DNA of 40,139 nucleotides, from NCBI GenBank assembly GCA_946497585.1, contig CAMMLF010000002.1:1-40139 (forward strand), written 5' to 3'. The notes beneath the pieces are model-generated. The model did not search any database and was not told the DNA's origin. It saw only the letters and a list, made by a program, of their open reading frames with translations. Of the stretch, positions 1 to 40,139 are shown piece by piece. The position numbers were made by a program, and so were the translations under genes. The stretch comes from an uncultured Clostridium sp. (GTDB lineage Bacteria; Bacillota; Clostridia; TANB77; CAG-508). The first letter of the stretch is position 1; each line of letters starts with the position of its first letter.

Positions 1-1481
1 CCTTCTCTTATGCTTTGTTTAACATTACCATTAATATCTAATTCCTTATTTGTCACTACAATTCCATTTACTGTTAAGTTATCTCCTTCAACTTCAGTAC
101 CTGGAACTTCTTCAATAACTTCTTGCGCACTATTACCACTTACACTTACTTTTGTATATCTTTCATAATTATCTGTATTATTATAAGAAATAACTTCTCC
201 TTCTCCTAAATCTTTTTGGTCATAATGCTCTTGAGAATGTTTCCCTTCAATTCTTATATTTTCTAATTTATTATCAGAAGCATCGTTAATCGTAATACTA
301 CTTCCTTCCGCACTTCCTTTTTCAGTTTCCACTTCTAGCGCGGTTTTTGTATTATTACTTTGTACTTTTGCTCTTATATAATACTTATCACCAACATTAT
401 TTTCTTCTGTGTACTGACTAATTCCATCATATTTTTCATTAGCAGTAACTGTTGCTTTTTGTTTACTAATAGTTGCTTTTCCATTGTTTTGATTATTCCA
501 ATTATCCAAATCTTCTAAAAAACTACTATTAATTTCATTATTATAAAGCTTATCTTGACTAGCGTCTCCACTAATAACCAAATCGTCAACAGGTCCTATT
601 AAACCATCGGTAATATTTATATCTTTTCCTTCAATACTATTAGTAATATTTTTTCCTGCAATTTCTAAAGCTGTATCTAAACTATCAGTATTAATTTCAG
701 CAAAAGCAAAATATTTATGGTCTATTAAAGCTTCTCTTTGTTCTTGCGCGATTCCTGAATATTGATATGGCGCGCTAATAGTAACTTCTCCATTTTTTGC
801 TTGAATTTGCGCTAAATTATTGGTTTTCCAAGCTTTTTCAACTGAACGAGAATTTACGTCAGCAAAATCAGTATCACTTAAAGTATTATTATATTTAGTC
901 TCTTGTTCTGATTTCCCTTCAATTTTTAAATTGTCAATATAATCATTGTCTGCATCAGTTAATACAAAATCATTTCCTTTAATTGTACTACTTGGATTTT
1001 CTGTTTCTAATCCTTCAAACGTTCCTTCTGTACTATAACCATCATTGTCAATACAAACAAAAGAAATTACCATTTCACCTTTATACACACCCTCAATAAT
1101 TGTTCTTTCTCCAACTTGTTTTTCACCTTCAATAAAAGGCAAATGAGAAAAGTCAATTTCGGCATTTAAAGCTGCCCAATAATATTTATAAGGCTCTTCT
1201 GAAAAAATTAATTTTTGTATCTTATTTGGTTGTAACCATTGTTTAATTTGATTTAATTGCGCGATTGTTACACTGTCAAAAGCTATGTTAATATTAAAAA
1301 TTTTCTCATTAACTTGAGTTTTCCACTTATACACTCCTTTCTTACCCATAATTGTGGCAATGTTAGGATTAACACTACCATAAACAGGAGGAGTATAGCG
1401 GTCACTAGAAGAGACCGCTAATAAATTAAATTCACTGGCCCAGTGGTCGCCGAATTTAAAATCAATATAATCGTTTTGCAT
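1..1481 (-). CDS. Tail protein, N-terminal part only (ORF runs off the left edge); distal-tail-protein-like start followed by repeated beta-rich modules
   Basis: ATG (rc) at 1481-1479 with GGAGGTAAAGG SD overlapping the TMP stop. Hand translation MQNDYIDFKFGDHWASEFNLLAVSSSDRYTPPVYGSVNPN... appeared open to position 1. It sits right after the TMP, where siphovirus Dit genes lie. Recurrent LxIEGK(S/H)xQE motifs. Confidence 0.6.
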   Translation of the reverse strand, partial: MQNDYIDFKFGDHWASEFNLLAVSSSDRYTPPVYGSVNPNIATIMGKKGVYKWKTQVNEKIFNINIAFDSVTIAQLNQIKQWLQPNKIQKLIFSEEPYKYYWAALNAEIDFSHLPFIEGEKQVGERTIIEGVYKGEMVISFVCIDNDGYSTEGTFEGLETENPSSTIKGNDFVLTDADNDYIDNLKIEGKSEQETKYNNTLSDTDFADVNSRSVEKAWKTNNLAQIQAKNGEVTISAPYQYSGIAQEQREALIDHKYFAFAEINTDSLDTALEIAGKNITNSIEGKDINITDGLIGPVDDLVISGDASQDKLYNNEINSSFLEDLDNWNNQNNGKATISKQKATVTANEKYDGISQYTEENNVGDKYYIRAKVQSNNTKTALEVETEKGSAEGSSITINDASDNKLENIRIEGKHSQEHYDQKDLGEGEVISYNNTDNYERYTKVSVSGNSAQEVIEEVPGTEVEGDNLTVNGIVVTNKELDINGNVKQSIRE

Positions 1482-1484
1482 CCT

Positions 1485-4400
1485 TTACCTCCTTCTTATT
1501 TTCATAGTATTTCCATTTGTTGCATCTTTATAAATTGATGATTTTACTTTGTTTATAATTTTATCAATAGAATCAACATCTGTTGCTTCTTGCACATTAA
1601 TATTTAAAGAATCAATTTGTATTGTTTCTTCTGGCGCTTTCTCTTGAGTTTGATTTGAACTTCTACTTGCTTTTGAAAGAGTATCTCTTAATCCTTCAAA
1701 TAACTCTGTCTGTCTAGCATTTAAGAAGGCCTCTGGTTTTGTTTTTGTACCATGTACCATTGCTGGTCCTGTAAAATCAACATAACCACCAGTTTTATAT
1801 CCTTGAAGTTGTGCCAAAGTAAGCCAACCTAAATCTCCATTTCCTAATCTACTACCGGTACTAATATGATATGGTTTTGGATTTCCAGGCGCTACATTAG
1901 TAATGTATACTTTTTTACCTCTATATTGATATCCTAAAGGTCTAGTACCGTAAGAATCATTATAATAAGACCCAGAAACAAAAGTTACTCTATCTCCTTT
2001 TCTAGCAACTCCATCTCCGCCTCCATAACTACCAGAACCACCAGAGCCTCCTGAACCTCCAGAGCCTCCACCAGAACTTGAACTTCCACTAGAACCTCCG
2101 CCACCAGAAACTATTCCGGTTCCAGAACCGATTCTTGCCGCATTATAAATAGCATTATAAATATTTCTTAACCAATTCCATAAATCTTGTCTACTATCTC
2201 TTATATCTGCAATTGCATTATTTATATTTCCAAGATTTCCATTTAAAACTCCACTTATAGTATTTACTCCAGCTTGTAAATTACCATCAATACTTCCTAA
2301 ATCTCTATCAACGTTAATTTTTAAATCTCCAATAGAACCTGTAATAGCGCCATCTTCTATTTTGATTCGTTGAGTATGGAAATCAACTAAAAGAGATTCT
2401 ATATGACCAATTTGACCTTGAGTATCATCTGTTTGAGTATTCCAATCTACTCCAAAATCGGCAAAAGCAGTTTGAGCAGTATCTACATAACCTTGTAAGG
2501 TTATTGCTTTTTGAATCTCATTTGCATTTTGTTCTTCATTCCAAGTACCTAAAAATCCTAAAGTTTCTTCTTTTCCAGCTTCAAAAATAGCTTGAGCTTC
2601 TTGCCAATAGATTCCATTTTCGTCTTTAAAAGTAATTAAATTTTCCATTTGTTGAATTTGTAATTGTCTATCAGCTTCTCTTTCTTGTTGTTCTCTTTGA
2701 ATTCTTTCTAATTCTCTATCTATCTCTGCATCTGCTTGTGCTTGCAACTGTTCATTTAACTGTTTTTGTAAATCAATTAATTCTTGATTATATTGTGAAG
2801 TATTATCTTTTTGCATTACAGCTATTTGTGCTCTCATTTGGTCAATTTGTAAAGCACTTTGTTGTTGAGCTCTAGCATTTCTAGCATCATTAATTTTTTG
2901 TTGCAAAGAATTGTAATATTCAGTATCAATTCTAGACATTTCATCATATTTCTTTTGTAATTCTTCAACTTCTTGTCTATCTCTTTCTATTAAAATATCA
3001 TGAATTTCAGTTTGTAATTCAACAACAGCGTCTCTTTGTTGTTCTAAAAAGTCTTTCATTTTTGATAAATAATCATATTCTGTATCTTCCAATTCATGAA
3101 CAGAATCTTGTAAACTATTGTAAATTGCAATAAGTTCTGCTAATTCAGCTTTTTCATCTTCTCTTAAAGTGTTTGATTCAGCTATTGCAGTTTCATTTAT
3201 ATAAGCTCCATATTCATTCATTGTAACATATTCGCCATATTTTTCTGTAATTTCACTAAGAGCATCGTTTTGTTGCTTTCTTAAATCTTCTAATGCAGCT
3301 TTTGCTAAAAGTGCGCCAGAAGCTGCGGCTTTAAACTGTTGTTCTAAGTCTCCTGAAGTACTTCCAAATAATTCATTTTCAGTGTTAATCATGTCATAAG
3401 TTCTAGATACTAAATCAAAAATAGAAGTAATTTCTCCAGTCCAAGCATCCAATAATTCATTGATTTTACTCAATCTATCATCTACAATAGATTTTAAAGT
3501 TTCTTCTGCGCTCATTAAGTTATCTTTGGCATCACGCCATTTCTCAGCTACTTCTTCACTTTCTTTTGCAGTTTTAGTAACCCAAGTAGTAACTTCGGCC
3601 CAATTAGCGCCCATACTTTCCCATTCTTGTTTTACTAAATCATCGTAAAAAGCATCTGTTATTCTATATTGATTTAAATCTTGGTCCCATTGTAAGAATT
3701 GTCCTAAATTAGAACCTTGTACTTGTTCATTAATTAATCTCATATCGGCTTCTAAGTCAGCAACCGTTTTATCAGCATTAGACCATAAATCAATAGTAGT
3801 TAAAAGTTTATCATTTAATAAATCTAAAGTTTCTAAATCTCCATAAGCCATTGTAATTTTATGTTCACTAACTGATTGCATAAATTCAAGATTTTCTCTT
3901 ACATCCTCTAATCTCTGTAAAAGTTTATCATACATAGAGGTAATATTTTGAATTTGTGTACTTTCAATTTCATATAACTTAGTTTCATTTTCTTGCATTG
4001 ACTCATATTGAGATTCATATTCTTCCATTAATCTTTGGAATTCTTTAATTCTTTCTTCTTGAGACTCAGAAGAAATATAAACTTCACTTACTTTTAATTG
4101 TAACAAACCTTCGTCTGTAAAATAAGCTAAATCTCCATAAGCAGAAGAAATTTGATTACGTAAATCCGCCAAATATCCTTTTTGTGCTCTAATATAATCA
4201 TTATAAATTGCGGCTTGTTGAGAAAGTAATTCATTTTCTTTTTTCAAGTCTTCAATATAATAATTTTTATTAGCATCAATAATATTACGTTTTTCTCTTA
4301 AACGATTTATTTTAGCTTCTATATTTTGAATTTGTTTCATATAATTATAGAATTTTTCAAAATATTCCATATATGCTTCAAATTCATCTTTCTTGCTCTT

Positions 4401-7400
4401 ATCTTTTGAACCTCCCATATTAGAAATATTTTCTAATATAGTACCACTATCATACATATTTTGTAAAGCATTATTTGTAGCACGAATTTGGTCAATTTGT
4501 TTTTGTATTTGGTCAATATATTCTTGACCTGAAATCGAACCTTCTGTTTTTATGTCACTTCCAAAATTTTCTACATTACTATTGCTTGTTCCGCCACCTG
4601 TTAAATCTATCCAAGTATCATCTGCACTGTCATCTCTTTCGTGGTTTAATACAACAGTTAATACTCCATCTTTATTCACTGCACTACCAGTAGCATTTAA
4701 TTCTTTTTGATAAGTTTCTTCGTCAATATACATCATATCGTCTACATTTCTTGCTTTTCCATTTACGCCGTCTGCAATACTTTGTATATATCTTTCAACT
4801 TTTCCAAGTATATTATTCGCTTTTGTTTTAAAGGTCGAAATTCCACCTAACATATTAGTTAAGAAACCACCAAAAGCAGGTAAGACATTTTGTTTTAAAG
4901 TATTTACCCAGCTATCCCAAACATTGGCTGTATTTTGAAGTTCTGTATGTGTATTATTTTTAAGTTCTTCTTGGTCTTTTTCCAACTCTTCATTCATTTT
5001 TACTTTTTGTTCCATTGTTTGGCGTTCGTCTTCTGTATAATACTTATTAGCGTCAATCATTGATTTCAAATTTTCAAGTTGTGCAATTTTAGTTTCACCA
5101 TCAGCGATTGCAGCTTTAATTTTCGCTTTTGCTAAATTTTCTAACGCATCTTTATTTAAAGCTAACTCTCCACGTTCATTAACATAAACCGCAGTTAACA
5201 TATCGCTATTATTAGCAATCATTTCAATTATGTCAAGCTGAGAAAGTTCTCCTTCTTTAATTTCATCATAAGCACTAGCTAAATCTTTTAAACTTGATAT
5301 CTGTTGATTAACACCAGAGTTATAATCGTTGTAAAATGATTGTGAAGCAAGTAATTGTTGTTTTCTAGTTTGTTCAGCTAATTGGTCATTCAATCTTTTT
5401 GCATTTTCAATTTGTTGAGAAGACAAATCTAATTGTTTTTGTATTTCATCTTTTTGTTTTTGCAATTCATCTATTTTAGACTGTTCTGTTACTGTTAAAT
5501 CTCTATTATTTGCTTGCGCATTAAATTGTATTGCATTTATTTGATTATTTAAATCTTGTATTTGTTCAATGGCTTGTTGACCTTGCTCCATTGCTCCAAG
5601 TTTTAAATTATCAATTTGAGTTTTTAAAGCTTCATTAGCTTCTCCCATTTTATCAATAATTGTACTTGTATTAACTAAAAATTGGTCTCCAACTACAGTT
5701 CCTTCTCCTAAATCAAAACCATCATCTAATGCTGACGTTAAACTATAATCACCAGCAAATAAATCTTGAAAAGATTGACCATTCATTGAACTTACATCAG
5801 TTAAAGCTGTTTTTATTGCCTCAGTAACATCTTCCATAATAGTTCCAGGGTCTGGAATTATTTTTTCTATAAACAACTGTTTTTCTTCATCAGTCATTCC
5901 AATTTTGTCTGCAAAAGACATCAAAGAATTATTCCATTTTTCTTTAAAAGCTTTTACATCTACTGCGTTATTAATGTCTAATTTATTTAATTCTTCTTCA
6001 AAAATTGGCCCAATTTCTTCGTCACTAGTAATTCCACTAAATGCTTGAATCATTTTTTGAGCAAAACTATCTCTTTGAGCAGTATCACCATTAAATAAAT
6101 CATCATTATTCATTATTTCATTAATAGAGTCAAAAATTTTTCCTCTTAATTCGGAATTTTGATTTAAGAAAATATTATTTAATTGGTCATAAAGTTGTTG
6201 ATAATTACTATCTCCTTCTTTAACATTCAATGCTCCCAAAGCTTGTTTTATACTATCACTTAAATCTTTTTGTGCAATTTCAATTTGAGAAGTATAAAAT
6301 TGATTTAATAACTGTTTATCTTCATCTGTTGTTGCTGATTGTTTTAATAAATCAAATAATTTATCTCTTTTTTCGCTTAACTCTGTAAAACCTAAACCTT
6401 CTGATTGCGCTTGAAGATATTCATCATAAGCTTCTTGTATTTTTTTAGAATTATTACCTGTCGCAGCTCTAGAAATAATATCAACAAAGTCGTCTGACAT
6501 TTTTGTTTGATTATCTTCTAACCATTTTCTAAATCCATCTTCATCTGCTCCAAATTCTTGTTGCTTTGTATCGAATAAATTTTTAGTAAAAGATGAAGTA
6601 ATAGAATCTACTAAAGTAGTCTGTTCACTGCTTAAATTTTTATTTAAAACATTAATTGTTCTGTTACTTTCTACTGTAGTTTCATATAATTGTTGGACTC
6701 CTTCTACTCCAGCCTCTCTAAATTCACGATAATATTTTATAACTTCTTGTAATTTTTTCTTTGTTTCTTCTGAATATTTACCAGCTTCAATTGCTTTTTC
6801 AGCTTCATCTAAATCAACATTATTAGTTAAAATGTTTTGAGCCATATCCCAAGGATTTAAACCATTTTCATAAGTTCTTTTTAAATAAGCTTTATTATTT
6901 CCTAAAGTAGTTATTTCTCCACTCTTTTTTGTAAAATTATCAAAAAAACCTATCTGTTTATAAGCATTTTGAGCTTTTGTCATTGCTTCAGATTGTTCTG
7001 CTGTGTAAGCATCTTCGGTATTTTTATTACCTCCAAAACCTGATTTTACTACTTGTTTGTTTAAAGTGTCTCCTAGTTGTAAATCAGTTTCTGCGGATTT
7101 TCTTTTTTCTTCAGCAGCTTCAATCTTCTTCTGTTTTAAATATTCTTTAATTGCTTCTGTATTTTTTAAATAATAATTTCCTTCAGAATCTAAACCAGCT
7201 AATAATTCGGGATATTGGTCTATTAAATCTTGAGTTACCGTTTTTAATTCTTCTTTTTCATCAGAAGTTAATTCCATTTTTTCTGTTAAATTGGTGTATT
7301 TATTAACTAAAGTTTCTAATGAATTTGCTTCGTCACTTGCTTTTTGTGCGGCTTCAGAAGCTGCAGCGGCTTGCTCTCTTAAACCAGCATTCATATCAGA

Positions 7401-10400
7401 TAACCAAGATATTAATTTTACTATTCCTGAGACAGCTAAACTAATACCTAGAGTCATACCAGCTTGTGCAACATTATAAGCTATTGTAGAAGCAGTTAAA
7501 GCTTTTAAACCAATATTTTGCTTTTGTTGCGCTATATATGTTTGAGTAGCTTGAGCTATTGTTATACCTTCTTGTTTAGCTAATTTTGTAATAGCATCAA
7601 CTTGTTTTTGAGTAACTCCAGCTAAAATTTCTGTTTGTTTTCCATTTTCTTGTATTAAAGGAACTCCTTGTGCAATTTGATTATTATATACTTGAATTAA
7701 ACTATTTAATTCTTTTAATGCTTTTCCTTGAGTAAAAAAAGTTTGGCTTAGTTTGCCTGTGACTTTTCCATCAACACCACCAAATATAGTGCTAGTACCT
7801 AATCCTCTGATATTTCCTTCTGTATCTGAGCCTATATTATTAGCAATATTATTGGTAATAGAGTTTAATGCATTTTCTTTATTTATTTTTGCTCTATTTG
7901 TAGCCAATTTTGCAAAAAACGCAGCAACCGCAGTCCCTGCAACAGTTAAAGCTGGTCCCAATCTATTTATTAAACTTAATAAATCTGAAATTAAGTCATA
8001 AGCACCTTTTATCGCATTATTGCCACTAGTAAGTGATGCATAAAATGACTCTGCTTCAGCTTTAACATTATTTAAACTAGATTCAATACCAGTCGCATAA
8101 TTTCTAAATTGTTGTGAAGAACGTCCGGCAGAATCTTGTGAACTAGCAACTAATTCCATTGTTCTATCATAATCATTCATTAAAGCTAAGAAACGAGATT
8201 GTTGTCTATTACCAGCGATAACAGTAGCCAAATAAGCTTGTGAGTTTCTTGATAAATCATTCCATTTTCCACCTAATTCATCAATAATATCATCCAAGTC
8301 TCTCATTTGATTTGTTGTATCAAATAATTCAATACCAACTGTTCTTAAAGCTGTTTGTACTTTATTTACGTCAACACCATCTTCTAGTGCGGTTGTAGGG
8401 TCTTCTTTTAATTCAGCCATACGAGCAACGATTGTTTTCATCGCAGAACCAATATTTGTTGGTGCCTCACGAGTTACTTCAACCATTTTACCTAGATATC
8501 CAAGTAAGTGGTCTAAATCTACACCAGCGGTTGCAGCAGATGATGCTACTTTTTCAATAGCGCTTGATAGTTCACCAAAATCCGCAGCAGAATCAGCACC
8601 TACGGCAGAAATTTTATCTGTAACTTCCATTGCTTGAGTTGCAGCCATGCTATAACCATTCATAATAGCAGTTAAAGTATTAGCAGCATCAGCCATTGAA
8701 ACTTCACCTAAAGCTGCGGCTACAGCAGTTGCTTCTACCATTTGATTAACTTCTGCAGTATTTAAACCTTGTTGATAGTATAATTTAGTAGCTTCTAACA
8801 AATCTGTTGTTGTCATGTGTAAACGTTTAGCTTGTGCATTATAAGTTTCAAAGCTTGACCAAGCCTCTTGCGCAGTTTTGTTAGTAACGATACCAATTTG
8901 TGTCATTGAATCGTCCATTGCTTTTACAGTAGACAATCCTTGTTTTATAGTTGAAAACAACCTTTCTACTATATAATTCAATGAAATATAAGTTGTTAAT
9001 GTACGTCCAATTTCTCCAAAAGTATCATTAAAAGTTTTTGAAGCTATAGAACTATTTTTTAATTCTAAATTTTGTTTTTGCAAACTTTGCGCGAACATAT
9101 CAGTTCTATTTTTTGCTTGTATTTTTAATTCGTTTAACTTTTCTAAACTTTCAGAAGTTTCTTGTGTTATTTTACTTTCTTCATTTTGCTCTAATAAGCC
9201 ATTAGAATTATTAATTCTATTATCTTCTTGTTTTAATTGTTTTAATTGCGCTTCGCTTGTCTTTTTAATGGCTTCTTCAACATTCAATTGACTTTTTGCT
9301 TTTTTGTCCAAAATTGGTTGCAATTCTGCCTCTAAAGTTTTTGAATGCTCTAAAATATCATTATAGGCTTGTAATTCTGCTTTTAAACCTTCTAAACTTT
9401 CATCACTTCCGCCCTGAATTTTTTCTAAACTATTAATTTTTAAATTAGCATCTTTTATTGCCTGCGCATTTTCCGGAGTAGCTTTTCTTTCGTATAATTT
9501 GTCTCTATTTGCTTTTTCTTGTTTTATTGTGTCTGCCGTACTTTTTATAAAATCTTCTTGTGCTTTAATTTGTTCTTTTAATGCTTGAGTACTTTCTCCA
9601 TAAACTTGATAATTGCTCTGTATTCTTTCATTAATCTTTTCTAGAACAGCTTCTGTTTCAAGTAAATCTATTCCAGAAAATTTTGAAAAATCTATATTTC
9701 CTTTTTCATCTAAGTTAGAATAAGCTCTTTGTAAGTATCCCTCTAATTCTTCTTGATACATACGAAGAACTCCATCTCCGTTGCCTTCGTATAAACTTTT
9801 AAAACCTGAGTCTGGATAAACCATTCCTGTTAAGTCTTGTTTTCCAGCTTCTATTATTGTTGATAAATCTTTATTATATTGTGACTCTTGTTTAGGTCCA
9901 TAACCACTTGTATTACTAATAATACTATCTGTATCTGAGTCAATATTTCTTAAAGAACCTTCGGCATTTTTCAAGAAATCACGTTCTTGTCCTTCAACTC
10001 CCAATAATGCTCTTTGGGTATTTGTTAAATTAGTAAATAAATTACCTAATTCTTGTAATTTACTATCCAAACTATTAATTGAAGCAGTAGTATTATTTAC
10101 CGCTTGAAGCATTACATTATCAGAAGTATCTTCAGAAGACAATGTGTTTACTGTAGCTTGTGTACTAATGATATCATTAACCAATCCGCCTACAGTTTTT
10201 GCATTAGTAGCATTACTTACACTAATTTTTGCATTTGAAGTTCTATCAATTATATTTGCATAATCTCTTGCGGCATCACGCATTTGAACTAATTGATTGT
10301 ATTGTTCATTTATGCTTTGTTTTAAATTATTATCTTTATTTACATTAGTTCTAGCAGTTACTTCCGTAAGTTCCTGCATCTTTTTTATAACCTTATCTAT

Positions 10401-11258
10401 ATCAGAAGCAGTAGAACTATCAATTCCTAATTGTTCAGAAAGTTTTTTATAACCTCTAGTTTTACTAGCTTGATTTTTATATTGTTCAATTCTTTTTAAT
10501 TGATTTTCAAATTTTTTATACTCTTCAGCTAATCTTTTAATTTCTGCTTGTTCAGCCTCTAACAATTTTGAATTAGTAAAATCAGCTTTATTAGTTCTAG
10601 TAGTTGCTAATTTTTGTAATTCTTCATAACTAGAATATCCTTTACTTTGTGCGGCTTGATTTTGATAAGCAGTAATTTCACTTTGTAACTGTTTTAAACT
10701 TCTTAATTTTGTTTCTTGTTCTTGAAGTTTTTGATTTTGAATATCTAATAATCTATTGTATTCATTAGAAACACCGTTAGCTTGTAATTCTTGTTTTGCT
10801 TTATTTAATTGTTCGATATTATTTTTTAAAATATCAATATTTTTTATTTCTTTGTCAAAATCTGAACCTGTAAGATTTTTGAAATTTTGTTTAATTTCTA
10901 AAGTCTGTTTATTGATATCTTCCATTAATGTTTTATATTGAGTAGTACTTTTTACTAAACTATCCATATTGATAGTTTTCATTGTAATACCAATTTGTTT
11001 AACATTATTTTCTAATTCTTCTGTTATAGCATTAATTTTTTGAATATCTTTATCATTAAAAACAGATTTTTTACTAATGTTTTCAAAAACCTTTTGTAGT
11101 TTAGTCATTCGTTCTAAAGTTTTATTTAAACTTGTCTCTACACTTTTATCTAAGCTAATATTATCCATTACTTGGCTTAATTCTTTTTTAATTCTATCAA
11201 TGTTAGTAATATTAGCTTGTGCATTTAAACGAATATTTAAACTATCGTTTCTCGCCAT
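1485..11258 (-). CDS. Tail tape measure protein, 3257 aa
   Basis: Single 9.8-kb ORF with long coiled-coil-like stretches. TMP-core-like segment MTQIGIVTNK...GADSAADFGELSSAIEKV...TIVARMAELKED (about nt 8400-8910). Hydrophobic segments at about nt 7400-7500 and 7900-7970. Gly/Ser linker at about nt 2011-2112, then an SH3-like domain and the typical TMP C-terminal motif GPAMVHGTKTKPEAFLNARQT. Confidence 0.9.
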   Translation of the reverse strand: MARNDSLNIRLNAQANITNIDRIKKELSQVMDNISLDKSVETSLNKTLERMTKLQKVFENISKKSVFNDKDIQKINAITEELENNVKQIGITMKTINMDSLVKSTTQYKTLMEDINKQTLEIKQNFKNLTGSDFDKEIKNIDILKNNIEQLNKAKQELQANGVSNEYNRLLDIQNQKLQEQETKLRSLKQLQSEITAYQNQAAQSKGYSSYEELQKLATTRTNKADFTNSKLLEAEQAEIKRLAEEYKKFENQLKRIEQYKNQASKTRGYKKLSEQLGIDSSTASDIDKVIKKMQELTEVTARTNVNKDNNLKQSINEQYNQLVQMRDAARDYANIIDRTSNAKISVSNATNAKTVGGLVNDIISTQATVNTLSSEDTSDNVMLQAVNNTTASINSLDSKLQELGNLFTNLTNTQRALLGVEGQERDFLKNAEGSLRNIDSDTDSIISNTSGYGPKQESQYNKDLSTIIEAGKQDLTGMVYPDSGFKSLYEGNGDGVLRMYQEELEGYLQRAYSNLDEKGNIDFSKFSGIDLLETEAVLEKINERIQSNYQVYGESTQALKEQIKAQEDFIKSTADTIKQEKANRDKLYERKATPENAQAIKDANLKINSLEKIQGGSDESLEGLKAELQAYNDILEHSKTLEAELQPILDKKAKSQLNVEEAIKKTSEAQLKQLKQEDNRINNSNGLLEQNEESKITQETSESLEKLNELKIQAKNRTDMFAQSLQKQNLELKNSSIASKTFNDTFGEIGRTLTTYISLNYIVERLFSTIKQGLSTVKAMDDSMTQIGIVTNKTAQEAWSSFETYNAQAKRLHMTTTDLLEATKLYYQQGLNTAEVNQMVEATAVAAALGEVSMADAANTLTAIMNGYSMAATQAMEVTDKISAVGADSAADFGELSSAIEKVASSAATAGVDLDHLLGYLGKMVEVTREAPTNIGSAMKTIVARMAELKEDPTTALEDGVDVNKVQTALRTVGIELFDTTNQMRDLDDIIDELGGKWNDLSRNSQAYLATVIAGNRQQSRFLALMNDYDRTMELVASSQDSAGRSSQQFRNYATGIESSLNNVKAEAESFYASLTSGNNAIKGAYDLISDLLSLINRLGPALTVAGTAVAAFFAKLATNRAKINKENALNSITNNIANNIGSDTEGNIRGLGTSTIFGGVDGKVTGKLSQTFFTQGKALKELNSLIQVYNNQIAQGVPLIQENGKQTEILAGVTQKQVDAITKLAKQEGITIAQATQTYIAQQKQNIGLKALTASTIAYNVAQAGMTLGISLAVSGIVKLISWLSDMNAGLREQAAAASEAAQKASDEANSLETLVNKYTNLTEKMELTSDEKEELKTVTQDLIDQYPELLAGLDSEGNYYLKNTEAIKEYLKQKKIEAAEEKRKSAETDLQLGDTLNKQVVKSGFGGNKNTEDAYTAEQSEAMTKAQNAYKQIGFFDNFTKKSGEITTLGNNKAYLKRTYENGLNPWDMAQNILTNNVDLDEAEKAIEAGKYSEETKKKLQEVIKYYREFREAGVEGVQQLYETTVESNRTINVLNKNLSSEQTTLVDSITSSFTKNLFDTKQQEFGADEDGFRKWLEDNQTKMSDDFVDIISRAATGNNSKKIQEAYDEYLQAQSEGLGFTELSEKRDKLFDLLKQSATTDEDKQLLNQFYTSQIEIAQKDLSDSIKQALGALNVKEGDSNYQQLYDQLNNIFLNQNSELRGKIFDSINEIMNNDDLFNGDTAQRDSFAQKMIQAFSGITSDEEIGPIFEEELNKLDINNAVDVKAFKEKWNNSLMSFADKIGMTDEEKQLFIEKIIPDPGTIMEDVTEAIKTALTDVSSMNGQSFQDLFAGDYSLTSALDDGFDLGEGTVVGDQFLVNTSTIIDKMGEANEALKTQIDNLKLGAMEQGQQAIEQIQDLNNQINAIQFNAQANNRDLTVTEQSKIDELQKQKDEIQKQLDLSSQQIENAKRLNDQLAEQTRKQQLLASQSFYNDYNSGVNQQISSLKDLASAYDEIKEGELSQLDIIEMIANNSDMLTAVYVNERGELALNKDALENLAKAKIKAAIADGETKIAQLENLKSMIDANKYYTEDERQTMEQKVKMNEELEKDQEELKNNTHTELQNTANVWDSWVNTLKQNVLPAFGGFLTNMLGGISTFKTKANNILGKVERYIQSIADGVNGKARNVDDMMYIDEETYQKELNATGSAVNKDGVLTVVLNHERDDSADDTWIDLTGGGTSNSNVENFGSDIKTEGSISGQEYIDQIQKQIDQIRATNNALQNMYDSGTILENISNMGGSKDKSKKDEFEAYMEYFEKFYNYMKQIQNIEAKINRLREKRNIIDANKNYYIEDLKKENELLSQQAAIYNDYIRAQKGYLADLRNQISSAYGDLAYFTDEGLLQLKVSEVYISSESQEERIKEFQRLMEEYESQYESMQENETKLYEIESTQIQNITSMYDKLLQRLEDVRENLEFMQSVSEHKITMAYGDLETLDLLNDKLLTTIDLWSNADKTVADLEADMRLINEQVQGSNLGQFLQWDQDLNQYRITDAFYDDLVKQEWESMGANWAEVTTWVTKTAKESEEVAEKWRDAKDNLMSAEETLKSIVDDRLSKINELLDAWTGEITSIFDLVSRTYDMINTENELFGSTSGDLEQQFKAAASGALLAKAALEDLRKQQNDALSEITEKYGEYVTMNEYGAYINETAIAESNTLREDEKAELAELIAIYNSLQDSVHELEDTEYDYLSKMKDFLEQQRDAVVELQTEIHDILIERDRQEVEELQKKYDEMSRIDTEYYNSLQQKINDARNARAQQQSALQIDQMRAQIAVMQKDNTSQYNQELIDLQKQLNEQLQAQADAEIDRELERIQREQQEREADRQLQIQQMENLITFKDENGIYWQEAQAIFEAGKEETLGFLGTWNEEQNANEIQKAITLQGYVDTAQTAFADFGVDWNTQTDDTQGQIGHIESLLVDFHTQRIKIEDGAITGSIGDLKINVDRDLGSIDGNLQAGVNTISGVLNGNLGNINNAIADIRDSRQDLWNWLRNIYNAIYNAARIGSGTGIVSGGGGSSGSSSSGGGSGGSGGSGGSGSYGGGDGVARKGDRVTFVSGSYYNDSYGTRPLGYQYRGKKVYITNVAPGNPKPYHISTGSRLGNGDLGWLTLAQLQGYKTGGYVDFTGPAMVHGTKTKPEAFLNARQTELFEGLRDTLSKASRSSNQTQEKAPEETIQIDSLNINVQEATDVDSIDKIINKVKSSIYKDATNGNTMKIRRR

Positions 11259-11273
11259 TCACTCTCACCTACC

Positions 11274-12629
11274 TTATATATTTATTTTTGATAAAATTAA
11301 AGATAACTTTATCTCACTAATTTGAATTCCACTATAAATTTCTTGTCCTCCATAAAAACCTATATTTAATACAGATTGATTATAATATCCCTCATTAGGA
11401 TTATAATATTCACTTATTTTACTTTCATAAAATTCTTCCTCATCTATACTTGCAGTAGATTTTATATTTACTTTTAAACTTGCGGCTTGAATTTTTAAAC
11501 CTTTTAATAATGATGACATTGGAATAACTCCATAATTAGAAATTACAAAAAAATCAACATTTTGTCCAGCTAAACCTTCTTTAGAATTTACTACTAATTG
11601 AGTACCAAACCAGGCTGCCGCCAATCCTTTAATAGTATCAATAAAATCTTGAGCAGGGTCACTAGAAGAAAAATCTGCGGTTTCTATTGCTTCATTTATT
11701 AAATTGTAATAATAATTATCACTACTTAATCCTCTTACAATTTCATCAACTTCTTGTTGTACCTCTCCTCCATGTAAACTTTGTAAACGTTTTAAAAACG
11801 TATCAAAAGAACCTCCACTATGTAAAGTAATATCATGAGGTAGAAACTTATTTCCAGTTTCTTTGTCTGCCTGTATTTTATAGTTTTTTACTGAAAAACC
11901 TATATCTAAACTATCGGTATAAGTAGTAACATCAGATTTAATAAATTTTCCTAACTCATCTATATTTCCTCCTGTTACTTCAACACCTTTAATGTTATTA
12001 AGTTGTGAGGCAAATAAACCAACTGCGGCTTCACCTAAAGAACCTTTCCATTGTCCTAATGCTGTTCGCGCCATTTGTCCGGCTTTTTTAATTTTATTTT
12101 CTTGAGTTCTATTATCAATATTTCTAAAAGAAGAAACCACCTCTTTTGAAATAGTACCTCTATTATTCAGTTTTTCTAAATTTTTTTGATAATCTTGACT
12201 AAGTCCTTGCAAAGCCTGATTAAAACTATTCTCAATATTATCAGCTAACTTCTTTTGATTGCTTTTACTTACATTTTGAGATAAATTACTACTTCCCAAA
12301 ACATCTTTCATCGTATCAGCCAATACATTATAAATATTATTAAAAGAACTCTTAATAAAAGTTTGGATACCTTCATCACTTAAATATTTCTCATTAAGTT
12401 CTTGCGCGTTTTTTACTCCTAAAATTTTATAACAATCTTGTTCTCTTTTTTCTTGAGCTTTTATAATTTTGTCTCCTAAGGCCGCAACTTTTTTATCGTG
12501 TATTATTCTATTATAATGAGTAATTTCTTTAAATCTATCATAACTACTATGTAAATATCCAGCTTTTTCTAACTTATCTAAATGAGAACTGGCATATTTA
12601 GTAACTAAATTCTTATCACGAACTGCCAT
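11274..12629 (-). CDS. Hypothetical tail-module protein (451 aa) in the position usually held by tail assembly chaperones
   Basis: ATG at 12629 with AAGGAGG SD 5 nt upstream; the track start at 12650 is an upstream TTG. Lies between the tube-like genes and the TMP. No motif recognised. Confidence 0.6.
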   Translation of the reverse strand: MAVRDKNLVTKYASSHLDKLEKAGYLHSSYDRFKEITHYNRIIHDKKVAALGDKIIKAQEKREQDCYKILGVKNAQELNEKYLSDEGIQTFIKSSFNNIYNVLADTMKDVLGSSNLSQNVSKSNQKKLADNIENSFNQALQGLSQDYQKNLEKLNNRGTISKEVVSSFRNIDNRTQENKIKKAGQMARTALGQWKGSLGEAAVGLFASQLNNIKGVEVTGGNIDELGKFIKSDVTTYTDSLDIGFSVKNYKIQADKETGNKFLPHDITLHSGGSFDTFLKRLQSLHGGEVQQEVDEIVRGLSSDNYYYNLINEAIETADFSSSDPAQDFIDTIKGLAAAWFGTQLVVNSKEGLAGQNVDFFVISNYGVIPMSSLLKGLKIQAASLKVNIKSTASIDEEEFYESKISEYYNPNEGYYNQSVLNIGFYGGQEIYSGIQISEIKLSLILSKINI

Positions 12630-12644
12630 TTTTACCTCCTTAAA

Positions 12645-12677
12645 CGACAAAAACGGGTTAGCACAAGGCTAACCCGC
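12645..12677 (-). terminator. Rho-independent terminator after tube paralog B
   Basis: Stem CGGGTTAGC (12654-12662) / GCTAACCCG (12668-12676), 5-nt loop, U-run on the minus-strand RNA (rc of 12647-12653). Confidence 0.75.
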
Positions 12678-13496
12678 TTAAATATCACTATCTATATCAT
12701 CACTCAATAAATACATTTTGCTAACTACAAACTGATTATTCTCCTTTATTGGTAAACCAACTATATTAAAGACCGATACTGTCGGACTTGCCTTTTCTCC
12801 CATAACTATGTCTAAACTAGATGTAATTTTCATTTTCGGAATCTCAAAGAAAAATGTCTGATTAGTACCATAAATATCGTCTTTAAAATATGCTTTACCT
12901 TCTAAAGTTAAGAAGCCATCAATTCTTTTATTTCCAATTATGTATTTACTATAAGGTTTTACATAATTAAAATAATAATCAATTAAAATTTCTCTCCCTT
13001 CAAAATCAGAACCCACTTCTATACTTTTATCTTCATTAATTTTAAAATCAGTAATTTTTTTCTCAATTATATTATCGTCGTTTAAAAGATAAATAAAGCA
13101 TTTTTCTTGCAATGGTTGATACATTGCTTCAACCTTACCATTATAAACTTCCAATTGCTGTCTTTTTGGTAACTTAATAATATTTTCTCCTTCTTGATAT
13201 TCAAAAACCCCAGCATTGCTTAAAATACTGAAACTTGTATTAGAAAGTACTCCTTCACTTAATACAAAAGAGAAATTATCAAAGTCTTCCCAAATTACGT
13301 GAGGATAATTTCCTCTTCCTCCTCGCGCCGCAACGATTTTACTATTTTCTTTTAGTTCACTAATTTGTATTTTTTCAAAATATAAAATAGGTTCTCCTTC
13401 TGAAAAATGTTTATTTCCAATAGTAATATCCTTATAAGCCTTTATTACTACTGAATTCAATTCTTTCAATCCATAATATTTCTGTGTATTTTCCAT
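12678..13496 (-). CDS. Tail tube-like protein, paralog B (272 aa)
   Basis: Start moved to MENTQKYYGLKE (ATG 13496) with an AGGAGG SD; the track N-terminal extension crosses the upstream terminator. Shares YGLKE...ARGG.GN...W(D/E) blocks with the 256-aa protein upstream. Confidence 0.6.
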   Translation of the reverse strand: MENTQKYYGLKELNSVVIKAYKDITIGNKHFSEGEPILYFEKIQISELKENSKIVAARGGRGNYPHVIWEDFDNFSFVLSEGVLSNTSFSILSNAGVFEYQEGENIIKLPKRQQLEVYNGKVEAMYQPLQEKCFIYLLNDDNIIEKKITDFKINEDKSIEVGSDFEGREILIDYYFNYVKPYSKYIIGNKRIDGFLTLEGKAYFKDDIYGTNQTFFFEIPKMKITSSLDIVMGEKASPTVSVFNIVGLPIKENNQFVVSKMYLLSDDIDSDI

Positions 13497-13511
13497 AGAA
13501 AACCTCCTAAA

Positions 13512-13546
13512 ACAAAAAAATGGGAATAGGATTGCTCCTATTCCCA
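13512..13546 (-). terminator. Rho-independent terminator after tube-like protein A
   Basis: Stem GGGAATAGG (13522-13530) / CCTATTCCC (13537-13545), followed on the minus-strand RNA by a run of 7 U. Confidence 0.8.
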
Positions 13547-13552
13547 ATAAAA

Positions 13553-14323
13553 CTAAGCAGATACTGTTGGAATATTATATTTTACTAATTTAAACATATT
13601 TCCATGGTCGTCTTTTAATACTTTTAATGGTAAGTTAAATGTAGCAGGGTCTCCTTCAGCTTCCATTGTGAATGTTACTTCATTTTGGATTTTAGCTTTT
13701 TCAATTACGAATTGGAATGGTTCGTCTTCACCTGTTTCTCTATTTCTTACGATAGTATCTCCAACTACTCTATATGTTCCTCCGAATTTAGAAGCACTAA
13801 TTGTAATTGTTACTGCGTTTCCAGTTTGTCCGTCAACTTCAGTTTTATAGAATACTCTTACTGCTTTTCCTTCATCTTCAGCTTCTCCAACTTTAACTTT
13901 TCCGTCTGCTGGTTTTGCAGTTGTGTAATCATTTTGTTTTAAACTTAAGAATGAAACAGAAGTACCTTCTTTTGGTTGATAAGATAATTTTACATTACCT
14001 TCAGCATCAATTGTTAATTCTTCATTAACGTCGATTGTTTGTTTTGCACTAGCTGAAGCAACTTCGATTCCAGCACCCATAATTGTTTTTAATGAAGCAG
14101 CTGAGAATAAAGCATCTTCTAATGTTACATTAACTTCTTTATTGTAGTCCCAAGTAATTAAAGCAGGATTTCCCCATCCACCTCTAGCTTCAGTGTTTTC
14201 AGCTGTTGTTTCAATAGTAGAAACTTTTAAAGAATCTAAGAATAAAACAACTTTTCCTGTTTTAATGTCGTAGAAAGTAACATTTGCAACTTCTTTTAAT
14301 CCATATTGGTCAAATATATTCAT
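13553..14323 (-). CDS. Major tail (tube) protein candidate, paralog A (256 aa)
   Basis: TAGGAGG SD. Lies upstream of the TMP and is followed by a strong terminator, as expected for a highly expressed structural gene. The segment TAENTEARGGWGNPALITWDY resembles the tube-protein loop region of T5 pb6-type proteins (from memory, not searched). Confidence 0.6.
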   Translation of the reverse strand: MNIFDQYGLKEVANVTFYDIKTGKVVLFLDSLKVSTIETTAENTEARGGWGNPALITWDYNKEVNVTLEDALFSAASLKTIMGAGIEVASASAKQTIDVNEELTIDAEGNVKLSYQPKEGTSVSFLSLKQNDYTTAKPADGKVKVGEAEDEGKAVRVFYKTEVDGQTGNAVTITISASKFGGTYRVVGDTIVRNRETGEDEPFQFVIEKAKIQNEVTFTMEAEGDPATFNLPLKVLKDDHGNMFKLVKYNIPTVSA

Positions 14324-14343
14324 AACTGTTCTTCCTCCTATTA

Positions 14344-15099
14344 TTATTTTTTATCTTGGATAGATTTTACCCAATATTCTATTTTTACTTTTTTAGGGTC
14401 TGCACCCGCTTGAACTGCATTTACTGCTTGTTCGTATTCCTCGATTGCTTGCATTCTTTTAAATTGGTCATTAAAAGCATAATAAGTTAAATCCCATACA
14501 TTAAGAGGGTTTATACCATTACCTTTTGCCGCCAGAGAAGCAACCAAGTCCAAAAAGCTCAAATTAGAACTTTTTGATTTTTCTTTTAATTTTCTTCCTT
14601 CTTTGATTTTCTTAATAATTTCTGCGGCTTTAGCGTTAGATGGATTATCCATTTTCTGCTCGGTTGTATCTTGACCTACATTATGTGATGCCCTTAGCAC
14701 ACTACAAATAGCATCGAATTTTTCAGAGTTTATAATACGATTTTCTTTTAAATCGCCTAGTATTATAGCCTCATTTTCTACTAGAATATAAATCTCTTTT
14801 TCATGTAAGAAAAAATCAAATGCGCGCTTTAAATCATTAAGATATATAGAATCGTTATGCGCGTTCATTAGAGTAAATTGAAAAGGACTAATTTCATTAT
14901 TTTCTAATCCTTGCTGGCTAAAGAACTCGTCAACATCTTCTTTATCTAATGTAAGAAGATTAAGATAACTATAAAAGTTTTTTGCTCCAATATTTGCAAT
15001 TTCTCGTAATGTAGGAAAATAAATAGTACAAGTATCGGGTATTTCAATAGGAATACCCGCAAAAAATTTTTCTTCACTAATTAAACTCGAAATGTCCAT
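14344..15099 (-). CDS. Hypothetical tail-module protein (251 aa)
   Basis: ORF track. Overlaps the end of the upstream ORF by 23 nt. No motif recognised. Confidence 0.55.
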   Translation of the reverse strand: MDISSLISEEKFFAGIPIEIPDTCTIYFPTLREIANIGAKNFYSYLNLLTLDKEDVDEFFSQQGLENNEISPFQFTLMNAHNDSIYLNDLKRAFDFFLHEKEIYILVENEAIILGDLKENRIINSEKFDAICSVLRASHNVGQDTTEQKMDNPSNAKAAEIIKKIKEGRKLKEKSKSSNLSFLDLVASLAAKGNGINPLNVWDLTYYAFNDQFKRMQAIEEYEQAVNAVQAGADPKKVKIEYWVKSIQDKK

Positions 15100-15586
15100 A
15101 GTTAATTGTATATCCTCCTAAATAAGGTGATACTACTAATCTATTACATTCTACAAAACGCAAATTACCTATTCCCGCCAATTTCTTTTCATTAAATATC
15201 TTATCTAACTCATTTAAAATTAAATAAGGTCTTAATGTTTTTCCATTTATTATCCATTTATCAAAAGGACAAACCACATCAAAACGAATAATAACACTTT
15301 TAAAATCACTATTGACAGGGTCTACATTATATTTATCTAAGATAACAACTATATAACAATTCTTATCTTCATCTTCATCTGGTAATTTTGGAACAATTAA
15401 CAAGTTTTTATGTAGCATCTCATCAATTTCTTGTTGAGTTAAGTCTTCGTGAGCAAGAGGATTAGAATCACTAAATTTTAATAATTTTAAAATTGTTTGA
15501 TTATGTTGTATTCTATCTACAATTTTAAAAATATCTTCACCCATTACTTCAAATCGTCTTTGAGTCTGTATTTTTCCTTTATCCAC
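15077..15586 (-). CDS. Hypothetical head-tail/tail-completion protein (169 aa)
   Basis: ORF track; lies in the neck/tail module. Confidence 0.55.
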   Translation of the reverse strand: MDKGKIQTQRRFEVMGEDIFKIVDRIQHNQTILKLLKFSDSNPLAHEDLTQQEIDEMLHKNLLIVPKLPDEDEDKNCYIVVILDKYNVDPVNSDFKSVIIRFDVVCPFDKWIINGKTLRPYLILNELDKIFNEKKLAGIGNLRFVECNRLVVSPYLGGYTINYGHFEFN

Positions 15587-15596
15587 TTATTTCACC

Positions 15597-16814
15597 TCAC
15601 ATCCACAAACTTGTAACTTTTATTTCTTTTCTTACTGTCTCTTCGCCAAAAGTACAATTTATATAAAATTCTCCAACCCTATTATCTTCATTTGCGGTAA
15701 TAGTAATTGAAGTTTCATTGATTTCATAATTTTTAATTAACCTATCTTTGTCTTCTATACTAAAATCTGCTTTTACTGGTTCAAAAATTCCATTTACAAC
15801 TCTAACGAATTGATAAACTTTTGTTCTTCCCCATTTAATACTTGCGTCACCTTTTAAATCATAAACAACATTAGCTGGCGCGCTTTCTTGAATAGTAACA
15901 TTAAGTTCTTGTGAAATTTCATTATTTTCTTCCATACTAATTCTTAATTTAGTACTTCCTTCTTTTACACCAGTAATTTTTAAATTCTCATCTATACTAA
16001 TATTTTCTTCGCCTTCTAAAATTTCAACTATAATATTACTAGAATATAAATTACCATTCAAATAAGTTTTACCACTTAATTGATAAGTTTCATCTATACC
16101 CAAAGTAATTTCAGTTTCTTCTAATTTTAATTGGAATTTATTTAAATCAACAATGTCAGCAATATCATTATTTATATCGTCCTCATATAAATCTTTCTTA
16201 TCCTCAGTTAAAGATAAATAAATTATACCCTTTACACTGATATAATCTGTTTCTACTACTGACCATGCAGTTTCATCTATTAAAAATCTTTGAGATAATT
16301 CAATGTTTTTACGAGAAGTTATAATTTCTAAATATTTGTTAGGTTGTGGTGTAATCATATTATTCCAAGTTCTAAAGTTAGCTTTTACCTTCTCGTCAGT
16401 TTGCGCAACTAGATAACAAGGCGTTGATTGTAAAATGCCAAATTTATCTATCCATTTAATATTATGTCTACATTCCAAACCTTCAAACTTATCATAAGCA
16501 TCTATTGTATCTTTTTCTTTTTTTAATAAAATCCAAACTGTATCGTCCCAGTAAATAAAATCTCCAATTTTCAAACCATCTTCTTTATTGGCTAAGAAAA
16601 ATCTTCTAACATCAGTATCGTTTTTCTCTTTATTTAATATTGTTGCAACTCTAATTTTTTCTTCTTCATCATTAACAGTTACATCAATAGTATTTGGTGA
16701 ACTAACTAAAAATCTTTGAAAGTCTAGTGCGGCTTGAGATTGTACTAAACTTTTAAATGATTTTCCGTGATTTTTACATCTTTCTTGAAACACTTTATAA
16801 TAATCATTAGTCAT
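15597..16814 (-). CDS. Structural protein with a bacterial Ig-like (Big_2-type) domain
   Basis: Start moved to MTNDYYK (ATG 16814), with GGAG 8 nt upstream and an ATGACTAA overlap with the upstream stop. The segment LKITGVKEGSTKLRISMEENNEISQELNVTIQE looks like a Big_2 repeat. Confidence 0.6.
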   Translation of the reverse strand: MTNDYYKVFQERCKNHGKSFKSLVQSQAALDFQRFLVSSPNTIDVTVNDEEEKIRVATILNKEKNDTDVRRFFLANKEDGLKIGDFIYWDDTVWILLKKEKDTIDAYDKFEGLECRHNIKWIDKFGILQSTPCYLVAQTDEKVKANFRTWNNMITPQPNKYLEIITSRKNIELSQRFLIDETAWSVVETDYISVKGIIYLSLTEDKKDLYEDDINNDIADIVDLNKFQLKLEETEITLGIDETYQLSGKTYLNGNLYSSNIIVEILEGEENISIDENLKITGVKEGSTKLRISMEENNEISQELNVTIQESAPANVVYDLKGDASIKWGRTKVYQFVRVVNGIFEPVKADFSIEDKDRLIKNYEINETSITITANEDNRVGEFYINCTFGEETVRKEIKVTSLWM

Positions 16815-17091
16815 CGATTTCTCCATGACGATAAATTCCATCAATTAAATTCATGCACTCAAAAATAGTTTTTCTAAAATATGAATAACGTAAATATTTT
16901 AAAGAACTTATCTTCGCGCGCAAACTATAATAATAAATTGATGCCAATTCTTTCTCAAGACCTATTAATTCAACTTCTATTGTTTCAAGAAAAGCTTCCC
17001 ATTCACCATTTTTCTCTCTTTCCTTTAATAATCCAAATAGCTTACCTTTTAACTTGTCGCTATAACTAAGTTTTATTTCATTATTTTCCAC
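16807..17091 (-). CDS. Hypothetical protein (94 aa), neck module
   Basis: ORF track; tightly packed between neighbouring genes. Confidence 0.5.
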   Translation of the reverse strand: MENNEIKLSYSDKLKGKLFGLLKEREKNGEWEAFLETIEVELIGLEKELASIYYYSLRAKISSLKYLRYSYFRKTIFECMNLIDGIYRHGEIDD

Positions 17092-17092
17092 A

Positions 17093-17542
17093 TCATTTAC
17101 CTCCTGCTAATTTTGTCCAATCAAAAGGTTTATGATTAATAACACGACTATATCTATCTGCCATATTAAAACATTCCTTATTAGATTGTTCTACCAATTC
17201 TAATAATTTAGAAATATGATTAGCTTGAGATAAAAATTCAAAATCTTTTGTGTGGTATTGTTGTTGAATTAAACGCCAAGTAGATACACAACGTTTATAC
17301 CATTCATTTTTCATAACAACAGCAAGATATTGGATTTCTTGTAGACCTAATTTTTCTACAAAACATTCATTATTTTCATCGTATTCAAGACTTACTCGTG
17401 GAAAATTAAAGCGATTTATAGCCATTTTCATTAACTCAAACCAATCTCTTTCTAAATTACCCAAATCAGTTGTTAATGACCACTCGTCTTGTTCTATTCT
17501 TGCTAGAAAAGCGTTATATACTTCCTTAAATGGAGTGCCCAT
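17093..17542 (-). CDS. Head-tail connector/adaptor candidate (149 aa)
   Basis: Assigned only from its size and its position two genes after the capsid gene. Confidence 0.45.
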   Translation of the reverse strand: MGTPFKEVYNAFLARIEQDEWSLTTDLGNLERDWFELMKMAINRFNFPRVSLEYDENNECFVEKLGLQEIQYLAVVMKNEWYKRCVSTWRLIQQQYHTKDFEFLSQANHISKLLELVEQSNKECFNMADRYSRVINHKPFDWTKLAGGK

Positions 17543-17554
17543 TTTACACCTCCA

Positions 17555-18049
17555 TTATTTTTGAGCTTGGTCATCATCATTGTTCCTAATTAAATTAGCT
17601 ATATCTACTCCAATTAGTTCTTTCATAATTTTCATTTTATCATAACTAATATCTTTAATTTCGTAAGCGGCATTTACTAAAGTTTCAATATTACCAATTT
17701 TTAAATTAGAAATTTTATTTCTAAAAGCATCTAAGTTCTTTTCATCAACCAATAATCGTCTAGCGATATCAGAAGTGAAAGGAACGTATTTGACATCGCT
17801 TCCATCATATTCTAAACCAACTAATTTTCTATGGTCAGGATTTTCAATTCCTAAATATCCTAAAGCGAATAAATTATAAACTCCTTGGTCATATAAAACT
17901 TCTTGTAACTCATCAGCAGGAATTGGAATAATTTGATTTTGTCTACTCCATTCTCTACGAACGTGTCTTACATCAGAACTGTATGTAACAGCTCCAGGAA
18001 CAAGACTTCTAACTCTTACTCTTATATTTTTTAAATTTTGTTCATCCAT
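17555..18049 (-). CDS. Hypothetical head-module protein (164 aa)
   Basis: Start moved to MDEQNLKNI (ATG 18049) with AAAGGAGG upstream. The track extension to 18103 runs through the hairpin that follows the capsid gene. Confidence 0.55.
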   Translation of the reverse strand: MDEQNLKNIRVRVRSLVPGAVTYSSDVRHVRREWSRQNQIIPIPADELQEVLYDQGVYNLFALGYLGIENPDHRKLVGLEYDGSDVKYVPFTSDIARRLLVDEKNLDAFRNKISNLKIGNIETLVNAAYEIKDISYDKMKIMKELIGVDIANLIRNNDDDQAQK

Positions 18050-18079
18050 TTTCAATTTTCCTCCTTTTAACGCATTTGC

Positions 18080-18100
18080 CGGGCGGACAGAGTCCACCCG
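18080..18100 (-). other. Stable hairpin just downstream of the capsid gene
   Basis: CGGGCGGAC / GTCCACCCG. The single mismatch is C-A on the plus strand but G-U on the minus-strand RNA, so the hairpin is stronger in the sense transcript. No U-run follows it. Confidence 0.5.
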
Positions 18101-18125
18101 CAAACCTATTTTAATTTTTTACAAA

Positions 18126-19136
18126 CTACATACTCATTACGTCAACTGATAAAGAAGTGTCTTTGTAAACTCCCCAGTTGTTAAAGTATAACATACCTAC
18201 ACCATATTTTTTGTAGAATTGCATTTCTAATGACCAGTCTCTATTTGTCCAATCATTGATTTGTAAATCTCCTTCTAATACGATTTTAACAACTTTTTCT
18301 TTTCCAGCAGGCATAACGAAAGCATATGAAGGGTCATAAGCCCATTTTAAGTTAGCTTCTGTTTCAACAGCCATAGGTAATACAACTACAGGTGTTCCGT
18401 GGTATATACCAACATATCCTTGTGTTCTAACTTCCATTTTATCTGTATCATTTAAATAAGAACCTTTAATTTCGTTATCTAAATTTCTAGCAAATAATGG
18501 AGTACAGAATATAATTGCATTATCTCCATAAGATTTAACTACAGAAATTAATCTGTCCATAGCTAATTTATCAAATCCGCTAGCTGTAACTTTATTAGCA
18601 GCTGGCATTTTTACGTTTGTATAAGCAGCGATTAATTGTTCATAAACTGCTTTGTAGATAGCATCTTCTAATCCTTCCATGATGATATCTACTAAATCAG
18701 CCATATCATCTAAACCATCTAAATATCTTTCCCAGTCGATGATTGCGGCTGCACCAACAGCTTGTGTTGGGATTTCCATTACTTCGCTATCTAATCTGAA
18801 AGCTTCGTAAGTACCAGCTGGTGATACTTTAGTAATGAAACTTTTTCCTCTTCTTTTTCCTAATCTTTTCTTAAATGTTGCTTTATTTCCTTGTCCAACT
18901 TGTTGAACTTCAGCGAATTGTCCCATTATATCGATAATTCTATTAGGAACGATTTCGTCAGCAGTTTGTTGAATTAATTCAAATAAATCCCATTTATTTT
19001 TTTGATAGTCTTTCATTGAACCAGCAATTTTTCTAATTTCTTCTCTTAATGCTGTTTCAACATCTGCTTTAGAGAAGTTAGCAACTGCTTTACCTGTAAC
19101 TGCAGCTAAAGCTAATTCTTTAATATTATCTTCCAT
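18126..19136 (-). CDS. Major capsid protein candidate (336 aa)
   Basis: Size and position downstream of portal and scaffold; followed by a stable hairpin; AGGAGG-type SD. Confidence 0.75.
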   Translation of the reverse strand: MEDNIKELALAAVTGKAVANFSKADVETALREEIRKIAGSMKDYQKNKWDLFELIQQTADEIVPNRIIDIMGQFAEVQQVGQGNKATFKKRLGKRRGKSFITKVSPAGTYEAFRLDSEVMEIPTQAVGAAAIIDWERYLDGLDDMADLVDIIMEGLEDAIYKAVYEQLIAAYTNVKMPAANKVTASGFDKLAMDRLISVVKSYGDNAIIFCTPLFARNLDNEIKGSYLNDTDKMEVRTQGYVGIYHGTPVVVLPMAVETEANLKWAYDPSYAFVMPAGKEKVVKIVLEGDLQINDWTNRDWSLEMQFYKKYGVGMLYFNNWGVYKDTSLSVDVMSM

Positions 19137-19174
19137 TGTTTTTCCTCCTATAATATTTTTAAATTTTGACTTAA

Positions 19175-19729
19175 TTAGTCAGCTTTAATTACTGCAAATT
19201 TAACTGCAGAATCTCCATTTGGTAATGTTGTGAATTTTACTGCTTTTAATGCAACTTTTTCAGTTGTAGGATTTGTTTTTGTTAATTCGATTAAACCTTT
19301 AAATCCTTCAGTAGTACAAGCTTTACCATAAACTGTTCCTGCTTCGATAGCAGCGTCGATAGCTTCTTCGTCAGCAAATACTGATGTATCATAAGCTACT
19401 GAACTTGTTGTAAATCTATCATTTACTTCTAATTTACCTAATCTTGGCATATATCCATATTCAGGTGTTAAGTAGTGTTGATTTAAACCAACAACATTTT
19501 TATCATATTCTTTTTCAGCTGAGTCTAAAATCATAATAGCGTCAGCGCTAGCAGATGGGTATTCGATTTCACCTTTTGCGTAGTTAACTCCTAATAACAT
19601 TCCGTTTTCAGCTTTTTTTACAGATTCAGCTAATGGATACATAGCCATAATGTTACCTGTTCTTGGGTAAATTACTGCATTTTTTTCTAATACACCGTTA
19701 GCTTCTGTTAATCTTTTATTTATAGCCAT
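19175..19729 (-). CDS. Capsid-module protein (184 aa; decoration or auxiliary scaffold?)
   Basis: ORF track; lies between the scaffold-like gene and the capsid gene. Confidence 0.5.
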   Translation of the reverse strand: MAINKRLTEANGVLEKNAVIYPRTGNIMAMYPLAESVKKAENGMLLGVNYAKGEIEYPSASADAIMILDSAEKEYDKNVVGLNQHYLTPEYGYMPRLGKLEVNDRFTTSSVAYDTSVFADEEAIDAAIEAGTVYGKACTTEGFKGLIELTKTNPTTEKVALKAVKFTTLPNGDSAVKFAVIKAD

Positions 19730-19750
19730 TATCTTTTCCTCCTATAAAAA

Positions 19751-21034
19751 TTATTTTTTATTAGCATATTTTGCTACAATAGCTTCAATACCTGTGAAAG
19801 TATTTTTACGACTATTGATTAAAGCATAGTTAGATTCTTCAATCTTTTCTTCATTGCTTTGTTTATCTAATAAACAAACTGCAATGTCTTTCTTAAGTTC
19901 AACAGCAGAGTTATAATCTTCGATTTTATTTCTAAAATCAGCGATTTCTTCTTCTGTTAACTTATTAGAATAAGTATTTAAAACTTCTTCTTTTTCCTCG
20001 TTAACTTTTGCTTTTTTATATTCTCTTAATTCTTTTAATTCAGCTTCTAAAGTAGCAATAGTTTTATCCTTTTCAGCTAAAGCAGAATTGAAATCAACTT
20101 CTTCTTTTTCTTCCTCTTCTTCTTCAGGCTCATCAGTTTCTTCTGACTCTTCTTCTTCATTTTCTTCTTCTTGTTCTGGTTCTTCTTGTTCTTCTTCTTT
20201 TTCTTCTTCGTCAGTTTCTTCTTCTTCACCTTCTTCAGAAGATTCATCTTTAACTTCTTCAGTTTCTGAAGGTTTGTTTTCTTCTTCTTTAACTTCTTCT
20301 TCTTGGTCTTTAACTTCTTCTTCTACTGAATCGTTATCTAAGTCTTGAGGTTTTAATTTTTCATCTTCCATTTCTTGACCTCCTGTTGGATTTTCTTCTG
20401 CACTGTCTATTGTTGATTTATATAAGCTGAACATTTCCTTCAAATCTTTTGAAATACTAGCGTTATTTTCTTGTTGATGTAATTCATAAAAAGATGACCC
20501 CTCAAAACAAGGTTCATATTCTTCTCCTAGAACACATAAACCAAAGAATTCAGCATTAGTGAATTCAAAATAATATTCGTCGTCATGCTCAACCCATTCA
20601 CCTTCAACAGTATCTGGATTTAATTCCATAGAATGACTCTTACCAACTATCTTTGAGGCTATAGGATAGCGGCCGGTCCATAAAATTATATCTGTGCAGG
20701 CATATGTTCTATAAACGCCATCTGGGTCTAAAAACATTTCCCATTTAAAGTTCATTTCTTCTGGTACGAAACCATAAGCACGATTGCTTTCTGGTGAAAC
20801 GTGTCCTAAGAAATCATCTTTATCACTGTCATAATATCCAACTACTGGTGTGCCAGGTAATGTAGATATTAATTTTTCAGCGATTTCTTCATTGATATAA
20901 GAACCATTTCTGTTCATTCCTTTGTAAAAAATCTTTAATCTCGCTTTTGATAAAGCAGAATTGTTTAAAGGAACTAAATTACCATAAACAGTTGCAACAA
21001 AATTTGTAGGAGTAGACTTTTGATTTTCCATCAT
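19751..21034 (-). CDS. Scaffold-like protein with a globular N-domain, a hyper-acidic E/D tract and a C-terminal coiled coil
   Basis: Lies between portal and capsid genes. An E/D-rich low-complexity run of about 90 aa (nt about 20100-20400) is followed by KDKTIATLEAELKELREYKK. Confidence 0.55.
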   Translation of the reverse strand: MMENQKSTPTNFVATVYGNLVPLNNSALSKARLKIFYKGMNRNGSYINEEIAEKLISTLPGTPVVGYYDSDKDDFLGHVSPESNRAYGFVPEEMNFKWEMFLDPDGVYRTYACTDIILWTGRYPIASKIVGKSHSMELNPDTVEGEWVEHDDEYYFEFTNAEFFGLCVLGEEYEPCFEGSSFYELHQQENNASISKDLKEMFSLYKSTIDSAEENPTGGQEMEDEKLKPQDLDNDSVEEEVKDQEEEVKEEENKPSETEEVKDESSEEGEEEETDEEEKEEEQEEPEQEEENEEEESEETDEPEEEEEEKEEVDFNSALAEKDKTIATLEAELKELREYKKAKVNEEKEEVLNTYSNKLTEEEIADFRNKIEDYNSAVELKKDIAVCLLDKQSNEEKIEESNYALINSRKNTFTGIEAIVAKYANKK

Positions 21035-21043
21035 ACTTCCTCC

Positions 21044-22660
21044 TTATTTTGATTCTTCGTTTTGACGGGTTTTATCGGATTTCTCCATCCCATCTTTTTT
21101 TGGTGCGCCACCTTTATCATCAGTAGCGTTACTGTCTTTGTTTTTGTCTCCTTTAGCTTCTTCTTGAACGTCTTTTCCACTAGTTGTATGAGAAGATTGT
21201 AAAGGTATCATTGTTTCAGCTAAGTTCAAGTACTCGTTTTCTAAAGTAATTAAACTTAATAAGTTACTTTGTTTTATACCTGAAGCTACACCGGCCATAA
21301 TTTTACTATAACCATATTGTGCACCTTTCAAATACAAATCAAACATTTCCTCTCGATTATAATGTGTTATTGGCATTATAGAAACTTCAAGAAAAAATTT
21401 CTTGTTAGGAAATTTTCTATTTGCGTGATATGTTAAGAATGTCGCAAATGGTTTTGACATATCTAAAGCTAAAGCCATATCAACTTTTTGAGAATAATCT
21501 AAAGCCGTTGTTCCATCAGAAGCAAATAAGTTTTTACTAACTCCCGCCTCATTATAGAAAGAACGTTCCATTTTCTCTAAATTATCTCTGTTGGCTTGCG
21601 CGCTATCTTGAACGTCTAACATTTCTGTTTCCGCCATTGTTGTAAATACGTCAACATCTGGATTGTTTCTTAACATTTTTACTGCGGCCTTATGAATTTC
21701 GTTAGCTTCTTCTAAAGAGAATAAAAGCTCGCCTTGGTCATTCATAGGTATTGTTTGTAACAAGATTTTCTTTAATTCTTGTTTATCTAAAGATTTTTCA
21801 ATTCCTTTATATTCATTTAAATCTTCAATAGATTCAATAACAGTAGTAAAGAAAGGTTTTGTATCTTTATAATAGAAAACAATTCCTAATGAGTCCGGTA
21901 TAATTAACCAGCGGCCTTCTTCTAAACTATTTTTGTCTTTTAAGTAAGTTTTTCCAGTTTTTCTATCTATTGTAGTAGCTCTATCAAAATATTTTTTATA
22001 ATTTTTAACTACATACTTAGGATATAAATTTAACTCATCAACATTTGTAACGGCTTCGCGCCCTTTAATTTGAACAAAGTAAGTTAAATCAAATTCTAAA
22101 ACTGGCATATCATTTGCAGACTTATATCTAGTTCTACAATAATTAGGGTCTAAATCTTGAAAAATATATTTATTATTAGGACATTCTTTAAAAAATCCAT
22201 AATAAACTCCATCAACCAACATTGTAGACATAATTCTTGAAAATTCTTTTTCAATGTTTAAAGAGTCAATAAAATAACTTGCATCAGTAAGACCATTAAT
22301 AAGTTTGTTTTTCTCAGGTTTTTTACTTGCACTAATTTTAGGAACTACTAAAATGTCATAAGTAAGCATATTAGACATATACATAATTAGTCTTCTATAT
22401 AAACCACTTAAATTCCAATAGTCTCTTGATAATTGTCTTAACTCTTGCTCATTATCGCGCATTAAAATTTGGTCAATTTCTTCTGAAGTTCTTCTTTCTT
22501 TTGTTCCATAAGTTTTTCTTCCATACTTATTATAATTATTCAAACTTATAGAAGCAATATCTTCAAGTCCCTTTTTAAAATTTGTAAAATCACGAACTTG
22601 TAAATGTTTTTCTGGCTTTACACTGTTAATAACTTTTAAAACGTCTTTACCAGTTATCAC
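21044..22660 (-). CDS. Portal protein candidate (538 aa)
   Basis: Immediately downstream of the large terminase. GTG start 2 nt after the terminase stop. Size is typical and the C-terminal tail looks disordered and charged. Confidence 0.75.
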   Translation of the reverse strand: MITGKDVLKVINSVKPEKHLQVRDFTNFKKGLEDIASISLNNYNKYGRKTYGTKERRTSEEIDQILMRDNEQELRQLSRDYWNLSGLYRRLIMYMSNMLTYDILVVPKISASKKPEKNKLINGLTDASYFIDSLNIEKEFSRIMSTMLVDGVYYGFFKECPNNKYIFQDLDPNYCRTRYKSANDMPVLEFDLTYFVQIKGREAVTNVDELNLYPKYVVKNYKKYFDRATTIDRKTGKTYLKDKNSLEEGRWLIIPDSLGIVFYYKDTKPFFTTVIESIEDLNEYKGIEKSLDKQELKKILLQTIPMNDQGELLFSLEEANEIHKAAVKMLRNNPDVDVFTTMAETEMLDVQDSAQANRDNLEKMERSFYNEAGVSKNLFASDGTTALDYSQKVDMALALDMSKPFATFLTYHANRKFPNKKFFLEVSIMPITHYNREEMFDLYLKGAQYGYSKIMAGVASGIKQSNLLSLITLENEYLNLAETMIPLQSSHTTSGKDVQEEAKGDKNKDSNATDDKGGAPKKDGMEKSDKTRQNEESK

Positions 22661-22662
22661 TT

Positions 22663-24456
22663 TTATCTTCCACCTCCTCGCGCTGAAAATTGCATAAATT
22701 TACTTAAATCTCTTTTTGCTCTGGCTTTCTTCTTAATATATTTTGTTTCATAATCTTTGATACGATATAAACCATATTCAAAAGCACTAAATTTATCTTT
22801 ACTCATTGTCGTATTAATTCTTTCCAATGTTAAATTATTTTGATTGATACTCCCATCTTTAATTCTCATATTTAAAATTTCCTCAATTAAAATTGTTTGT
22901 AAAGTATAAGGTCTCAATTTTCTAATACGTGCTTCAATAGGCATATTCATACCCTTCTTTGTAGCTAACAATCTATTTTTCGCATCTTGTTCTCTAATTA
23001 GAAAATGTACTTTTCCACTAACAAGTTCTGAAAAACAAATACTGTTGATAACTCCCTGCGAATTTACACCAGAACCTCCAGTCGCTTTCATAACATAAAT
23101 TATTTTTTGACAATCTCTTGGTTGCTTATTCAAATAATCTTCGTCATTGAAAGAACCATAAGGTGGATAAACCATACCACTAATATCGTGTTTACTATAT
23201 TGTATCATATAATCCATCAAACCAACACCTAGACCGTTACCATCTATTACAACCTCTTTTGGTTGATATGCTTCAATCATTTCTTTAATTCTTGCGGCTT
23301 GATGCTCAAAATGAAGTTTTTCTGGCAAAACTTCTAAATTAACTAATTTTTTTGTAAATCCATTCATACTTGGTAAAACCTTGAAAACACATATTGTAGT
23401 TTCTGCACGAAGTCTCGCTACGTCTATACTTAATATGTAAAATTGTTCATGATTGTATCCAAGTTTTTGAGGATTGTCATTTCTTTTAAATTCTGTATTA
23501 ACTATAACTCTATGTCGAGAAATAGTATCAAAGCTAATCCAGCTATCTGAATTTCCTCCGGTCCATATACTCATATACTCACGAGCAAAGTCATCTTCTT
23601 TAAATGTTCCACTCATTTTTAACTCATTTACATAAGTTTTGGGAATAAGTCCGGCCATTACTGGTATTCTATAATCACAGCCCCATATAAACGCTTGGTC
23701 TGGTGAAATTACAGAATTTATCATTAATTCCTTCATTCTCTCATAAGCATATGAATTTTTACTTCCTGCGGAAGTAATATAAATTTGCGCTTGATGTGGT
23801 TCTCTATCATTTAATGTTCCCCTTACTGTTCTTCTATTAACGTTCATAAGAGGCAAAACAATAGCATTTAACATATCTCCATCATGGTCACGAACCTCGT
23901 CTATAATTCCAGCGTGTCTACGACCACCACGTTGTGCATTTTGTGCGGCTACAATATCAAATACAGAACCGTTTCTAAAAGTTAAACGAACCATATCTGC
24001 CGTAAAGTTTTTTGTTATAATTTCTTTTTCCAAAAGAGGAAAGTTATCCCAAATTTCGGTTACTTTCTCTATTGCAATTTTAGTTCCTTGTTCCTTACCT
24101 GGCGCGCAAATGAAAACTTTTGAACGTGGTAAGAACATACATCTTAAATATAAGGCTAGAATTGATAGGAATGATTTTGCGAATGCTCTGGGCGCCGTAC
24201 AATAATGGTAACGATAACGCATACAGGCTCTTAAAAATATTCTTTGGTACGGAAATAAGCTAAAGTTTGAGTCTTTTGGAGTTATCATATCAATAAATAA
24301 GTCCGGATAAACTGTAAAGAAATTAATATAACTTGTATATAAGTCATAATATTGGTCAATACGGTCTTCAGTTAGAATTACCCCCTTATCAACTTTTATT
24401 CCTTCACGAGTATCAGGTTGGTCTATTACTTTTACTGTATTAACTTCTAAACTCAT
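22663..24456 (-). CDS. terL: Terminase large subunit
   Basis: Walker-A-like TAPRAFAKS, Walker-B-like HAGIIDEV, and nuclease-domain Asp motifs ILSIDVAR and VVIDGNGLG. ATGA overlap with the upstream gene. Confidence 0.88.
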   Translation of the reverse strand: MSLEVNTVKVIDQPDTREGIKVDKGVILTEDRIDQYYDLYTSYINFFTVYPDLFIDMITPKDSNFSLFPYQRIFLRACMRYRYHYCTAPRAFAKSFLSILALYLRCMFLPRSKVFICAPGKEQGTKIAIEKVTEIWDNFPLLEKEIITKNFTADMVRLTFRNGSVFDIVAAQNAQRGGRRHAGIIDEVRDHDGDMLNAIVLPLMNVNRRTVRGTLNDREPHQAQIYITSAGSKNSYAYERMKELMINSVISPDQAFIWGCDYRIPVMAGLIPKTYVNELKMSGTFKEDDFAREYMSIWTGGNSDSWISFDTISRHRVIVNTEFKRNDNPQKLGYNHEQFYILSIDVARLRAETTICVFKVLPSMNGFTKKLVNLEVLPEKLHFEHQAARIKEMIEAYQPKEVVIDGNGLGVGLMDYMIQYSKHDISGMVYPPYGSFNDEDYLNKQPRDCQKIIYVMKATGGSGVNSQGVINSICFSELVSGKVHFLIREQDAKNRLLATKKGMNMPIEARIRKLRPYTLQTILIEEILNMRIKDGSINQNNLTLERINTTMSKDKFSAFEYGLYRIKDYETKYIKKKARAKRDLSKFMQFSARGGGR

Positions 24457-25481
24457 TCTTCATCCACCTCAAACTCTTCATTAAATTCATCAGCTAAATC
24501 ATCCTCAATAGTAATACGATTATATTCTTCTTCCTCATCACTATAATCGTTTTCTAACCTATTCATATTTTGTATTGCATCTAATTTTTCATTCAGTTCT
24601 TCCGCAATATTAGTTTCTCCAACAACAATTCTTCTTACATATTTTTGCAAGTTCATCATAACTTTATCAACCTCATCACGAGGAACCCAATCATAAAACT
24701 TATTATTAAATCCTCTTTTTTCTAAAAACGCGCATAATTCTCCAACAGAATCAAAGTCTCCAGCGTTTTTAGCTGATTTTGGTGTAAAGTCTGCTGATTT
24801 TGCAAGTTGGTCATAAGCACTGATTAAGGCTTTTATATCTGAACCCTTTTGTTCGCTATCCCAAATTGCGTTTTCAATTTGATAAGACAACATACACATT
24901 TTCTTTGCATTATCTCTCTGAATTGCAGTAGTAATAGATTGTGTTTTATCTATATCTTCGTATAAGGCTTCAAATCTAAGAAGTTGGTCTTCTGTAAAAG
25001 AGTTACCCCATTTTTCTTTTAGTTCTTTTAAATCCTCCACGCGCATAATTCCTACCTTTTCGCGCTCTTTACCTTCTTTAAAAGTTTGTACCCATTCATC
25101 ATGAACTGGTTTCCAATCAATAGTCTCGTATTGTTTAGTCCAGTTTTGACTAGCGTAAATTTTAAAAGCATTATAACCGTTGTTTCGCGCGGCCGCAATC
25201 CAATCATTCACATTGAATGGTATATCTGCATATTGACAGAATTTGTCTGCTTTTTGCAAATCAGTACAATCTCCTAAATATTTACTTAAACATTCATTAC
25301 AAATATCTAAATAACCATCAGGGAAAAACCAAGAATTACTATTTAAAAACATATCTTGATTGTAATAGTTGTCGCATTTTCTACAGTTCTTCCCTACAAT
25401 TCGAGGAGTTTTTCTAACCTTAATTGGTTCAACTCTATATTGATTTGGTCCTTCTAATAACTCATCAAAACTGTTATCCAT
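24453..25481 (-). CDS. Zinc-ribbon protein upstream of terL (small terminase candidate)
   Basis: Start moved to MDNSFDELLEG (ATG 25481) with a GGAGG SD and an ATGGATAA overlap with the upstream stop. Contains CRKC...CNEC. The terminase assignment rests on position only. Confidence 0.45.
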   Translation of the reverse strand: MDNSFDELLEGPNQYRVEPIKVRKTPRIVGKNCRKCDNYYNQDMFLNSNSWFFPDGYLDICNECLSKYLGDCTDLQKADKFCQYADIPFNVNDWIAAARNNGYNAFKIYASQNWTKQYETIDWKPVHDEWVQTFKEGKEREKVGIMRVEDLKELKEKWGNSFTEDQLLRFEALYEDIDKTQSITTAIQRDNAKKMCMLSYQIENAIWDSEQKGSDIKALISAYDQLAKSADFTPKSAKNAGDFDSVGELCAFLEKRGFNNKFYDWVPRDEVDKVMMNLQKYVRRIVVGETNIAEELNEKLDAIQNMNRLENDYSDEEEEYNRITIEDDLADEFNEEFEVDEE

Positions 25482-26751
25482 TTTTCTTTCCCTCCTCTTT
25501 TTTCTTATCTCTAATCTTCTTATCACACATTTTACATCTCGCCGCAAGTCCATCTTTTGAGTTTTGTTTTTTAATAAAGTTGCGTGAGTCTCTTAATAAT
25601 TTTGTACCACAAGTAGAACAAACTTTAAACTTTTCAGGTTGGTTGCGATAAATGTAGTTGTCACGAGAAAGTTGAGCGGCTTTTGCAATTTTGTCGCAAA
25701 TCATTTGTTTGTAAATAGTGCTAATATAATTGTCTGAATATGCTAATCCAAATTTCTCTTGTAATTCCTCCCTAATTTGTTCGTTAGTTGCCTTATCAAT
25801 CTTCCTAATAAGAATATGACGGCGCGCCTCCGATAAGTTGGCTTGTTCTATATAATCTTCTAACTCCCAAATTAGGAATTTTAGGTCACAATTTAAGTTT
25901 TCGTCACAAGACTGGACTAAAGTAGAGTAAAGTTCTAAAAACTCATAAACGTGCTTTGAATTGGTAAAGTCAATAGTATTCTGACTAACTTCTACCCACT
26001 GCCAATTTAAATTTGGATTTGCACTAACAATGTAGTTTGCAATTTCTTGTTGTTCGCGCGCATACCATTCAGGACCGAAATCACGTTTGTAATGTTCTGC
26101 TCTATAACATTTGTATACAAATTCTTGCTGATAGTCCCTCACATATCCGGTGTCAGAAGAAAGGTTGGCAGGAATAGGGCCACTTAGGTGGTAGCCTTTA
26201 CATTTAATTGTAGTATCCTCTGAGTCTTTTAATGCAAATTGTTCTTTCCTTAGTTGAATAAGTAAGTGGTTCTTTTTGTAGAAGTCTAACCCAAGTTGCT
26301 TCTTATCTTTATACTCCTTAACTTGCGCCGCAAGCTTATCAATTGCGTTCCATAAGTCTTGCATACCGGGTATATCCTTATCCTTCTCCCTATCAATTGT
26401 AGGTTTGTATTTTTTGTAACAATTCTTCTGAATTGGTTGGAAGTCAACTTCTTTTGTGTTTGGGTCTTCCAACAAACTATCTAAACTCTCCATTTCTTTT
26501 TTCTTATACGAACTATATTTCGTCTCAATTTGGACTTCTTTTTTTTGAACAAAGTTTTTGTCGGTTTTTGGGTCTTTGCCATACAAAATGTAGTTGGCGG
26601 CGGCTTCAAGTTCTTTTTTAGTTGAGTCTTCGTTATAGTGCTCTTTGGCTAGTTGCTCTAACTCAGGGGTAAATAGGGAACGAACGAAGTCGGCGCGGTC
26701 AGCATTAGAATAAATGTCGTAGTTTAGACTTTTGCTAATTCCTAGGTTCAT
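25474..26751 (-). CDS. Putative DNA-binding protein (425 aa): HTH-like segment plus C-terminal CxxC...CxxC zinc ribbon
   Basis: First gene of the leftward operon. EARRHILIRKIDKATNEQIREELQEKFGLAYSDNYISTIY looks like a sigma-region-4/HTH segment. C-terminus has CSTCG...CKMCDKK. Confidence 0.5.
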   Translation of the reverse strand: MNLGISKSLNYDIYSNADRADFVRSLFTPELEQLAKEHYNEDSTKKELEAAANYILYGKDPKTDKNFVQKKEVQIETKYSSYKKKEMESLDSLLEDPNTKEVDFQPIQKNCYKKYKPTIDREKDKDIPGMQDLWNAIDKLAAQVKEYKDKKQLGLDFYKKNHLLIQLRKEQFALKDSEDTTIKCKGYHLSGPIPANLSSDTGYVRDYQQEFVYKCYRAEHYKRDFGPEWYAREQQEIANYIVSANPNLNWQWVEVSQNTIDFTNSKHVYEFLELYSTLVQSCDENLNCDLKFLIWELEDYIEQANLSEARRHILIRKIDKATNEQIREELQEKFGLAYSDNYISTIYKQMICDKIAKAAQLSRDNYIYRNQPEKFKVCSTCGTKLLRDSRNFIKKQNSKDGLAARCKMCDKKIRDKKKEEGKKNG

Positions 26752-26807
26752 AGGCGGTTTGCCTCCACATTTATATTCATATTTCTAATTTCAAATTTAA
26801 CTCTCAT
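26748..26807 (-). CDS. Possible 19-codon leader ORF (MRVKFEIRNMNINVEANRL) coupled to the 425-aa gene
   Basis: AAAGGAGAG SD 5 nt upstream of ATG 26807. Its TGA overlaps the ATG at 26751 (ATGA). Confidence 0.25.
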   Translation of the reverse strand: MRVKFEIRNMNINVEANRL

Positions 26808-26964
26808 ACGTCTCTCCTTTGTTAGTTTTTGATTTTGATTTTAAGTTTAGGTTTTGAGTCTGGGTTGCGCGAATATTAACTTTCAAAAGAAAGAGAATAA
26901 ACGGCGCGGGAACGGTAGAATTTTAGTTTTAAACCTAAAACCAAACTTGTATCTTCTTGTATTA

Positions 26965-26993
26965 AGTATACACCCGGACTATAAAAAAGTCAA
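26965..26993 (-). promoter_or_regulatory. Candidate leftward promoter
   Basis: On the minus strand: TTGACT (26993-26988), 17 bp, TATACT (26970-26965). This gives a leader of about 200 nt before the 425-aa gene. Confidence 0.45.
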
Positions 26994-27072
26994 CTATTCG
27001 GCAGGTTAGGAAATCAAGACTTGGAGGGAAGAATTTTTGAAAAATTAGTGTTAAGTTAGTGGAATTTCCAGG

Positions 27073-27097
27073 CGAACACCTGTTCGGTTTACATAAT
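27073..27097 (+). repeat. Intergenic element copy 1: CGAACACCTGTTCG palindrome plus GTTTACATAAT
   Basis: Perfect CGAAC-N4-GTTCG at 27073-27086, with GTTTACATAAT at 27087-27097. Confidence 0.8.
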
Positions 27098-27187
27098 GTA
27101 TGAAATCCCAAAACTAACCCCGTATCCTTACAGTTTCAAGGGCGTTCGGGCTTTCTATTGAGCCTCTAAGAAAAGAGGCGACACGAC

Positions 27188-27238
27188 CGAACAAACGTGT
27201 CCCAAACAAACGTTCACTTGCAAGGCAAGTTTACATAA
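27188..27238 (+). repeat. Intergenic element copy 2
   Basis: CGAACAAACGTGTC at 27188-27201, CTTGC-AAG-GCAAG hairpin, GTTTACATAA at 27229-27238. Confidence 0.7.
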
Positions 27239-27249
27239 AGTGTTACCAA

Positions 27250-27293
27250 ATGTAATGAACTTGTAACATAATTGTAACAAAAATGTAATAAAA
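27250..27293 (+). repeat. Phased TGTAA(C/T) repeats upstream of promoter A1
   Basis: Four TGTAA(C/T) copies at about 10-12 bp spacing. The 22-mer TTGTAACAAAAATGTAATAAAA (27272-27293) recurs exactly at 29215-29236. Confidence 0.7.
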
Positions 27294-27320
27294 TTTTTTT
27301 AAAAAATTTGTATAAAACTA

Positions 27321-27349
27321 TTGACAAATGTAAATAATAAGTGTATAAT
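27321..27349 (+). promoter_or_regulatory. Class-A promoter A1
   Basis: TTGACA 27321-27326, 17 bp, TATAAT 27344-27349; A/T-rich UP-like tract upstream. Confidence 0.8.
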
Positions 27350-27384
27350 AAGTATGTAAGATAAAGAGAAGGGAGAAAAAGAAA

Positions 27385-27873
27385 ATGAATAAATTTCAAA
27401 TAAAAGAATTTAAAGCACAAACAGAAATATACAATAATAGAATATTTTATATGTTACCAACTTGTGCGTGTTTAGTAAAAGCAAATCGTGGAGAATTAAA
27501 AGAATATAGTTTAAGAATAGCACTAACAGGAGAACAGCCATATTACAAAGACAGCTCAAACCACAAGCTAGATAGCGACATCAATGTAGGGGATAAACAT
27601 ATAAGCGTTAAATCAGGAGAAGCAAGTATAGGATTTATGAAAAACGAAAACTTAGAAGAATATATAGACGAATACCTAAAAGCTGATTATAGTAATACTT
27701 ATATGTATGTAACAGATAACTATGAAGTTTACGAAATGAATAAAGAAGAAATGAAAAAGTTTTTACTAGCAAATACTAGAATAAGCAAAACACAAAATAG
27801 AAGAACAAAACAAATAAAGCTAGAAGCAAGACTAAAAAGAGATACAACGATATGTAAATGGTTAGCAAAATAA
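27385..27873 (+). CDS. Hypothetical protein (162 aa)
   Basis: GGGAG SD. Contains DSDINVGDKHISVKS, a weak resemblance to a PD-(D/E)xK nuclease motif (low confidence). Confidence 0.6.
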   Translation: MNKFQIKEFKAQTEIYNNRIFYMLPTCACLVKANRGELKEYSLRIALTGEQPYYKDSSNHKLDSDINVGDKHISVKSGEASIGFMKNENLEEYIDEYLKADYSNTYMYVTDNYEVYEMNKEEMKKFLLANTRISKTQNRRTKQIKLEARLKRDTTICKWLAK

Positions 27874-27896
27874 GCTAACTATTTACAAAAAAGGTA

Positions 27897-27925
27897 TTGA
27901 CAAAATAAAAAATATATGATAAAAT
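27897..27925 (+). promoter_or_regulatory. Class-A promoter A2
   Basis: TTGACA 27897-27902, 17 bp, TAAAAT 27920-27925, preceded by TGa. Confidence 0.6.
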
Positions 27926-27947
27926 AAAGAAAAAAAGAAGGGGATTG

Positions 27948-28166
27948 ATGAAAATGAGAAAAATGAAAAAAAGAGAAAATAAAATAGTAAGAGGAATAAA
28001 AACATTAGTACAAGGAATACTAGGAACAATAATAATATTAGGAGTATTTACAATGTTAGGAATGAGTGTTGAATGGGTTTGTGCAGATAAAGGAAGATTT
28101 ATACTAGCAATATTCATCTTCTCATATATATTATATAGAATATACAAAAATGAGTTTGAAGATTAG
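27948..28166 (+). CDS. Small membrane protein (about 72 aa, two hydrophobic helices)
   Basis: GAAGGGGA SD; start is ATG 27948 or 27954. Hydrophobic segments GILGTIIILGVFTMLGM and FILAIFIFSYILY. Confidence 0.6.
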   Translation: MKMRKMKKRENKIVRGIKTLVQGILGTIIILGVFTMLGMSVEWVCADKGRFILAIFIFSYILYRIYKNEFED

Positions 28167-28188
28167 CAAATCTTCAAACTTTTTTCTT
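28153..28188 (+). terminator. Rho-independent terminator
   Basis: GTTTGAAGAT (28153-28162) / ATCTTCAAAC (28169-28178), then TTTTTTCTTT. Confidence 0.85.
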
Positions 28189-28253
28189 TATGTAAACCTT
28201 TAGTGTGCGTGCTTGCAGGTTTACATAATATATTAACATAAAGGTTTACATAA
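28187..28253 (+). repeat. Intergenic element copy 3
   Basis: 12-bp perfect inverted repeat (IR): TTATGTAAACCT (28187-28198) / AGGTTTACATAA (28216-28227) around GTGCGTGC. An extra GTTTACATAAT lies at 28243-28253. Confidence 0.85.
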
Positions 28254-28300
28254 TATGTTTCAAATAAAAAAAATAAAATTTAAAATTTTGAATAAAACTA

Positions 28301-28329
28301 TTGACAAATGGAAATAATAGTAGTATAAT
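28301..28329 (+). promoter_or_regulatory. Class-A promoter A3
   Basis: TTGACA 28301-28306, 17 bp, TATAAT 28324-28329. Confidence 0.8.
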
Positions 28330-28361
28330 AAAAGAGAAGTAAGGGAAAGGAGTTGATACAA

Positions 28362-28541
28362 ATGAATAAGTATATTGACCATTTAACAATTACAGAATAT
28401 GAAACAATACAAAAACAATTAAAGAAAAGATTAGAAGAAGAAGAAAAGGCAATGAAAGAAACAGGAAACACAAAGGAATACATTGAATTACGATTTATTT
28501 TAATAAAAATAAAAAGAATTATAGAAAAATATAGAAAATAG
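28362..28541 (+). CDS. Small charged helical protein (59 aa)
   Basis: ATG 28362 with an AAAGGAG SD; the track start is an upstream TTG. Confidence 0.55.
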   Translation: MNKYIDHLTITEYETIQKQLKKRLEEEEKAMKETGNTKEYIELRFILIKIKRIIEKYRK

Positions 28542-28570
28542 TTGACAAATTACCCAATATGTAGTATAAT
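28542..28570 (+). promoter_or_regulatory. Class-A promoter A4 (no ORF before the next promoter)
   Basis: TTGACA 28542-28547 directly abuts the previous stop codon; 17 bp; TATAAT 28565-28570. Confidence 0.7.
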
Positions 28571-28638
28571 AATTATAGCAATAAAGAAAAGACAAAAAAC
28601 AAAAGAAAAAAACTTTTTGAAAAAATACTTAAAAAGTA

Positions 28639-28667
28639 TTGACAAAAAGAAAAAAGTGTAGTATAAT
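28639..28667 (+). promoter_or_regulatory. Class-A promoter A5
   Basis: TTGACA 28639-28644, 17 bp, TATAAT 28662-28667. Confidence 0.8.
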
Positions 28668-28724
28668 ATAAGTATAATAAGACAGATGATAAAGTCTTTA
28701 AAACATAGAAAAGGAGTTGATATT

Positions 28725-29078
28725 ATGGAAAAAATTACTATCGCAAAGAGAAATGAAGAATTAAGAAAGGCAGTTTTCGAAAGGATAATTAAACCAGAAG
28801 TATTAGAAGAATTAAAACAAGTTGCAGGTTCTAAATGGATGATAGACCAAAAATTTATGGAAGAATATTTTCCAGTAAGAGTTGATATTGTAGTTCCAAA
28901 AATTGCAAAAGATGACCCTTTACAAACGGCAGACGACTTTGCAGATGCATATCAACAAGAACAAGAAGAAAAAAGACTTGCAAGAGAAGAAAAACAAAAA
29001 GCAAAAGAAAAGAAAATTGCAAGGGACAAAAAACTTAGAGAACAAAGAAAACTAGCAAAAGAAAAAGGAGAACAATAG
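28725..29078 (+). CDS. Paralog family member 1 (117 aa): N-terminal beta-rich domain plus K/R/E-rich C-terminal helix
   Basis: ATG 28725 with an AAAAGGAG SD. Shares KITIAK..., VRVDIVVPK and KKIARDKK blocks with 33781..34143. Confidence 0.7.
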   Translation: MEKITIAKRNEELRKAVFERIIKPEVLEELKQVAGSKWMIDQKFMEEYFPVRVDIVVPKIAKDDPLQTADDFADAYQQEQEEKRLAREEKQKAKEKKIARDKKLREQRKLAKEKGEQ

Positions 29079-29091
29079 TTCTCCTTTTTTA
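29066..29091 (+). terminator. Rho-independent terminator
   Basis: AGGAGAAC / GTTCTCCT with loop AATA, then TTTTTT; overlaps the stop codon. Confidence 0.85.
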
Positions 29092-29120
29092 TTGTCTTTA
29101 TTTCATTTTATTTTAAACAG

Positions 29121-29195
29121 ATTATGTAAACTTGAAAGTAAACATTTTATGTTAACTCGCGCCCGCACTTTGTGCGTGCTCGTGGTTTACATAAT
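29121..29195 (+). repeat. Intergenic element copy 4
   Basis: ATTATGTAAAC (29121-29131) ... GC-rich GCGCCCGCACTTTGTGCGTGC ... GTTTACATAAT (29185-29195). Confidence 0.85.
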
Positions 29196-29214
29196 AACTT
29201 TCTATAATTTCATT

Positions 29215-29242
29215 TTGTAACAAAAATGTAATAAAAATGTAA
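29215..29242 (+). repeat. Phased TGTAA repeats upstream of promoter A6
   Basis: TGTAAC, TGTAAT and TGTAAA at 10-bp spacing. Includes an exact copy of the 22-mer at 27272-27293. Confidence 0.7.
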
Positions 29243-29261
29243 AGAAAATTTAAAAAAAGTA

Positions 29262-29290
29262 TTGACAAACCCTTTTATAAATGTTATAAT
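29262..29290 (+). promoter_or_regulatory. Class-A promoter A6
   Basis: TTGACA 29262-29267, 17 bp, TGtTATAAT ending at 29290. Confidence 0.8.
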
Positions 29291-29313
29291 ATAAGTATAG
29301 AAAGGAGGAACAA

Positions 29314-29928
29314 ATGAAAAAGTTAGTAGTAATCAATTTGATTTTAATTTTAATCTATTGTATATTACCAAATGAGATACAAAAGAATATCAACGAAACG
29401 GTAGAAAATACAGTTAAAGAAATACAACAAGAAATAATATCAGAAGAACAACCAACAGAAGAACAAAAACAAGTAAGTAATTTGAATATTAGTTTTGATA
29501 TGAATTTGTTGACAAAAAGTAATATAACAATAGAAGAATTACAAAAAGGTTTTGCAAATACTAATATGCAAGGTTTAGAACAATATTTTATCAATGCAGA
29601 AAATGAAACTGGAATAAATGCAATATATCTTGCAGGACTTGCAACTCACGAAAGTGGTTGGAATACAAGTGATTTTGCAAGAGAAAGAAATAACTTGTTT
29701 GGTTGGCAAAGTTACGATAGTAACCTAAATGCGACTAAAAGATTTGCAAGTAAAGAAGAAAGTATAATGACAGTTGCAAGAGCATTGAAAAAAATGTACT
29801 TAAGCGAAAACGGTTGTTATTTTAACGGTTATACAATTTCTGGTATCTCAAAAAGATATGCAAGTGATAAACAACACAACCAAAAAGTTTTCAGAAATAT
29901 GCAAAAAATTGTTGACAAAATAAAATAA
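29314..29928 (+). CDS. GH73-type N-acetylglucosaminidase (peptidoglycan hydrolase) with an N-terminal signal/anchor helix
   Basis: GINAIYLAGLATHESGWNTSDFARERNNLFGW matches the glucosaminidase (GH73) catalytic region. N-terminus is MKKLVVINLILILIYCIL. AAAGGAGG SD. Confidence 0.8.
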   Translation: MKKLVVINLILILIYCILPNEIQKNINETVENTVKEIQQEIISEEQPTEEQKQVSNLNISFDMNLLTKSNITIEELQKGFANTNMQGLEQYFINAENETGINAIYLAGLATHESGWNTSDFARERNNLFGWQSYDSNLNATKRFASKEESIMTVARALKKMYLSENGCYFNGYTISGISKRYASDKQHNQKVFRNMQKIVDKIK

Positions 29929-29940
29929 ATATGTTATAAT
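29912..29940 (+). promoter_or_regulatory. Class-A promoter A7, embedded in the 3' end of the GH73 gene
   Basis: TTGACA 29912-29917, 17 bp, TATAAT 29935-29940. Confidence 0.75.
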
Positions 29941-29975
29941 ATAATTGAAATTAAAAAAGAAAGGATTTGATAGTT

Positions 29976-30218
29976 ATGAGTAGAAAAGAAAAAAGAGAAA
30001 TGGAGAAAACAAGAAAGGAAAGAGAACCAAAAGGAACTTTTCAAAAGTTCGTAAAATTAGTAAAATTAGTTTTATTTATTACAATGTTAGTATTTACATT
30101 TTTAGTAAGTGATAAAATTGCAAATTTTATAATCAATTTAGGAATTGAAAGACTAACAAGAATAGTAAATATGATACTAATTACAGTTGTAACAGGAATT
30201 TACTTTTATAAAAAATAG
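29976..30218 (+). CDS. Small two-helix membrane protein (80 aa; holin-like by size and topology)
   Basis: ATG 29976 with a GAAAGGA SD. A basic N-terminus is followed by LVLFITMLVFTFLV and IVNMILITVVTGIYF. Confidence 0.55.
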   Translation: MSRKEKREMEKTRKEREPKGTFQKFVKLVKLVLFITMLVFTFLVSDKIANFIINLGIERLTRIVNMILITVVTGIYFYKK

Positions 30219-30240
30219 GCGAAAGCCTATTTTTTTATTT
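30215..30240 (+). terminator. Rho-independent terminator
   Basis: ATAGGC-GAAA-GCCTAT followed by TTTTTTT; an A-run upstream makes bidirectional function possible. Confidence 0.8.
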
Positions 30241-30253
30241 TTGTTAGTGTAAA

Positions 30254-30323
30254 GTTATTATGTAAACTTGGCACGCGCGGGCGCCGAACCGAACAAATGT
30301 TTGCGCTTGGTTTACATAATAAC
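30254..30323 (+). repeat. Intergenic element copy 5
   Basis: 14-bp perfect IR: GTTATTATGTAAAC (30254-30267) / GTTTACATAATAAC (30310-30323). It flanks GGCACGCGCGGGCGCC and CGAACAAATGTTTG (30290-30303). Confidence 0.9.
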
Positions 30324-30357
30324 TTACAAATAAATTTAAAAAATTTTGAATATTTAC

Positions 30358-30386
30358 TTGACTTTTGTTTATAATAATGTTATAAT
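30358..30386 (+). promoter_or_regulatory. Class-A promoter A8
   Basis: TTGACT 30358-30363, 17 bp, TATAAT 30381-30386. Confidence 0.75.
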
Positions 30387-30415
30387 AAGAATGTAAAGAG
30401 AAAGGGGAGATAAAA

Positions 30416-30490
30416 ATGTATTTAACAAATAAAGATATAAAAGAAATTGAAGAATTTTTTAAAAAAGACTTGACAAATAAAAATAAATAA
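30416..30490 (+). CDS. Possible 24-aa micro-ORF (MYLTNKDIKEIEEFFKKDLTNKNK)
   Basis: Has its own promoter and an AAAGGGGAG SD 6 nt upstream of the ATG. The next promoter's -35 lies inside its 3' end. May be a gene remnant. Confidence 0.3.
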   Translation: MYLTNKDIKEIEEFFKKDLTNKNK

Positions 30491-30498
30491 TATATAAT
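30470..30498 (+). promoter_or_regulatory. Class-A promoter A9
   Basis: TTGACA 30470-30475, 17 bp, TATAAT 30493-30498. Confidence 0.75.
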
Positions 30499-30527
30499 AT
30501 AGTTACAGAAAGGGAAAGGTGATAATT

Positions 30528-31001
30528 ATGAAAAGAATTTTTATTGATATGGACGGAACAATAGCAAAGTTTAATGTACCAAATGCTTTAAGAAGATTTG
30601 CAACAGAAAAAGGATTTTTTAGAAGACTTGGAGCATATAAAGGAATAGAACATATAAACGAATTAGCAAAAAATAAAGAACAAATTTATATTTTATCAGC
30701 AAGTCCAAATATGTATGCAGATTTAGACAAAAAAAATTGGTTAAGAAGATATTTACCAAATTTACAAGAAAGTCAAATAATAATTTGTAGAAATGGAGAA
30801 AATAAAGCAAAAGTAATTGAAAGAAAATTTAATACAAAAATTACAAAAGATTTTTTCTTGCTAGATGATTATACAAAAAATTTAACAGATTGGGAAAATG
30901 CAGGTGGTACAGGAATAAAAAGAATTACAACAGTTTCAGACAATTCAACAGGAAAATGGAAAGGTTTAATCTTAAAACAATTAGAAGAATTGTATATATA
31001 A
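30528..31001 (+). CDS. HAD-superfamily 5'(3')-deoxyribonucleotidase-like phosphatase
   Basis: Motif I FIDMDGTIA (DxDxT), ILSAS, and FLLDDY (motif IV). The size fits NT5C/T5-Dmp-like enzymes. ATG 30528 with a GGGAAAGG SD. Confidence 0.7.
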   Translation: MKRIFIDMDGTIAKFNVPNALRRFATEKGFFRRLGAYKGIEHINELAKNKEQIYILSASPNMYADLDKKNWLRRYLPNLQESQIIICRNGENKAKVIERKFNTKITKDFFLLDDYTKNLTDWENAGGTGIKRITTVSDNSTGKWKGLILKQLEELYI

Positions 31002-31019
31002 TACAGTTCTTTTTCTTTA
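30987..31019 (+). terminator. Probable terminator (A/T-rich stem)
   Basis: GAATTGTAT / ATACAGTTC with one G-U pair, then TTTTTCTTT; overlaps the stop codon. Confidence 0.55.
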
Positions 31020-31069
31020 TGTAAACCGATAATTATGTAAACTGCGCGTGCGTGGTTGGTTAACATAAT
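31017..31069 (+). repeat. Intergenic element copy 6
   Basis: TTATGTAAAC twice (31017-31026 and 31033-31042), then GCGCGTGCGTGG, then the variant GTTAACATAAT (31059-31069). Confidence 0.85.
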
Positions 31070-31116
31070 CTGTTGCAATAAAATAAAAATTTTTTTTTAA
31101 AAAAATGTATATTTTA

Positions 31117-31146
31117 CTTGACAAATACATATAATAGTAGTATAAT
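31117..31146 (+). promoter_or_regulatory. Class-A promoter A10
   Basis: TTGACA 31117-31122, 18 bp, TATAAT 31141-31146. Confidence 0.75.
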
Positions 31147-31174
31147 AAGTATATAAAGAAAGGGAGGAATTAAA

Positions 31175-31483
31175 ATGGTTTTAAAAACAATAAAAATGAT
31201 AATTAAAATGGAAAATATAGAAAAAGGTTTTAAATTTAAAATGATAAGTTTAGGAATTTTAGAACAAATTGTAAATAGTTATAAAACAATATTAAAATTA
31301 CCTTTTTACTTGATAGGTTTACCATTTTGTTTTATTGGTTGGTTATCTGAACAAATCGCCGACTTATGCAGTTTAGTAATGGGAGTAATTCACGAGATAC
31401 CATATATAAAATTATGTAAAAAGGAAGATAAGGAAAGACTAATAAAAGCAATTAAGGAAAGAAATACTTATAAAGTTTCATAG
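31175..31483 (+). CDS. Small membrane protein (102 aa)
   Basis: GGGAGG SD; hydrophobic core LPFYLIGLPFCFIGWL. Confidence 0.6.
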   Translation: MVLKTIKMIIKMENIEKGFKFKMISLGILEQIVNSYKTILKLPFYLIGLPFCFIGWLSEQIADLCSLVMGVIHEIPYIKLCKKEDKERLIKAIKERNTYKVS

Positions 31484-31500
31484 AAGAAAGGGTGTTGAAA

Positions 31501-31656
31501 ATGTTGACAATTATTTTATCAATTATTGTTTATCGTTCTAATTTAAAAGAATTAGGAAAAGAACAATGTGGGAGTTATTTTGATTATTTTATGGGTTGGT
31601 TATGGGTTATGGTTTTTGAAATTGGTATGATTTTATTGTTTATTTTAGAAGGATAA
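31501..31656 (+). CDS. Small two-helix membrane protein (51 aa; below the ORF-track cutoff)
   Basis: ATG 31501 follows GAAAGGGTG. Translation: MLTIILSIIVYRSNLKELGKEQCGSYFDYFMGWLWVMVFEIGMILLFILEG. Confidence 0.5.
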   Translation: MLTIILSIIVYRSNLKELGKEQCGSYFDYFMGWLWVMVFEIGMILLFILEG

Positions 31657-31683
31657 AAAAATTAAAAAATTTTTAAAAAAGTA

Positions 31684-31712
31684 TTGACAAATAAGAATAA
31701 ATAGTGTATAAT
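31684..31712 (+). promoter_or_regulatory. Class-A promoter A11
   Basis: TTGACA 31684-31689, 17 bp, TATAAT 31707-31712. Confidence 0.8.
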
Positions 31713-31746
31713 AAGTACATAATAAAGAAGAAGGGAATTGATAGAA

Positions 31747-32448
31747 ATGAAAATTGATTTAAGAAAAAAATATTTTATGGTTTTAGATGTTGAAACAACA
31801 AATAATCAAATAGGAGTTAAAAATGCACCAAACGATGGTTTGGTATATGATTTAGGTTTTGGAATTTATGATAAACAAGGCAACGAATATCTTGCAGAAA
31901 GTTTAGTAATAAAGGAAATTTTCTACGATAAAGAACTTATGAATACGGCATATTATAGAAGAAAATTACCAAAATATTATGAAGAAATAAAACAAGGTAA
32001 AAGAAAAGTTGTAACATTATTACAAGCAAGAAAAATGATAAAACAAGCCGTTGAACAATTTAAGGTTGAAGAAGTTTATGCTTACAATGCAAATTTTGAT
32101 TATACAACATTAAACAATACAACAAGACTTATAACAAGTTCTTATGTTCGTTGGTTTTTACCTTATGGTACAAAGGTTTGTGATATATGGCATATTGCTT
32201 GTCAAGTATTAGGAACACAAAAAACTTTTCAATGGGAAAATGTTAGAAATGAAAACGGTAATTTAATAACAAACGCCGAAAGAATGTTTTCTTATATGTT
32301 ACAAGAAGAATTTTCAGAAGAACATACAGGACTTGAAGATACTAGAATTGAGGCACAAATACTTGTTCGTTGTTTTAAATCTCATAAGAAAATAAACAAA
32401 AATATAAATCGTAGTTGTTGGAGAATACCACAAAAGGTTGTTGCTTAA
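31747..32448 (+). CDS. DEDDh (DnaQ-like) 3'-5' exonuclease
   Basis: Exo I MVLDVETT, Exo II YAYNANFDYTTL, Exo III HTGLEDTRIEAQI (H-x4-D). ATG 31747 with an AGAAGGGA SD. Confidence 0.75.
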   Translation: MKIDLRKKYFMVLDVETTNNQIGVKNAPNDGLVYDLGFGIYDKQGNEYLAESLVIKEIFYDKELMNTAYYRRKLPKYYEEIKQGKRKVVTLLQARKMIKQAVEQFKVEEVYAYNANFDYTTLNNTTRLITSSYVRWFLPYGTKVCDIWHIACQVLGTQKTFQWENVRNENGNLITNAERMFSYMLQEEFSEEHTGLEDTRIEAQILVRCFKSHKKINKNINRSCWRIPQKVVA

Positions 32449-32464
32449 CAACCTTTTAATTTTT
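32432..32464 (+). terminator. Rho-independent terminator
   Basis: 11-bp stem AAAAGGTTGTT / AACAACCTTTT with loop GCTT, then AATTTTT; overlaps the stop codon. Confidence 0.85.
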
Positions 32465-32545
32465 ACGTAAACCGAACAAATGTTTGGCAAGTGCGTGCCC
32501 GCAATCGAACATTTGTTTGTGTGCGGGCGAACAAGTTTACATAAT
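32463..32545 (+). repeat. Intergenic element copy 7
   Basis: Variant TTACGTAAAC (32463-32472). CGAACAAATGTTTG (32473-32486). GCCCGCA / TGCGGGC stem around CGAACATTTGTTTG (32506-32519). GTTTACATAAT (32535-32545). Confidence 0.85.
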
Positions 32546-32582
32546 ATGTTGCAAATAAATTTAAAAAATTTGAATAAATCTA

Positions 32583-32611
32583 TTGACTTTTGCAAATAAT
32601 AATAGTATAAT
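32583..32611 (+). promoter_or_regulatory. Class-A promoter A12
   Basis: TTGACT 32583-32588, 17 bp, TATAAT 32606-32611. Confidence 0.75.
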
Positions 32612-32639
32612 ATAAGTAAAGAAAGGGAAGTGATAGAAA

Positions 32640-33191
32640 ATGAAAACAAAAAGATATTTTAAATTGATATTAAAACCTTATAGGGTAATTTTAAAACATT
32701 TTGATAAAGATATTCGTATTTCAATAGGTAAAACTTTTTGTTGTTTTCCACAATTGGAAGAAAAAGAAATAGAAATACCAATTTTTGAAAATAAACTAGG
32801 AAGAAAAGCATTTTATAACAAAATGAATAGAAAACTAAAAGAATATAATATAAACGGCGAATTTAGTAGTGAGATTTTAAGTTTTTTACACGAATTAGGT
32901 CATATTTATACTTATAAGAGAATAAACGAAATAAAATATAATATAGGTACAATGATTATACAAGGTATTCAAGCGAAATTATGCAGTCCAAAACTTTTAG
33001 ATTTCTTTTATAATTGGTATTTTAATTTAAAACTAGAAAAACTTGCAGATAAATGGGCAATGAATTTTATAAAAGAAAATCAAGAACTTGTAGAAAATTG
33101 GCAAATAATGTTACAAGAAAATTATAATAAAGTAATACCAAAATTCGTTGAACATATGAAAGTCAAATACAAACAAGATTTACTTGCATAG
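32640..33191 (+). CDS. Putative zinc metallopeptidase (HExxH)
   Basis: LSFLHELGHIYTY contains HELGH; no other motif recognised. GAAAGGGAAG SD. Confidence 0.55.
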   Translation: MKTKRYFKLILKPYRVILKHFDKDIRISIGKTFCCFPQLEEKEIEIPIFENKLGRKAFYNKMNRKLKEYNINGEFSSEILSFLHELGHIYTYKRINEIKYNIGTMIIQGIQAKLCSPKLLDFFYNWYFNLKLEKLADKWAMNFIKENQELVENWQIMLQENYNKVIPKFVEHMKVKYKQDLLA

Positions 33192-33204
33192 TAAATCTTT
33201 TTTA
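33175..33204 (+). terminator. Rho-independent terminator
   Basis: AAGATTTAC / GTAAATCTT with a 7-nt loop, then TTTT; overlaps the stop codon. Confidence 0.7.
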
Positions 33205-33216
33205 ATAAGTTAAAAT

Positions 33217-33254
33217 CGAACAAATGTTTTTGTGCGTGCGCCAGTTTACATAAT
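33217..33254 (+). repeat. Intergenic element copy 8 (right half only)
   Basis: CGAACAAATGTTTT (33217-33230), GTGCGTGCGCC, GTTTACATAAT (33244-33254). Confidence 0.8.
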
Positions 33255-33301
33255 CACTTACGATAATTTAAAAAATTTTTTAAAAATTTTTGTATAATCT
33301 A

Positions 33302-33330
33302 TTGACAAATGGATATAATAATAGTATAAT
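33302..33330 (+). promoter_or_regulatory. Class-A promoter A13 (orphan: SD-like GAAAGGGAA but no start codon before the next promoter)
   Basis: TTGACA 33302-33307, 17 bp, TATAAT 33325-33330. Confidence 0.7.
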
Positions 33331-33390
33331 AAAGATACAGAAAGGGAACAGACAAAAACAAAAAAAATAAAAAATAATTTTAAAAAACTA

Positions 33391-33419
33391 TTGACAAAAC
33401 TCTAAAACTATGTTATAAT
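33391..33419 (+). promoter_or_regulatory. Class-A promoter A14
   Basis: TTGACA 33391-33396, 17 bp, TGtTATAAT ending at 33419. Confidence 0.8.
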
Positions 33420-33452
33420 AACTTTAGAGTTAAGGAAAGGAAGGAATTGAAA

Positions 33453-33641
33453 ATGGATAAAAAAGAAATGATTAACAAATTAAATAAAATAATGAACGAA
33501 GTTGAGGAGTTACAATTAGAATTGTGTACAATGTTAGTAAAAGATAGTGAAAATCAAGAATTGAATTTTGCAGATAATACACTTGAAAATGCTTTCAATA
33601 ATTTAGTAGACACAGAATACCACTTGAAAAAAAGTTTATAA
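33453..33641 (+). CDS. Small acidic helical protein (62 aa)
   Basis: ATG 33453 with an AAGGAAGGA SD. Confidence 0.55.
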   Translation: MDKKEMINKLNKIMNEVEELQLELCTMLVKDSENQELNFADNTLENAFNNLVDTEYHLKKSL

Positions 33642-33658
33642 AACTTTAAAAAAAACTA

Positions 33659-33687
33659 TTGACAAACAAAAGAAAAAATGATATAAT
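33659..33687 (+). promoter_or_regulatory. Class-A promoter A15
   Basis: TTGACA 33659-33664, 17 bp, TATAAT 33682-33687. It is followed by a leader of about 90 nt with a GTAGG...CCTAC hairpin. Confidence 0.8.
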
Positions 33688-33780
33688 ATAAGTACAGTAA
33701 GGGTAGGGTAAAAAGTTCACTGGTAACCTACGGAAGGAACTCATAAGAAAAATAAATTTAAGGAAGGTTTGGTGATTAGT

Positions 33781-34143
33781 ATGGCAAAATTAACAATAGC
33801 AAAAATCAATGAAATGGCAAGAGAGGTTGCAATGAAGGAAATTGCAGATAACGGCTTAACAAACTTTTTACAAGTAGAAGGTACAAAATTCGCAAAAGAC
33901 TTTACTTTTGAAACACCTGACGGACAAAAAACAAAAACAGTAAGAATTGATATTGTAGTACCAAAATTAGAAGAAGGCGAAAATGCTCAAGTTTTAGCCG
34001 AAGATTACAACTTCAAAATGGAAGAAAAAGCACAAAAAGAAAAAGAGAGAGCAGAGGCAAAGGCTAAAAAAATTGCAAGAGATAAAAAACGCAGAGAAGA
34101 AAATAAAAGAAATATTGTAAAAACAACAGTTGTTGAAGGGTAG
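33781..34143 (+). CDS. Paralog family member 2 (120 aa)
   Basis: ATG 33781. KLTIAKINE, VRIDIVVPK and KKIARDKKRRE blocks align with member 1. Confidence 0.7.
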   Translation: MAKLTIAKINEMAREVAMKEIADNGLTNFLQVEGTKFAKDFTFETPDGQKTKTVRIDIVVPKLEEGENAQVLAEDYNFKMEEKAQKEKERAEAKAKKIARDKKRREENKRNIVKTTVVEG

Positions 34144-34194
34144 TAAATACCCTTCAAGGGCTTGAAATTTAAATAAGAAGGGAATTGATTTATT

Positions 34195-34578
34195 ATGGAT
34201 AAAATGATTTTAACTCAAAGAAATGGTTGTATATGTGATTTAAAAGAAGGACTAAAAGTTCCAAAAAAAGATTGCTTTTATGTAAGTTTAATTCATCAAA
34301 TGGGCGAAAAACTTATAAAAATAGGAATAACAAATAATTTAGCAAGAAGATTTTATGAGCATTTACACAATCCAACTTATGGAAACACAGATATGACAAT
34401 ATTACTTGTAATACCTTGTGCTAGTGAATATGCAGCGAAAAGATTGGAGGATAAAGTAAGAGATTACTTAATCAAATTGGGTTATTATCATTTACCAAAA
34501 GATAGATTTTATATTCCAGATAATGTTCACGAAATTGCAATAAAACACGTTAGAAAAACTTATGTGATAGAATTATAA
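34195..34578 (+). CDS. GIY-YIG / T5orf172-like domain protein (127 aa)
   Basis: FYVSLIHQMGEKLIKIGITNNLARRFYEH resembles the GIY...YIG...R...H core. AGAAGGGA SD. Appears co-transcribed with member 2. Confidence 0.5.
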   Translation: MDKMILTQRNGCICDLKEGLKVPKKDCFYVSLIHQMGEKLIKIGITNNLARRFYEHLHNPTYGNTDMTILLVIPCASEYAAKRLEDKVRDYLIKLGYYHLPKDRFYIPDNVHEIAIKHVRKTYVIEL

Positions 34579-34604
34579 AGAGAACAAATGTTCTCTTTCT
34601 TTGT
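34579..34604 (+). terminator. Rho-independent terminator (also a GAAC-N4-GTTC palindrome)
   Basis: AGAGAAC-AAAT-GTTCTCT, then TTCTTTG. Confidence 0.8.
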
Positions 34605-34617
34605 TGTCCAAAATAAT

Positions 34618-34695
34618 ATTATGTAAAGTTTACATAATTCGGCCCGCGCACAAATGCGCGTGCGGGCACCGGTTTACATAATACCTTTACATAAT
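34618..34695 (+). repeat. Intergenic element copy 9
   Basis: 21-bp palindrome ATTATGTAAAGTTTACATAAT (34618-34638). GC hairpin GCCCGCGCACAAATGCGCGTGCGGGC. GTTTACATAAT (34672-34682). CTTTACATAAT (34685-34695). Confidence 0.85.
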
Positions 34696-34775
34696 AACTT
34701 TACCGTCTCACTACCCTACTTCCGGCTTGCTCGCCGCCGACTCTGTCAAATTTCTTATAGTTTGCGGCCGACCCT

Positions 34776-34899
34776 CAGCAGCTGGACCTAGAACAGCTGG
34801 ATAGCTGGCAGCTGGACCGTACAGCTAGGATTTGTCAGCAGCTGGGTTGTCAGCAGCTGGAACAGCTGGGTTTCAAAAAGCTGGAATTTGCAAACAGCT
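34776..34899 (+). repeat. CAGCTGG iteron-like array
   Basis: Eight AGCTGG and two AGCTA(G/C) copies within about 125 bp, including the tandem 15-mers TGTCAGCAGCTGGGT (34833-34847) and TGTCAGCAGCTGGAA (34848-34862). Lies directly upstream of promoter B1. Confidence 0.85.
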
Positions 34900-34916
34900 A
34901 CAAATTATGCTATAAT
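34888..34916 (+). promoter_or_regulatory. Class-B promoter B1
   Basis: TTGCAA 34888-34893, 17 bp, TATAAT 34911-34916, then the conserved TATTATAGAAA box. Confidence 0.65.
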
Positions 34917-34952
34917 TATTATAGAAATAAAAAAAGAAGGGAGAAATAAAAG

Positions 34953-35294
34953 ATGACAGATTATGCTATATCAATTTGTAATAGAGTAATAATTTGGAAT
35001 GATGATAATCACGAGAGTGAGGTATATTTTAATGGTGAAAAAGCTGGATATTTGGGAGACGAATTAAATTGTATAACAACAGTAGCTGAACGAGCTGCGG
35101 CAGCTGGGCCAAAGCCAACTATTTGTAAGAGAGTTTATATATTTGACTTGTGTGAAGTGATGGACGATGAAGAAGAAAATAAAGAAGATTTTGAAAAATT
35201 AGTAGAGTTCTTTCAAACAACTACAAGATTCACACCAGAACAAGAACAAGCCATATTTAATGAAGACTACAATAAATTATTAGAACTTATATAA
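34953..35294 (+). CDS. Acidic hypothetical protein (113 aa)
   Basis: GAAGGGAG SD; D/E-rich C-terminal half. The coding sequence itself holds three more AGCTG motifs (about 35085-35107). Confidence 0.6.
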   Translation: MTDYAISICNRVIIWNDDNHESEVYFNGEKAGYLGDELNCITTVAERAAAAGPKPTICKRVYIFDLCEVMDDEEENKEDFEKLVEFFQTTTRFTPEQEQAIFNEDYNKLLELI

Positions 35295-35302
35295 TTCAAA
35301 AT

Positions 35303-35331
35303 TTGATTTTTACTAAAAATTATAGTATAAT
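35303..35331 (+). promoter_or_regulatory. Class-B promoter B2 (tRNA operon 1)
   Basis: TTGATT 35303-35308, 17 bp, TATAAT 35326-35331, then ATAATTATAGAAAAAA. Confidence 0.7.
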
Positions 35332-35339
35332 ATAATTAT

Positions 35340-35579
35340 AGAAAAAATAAAAAAATATTTTTTCTAGGAGTCCAAGAATCATTCCTAACAAAGTCCTAAC
35401 TGGTTGGACCGGTAAATTGGAATGTCAGACCTAACTGAAAGAGGAGTTGCTATACTTTACATAGCTGATTAACAACCATAAGTTGTAGTCAAGGCAGTAA
35501 CTTTAATTTATCGCGATACCCTTGACGGATAATGGGACTTCATTCTCGAGTCGTAGCTACTTTGAAGTTCCTTTTCTAT
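35340..35579 (+). ncRNA. Structured non-coding leader of about 220-240 nt ahead of the first tRNA
   Basis: No ORF, and higher GC than the surroundings. Stems GTCAAGG (35488-35494) / CCTTGAC (35519-35525), GGGACTTCA / TGAAGTTCC (one G-U pair), and GCTAT-ACTTTAC-ATAGC. D-arm-like GTCCTAACTGGTTGGAC. Confidence 0.4.
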
Positions 35580-35656
35580 GCACGAGTAGGCAAACTGGCA
35601 AAGCCGCTGGTCTTAGAAACCAGTGTATGAAAGTTCGATTCTTTCCTTGTGCACCA
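35580..35656 (+). tRNA. tRNA with anticodon UAG (Leu codon CUA) but a short 5-nt variable loop
   Basis: Acceptor GCACGAG / CTTGTGC. Anticodon arm CTGGT-CTTAGAA-ACCAG. T arm GAAAG-TTCGATT-CTTTC. A73 and CCA are encoded. D arm has a 3-bp stem. Confidence 0.7.
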
Positions 35657-35697
35657 AACTCTTCACGCATTGAGTATAAATAACTGCGCAATGCCCC

Positions 35698-35733
35698 TGG
35701 CAGAGGGTGGTGAAGTGTCACCGAATATCTGCC
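35698..35733 (+). pseudogene. tRNA-Tyr-like 5'-half relic
   Basis: TGGCAGAGGGTGGTGAAGTGTCACCGAATATCTGCC aligns by eye with the D and anticodon arms of the Tyr tRNA (GGCAGAGGTGGTGAGCTGCACCAGACTGTAAATCTGGC). No T arm is present. Confidence 0.4.
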
Positions 35734-35737
35734 ATAC

Positions 35738-35824
35738 GGATGGATGGCGGAACTGGTAGACGCACAGGACTTAAAATCCTGTATCAGAAATGGTGTGAGG
35801 GTTCGATTCCCTCTCTATCCACCA
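35738..35824 (+). tRNA. tRNA-Leu(UAA)
   Basis: Acceptor GGATGGA / TCTATCC. Anticodon arm CAGGA-CTTAAAA-TCCTG. 15-nt variable arm. T arm GAGGG-TTCGATT-CCCTC. ACCA 3' end. Confidence 0.9.
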
Positions 35825-35942
35825 ATTTAGTTTGCATACCTAATCATATAGATTTTCATATACCATTTTGGGTATATTGAACGCACGGCGCCGTCTGTAA
35901 CAGTTCGATTATCGTCCTGACTACGGCAGCCGGTTTATATAT

Positions 35943-36028
35943 GGGTCAGCGGCAGAGGTGGTGAGCTGCACCAGACTGTAAATCTGGCGTCATTTGACTA
36001 GGAGGTTCGAGTCCTTACTGGCCCACCA
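35943..36028 (+). tRNA. tRNA-Tyr(GUA)
   Basis: Acceptor GGGTCAG / CTGGCCC. Anticodon arm CCAGA-CTGTAAA-TCTGG. Long variable arm. TTCGAGT T loop. ACCA 3' end. Confidence 0.85.
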
Positions 36029-36076
36029 ACAACTCCCTTCATAAGGTAGCTAGAGCCATAAGTCTAGCACTTATAT

Positions 36077-36151
36077 TCCCGGATAGCCTAACTGGTAGGG
36101 CACAGGACTTTGACTCCTGGAGTGTTAGTTCGAGTCTAGCTCCGGGAACCA
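36077..36151 (+). tRNA. tRNA-Gln(UUG)
   Basis: Acceptor TCCCGGA / TCCGGGA (U1-A72). Anticodon arm CAGGA-CTTTGAC-TCCTG. T arm GTTAG-TTCGAGT-CTAGC. ACCA 3' end. Confidence 0.9.
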
Positions 36152-36191
36152 GTCTCATTAGAGACATTCCCTTTCTCAAAGTTATACATTG

Positions 36192-36231
36192 GTCAGCTAC
36201 TTGCAATAGAGCTTGTAGCTGGCTTTTGTTT
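36192..36231 (+). terminator. Terminator of tRNA operon 1
   Basis: CAGCTAC (36194-36200) / GTAGCTG (36215-36221), then GCTTTTGTTT. A small GTCTC-ATTA-GAGAC hairpin lies at 36152-36165. Confidence 0.7.
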
Positions 36232-36234
36232 GCT

Positions 36235-36267
36235 AATAAACCTTTAGGTTTACATAATATGTTTACC
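36235..36267 (+). repeat. Intergenic element copy 10 (degenerate)
   Basis: AAACCTTTAGGTTTACATAATATGTTTAC, with GTTTACATAAT at 36248-36258. Followed by AGCTGG/CAGCTG motifs and GTGCGTGC. Confidence 0.7.
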
Positions 36268-36372
36268 GCTGGAGTAGCTGGATGGCAGCTACACCGCAGC
36301 TGTGCGTGCAATTATACTTCGCCGCTAACTAAAAGTCAAGTCTCAGCAGCTACAACTTATACAAGTTAAAAC

Positions 36373-36401
36373 TTGAATTTCATTTTAAATTCTGATATAA
36401 T
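36373..36401 (+). promoter_or_regulatory. Class-B promoter B3 (tandem with B4)
   Basis: TTGAAT 36373-36378, 17 bp, TGaTATAAT ending at 36401, then ATTATTATAGAAAAAA. Confidence 0.65.
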
Positions 36402-36463
36402 ATTATTATAGAAAAAAGAAAAAAGAAAATCAATTTCAACCCGGGAAATAGCAAAATGAAAAT

Positions 36464-36492
36464 TTGATTTTATTTTAAAATTATAGTATAAT
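36464..36492 (+). promoter_or_regulatory. Class-B promoter B4 (tRNA operon 2)
   Basis: TTGATT 36464-36469, 17 bp, TATAAT 36487-36492, then TATTATAGAAAGAAAAAA. Confidence 0.7.
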
Positions 36493-36529
36493 TATTATAG
36501 AAAGAAAAAAGAAAAACAAAAACAAATAT

Positions 36530-36604
36530 GGCGCTATGGGCAAGTGGTCAAGCCACCACCCTTTCACGGTGGAGTCCCCAGTTCGATTCTGGGTAGCGCT
36601 ACCA
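36530..36604 (+). tRNA. tRNA-Glu(UUC)
   Basis: Acceptor GGCGCTA / TAGCGCT (G1-U72). Anticodon arm CCACC-CTTTCAC-GGTGG. T arm CCCAG-TTCGATT-CTGGG. ACCA 3' end. Confidence 0.85.
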
Positions 36605-36611
36605 ATTATAT

Positions 36612-36697
36612 GCCGTCTGTCCGGGTTGGTGAGGGAGCTGCCTTGAAAGCAGTTGGCCTGAAAGGGCTTGCAGGTTCGAATCCTGTGGACGGCGCCA
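36612..36697 (+). tRNA. tRNA-Ser(UGA)
   Basis: Acceptor GCCGTCT / GGACGGC. Anticodon loop CTTGAAA. Long variable arm. TTCGAAT T loop. G73 plus CCA. Confidence 0.85.
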
Positions 36698-36701
36698 AAA
36701 T

Positions 36702-36776
36702 GGCTCGGTAGTTCAACGGTTAGAATACAAGCCTGTCACGCTTGAGACTGGAGTTCAACTCTCCATCGAGTCGCCA
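36702..36776 (+). tRNA. tRNA-Asp(GUC)
   Basis: Acceptor GGCTCGG / TCGAGTC (two G-U pairs). Anticodon arm CAAGC-CTGTCAC-GCTTG. T arm TGGAG-TTCAACT-CTCCA. G73 plus CCA. Confidence 0.85.
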
Positions 36777-36781
36777 CATAT

Positions 36782-36857
36782 GGGGCCATAGCTTAGCTGG
36801 TAAAGCGCCTGCCTTGCAAGCAGGAGAGCAGGAGTTCGATTCTCCTTGGCTCCACCA
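36782..36857 (+). tRNA. tRNA-Ala(UGC)
   Basis: Acceptor GGGGCCA / TGGCTCC with G3-U70. Anticodon arm CCTGC-CTTGCAA-GCAGG. ACCA 3' end. Confidence 0.9.
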
Positions 36858-36912
36858 CTAAAGGGTTTTGTAGTTTGCATCCTCACCTATAAAAACAAAC
36901 TACTACTTATAT

Positions 36913-36988
36913 GCGGCATTAGCTCAGATGGTAGAGCACTTGACTTTTAATCAAGGGGTCGAAGGTTCGAATCCTTCATGCCGCACCA
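36913..36988 (+). tRNA. tRNA-Lys(UUU)
   Basis: Acceptor GCGGCAT / ATGCCGC. D arm GCTC-AGATGGTA-GAGC. Anticodon arm CTTGA-CTTTTAA-TCAAG. T arm GAAGG-TTCGAAT-CCTTC. ACCA 3' end. Confidence 0.92.
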
Positions 36989-37079
36989 GCGCCCTCTTTA
37001 GCTAGACAGAGGTTAAAACAATCTAGCACCCAGTACTGGTTTTAGTTTTGGCTCTTGGGTTCGACTCCCACGGTGCGGT
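36980..37079 (+). ncRNA. tRNA-like element of about 100 nt without a canonical anticodon arm
   Basis: T-arm-like TGGG-TTCGACT-CCCA (37056-37070). The 3' strand GGTGCGG (37072-37078) can pair with CCGCACC (36981-36987), which overlaps the 3' end of tRNA-Lys. Internal hairpin GCTAGA (37001-37006) / TCTAGC (37022-37027). No CCA. Confidence 0.3.
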
Positions 37080-37088
37080 GGGGATTAC

Positions 37089-37130
37089 TGCGCCGAAGCT
37101 TAACGGTAAGCCTCCTACATTAGAGTAGGG
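37089..37130 (+). pseudogene. tRNA 5'-half-like relic
   Basis: TGCGCCG-AA-GCTT-AACGGT-AAGC looks like an acceptor strand plus D arm. It is followed by CCTAC-ATTAGA-GTAGG (6-nt loop). No T arm before promoter B5. Confidence 0.3.
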
Positions 37131-37147
37131 AAGAGAAGAGTCAAAAC

Positions 37148-37176
37148 TTGATTTGAAATTAAAATTGTGATATAAT
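37148..37176 (+). promoter_or_regulatory. Class-B promoter B5 (tRNA operon 3)
   Basis: TTGATT 37148-37153, 17 bp, TGaTATAAT ending at 37176, then TATTATAGTAAAGAAAAA. Confidence 0.7.
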
Positions 37177-37199
37177 TATTATAGTAAAGAAAAATAAAT

Positions 37200-37275
37200 A
37201 GTCCCTTAGCTCAGCTGGGAGAGCGTCGCCCTTACAAGGCGAAGGTCGTTGGTTCGAGACCAACAGGGACTACCA
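37200..37275 (+). tRNA. tRNA-Val(UAC)
   Basis: Acceptor AGTCCCT / AGGGACT. D arm GCTC-AGCTGGGA-GAGC. Anticodon arm TCGCC-CTTACAA-GGCGA. T arm GTTGG-TTCGAGA-CCAAC. ACCA 3' end. Confidence 0.9.
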
Positions 37276-37280
37276 TATAT

Positions 37281-37356
37281 TGCGATTGTAGAGAACCGGA
37301 ATCTCGTCAGTCTCATAAGCTGAAGTTAAGTGGTTCGACTCCACTCATCGCAACCA
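37281..37356 (+). tRNA. tRNA with CAU anticodon (Met, or Ile2 if C34 is lysidinylated); irregular acceptor stem
   Basis: Anticodon arm TCAGT-CTCATAA-GCTGA. D arm GAGA-ACCGGAA-TCTC. T arm AGTGG-TTCGACT-CCACT. Acceptor TGCGAT(T)G / CATCGCA needs a bulged U or a U-C mismatch at 7-66. Confidence 0.7.
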
Positions 37357-37363
37357 ATTATAT

Positions 37364-37439
37364 TGGCACATAGCTCAGTAGGTAGAGCAACTGGCTGTTA
37401 ACCAGTGGGTCGGGAGTTCGAGGCTCTCTGTGCCAGCCA
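37364..37439 (+). tRNA. tRNA-Asn(GUU)
   Basis: Acceptor TGGCACA / TGTGCCA (U1-A72). Anticodon arm ACTGG-CTGTTAA-CCAGT. G73 plus CCA. Confidence 0.9.
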
Positions 37440-37442
37440 TTC

Positions 37443-37518
37443 GCCCATATAGCTCAACTGGCAGAGCACCGCTCTTGTAAAGCGGAGGTTACCTGTTCGA
37501 TTCAGGTTGTGGGCTCCA
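37443..37518 (+). tRNA. tRNA-Thr(UGU)
   Basis: Acceptor GCCCATA / TGTGGGC. Anticodon arm CCGCT-CTTGTAA-AGCGG. T arm ACCTG-TTCGATT-CAGGT. TCCA 3' end. Confidence 0.9.
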
Positions 37519-37524
37519 CAAAAT

Positions 37525-37553
37525 TTGACTAAAAACTAAAATTATGATATAAT
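37525..37553 (+). promoter_or_regulatory. Class-B promoter B6
   Basis: TTGACT 37525-37530, 17 bp, TGaTATAAT ending at 37553, then AATTATAGAAAATAAA. Confidence 0.7.
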
Positions 37554-37559
37554 AATTAT

Positions 37560-37650
37560 AGAAAATAAATAAAAAATTAGCCGATATGTTCAAAAATAAT
37601 AGATAAAGTAGGCGAAACCCTCGTAAAAATACTACTTTCCCTTCTTTTTA
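37560..37650 (+). ncRNA. Candidate short transcript (about 90 nt) with no ORF
   Basis: Lies between promoters B6 and B7. Hairpin AAAGTAG (37605-37611) / CTACTTT (37632-37638), then CCCTTCTTTTTA. The only ORF is a 6-codon ATG frame. Confidence 0.3.
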
Positions 37651-37670
37651 TAAGAATTAACAACAAAAAA

Positions 37671-37700
37671 TTAGACAAAAACTTAAAATTATGATATAAT
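37671..37700 (+). promoter_or_regulatory. Class-B promoter B7
   Basis: TTAGAC 37671-37676, 18 bp, TGaTATAAT ending at 37700, then TATTATAGAAAGAAAG. A leader of about 120 nt has CGGTTA-AAAAA-TAACCG and TCACG...CGTGA hairpins. Confidence 0.6.
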
Positions 37701-37826
37701 TATTATAGAAAGAAAGAAAAAACAACCTAATTTCGATATAAACGGTTAAAAAATAACCGAATATATAAAAATAAAATAGGGTCACGACCTTAACGTGAGA
37801 GCCGAAAGGCAGAAAGGTGGTCAATT

Positions 37827-38162
37827 ATGGCAGATAAAATAACAAAAGCAATGAATGATGGAGCTGCAAGAAGCAATGCAGTAGAAGTTTTAGGATTAGG
37901 AGCATATGCAAAAGTATCAAATACTGAATATGCATTAACTGTAAAAGATTTAGAAGGAAACGACAAAGTCGTAGTAGTAAAATTAACTGTTCCAAAAAAT
38001 CAAACTTCAATAGATGAAATGGTATCTGCTTATGAAGCTGAAAGAGCAGAAGTAGAAGCTAGAAAAGCTGAAAGAGAAGCTGAAAGAGCTGCTAAGAAAG
38101 CTGCTAAAGCTAACAAAGCAAACAAAAAAGCTAACAAAGAAGAAGAAGTAGTAGAATTCTAG
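37827..38162 (+). CDS. Paralog family member 3 (111 aa, divergent)
   Basis: VVVVKLTVPKN plus an A/E/K/R-rich C-terminal helix (EARKAEREAERAAKKAAKANK), the same architecture as members 1 and 2. AAAGGTGG SD. Confidence 0.6.
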   Translation: MADKITKAMNDGAARSNAVEVLGLGAYAKVSNTEYALTVKDLEGNDKVVVVKLTVPKNQTSIDEMVSAYEAERAEVEARKAEREAERAAKKAAKANKANKKANKEEEVVEF

Positions 38163-38166
38163 TAAC

Positions 38167-38194
38167 AGCAGGGCATAGACCCTGCTTTATTTTT
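38167..38194 (+). terminator. Rho-independent terminator
   Basis: AGCAGGG-CATAGA-CCCTGCT, then TTATTTTT. Confidence 0.85.
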
Positions 38195-38213
38195 AGAAAA
38201 GGAGGTACTATTT

Positions 38214-38570
38214 ATGACAGAGCGCGAAAAGTCTAATTTGCTAAGAGAAGCAGAACTTAAAAAAATTAAGAAGTATTATGAAGACCAAGGATATATATGT
38301 GAAAGAATATTATCTCAAAATTCTCCCTCTTCTATAATTCTATTTACAGAAGACCAAGAGAAAAATGAAAGATATATTGAAATAAAATTTATTGTCAAAA
38401 AGCCTGAATATGAACCTGATGACGATATAGAAGAATTTAAAGCTGAAATTGAGAAGAGGGCGGTTAAACAAGTAAAAGCTGATATAAATAAACTTCCAAA
38501 GAAAGAACGACTTGCCGCCGAACAACAAGCTAACAAGAAAGTAAAAGAAATAATAGAAAGCTATAAATAG
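38214..38570 (+). CDS. Hypothetical charged protein (118 aa)
   Basis: AAGGAGG SD 8 nt upstream of the ATG. Confidence 0.65.
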   Translation: MTEREKSNLLREAELKKIKKYYEDQGYICERILSQNSPSSIILFTEDQEKNERYIEIKFIVKKPEYEPDDDIEEFKAEIEKRAVKQVKADINKLPKKERLAAEQQANKKVKEIIESYK

Positions 38571-38585
38571 CTTTCTTTCTTTTTG
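38556..38585 (+). terminator. Rho-independent terminator
   Basis: GAAAGCT-ATAAAT-AGCTTTC, then TTTCTTTTT; overlaps the stop codon. Confidence 0.7.
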
Positions 38586-38669
38586 CCCTTTAATAAGTAA
38601 AACGCTTTCTAGCGCAAATTGTGCGGGCCATTATCCCACAAATTCCACTAAAAGTCAAGCGCAAACATA

Positions 38670-38707
38670 AATAAAAAAAAGAAGAGAGTAGCCGTGTCTA
38701 CTCTCTT
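38670..38707 (-). terminator. Rho-independent terminator of the leftward small transcription unit
   Basis: AAGAGAGTAG (38682-38691) / CTACTCTCTT (38698-38707). On the minus-strand RNA it is followed by a run of 8 U. Confidence 0.8.
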
Positions 38708-39009
38708 GAATTTCATTCTAACCGTAGCTTGTATGCCACTACTTTAAGGGGTCAAACAGCTGCAGCTGTCACCTTTATACTCTCCCAGTTATATTACTTT
38801 TCTATCGCCCATAACGTCAAGATGAAATGGACTTCACATTCACACTAGGTTCTGGTATCCCATTACCAAGTGTCCCTCTGTGCGTTTCGGTTTCAGCTTA
38901 CCTAGTTAAAGCCTACAATAGTGCAGTGACCTTGAAACCGTCGTCCCTAGTCTCAGCGCTATCGCTAACTTTGTTCGCATAAGCTGAATTGACATATATG
39001 TAACACAGC
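38708..39009 (-). ncRNA. Non-coding, comparatively GC-rich stretch of about 300 nt between the small ORF and its terminator (candidate structured RNA)
   Basis: No ORF on either strand. On the minus-strand RNA there is an 8-bp stem CGGTTTCA ... TGAAACCG. Contains CAGCTGCAGCTG. Confidence 0.35.
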
Positions 39010-39195
39010 TTAAAAAGCTGGTTCAAACACTCCAACAGCCTCTACGTGCCCATCACTGTCATAAGTAGCTGTAATATATGGTTTTTTGTCTAGTCCTAAC
39101 TCTGCGGCTGAACTAGCTCCAAAACTATCTAAAATTCTGTTTTGTACCTCAGTTGTAAGTTCGCTGAAAAATATGTTTCTTGTTTCCATACTCAT
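39010..39195 (-). CDS. Small hypothetical protein (about 59-61 aa)
   Basis: GAAGGGAGAG SD. Start is ATG 39195 or 39189; the track start is an upstream TTG. Driven by promoter B8. Confidence 0.55.
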   Translation of the reverse strand: MSMETRNIFFSELTTEVQNRILDSFGASSAAELGLDKKPYITATYDSDGHVEAVGVFEPAF

Positions 39196-39234
39196 CTCTC
39201 CCTTCAACTTTTATTTTATTTTTTCTATAATATT

Positions 39235-39263
39235 ATTATAGCAAAAATCGCGCGAAAAATCAA
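39235..39263 (-). promoter_or_regulatory. Class-B promoter B8 (leftward)
   Basis: On the minus strand: TTGATT (39263-39258), 17 bp, TATAAT (39240-39235), then AATATTATAGAAAAAA. Confidence 0.65.
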
Positions 39264-39319
39264 ATTTTTTAAAGAAAAATTAGTGCGAAAAAGAATTTGA
39301 CAAAGAGTGAGTAGTTTGC

Positions 39320-40139
39320 TACACCCCTCCCTCTCTTCCTCCAACCGCCCTCGAAACCCTAAACCTGCTTTTTCGACTACTTCTGCGTACTACAAAACTT
39401 ATACTTATTATTATATTTATAATACTATTCTTTACTATTCTATTCTTTATATTATATTTATATTATTTACTTTATTATACTTTATACTTTTATTATGTTA
39501 TTTTATTACATTTCTTATTTTATTTTTCATTTTATTTTTTTATTATATTTTATACCACTTATTATATTGTTTATTTTTATTATATTTTTACTTTATATTA
39601 TTCTATTTCTTATTATTTTATTCTTTATACTATATTTATATTACTTATCTTACTATACTTTATATTCTTATATTCTTTATTTTATATTATCCTTATTATT
39701 TTATTCCTTTTTTATTTTTATTTTTATTATATACTTTTATACTATTATTTTATGTTATATTCTTTATATTACTGTCCTTTATTACTTTATTTTCTTATTA
39801 TATTATTATATTATATTATTATATAACATTATATTATAAATTCTATTTATAATATTATTCCTTATATTCTTATTTTATATTTGTATTTATAATACTTATA
39901 TAAGTAGTAATTATTATTAAAGAAATACTTTATTATATAATTTTCTTTTCTTATTTTATTTATATTATTTATTATAGAATTATATTCTTTTAACTTATTA
40001 TTATAATTCTTATTTTTTTCTATTATATTTTTTATATTATAATAATTACAGTATTCTATATAAGAATTTTCTTTATTGTTTATTATATAAATACTATTAT
40101 ACATTATAATTCTCCTTATATATTATTAGATTATATTAT
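39320..40139 (+). repeat. G-depleted low-complexity tract (C-rich polypyrimidine head, then T/A/C-only degenerate repeats) running off the window
   Basis: 39320-39380 reads CTACACCCCTCCCTCTCTTCCTCCAACCGCCCTCGAAACCCTAAACC. From about 39400 I count only about a dozen G on the plus strand. Recurrent units resemble TATTCTTTATATTA. Confidence 0.85.

Follow-up and report, generated by a model that had tools for sequence, protein, structure and literature searches.

The early cassette array of a large gut phage carries, at the boundaries between its transcription units, a repeated composite element built around an 11–12-mer that we call M1 (ATTATGTAAAC(Y)), together with a GC-rich core. We tentatively interpret these elements as boundary modules resembling the PeSLs of T4-like phages, equipped with putative protein-binding sites analogous to the SPBRE sites of MrpR, and with recombination as a by-product; we would put the probability of this interpretation at about 45%.

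The window (the whole 40,139-bp stretch of DNA analysed here) is part of an SPbeta-related siphovirus of ~118.9 kb whose source is gut metagenomes. The readable part of the phage amounts to 50 kb of ~119 kb, and locus L157 continues its sequence for another 10 kb. The late genes in the window include the SPbeta domains YonG_N and YonD_N. The late operon lies on the minus strand, with a sigma-factor-like gene at its head (25474–26751), and the early operon on the plus strand, with a divergent region between them at ~27.1–27.2 kb. The early proteins are ORFans, and their cassettes are driven by host RNA polymerase from very strong promoters (Table 1). Seven of the 15 early promoters have an element upstream, and these are the ones with which a new transcription unit starts downstream of a terminator; the other eight lack it.

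An earlier, sequence-only reading had counted about 20 copies of the repeat, 13 in one orientation and seven in the other, at ten intergenic loci of the early array, and both counts were confirmed. Exact GTTTACATAA is present 16 times in the window, all between 27087 and 36257, whereas 0.25 copies are expected and none of 100 shuffles had more than two. With at most one mismatch in the 11-mer, M1 has 19 copies (13 on the plus strand and six on the minus); counting the degenerate TTTACGTAAAC at 32462 as well makes 20 (13 and seven). All of them lie between 27073 and 36258, from the locus at 27073–27097 through that at 36248–36258. The late operon (1–27000), where the repeat had not been noticed before, contains no exact copy, and matches with one or two mismatches occur there at chance level only; nor was M1 found in the 10 kb of phage sequence that L157 adds or in two 21-kb loci from replication-module relatives. 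Two perfect inverted repeats are real (30252–30267 with 30310–30325, 16 nt, 100%; 28188–28202 with 28239–28253, 15 nt, 100%), as is the shared core motif: GTGCGKGC occurs nine times in the window (0.14 expected), eight of them inside elements.

Table 1. Early promoters and element loci in the window; (+) and (-) give the strand of M1.
Feature	Position	Strand	Description
Near-consensus sigma-70 promoter array (n=15)	27321..33687	+	TTGACA/T-17-TATAAT/TAAAAT; drives small early cassettes
Locus 1a	27073..27097	+	Divergent region; M2 palindrome CGAACACCTGTTCG (27073-27086) abuts M1(+) GTTTACATAAT (27087-27097)
Locus 1b	27186..27239	+	Degenerate M2-like boxes: CGAACAAACGTG at 27188, AAACAAACGTTC at 27204-27215
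Locus 1b M1(+)	27229-27239	+	GTTTACATAAA; 92 nt before -35 box at 27321
Locus 2	28187..28254	+	After terminator 28152-28181; M1(-) 28187-28197; GC core with GTGCGTGC 28205-28212
Locus 2 M1(+)	28219-28229, 28244-28254	+	Last copy starts 57 nt before -35 box at 28301
Locus 3	29121..29195	+	After terminator 29061-29090; M1(-) 29121-29131
Locus 3 hairpin core	29161-29179	+	GCCCGCAC-TTT-GTGCGTGC
Locus 3 M1(+)	29185-29195	+	77 nt before -35 box at 29262
Locus 4	30252..30325	+	After terminator 30210-30235; perfect 16-nt arms AAGTTATTATGTAAAC / GTTTACATAATAACTT
Locus 4 interior			GC core and M2 box CGAACAAATGTTTG 30290-30303
Locus 4 M1(+)	30310	+	Starts 48 nt before -35 box at 30358
Locus 5	31016..31069	+	After NT5C gene end; two M1(-), 31016-31026 and 31032-31042; core TGCGCGTGCGTGG
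Locus 5 M1(+)	31059-31069	+	One-mismatch GTTAACATAAT; 59 nt before -35 box at 31118
Locus 6	32462..32545	+	After terminator 32432-32457; degenerate M1(-) TTTACGTAAAC; M2 32474-32485; GTGCGTGC at 32491
Locus 6, right part			Inverted M2 32507-32518; GTGCGGGC at 32521
Locus 6 M1(+)	32535-32545	+	48 nt before -35 box at 32583
Locus 7	33216..33254	+	Right half only; M2 CGAACAAATGTTTT 33217-33230; GTGCGTGC 33232-33239
Locus 7 M1(+)	33244-33254	+	58 nt before -35 box at 33302
Locus 8	34577..34695 (copies 34618-34695)	+	Terminator 34577-34598 contains GAACAAATGTTC
Locus 8 arms			M1(-) 34618-34628 abuts M1(+) 34628-34638; then GC hairpin GGCCCGCGCAC..GCGTGCGGGC
Locus 8 right copies			M1(+) 34672-34682; M1-like copy 34685-34695, phased 13 nt
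Locus 8, 3' side			CAGCTGG repeats, then promoter without -35 box
Locus 9	36248..36309	+	After tRNA-Gln; lone M1(+) 36248-36258; AGCTGG repeats
Locus 9, 3' part			GTGCGTGC 36302-36309, upstream of promoters without -35 box

Each module holds one to four copies of M1. The terminator-proximal copy is often inverted, and the promoter-proximal copy always reads GTTTACATAAT toward the next promoter. The order within the repeated unit is core, GGTTTACATAATATGTT, A/T tract, promoter. The cores are GC-rich and lineage-specific, and in the lineage of the window they are joined by one or two palindromes that we call M2 (GAAC-N4-GTTY). The element had been said always to follow a terminator and to precede an A/T tract and promoter. 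This is true of seven loci, which come immediately after an intrinsic terminator or a T-tract-bearing gene end and are followed by an A/T tract with a promoter matching TTGACA-17-TATAAT at 11–12 of 12 positions, but not of the two loci at 27.1–27.2 kb or the locus after tRNA-Gln (36248).

When 140 copies of M1 in 12 family loci were surveyed for a strong promoter within 130 nt, 35 had one downstream in the same direction, against one with a promoter upstream and one whose promoter is on the other strand. The most frequent distance from M1 to the -35 box was 48 nt. One alignment (A2) contains a single conserved module running from core through M1 and A/T tract to promoter. As 48–110 nt separate M1 and M2 from the -35 box downstream and neither overlaps a promoter, simple steric repression is not expected. 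The strong polarity of M1 toward genes, its preferred distance from a host-type promoter and the sigma-factor-like gene at the head of the late operon might mean that M1 is itself a promoter, or part of one, used by a phage transcription factor such as the product of that gene, serving a second, later mode of expression. We regard this as very improbable: about 30% of copies face back into the preceding terminator, the late operon is the expected target of a phage sigma factor yet lacks M1, and M1 is one contiguous 11-mer rather than a bipartite signal.

Relatives also show which parts of the module are kept. L029, which was retrieved via a protein and not via the motif, shares only ~1 kb of near-identical DNA and few genes with the window and carries 18 copies of M1, mostly intergenic, in its early array; other relatives have 5–24 copies. 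The M1 arms are exact in divergent relatives, cores are variable and hairpins are not consistent, and the information content is at most ~0.3 bit outside A-TTATGTAAAC-Y. Neither a XerC-type arm nor a 6-bp central region is conserved beside M1, which is a lone arm, and M2 is absent from several M1-bearing relatives (L017, L004, L020 and L095).

A role in RNA processing had been proposed, and the arms and GC core could in principle form an RNA hairpin (an RNase III site, 3' stabiliser or back-up terminator) or a DNA cruciform. The elements do lie just 3' of terminators, and full copies fold far better than shuffles, with z scores of -3.4 (29115–29200), -4.6 (30248–30328), -3.4 (32458–32550) and -4.6 (34610–34705). 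However, the left arm is missing at four of the ten loci, which do not fold (z is +1.4 at 33205–33260 and -0.4 at 27060–27105), and family cores between arms resemble shuffles (median z -0.17; three of 29 below -2). With arm sequence conserved and pairing not, and with no match in an Rfam search, we consider a structural role improbable. MITE- or REP-like selfish elements, another of the earlier proposals, would account for terminal inverted repeats of 10–16 nt, a length of 50–90 bp and an intergenic location; moreover, a Lachnospiraceae MAG has multiple palindromes with the same arms at the 3' ends of genes, and three AT-rich Bacilli MAGs share a conserved one 3' of gyrA. Such an origin is nonetheless hard to credit here, as the interiors differ between all copies in the phage, with nothing alike beyond the arms, no target-site duplication is evident, and the terminator–promoter placement and polarity are unlike random insertion. 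Presence/absence polymorphism of the element itself, which had been named as a sign of mobility, was not seen among relatives that are 96–99.9% identical.

In Bacillus subtilis, the dif site is ACTTCCTAGAATATATATTATGTAAACT (PMC3025954), and its XerD arm is identical to the 11-mer ATTATGTAAAC(T). Similarly, the core box GAACAAATGTTT is identical to the lexA and recA operators of Clostridium difficile, AGGAACAAATGTTTGC and GAGAACAAATGTTTGT, the LexA operator consensus in B. subtilis being GAAC-N4-GTTC (PMC4234289). The density of M2 is 2.20 per kb in the 70 nt around M1 copies and 0.08 per kb in other sequence, a 27-fold enrichment. Judged by letter identity, M1 matches the XerD arm of Firmicutes dif and M2 boxes match LexA operators, which suggests that DNA-binding proteins may dock at the elements. 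This identity with a recombinase arm, the exact M1 copies in relatives and the polarity favour the operator- or stoperator-like binding sites that the sequence-only reading had listed as one option. That reading recognised no described element; the XerD arm, the LexA-type operators and the PeSL and SPBRE/MrpR precedents had been overlooked. No recombinase-like or other candidate binding protein was found in the 50 kb of phage read, and neither tBLASTn of SPbeta YopR and YopP nor phmmer of YopR, YopP and YomM gave a significant match in any of the loci retrieved. Two families of viral contigs have head-to-head M1 palindromes with 5–6-bp spacers close to Xer-family recombinase genes, at distances of 22 bp and 165 bp; for one of these two integrases the adjacency is absent in relatives.

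Several junctions among relatives fall in or at elements, and thus the proposed role in cassette shuffling gains support. A deletion of 29200–30302 in L027 joins two elements (locus 3 on the left, locus 4 on the right) within ~12 nt of M1, L034 has a 174-bp replacement at locus 5 (31007–31031), and L029 has a mosaic boundary at locus 6, its identity being 96% up to 32462 and 66% beyond. In L025, the junction of a deletion of 33428–33627 lies between promoter copies without M1. L021 has its cassettes in another order than the window, and complete modules, including A/T tract and promoter, are 70–80% alike between cassettes. The junctions at elements suggest that the repeats are crossover points for cassette swapping.

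A Xer-family recombinase, of host or phage, might act on pairs of M1, perhaps as folded hairpins like integron attC or CTX-phage attP, so that early cassettes are excised, inserted and reordered as in pdif modules or integrons, with the LexA boxes providing an SOS link. M1 matches a Xer arm, the elements have conserved ends and variable centres and bracket single-gene cassettes, and the L021 order, the L027 junction and the palindromes beside recombinase genes would all fit, as would the known LexA control of integron recombination (cited in PMC4234289). The chance that this is the mechanism seems small, however. The canonical 11-6-11 site is absent from the window, arms are tail-to-tail around cores of 16–62 nt with a single arm at four loci, the ends agree with attC RYYYAAC/GTTRRRY only at AAC/GTT, no recombinase gene was seen in the 50 kb read, and the junctions, one of them between promoter copies, fit homologous recombination equally well.

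Homologous exchange alone might also be enough, the modules being purely cis-acting cassettes of the PeSL type that have no dedicated binder, retain the 11-mer only as part of a terminator/promoter module that recombination between cassettes spreads and homogenises, and are of benefit through modular gene exchange. The likeness of entire modules between cassettes and the L025 junction agree with this, and known PeSLs act alike (PMC4122927, PMC2839356). We nevertheless think it rather unlikely, because M1 is invariant while the remainder of the module, core included, diverges among lineages, because extra, inverted and 13–25-nt tandem copies of M1 stand outside promoter modules, and because chance alone would have to explain why two modules match known protein sites exactly.

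Boundary modules with protein-binding sites, the reading that we prefer, have precedents on both counts. The master repressor of SPbeta, MrpR, is a protein of the tyrosine-recombinase fold that binds to SPBRE repeats located in some ten intergenic regions of the early part of that phage (PMC10516654). Just as MrpR/YopR acts on its own repeated element in SPbeta, the window has repeated M1 in its early intergenic loci, although the SPBRE consensus that we derived is a different sequence, agreeing with M1 at eight of 11 positions. The PeSLs of T4-like phages, as sites of cassette exchange to which the modules are likened, are a precedent for cassette recombination (PMC4122927).

In this ~119-kb SPbeta-related gut phage, the modules separate the transcription units of the early cassette array in the order intrinsic terminator, M1 copies and core (with or without M2), A/T tract and consensus sigma-70 promoter. 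M1 would be the docking site for a Xer-type DNA-binding protein of the tyrosine-recombinase fold, which could be the XerD of the host or a regulator encoded by the phage and resembling MrpR/YopR, and M2 may be bound by LexA or a LexA-like dimer. Proteins at each terminator-to-promoter junction would regulate the very strong early promoters or insulate them, perhaps through repression by bridging or a link to the SOS response. Finally, because they are repeated, the modules may also be the sites at which cassettes are gained, lost and rearranged through homologous exchange.

The element that recurs between the early genes of this phage is built around M1, a conserved 11-12-mer that reads toward the next promoter in its M1(+) orientation and is inverted as M1(-). 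As the exact sequence GTTTACATAA it occurs 16 times in the window (0.25 expected), always between 27087 and 36257; allowing the 11-mer one mismatch gives 19 copies (13 plus, 6 minus), and a degenerate copy at 32462 makes 20. These copies are grouped in ten intergenic loci, all within the early array. The sequence-only reading had counted about 20 copies at ten loci, with perfect inverted repeats, and all of this holds; the motif that it saw shared among the GC-rich cores is enriched 60-fold (GTGCGKGC, 9 against 0.14 expected). It had noticed no element in the late operon, which indeed contains no exact GTTTACATAA copy, and the wider scan that it proposed found M1 absent from the next 10 kb of the same phage and from two 21-kb stretches of related replication module.

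At seven loci the parts follow one order: an intrinsic terminator or a T tract at a gene end, then M1(-) (ATTATGTAAAC), a GC-rich core of 16-62 nt, M1(+) (GTTTACATAAT), an A/T tract and a consensus promoter. The constant part is the promoter-proximal M1, and the left arm is missing at four loci. Among 140 M1 copies at 12 family loci, a strong promoter lies within 130 nt downstream and in the same direction for 35, with one exception in which the promoter is upstream and one in which it is on the opposite strand; in the same loci, M1 most often stands 48 nt before the -35 box. Helical phasing of M1 against the -35 box is suggestive only, as the Rayleigh test gave p ~3e-4 to 1e-3 at 10.5-11 bp over 35 non-independent sites but 0.1-0.18 on unique distances. 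The early genes are driven by 15 near-perfect TTGACA-17-TATAAT promoters, 12 of which match at 12 of 12 positions, and that the element is instead a promoter for a phage factor seems very improbable. It is found only where a promoter begins a new transcription unit behind a terminator, eight internal promoters being without it, and thus tracks unit boundaries rather than promoters as such. Another motif, ATCCCAAAAC / GTTTTGGGAT, lies beside M1 and M2 (the palindrome described below) in the window and in relatives (Table).

M1 stays exact while everything around it changes, which argues for sequence-specific recognition. For example, the contig L029, retrieved through an identical 233-aa protein and not through the motif, shares little else with the window and has 18 exact M1 copies, mainly intergenic in its own early array. 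Similarly, a 118-kb relative with ~75-80% protein identity (its two ends are L010 and L021) and the further relatives L012, L015, L017, L014 and L072 have the same architecture with another gene order and other cores. Apart from M2, the GC-rich core is lineage-specific, reading GTGCGTGC in the window, CCGGCGCG in L021 and CTACGGTG in L017. The sequence-only reading had offered a MITE, given the terminal inverted repeats, but the interiors all differ, no target-site duplication is evident, and the elements occupy the same sites in all of the 96-99.9% identical relatives, with no presence/absence polymorphism among them; a mobile element of this type is highly unlikely.

The conserved unit is A-TTATGTAAAC-Y, outside which no position exceeds 0.36 bit, and ATTATGTAAACT matches, letter for letter, the half of the Bacillus subtilis dif site (ACTTCCTAGAATATATATTATGTAAACT; PMC3025954) that XerD binds. 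The full ATTATGTAAACT, that is the exact 11-mer of the XerD arm, TTATGTAAACT, with an A before it, is present three times in the window; most other M1 copies either have a C after TTATGTAAAC or differ at the first T. No XerC-type inverted arm or 6-8-bp central region was found in the 30 nt on the TTAT side (at most 0.36 bit per position), which reads GTaAAsttA, a direct and not an inverted half-repeat, and the window has no head-to-head M1 pair with a 5-8-nt spacer. Lacking a conserved central region and a second inverted arm, the M1 sites are thus lone half-sites and not dif sites. Passages in the literature on XerD-binding sites (XDS) describe B. subtilis XerD as binding these dif-like sites without recombining them and as unloading SMC complexes (PMC11840125, PMC8357415, PMC12322038), and an artificial XDS array as halting Smc-ScpAB translocation (PMC11840125, from Karaboja et al. 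2021). M1 resembles them as an XerD-half sequence and is a putative XerD-binding site, but the M1 sites are phage-borne and clustered at promoters, not at a replication terminus.

A second core module in the window's lineage is M2, CGAAC-N4-GTTYG, and 27-35 kb holds seven GAAC-N4-GTTY boxes; for RAAC-N4-GTTY, 4.6 occurrences were expected and 13 found. Across the family, M2 has a density of 2.20 per kb within 70 nt of M1 and 0.08 per kb elsewhere (27-fold), and its arms are kept while the N4 varies. CGAACAAATGTTTG, CGAACACCTGTTCG and similar boxes fit the Gram-positive LexA consensus (the Cheo box, GAAC-N4-GTTC/T), and the commonest form, the 12-mer GAACAAATGTTT, is identical to the lexA and recA operators of C. 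difficile. These LexA operators have been verified experimentally, and the B. subtilis consensus is GAAC-N4-GTTC (PMC4234289). Unlike a LexA operator, M2 lies 67-247 nt upstream of the next -35 box, not over or adjoining the promoter, and is optional among relatives. The palindrome also tips two terminator hairpins (29070, 34582).

Integron attC sites and the pdif sites of Acinetobacter share with the array single-gene cassettes, inverted-repeat bounds, conserved ends and variable centres; they are recognised by Xer-related tyrosine recombinases, and integron recombination is LexA-controlled. However, the phage array has no integrase or attI and each cassette has its own promoters and terminators; the phage ends are off the attC consensus, and complete XerC/XerD sites are absent. 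A bolder reading, which we consider unlikely, is that the ~20 lone, XDS-like XerD half-sites and the LexA operators recruit host chromosome-maintenance proteins. Either XerD at each cassette boundary would unload or block SMC-type loop extruders (host condensin or an SMC-family defence), with LexA tying early expression to the SOS state, or an Xer-family recombinase would exchange early anti-host cassettes in a phage-borne integron- or pdif-like system. Neither cultured phages nor the literature searched yielded this composite, an exact XerD half-site with LexA operators at every terminator-promoter junction; if proteins do dock on it, it would be the first repeated control element of this kind to join, literally, the XerD half-site of the host to LexA operators.

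A structural RNA or DNA hairpin has also to be considered, an RNA structure being among the roles that had been offered. Window copies with the complete inverted repeat fold well (z -3.4 to -4.6 against shuffles), but partial copies do not fold, the cores are no better than shuffles (median z -0.17, with 3 of 29 below -2), and Rfam matched only tRNAs, with no RNA family at the element. We regard a structural role of this kind as improbable.

The kind of element is already known: repeated intergenic regulatory modules occur in phage early regions as PeSLs, SPBRE and stoperators. The stoperators of Cluster A mycobacteriophages are many short asymmetric sites in short intergenic regions, biased in orientation relative to transcription, which stop elongation within transcription units and are spread genome-wide. 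M1 is also many-copy, short, asymmetric, intergenic and orientation-biased, but its place is in the early array only, after one unit's terminator and before the promoter of the next. SPBRE of the Bacillus phage SPbeta is a repeated intergenic element of about ten early regions, where MrpR/YopR, the master repressor, binds it; this protein has the fold of a tyrosine recombinase but no catalytic activity (PMC10516654). The ten M1 loci of the present SPbeta-type genome are comparable in number and position, and M1 is itself a recombinase-arm sequence as SPBRE is the site of a recombinase-fold repressor. As derived here from the SPBc2 record, SPBRE is ACAAATACAAAWAATATGTATAT; M1 agrees with its ATATGTATAT core at 8 of 11 positions, A-TATGTA-A being common to both, and SPbeta has two M1 copies in 100 kb. 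SPBRE and M1 are different sites. Furthermore, SPBRE is a single site near or inside a promoter or 5' UTR, whereas M1 stands 48-92 nt upstream and is often paired and inverted. Searches for YopR, YopP and YomM (tBLASTn / phmmer) gave no match in the window, the following 10 kb (L157) or the relatives, with 50 kb of the 118.9-kb phage covered.

The promoter-early stem-loop (PeSL) motifs of T4-like phages show the junction behaviour seen in the window's relatives (PMC2839356, Arbiol et al. 2010; PMC4122927, Comeau et al. 2014). In both systems, small composite terminator/early-promoter repeats flank small, mainly ORFan early genes of a hyperplastic region, and indel or replacement junctions of close relatives lie inside the repeats; here, seven loci between small early ORFs repeat the order of a stem-loop terminator (or T-tract gene end) and then a host-type early promoter. 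PeSLs belong to T4-like myoviruses of Gram-negative hosts, whereas this is an SPbeta-related siphovirus with a low-GC Gram-positive-type host and sigma-A consensus promoters, and the invariant 11-mer (direct and inverted) and the LexA-type palindrome do not appear in PeSL descriptions.

Among the relatives, L027 lacks 29200-30302, and with it the genes for the glucosaminidase and an 83-aa protein, its junction being ~12 nt or less from the M1(+) of two elements; in L034 a 174-bp mini-cassette replaces 31007-31031, beside M1(-); and the identity of L029 falls from 96% up to 32462 to 66% beyond. The L025 deletion joins two promoter copies without M1. The recombination hotspot proposed in the sequence-only reading is thus borne out in that end points in L027, L034 and L029 do fall at elements, but not in any significant excess over the expectation for intergenic DNA generally. 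As elements make up ~30% of intergenic DNA, the pattern fits recombination between any repeated regulatory sequence, and a special hotspot is not proven. That the elements are purely cis-acting recombination modules, with which these junctions would agree, is doubtful beside an M1 whose constancy suggests a recognising factor. True site-specific recombination of cassettes, toward which the L027 junction might point, is quite unlikely with sites that are lone half-sites.

Our preferred reading, to which we assign a probability of roughly 0.45, is that these are PeSL-like boundary modules. M1 would dock a protein of Xer-type fold, either host XerD or a phage MrpR-like regulator, and M2 would dock LexA or a LexA-like dimer; at these putative binding sites the proteins would control or insulate the very strong early promoters, and cassette exchange would follow from the repetition of the modules. 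Weighing against an operator function are the position of the M1/M2 sites, 48-110 nt upstream of the -35 box, and the dispensability of M2 among relatives. As to candidate binders, the first early protein is without a PDB relative. A family of four small paralogues combines two helices with a beta hairpin and a long C-terminal helix rich in Lys and Glu, and its members share the motifs VRIDIVVPK and KKIARDKK; its AlphaFold model (pLDDT 73, pTM 0.38) and sequence gave no Pfam, PHROG or PDB-fold match.

The M1 arm is not private to this phage; its occurrence in bacterial MAGs and viral contigs points to a widely used recognition sequence in Firmicutes and mobile elements. Three low-GC 'Bacilli' MAGs from rabbit gut have a perfect 44-bp M1-arm palindrome, TTATGTAAACCAATTATTTCCCGGGAAATAATTGGTTTACATAA, directly downstream of gyrA, between gyrA and dnaX. 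In the Lachnospiraceae MAG RUG12864 (55-60% GC) a near-perfect 57-bp palindrome with M1 arms is present in multiple copies at the 3' ends of housekeeping genes and resembles a REP- or MITE-like element. Head-to-head M1 pairs with a 5-8-nt spacer, the canonical geometry of tyrosine-recombinase core sites, occur in 14 viral contigs. In three of these an Xer-family recombinase gene is near the pair, at 22 bp in L163 and at 165 bp in L165 and L168, and the PDB entries most closely related to these recombinases are XerC-like, XerA and XerD. Such adjacency is anecdotal support for the Xer link, and a general association of M1 palindromes with recombinases was rejected, the relatives of the L165 integrase being integrated prophages without the palindrome. 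phi29-like contigs of ~15 kb, with a protein-primed type-B DNA polymerase, carry an M1 palindrome with a 7-nt spacer ~210-260 bp from their ends, and one of 15,233 bp (L166/L167) has it at both ends, in both terminal repeats. In a Tissierellia MAG, five head-to-head GGTTTACATAA-N6-TTATGTAAACC palindromes, partly in 97-bp tandem repeats, precede a small ORF and the genes for a Fur-family regulator and a rubrerythrin. Dense M1 arrays are also found in other viral contigs, for example a 182-kb IMG/VR contig (L195) with ten M1 or M1-like copies in one orientation, spaced 13-36 nt over ~170 bp, which resemble iterons.

The phage genome, of ~118.9 kb, recurs in gut metagenomes in contigs of 118,923 to 118,995 bp that are circular permutations of one another, and the window covers about a third of it. 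Its late operon, a minus-strand block (1-26751), encodes portal, terminase, capsid-region and tape measure proteins, with a sigma-factor-like protein at its head, and its products include the SPbeta domains YonG_N and YonD_N. The tape measure protein, of 3,257 aa, implies an exceptionally long tail (the SPbeta YomI gene has 6,858 bp, ~2,285 aa), and the phrog_5767 match at the operon head suggests late transcription by a phage sigma factor; in SPbeta that task is ascribed to the RNA polymerase YonO. Among cultured phages the closest relatives are large siphoviruses infecting Enterococcus, Lactococcus and Bacillus, with a portal identity of ~28%. No DNA is shared with cultured phages by megablast of 27000-36400, and one module compared by blastn with 50,697 phage records, like that megablast, matched only promoter-like fragments. 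Related contigs are binned with low-GC 'Bacilli' and 'Mollicutes' MAGs, and in IMG/VR the next module of the phage has relatives at 60% identity only.

On the plus strand, 27.3-35.3 kb holds small genes, mainly ORFans, the only recognisable products (Pfam and PHROGs) being a glucosaminidase, an NT5C 5'-deoxynucleotidase and a T5orf172 protein. No early gene is conserved more widely in the family than that of a 233-aa protein, which recurs unchanged in 218 assembly blocks and with 65% identity in L012 and L015; this protein has DEDD-type exonuclease motifs (by eye) and a sole family match to phrog_20187, of unknown function. The early array is followed by 13 clustered tRNA genes, where relatives of 95-99% identity differ in inserted PDDEXK_5 and HNH_3 genes; this looks like homing-endonuclease traffic. 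There is also a second promoter class without a -35 box, (TG)nTATAATWATTATAGWAA (13 matches against 0.8 expected), found in L021, L014 and L017 as well; tandem CAGCTGG/AGCTGG repeats (CAGCTGG, 11 against 0.9 expected) precede some of these. From their sequence, they look like middle promoters with an activator-binding array. Finally, a low-complexity region between convergent gene blocks, partly called as a 178-aa gene in public assemblies and holding the end of a 118,995-bp contig (L159), may serve as an origin or a terminus, or have to do with packaging.

Positions of features in the window and in other loci
Feature	Sequence	Position	Remark
Full ATTATGTAAACT arm	window	29121, 30257, 31032	
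ATCCCAAAAC / GTTTTGGGAT motif	window	27103-27115	divergent late/early control region
ATCCCAAAAC / GTTTTGGGAT motif	L012	5190-5210, 6620-6690	
Tape measure gene	window	1485-11258 (-)	PhageMin_Tail
First late-operon gene	window	25474-26751 (-)	phrog_5767 (phage sigma-factor family), E 2.7e-26
233-aa early protein	window	31747-32448	
Four paralogues	window	28725-29078, 33781-34143, 37827-38162, 38214-38570	
Promoters without -35 box	window	34779-34927, 35322-35344, 36262-36503, 37165-37187, 37540-37564, 37690-37711, 39215-39240(-)	
CAGCTGG/AGCTGG repeats	window	34779-34869, 36262-36355	
13-tRNA cluster	window	35580-37518	
13-tRNA cluster	L025	15079-15956	
13-tRNA cluster	L027	14099-16350	
Low-complexity region	window	39300-40139	~800 bp, 20% GC, strongly T-skewed
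gyrA-side palindrome	L107	4082-4125	
gyrA-side palindrome	L120	3555-3598	
gyrA-side palindrome	L151	2199-2242, 2887-2930	
57-bp palindrome	L051, L066, L077, L091, L096, L100, L129		RUG12864
phi29-like palindrome	L166	9953-9979	
phi29-like palindrome	L167	209-235	
phi29-like palindrome	L170	13791-13817	
Five palindromes	L116	1066-1465	Tissierellia MAG
M1 cluster	L195	280-450	

If proteins do dock at these elements, this would be the second independent large Firmicutes phage, after the case of SPBRE and MrpR, in which a recombinase-type protein controls the early region through a repeated intergenic element. Regardless of binding, the elements explain the gain, loss and reordering of early ORFan cassettes, which are likely to be host-takeover and anti-defence genes, in a very abundant gut phage lineage, and they extend the PeSL principle from T4-like phages to Gram-positive-type siphoviruses.

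What the first reader, a model, noticed from the sequence alone, without database searches (positions are those of the whole stretch)
34888..39263. Second promoter family with a conserved box downstream of the -10, restricted to the RNA island
Eight promoters (B1-B8, one of them leftward) share AAAATTAT(G/A)N-TATAAT, followed within 0-3 nt by ATTATAGAAA and an A-rich run. Their -35 elements are weaker and more variable (TTGATT, TTGAAT, TTGCAA, TTAGAC) than in class A. They drive all three tRNA operons, four small proteins and at least one ORF-less transcript. The conserved sequence at about +1 to +15 is not needed for sigma70-type recognition. It could be a binding site for a phage factor that sets a separate temporal class, a conserved initially transcribed sequence, or a 5' RNA processing or stability tag common to these transcripts.
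Basis: seen in the sequence. Interest (0 to 1): 0.65.

Follow-up and report, generated by a model that had tools for sequence, protein, structure and literature searches.

The report
Phage promoter family with AT-only start region
The repeated ATTATAGAAA box is most likely the easily melted stretch and start point of ordinary host-type promoters in a chicken-gut phage, not a separate control site, so it is real but largely ordinary.

Summary
TATAAT-N(1 or 3)-ATTATAG occurs at 9 sites in the window, against 0.01 expected from shuffles.

Three details are wrong:
- A ninth site lies in the class A region at 28565. More sites lie beyond the window and in relatives, so the family is not restricted to the RNA island.
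- Counting from the -10, the box covers about -5 to +2 (or -3 to +4), not +1 to +15.
- Class A promoters carry the same box with one base changed (AGTAyAG), at the same 1 or 3 nt spacings.

Across 72 promoters of this phage lineage, position 6-7 after the -10 is Y-R in 64 and T-A in 51. The box spacing is only ever 1 or 3, which keeps T-A in that register. The same pattern appears in 276 consensus promoters from 70 unrelated viral contigs and in Lactococcus phage 949.

Best reading: these are sigma-A promoter cassettes with an AT-only discriminator, a T(-1)A(+1)G(+2) start and a purine-rich initially transcribed region. They are kept similar by duplication and by selection.

Two families do exist: -35 type and box type are associated (p = 5e-6), with some hybrids. 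Nothing supports a phage factor site or an RNA tag. No start site was mapped. Interest is low.

The parts
34888..34940 (+). B1: -35 TTGCAA 34888-34893, TGc + -10 TATAAT 34911-34916, box ATTATAG 34918-34924 (N=1), A-rich run. Drives the 113-aa ORF 34953-35294.
   Evidence: The orthologous promoter is kept in L122 and L123 although the upstream flank is unalignable.
35303..35365 (+). B2: -35 TTGATT 35303-35308, -10 35326-35331, box 35335-35341 (N=3). The leader AGAAAAAAT-A6-ATTTTTTCT forms a 5' hairpin. Drives an ORF-less RNA and then tRNA operon 1 (Leu, Leu, Tyr, Gln; 35580-36151).
   Evidence: The hairpin is kept through changed sequence in L122 and L123. RNA contigs cover 35389-35521.
36373..36433 (+). 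B3: -35 TTGAAT 36373-36378, -10 36396-36401, box 36405-36411 (N=3). It is ORF-less and sits in tandem 91 bp upstream of B4. It is the only class B site with a full promoter on the opposite strand (TTGATT-17-TATAAT, - 36433..36405).
36464..36529 (+). B4: -35 TTGATT 36464-36469, -10 36487-36492, box 36494-36500 (N=1), then a 29-nt A-rich leader. Drives tRNA operon 2 (Glu, Ser, Asp, Ala, Lys; 36530-36988).
   Evidence: In relative L126 the same operon lies in the right arm behind a class B promoter.
37148..37199 (+). B5: -35 TTGATT 37148-37153, TGa + -10 37171-37176, box ATTATAG 37178-37184 followed by TAAAG. Drives tRNA operon 3 (Val, Met, Asn, Thr; 37200-37518).
   Evidence: The box drifts A<->T in the L122 orthologue.
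37525..37660 (+). B6: -35 TTGACT 37525-37530, TGa + -10 37548-37553, box 37555-37561 (N=1). Drives an ORF-less stretch with an invariant 30-nt core at 37608-37637.
37672..37826 (+). B7: -35 TAGACA 37672-37677, TGa + -10 37695-37700, box 37702-37708 (N=1), then a conserved 118-nt leader. Drives ORFs 37827-38162 and 38214-38570.
39208..39263 (-). B8 (leftward): -35 TTGATT 39263-39258, TGc + -10 39240-39235, box 39231-39225 (N=3). Drives the small ORF 39207-39010. Downstream lies an abundant non-coding RNA at about 39008-38693 that ends at the terminator 38707-38682.
   Evidence: The box is lost (AAATATATAAAT) in the L122 orthologue although the promoter is kept.
28542..28600 (+). Ninth site, a hybrid: class A -35 TTGACA 28542-28547, -10 28565-28570, class B box ATTATAG 28572-28578 (N=1). 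It is ORF-less and sits in tandem upstream of the promoter at 28639-28667.
27321..33700 (+). Class A array: 14 promoters with TTGACA(AA)-17-TATAAT-(A|ATA)-AGTAyAG-AAAGG. This is the same downstream box with G in place of T, at the same 1 or 3 nt spacings.

Best explanation
Class B sites are promoters for the host's housekeeping (sigma-A, sigma-70-type) RNA polymerase.

**Proposed anatomy**
- An A-tract, then a moderate -35 (TTGAyT), then a 17-bp spacer. The spacer often ends in TG (extended -10).
- A perfect TATAAT.
- The 'box' is not a separate site. ATTA is an AT-only discriminator that is cheap to melt.
- T-A-G is the start: pyrimidine at -1, A at +1, G at +2. It falls 7 nt after the -10 when N=1. 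When N=3 the start is at position 7 or 9.
- The A/G-rich run is an unstructured, purine-rich initially transcribed region. It would favour promoter escape and leave tRNA and mRNA leaders open.

**Why the sites look alike**
- They are copies of one cassette that moved with its genes.
- Selection keeps the stretch AT-only and keeps T-A in register.
- The 2-nt (AT) indels that give N=1 or N=3 preserve that register.

**Shown**
- The sequence anatomy.
- The register rule.
- Conservation in relatives.
- The same pattern in unrelated phages.
- Downstream RNAs are expressed.

**Inferred**
- The start point itself.
- Use of the host polymerase.
- The effects on melting and escape.
For: 1. All nine sites have a -35-like hexamer, a 17-bp spacer and an exact TATAAT.
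2. In the window's promoters Y6R7 holds in 21 of 22 and T6A7 in 17 of 22. In 72 lineage promoters Y6R7 holds in 64 and T6A7 in 51. Background frequencies are 22% and 10% (p about 1e-33).
3. The spacing from TATAAT to ATTATA is 1 (12 times) or 3 (17 times) and never 0, 2, 4 or 5. With the class A variant included the counts are 1 (14) and 3 (25).
4. Class A has the same box with one base different.
5. In 276 consensus promoters from 70 unrelated IMG/VR loci, with the ascertainment sites removed, positions 1-5 are W, position 6 is Y in 85%, position 7 is R in 92% and positions 9-10 are A. Lactococcus phage 949 has 23 promoters of the form TTGACA-17-TATAAT + W-run + ATAG.
6. The exact TATAAT-N-ATTATAG recurs 12 times in L007 and several times in L103, L107 and L023. 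L007 and L107 share no detectable protein similarity with the window in the held segments; L103 gave three HSPs.
7. In orthologues the promoter and box are kept where the flanks are unalignable (B1). Where the box drifts (B5, B6 and B8 of L122) the changes are A<->T only.
8. These features match the published determinants of start-site choice: modal start 7 bp after the -10, Y at -1, R at +1, G at +2 (PMC5730371). Published work also reports effects of the initially transcribed region on yield (PMC5961368; PMC12464699).
9. The B2 leader hairpin starts exactly at the AG of the box in three phages.
Against: - No transcription start was mapped. The RNA data are assembler contigs without 5' ends.
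- Exact identity of ATTATAG in 9 of 9 sites exceeds what the generic W/Y/R preference requires. It has to be put down to shared descent.
- The association of box type with -35 type could reflect a real regulatory class.
- The IMG/VR control set was picked by one motif hit per locus, so it is not fully unbiased.
- The host is uncultured and only guessed.
- The published rules come from E. coli polymerase.
Confidence: 0.62

Rival explanations
1. The box, or the inverted repeat TATAAT-N-ATTATA as a whole, is an operator for a phage-encoded or host DNA-binding protein. This protein would switch class B promoters (RNA island plus right arm) on or off as a temporal class separate from class A.
For: - ATTATA is the reverse complement of TATAAT, so each site is a short dyad across -12 to +1.
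- Box type correlates with -35 type and with genome region.
- The exact heptamer is kept in B1, B2 and B7 of relatives.
- The phage has an early region full of small proteins of unknown function.
Against: - The symmetry stops at the hexamers. G follows ATTATA in 9 of 9 sites, but the mirror C precedes TATAAT in only 2 of 9.
- The half-site spacing varies between 1 and 3.
- Class A has the same box with one base changed.
- Hybrids make up 7 of 46 boxed promoters.
- Orthologues tolerate A<->T drift and even loss of the box, as in B8 of L122.
- Few copies stand apart from a -10: 7 of the 18 strand-counts of ATTATAG in 26700-39300.
- The same sequence is used by phages that share no detectable proteins with this one.
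- No regulator was found.
Confidence: 0.12
2. The box has no function of its own. The sites are recent copies of one promoter cassette, and ATTATAGAAA has simply not had time to diverge.
For: - Similarity runs through the whole cassette from -45 to +20.
- tRNA operon 2 and its promoter lie at different genome places in this phage and in L126, so cassettes move with genes.
- B3-B4 and 28565-28662 are tandem pairs.
Against: - In B1 the flanks are unalignable between relatives with 80-90% protein identity, yet the box is kept.
- Drift is restricted to A<->T.
- The T-A register and the odd-only spacing hold across 72 promoters.
- The same pattern is seen in unrelated phages.
Confidence: 0.14
3. 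The sites are two-way promoters. The second hexamer would serve as a -10 on the other strand, so polymerase can bind in either direction. This would give short antisense or divergent RNAs, or competition between the two orientations that tunes output.
For: - A perfect TATAAT is present on both strands at every site.
- B3 has a full reverse promoter, TTGATT-17-TATAAT.
- Bidirectional promoters arising from -10 symmetry are known, with starts 7-25 bp apart (PMC10268837).
Against: - Eight of the nine sites lack any -35 (4 of 6 or better) or TG on the reverse strand.
- The known common arrangement has overlapping hexamers and starts 18 bp apart, not adjacent hexamers.
- No gene lies in the reverse direction.
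- The contigs carry no strand information.
Confidence: 0.07
4. The conserved sequence acts in the RNA as a shared 5' tag for processing, stability or a binding factor.
For: - All units begin with (AU)AGAAA followed by an A-rich run.
- The island makes very abundant stable RNAs.
- The B2 leader forms a conserved 5' hairpin.
Against: - With a normal distance from the -10 to the start, only 2-4 nt of the box would be in the RNA.
- The A-runs differ in sequence and length.
- The hairpin is specific to B2.
- The abundant RNA pieces start about 50 nt or more downstream (35389; about 39008), so the 5' leaders are removed.
- Rfam gives nothing here except tRNAs.
Confidence: 0.05

Closest known systems
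Housekeeping sigma-70 / sigma-A promoters with their start-site determinants (discriminator, Y-1 R+1, core recognition element G+2; Yu et al. 2017, PMC5730371)
   Same: - -35-like hexamer, 17-bp spacer and TATAAT.
- T-A at positions 6-7 after the -10, then G. This is the modal start with the preferred bases.
   Different: - The discriminator is strictly A/T and nearly identical between sites.
- The start was not mapped here.
- The rules were established for E. coli polymerase, not for this uncultured Bacillota host.
Phage T5 early promoters such as N25, whose transcribed region +3 to +20 (DSR/ITS) sets output (Kammerer et al. 1986, as cited in PMC12464699 and PMC5961368). That T5 classes carry class-typical downstream sequences is from my own memory.
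   Same: - Arrays of very strong host-polymerase promoters in a virulent phage.
- Similarity reaches past the -10 into a purine- or A-rich initially transcribed region.
- Promoter families differ outside the hexamers.
   Different: - The host phylum differs.
- Here the most conserved part lies before the start, not after it.
- No functional data exist.
Early promoter arrays of large Bacillota siphoviruses, for example Lactococcus phage 949 (NC_015263)
   Same: - Distant structural relatives: portal about 27% identical.
- 23 promoters of the form TTGACA-17-(TG)TATAAT in 50 kb, followed by an A/T run ending in ATAG and a purine-rich leader. Some stand before tRNA genes.
   Different: - In 949 the A/T run varies in sequence and in length (G at 9-13 nt).
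- There is no fixed ATTATAG and no clear two-family split.
Bidirectional promoters caused by -10 symmetry (Warman et al. 2021, as summarised in PMC10268837)
   Same: A -10 hexamer is readable on both strands within one short AT-rich site.
   Different: - The known common form has overlapping hexamers with starts 18 bp apart. Here the hexamers are adjacent and separated by 1 or 3 nt.
- The reverse side has no -35 or TG, except at B3.
Gram-positive '-16 region' / extended -10 promoters (TRTGnTATAAT; Voskuil and Chambliss 1998, from my own knowledge)
   Same: TATGn or TGTGn stands before TATAAT in B1, B5, B6 and B7, alongside a weaker -35.
   Different: - TG is present in only 6 of 9 sites.
- Across the lineage it is no more frequent than in class A: 17 of 34 against 17 of 38.

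Membership tests
sigma-70 / sigma-A housekeeping promoter | -35-like hexamer (TTGACA) | tested here: met
   4-6 of 6 matches at all nine sites.
sigma-70 / sigma-A housekeeping promoter | -10 TATAAT at 17 +/- 1 bp from the -35 | tested here: met
   Exact TATAAT with a 17-bp spacer at 9 of 9 sites.
sigma-70 / sigma-A housekeeping promoter | Start about 7 bp after the -10 at a purine preceded by a pyrimidine | tested here: inconclusive
   The sequence fits: T6A7 at 9 of 9 sites, with G8 in the N=1 sites. No 5' ends could be read from the RNA contigs.
sigma-70 / sigma-A housekeeping promoter | Transcription by host holoenzyme | not testable with these tools
   Downstream RNAs are present in gut transcriptomes, but the polymerase responsible is unknown. 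The phage also encodes a sigma-like protein at 25474-26751.
Extended -10 (TGn) promoter | TG at -15/-14 | tested here: inconclusive
   Present in 6 of 9 sites (absent in B2, B4 and 28565). Not enriched over class A across the lineage.
Palindromic operator of a dimeric regulator | Dyad symmetry beyond what the -10 itself supplies | tested here: not met
   G follows ATTATA in 9 of 9 sites. The mirror C precedes TATAAT in 2 of 9.
Palindromic operator of a dimeric regulator | Fixed half-site spacing | tested here: not met
   The spacing is 1 or 3 nt within one genome and changes between orthologues.
Palindromic operator of a dimeric regulator | A cognate binding protein | not tested
   No regulator domain was found in the early ORFs. 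Most of them have no family match at all.
Bidirectional promoter by -10 symmetry | -10 hexamers on both strands | tested here: met
   TATAAT is present on both strands at every site.
Bidirectional promoter by -10 symmetry | Divergent starts on opposite strands (commonly 18 bp apart, with overlapping hexamers) | not testable with these tools
   The geometry predicts about 12-14 bp with hexamers that do not overlap. The contigs carry no strand or 5' end information.
Stable-RNA (rrn P1-type) promoter with GC-rich discriminator | GC-rich discriminator between the -10 and the start | tested here: not met
   The discriminator is A/T only at 9 of 9 sites.
Conserved 5' RNA leader or tag | The conserved sequence lies within the transcript and is shared by the RNAs | tested here: inconclusive
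   By position, only AG or AUAG of the box would be transcribed. The A-runs vary. There is no Rfam match. The start was not mapped.

The most novel reading that the evidence does not exclude
The two cassette types could be true regulatory classes read differently by a modified host polymerase. Class A has a consensus -35, a G-containing discriminator and serves the early arm. Class B has a weak -35, an AT-only inverted -10 and serves the RNA genes and the right arm. For example, an early phage protein that disables -35 recognition, or one that binds the TATAAT-N-ATTATA dyad, would shift transcription from class A to class B. The inverted -10 would then be the mark of a delayed class that includes the phage's tRNA and small-RNA genes.
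Probability: 0.12. Interest if true: 0.5.

Novelty: new member of a known kind. Interest (0 to 1): 0.22.

Why it matters
- If the main reading holds, this is ordinary promoter anatomy in an uncultured phage. Its use is practical. It gives a rule for annotating transcription units in low-GC gut phages: TATAAT, then an A/T-only stretch with T-A at positions 6-7, then a purine-rich leader.
- It also shows that phage tRNA and small-RNA genes are served by the same cassette as many protein genes.
- The odd-only spacing is indirect, comparative support that the start-site rules measured in E. coli also constrain promoters of Bacillota phages.
- Only if the two cassette types turn out to be timed differently would the finding bear on how such phages order their gene expression.

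Tried and rejected
- **Megablast of the island against GenBank phages:** no match.
- **blastn of one 55-nt promoter against the same collection:** no match, probably because of the low-complexity filter.
- **Exact-pattern scan of IMG/VR with TATAATNATTATAGAAA:** mostly single chance hits in AT-rich contigs. It was useful only after counting repeats per locus.
- **RNA-seq.** Two runs cover the region evenly, either as DNA or as full transcription, and say nothing. Four runs are patchy and show which RNAs are abundant, but as assembler contigs they give no promoter-proximal 5' ends. No raw-read runs were offered.
- **Rfam at a permissive threshold:** only tRNAs and chance hits.
- **PHROGs and Pfam on the early and island ORFs:** no regulator found.
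- **Host promoters.** 74 kb of Erysipelotrichaceae contigs held too few consensus promoters to compare.
- **Late-gene upstream regions:** no obvious third motif by eye.
- **SPO1 first 50 kb:** only two sites under my strict filter, so it was not a usable control.
- **Kammerer et al. 1986:** could not be read.
- **Sigma-dependent pausing:** considered and dropped, because the -10-like repeat lies before the start and, as ATTATA, on the wrong strand.
- **Extended -10 as the class B hallmark:** considered and dropped, because TG is equally common in class A.
- **The abundant RNA at 38693-39008:** checked for conservation. Only 38629-38790 aligns to a relative.

Full report
**Context**

The window comes from a low-GC (about 30%) tailed phage.
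- A 3257-aa tape measure protein, the portal, the large terminase and a sigma-like protein lie on the minus strand at 1.5-26.8 kb.
- From 27.3 kb a plus-strand array of small genes follows, then 13 tRNA genes at 35580-37518.
- The same sequence occurs on 119-kb contigs from chicken-gut metagenomes.
- No GenBank phage is close. The portal is about 30% identical to those of large Enterococcus, Lactococcus 949-like and Bacillus phages.
- The nearest cellular homologues of its glucosaminidase are in Erysipelotrichaceae, and a fragment of the phage is binned with an uncultured Bacilli genome. A Bacillota host is therefore likely, but this is only inferred.

**Observation check**

- All eight sites are present. 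Each has a -35-like hexamer, a 17-bp spacer, an exact TATAAT, then 1 or 3 nt, then ATTATAG, then a run that is about 70% A against a background of 41%.
- The composite TATAAT-N(1-3)-ATTATAG gives 11 strand-counts (9 sites, two readable on both strands). In 300 dinucleotide-preserving shuffles of 26700-39300 the mean was 0.01.
- A ninth site at 28565 sits among the class A promoters and has a perfect TTGACA -35.
- The spacing is never 0 or 2.

**Position of the box**

Counting from the -10, ATTATAG occupies positions 2-8 (N=1) or 4-10 (N=3). With the usual 7-nt distance from the -10 to the start, this is about -5 to +2 or -3 to +4. It is not +1 to +15. Only the A-rich run is clearly transcribed.

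**Class A has the same box**

The 14 class A promoters read TATAAT-(A or ATA)-AGTAyAG-AAAGG. This is the same heptamer with G in place of T, at the same two spacings.

**The register rule**

- In 22 promoters of the window, position 6-7 after the -10 is pyrimidine-purine in 21 and T-A in 17.
- I then pooled 72 promoters: the window, 5 kb beyond it (L119) and three relatives (L122/L126, L123, L110). Y6R7 holds in 64 and T6A7 in 51. Background frequencies are 22% and 10%.
- The distance from TATAAT to ATTATA is 1 (12 cases) or 3 (17 cases) and nothing else. With the class A variant included the counts are 14 and 25.
- Because the box is built of T-A steps, spacings of 1 and 3 both put T-A at positions 6-7, and a spacing of 2 would not.
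- This is what one expects if the selected feature is the start point. Published work on E. coli polymerase gives a modal start 7 bp after the -10, a purine at the start, a pyrimidine before it and a G just after it. Starts 2 bp further on are possible at a small cost (PMC5730371).
- In N=1 sites T6-A7-G8 meets all three preferences.

**Relatives**

- L123 and L122 encode proteins 90% and 80% identical to the B7 gene product. They keep promoters at the places of B1, B2, B5, B6, B7 and B8.
- At B1 the upstream flank cannot be aligned, yet the stretch from CAAATTATGCTATAAT to TATTATAGAAA is kept. This points to selection rather than recent copying.
- In L122 the box changes at B5 (ATATTATAAG), B6 (ATTATTAAG) and B8 (AAATATATAAAT). 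Every change is A to T or T to A. What is held constant is A/T-only composition up to the first G, not the exact word.

**Not restricted to the island**

- In the same phage, four more promoters of this type lie within 5 kb past the AT-rich end of the window, on the other strand.
- In the relative's right arm (L126) at least seven promoters read TATAAT-www-ATTATA(G/A). They stand before protein genes, including an RNA ligase, a phosphoesterase and a glycosyltransferase, and before further tRNA genes.
- The Glu-Ser-Asp-Ala-Lys tRNA operon is in the island here, behind B3 and B4. In that relative it lies in the right arm behind a class B promoter. The cassette therefore travels with its genes.

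**Generality**

- One IMG/VR pattern scan returned mostly chance hits. It also returned contigs in which the same composite is the repeated early promoter.
  - L007 has 12 copies of ATTATGnTATAAT-T-ATTATAGTAAGTTAAG.
  - L103, L107 and L023 have several each.
  - L007 and L107 share no detectable protein similarity with the window in the held segments.
- After removing the ascertainment sites, 276 promoters of the TTGACA-17-TATAAT type from 70 unrelated loci show A/T at positions 1-5, pyrimidine at position 6 (85%), purine at position 7 (92%) and A at positions 9-10. This control is imperfect because the loci were chosen by one motif hit each.
- Lactococcus phage 949 is an independent genome with a known host. 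It has 23 consensus promoters in 50 kb followed by an A/T run ending in ATAG and a purine-rich leader.

**Are there two families?**

Yes, as correlated feature sets. A non-consensus -35 goes with ATTATA (24 against 2), and TTGACA goes with AGTAyA (15 against 5). Fisher p = 4.7e-6. Three points weigh against the box defining a regulatory class:
- Seven of 46 boxed promoters are hybrids.
- L110 and L123 use the ATTATAG box behind strong -35 elements before ordinary early protein genes.
- TG before the -10 is equally common in both sets.

The association can be explained by descent of two cassette lineages. A functional difference is not excluded.

**Tests of the rivals**

- *Operator.* ATTATA is the reverse complement of TATAAT, so each site is a small dyad. 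The symmetry does not extend: G follows the box in 9 of 9 sites, while the mirror C is present in only 2 of 9. The half-site spacing varies. Seven of the 18 strand-counts of ATTATAG in 26700-39300 lie apart from a -10, against a shuffle mean of 3.9.
- *Two-way promoter.* Only B3 has a -35 on the reverse strand. The known symmetric promoters have overlapping hexamers and starts 18 bp apart (PMC10268837).
- *RNA tag.* Most of the box would not be in the RNA. The A-runs differ in sequence and length. The abundant RNA pieces begin about 50 nt or more downstream.
- *B2 leader.* This is one real RNA-level feature. AGAAAAAAU-A6-AUUUUUUCU forms a hairpin that starts at the AG of the box. It is kept through changed sequence in L122 and L123. 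This fits a start at that A, but it is specific to B2.

**Purine-rich run**

Published work reports that changing the transcribed +3 to +20 of T5 N25 lowers full-length RNA tenfold, and that purine content correlates with productive yield (PMC12464699; PMC5961368). By analogy the A-rich run may aid escape and keep the leaders unstructured. This is inference.

**What is not shown**

- No start site was mapped.
- The polymerase that uses these promoters is not shown.
- Timing of the two classes is untested.
- The available RNA data are assembler contigs. They show that the island's products are expressed and very abundant, but they carry no 5' ends or strand information.

**Verdict**

- The feature is real and far beyond chance. 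It is best read as the discriminator, start and initial transcribed region of ordinary sigma-A-type promoter cassettes.
- These cassettes are shared, with one base changed, by the other promoter family of the same phage, and with variations by many low-GC phages.
- It is a new example of a known kind, and interest is low.
- The most novel reading still open is that the two cassette types are timed differently by a phage factor. I put this at about 0.12.

Noticed in passing
window 38680-39010, minus strand: This is the most abundant phage RNA in four gut transcriptomes: a non-coding stretch at about 38693-39008 (depth 180 against 2-5 for the neighbouring ORFs). There is adapter read-through at 38994 and a minus-strand terminator at 38707-38682. 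It lies downstream of B8 and its 65-aa ORF. It has no Rfam match, and only 38629-38790 aligns to a relative.
   Followed up: partly
window 35389-35521: A second abundant RNA piece of about 133 nt lies between B2 and the first tRNA, with an adapter directly before 35389. It is ORF-less, is not called as a tRNA and has no Rfam match. Two sequence variants are present in one sample.
   Followed up: partly
window 37562-37660: The ORF-less product of B6 contains a 30-nt core, AAAGTAGGCGAAACCCTCGTAAAAATACTA (37608-37637). The core is identical in two relatives whose flanks differ, so this is a likely small RNA.
   Followed up: partly
window 27087-36257: GTTTACATAA occurs 16 times against 0.25 expected. 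The copies form inverted arms (TTATGTAAAC ... GTTTACATAA) around GC-rich cores in nearly every gap between early genes. Some cores contain CGAACAAATGTTYG, which resembles a Bacillota LexA box.
   Followed up: partly
window 34770-34880 and 36270-36350: There are clusters of short CAGCTGG / CAGCTAC repeats just upstream of B1 and in the gap before B3.
   Followed up: no
window 39300-40139: A very AT-rich (about 80%) low-complexity stretch with no convincing gene separates the island from a right arm that is transcribed the other way. It could be an origin or an arm boundary.
   Followed up: no
window 25474-26751, minus strand: A phage sigma-factor-like protein of 425 aa (phrog_5767) sits at the head of the structural gene block, behind a TTGACT-17-TATACT promoter. 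Its target promoters were not found.
   Followed up: partly
window 36396-36433: B3 is the only class B site with a complete promoter on the opposite strand (TTGATT-17-TATAAT). Another leftward TTGACT-17-TATAAT lies at 36339-36311.
   Followed up: no
window 28686-29078, 33769-34143, 37827-38162: Three small proteins look like paralogues. They share a '(D)IVVPK'-type core and a lysine/glutamate-rich tail. Two stand behind class A promoters and one behind B7. This was read by eye and not aligned.
   Followed up: no
L126 129-1463, 11270-12181, 14344-15036 (right arm of a relative): This arm encodes a DUF2828 + VWA protein (Ro/TROVE-like), an RNA ligase and a metallophosphatase, next to 11 further tRNA genes. 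This hints at an RNA-repair module. The weak Rfam YrlA hit at window 37384-37502 lies over tRNAs.
   Followed up: partly
window 36990-37140: An unassigned GC-rich stretch after tRNA-Lys has a T-arm-like GGTTCGACTCC. It could be a degenerate or unusual tRNA-like RNA.
   Followed up: no
window 1485-11258, minus strand: The tape measure protein is very long (3257 aa), which implies an unusually long tail.
   Followed up: no
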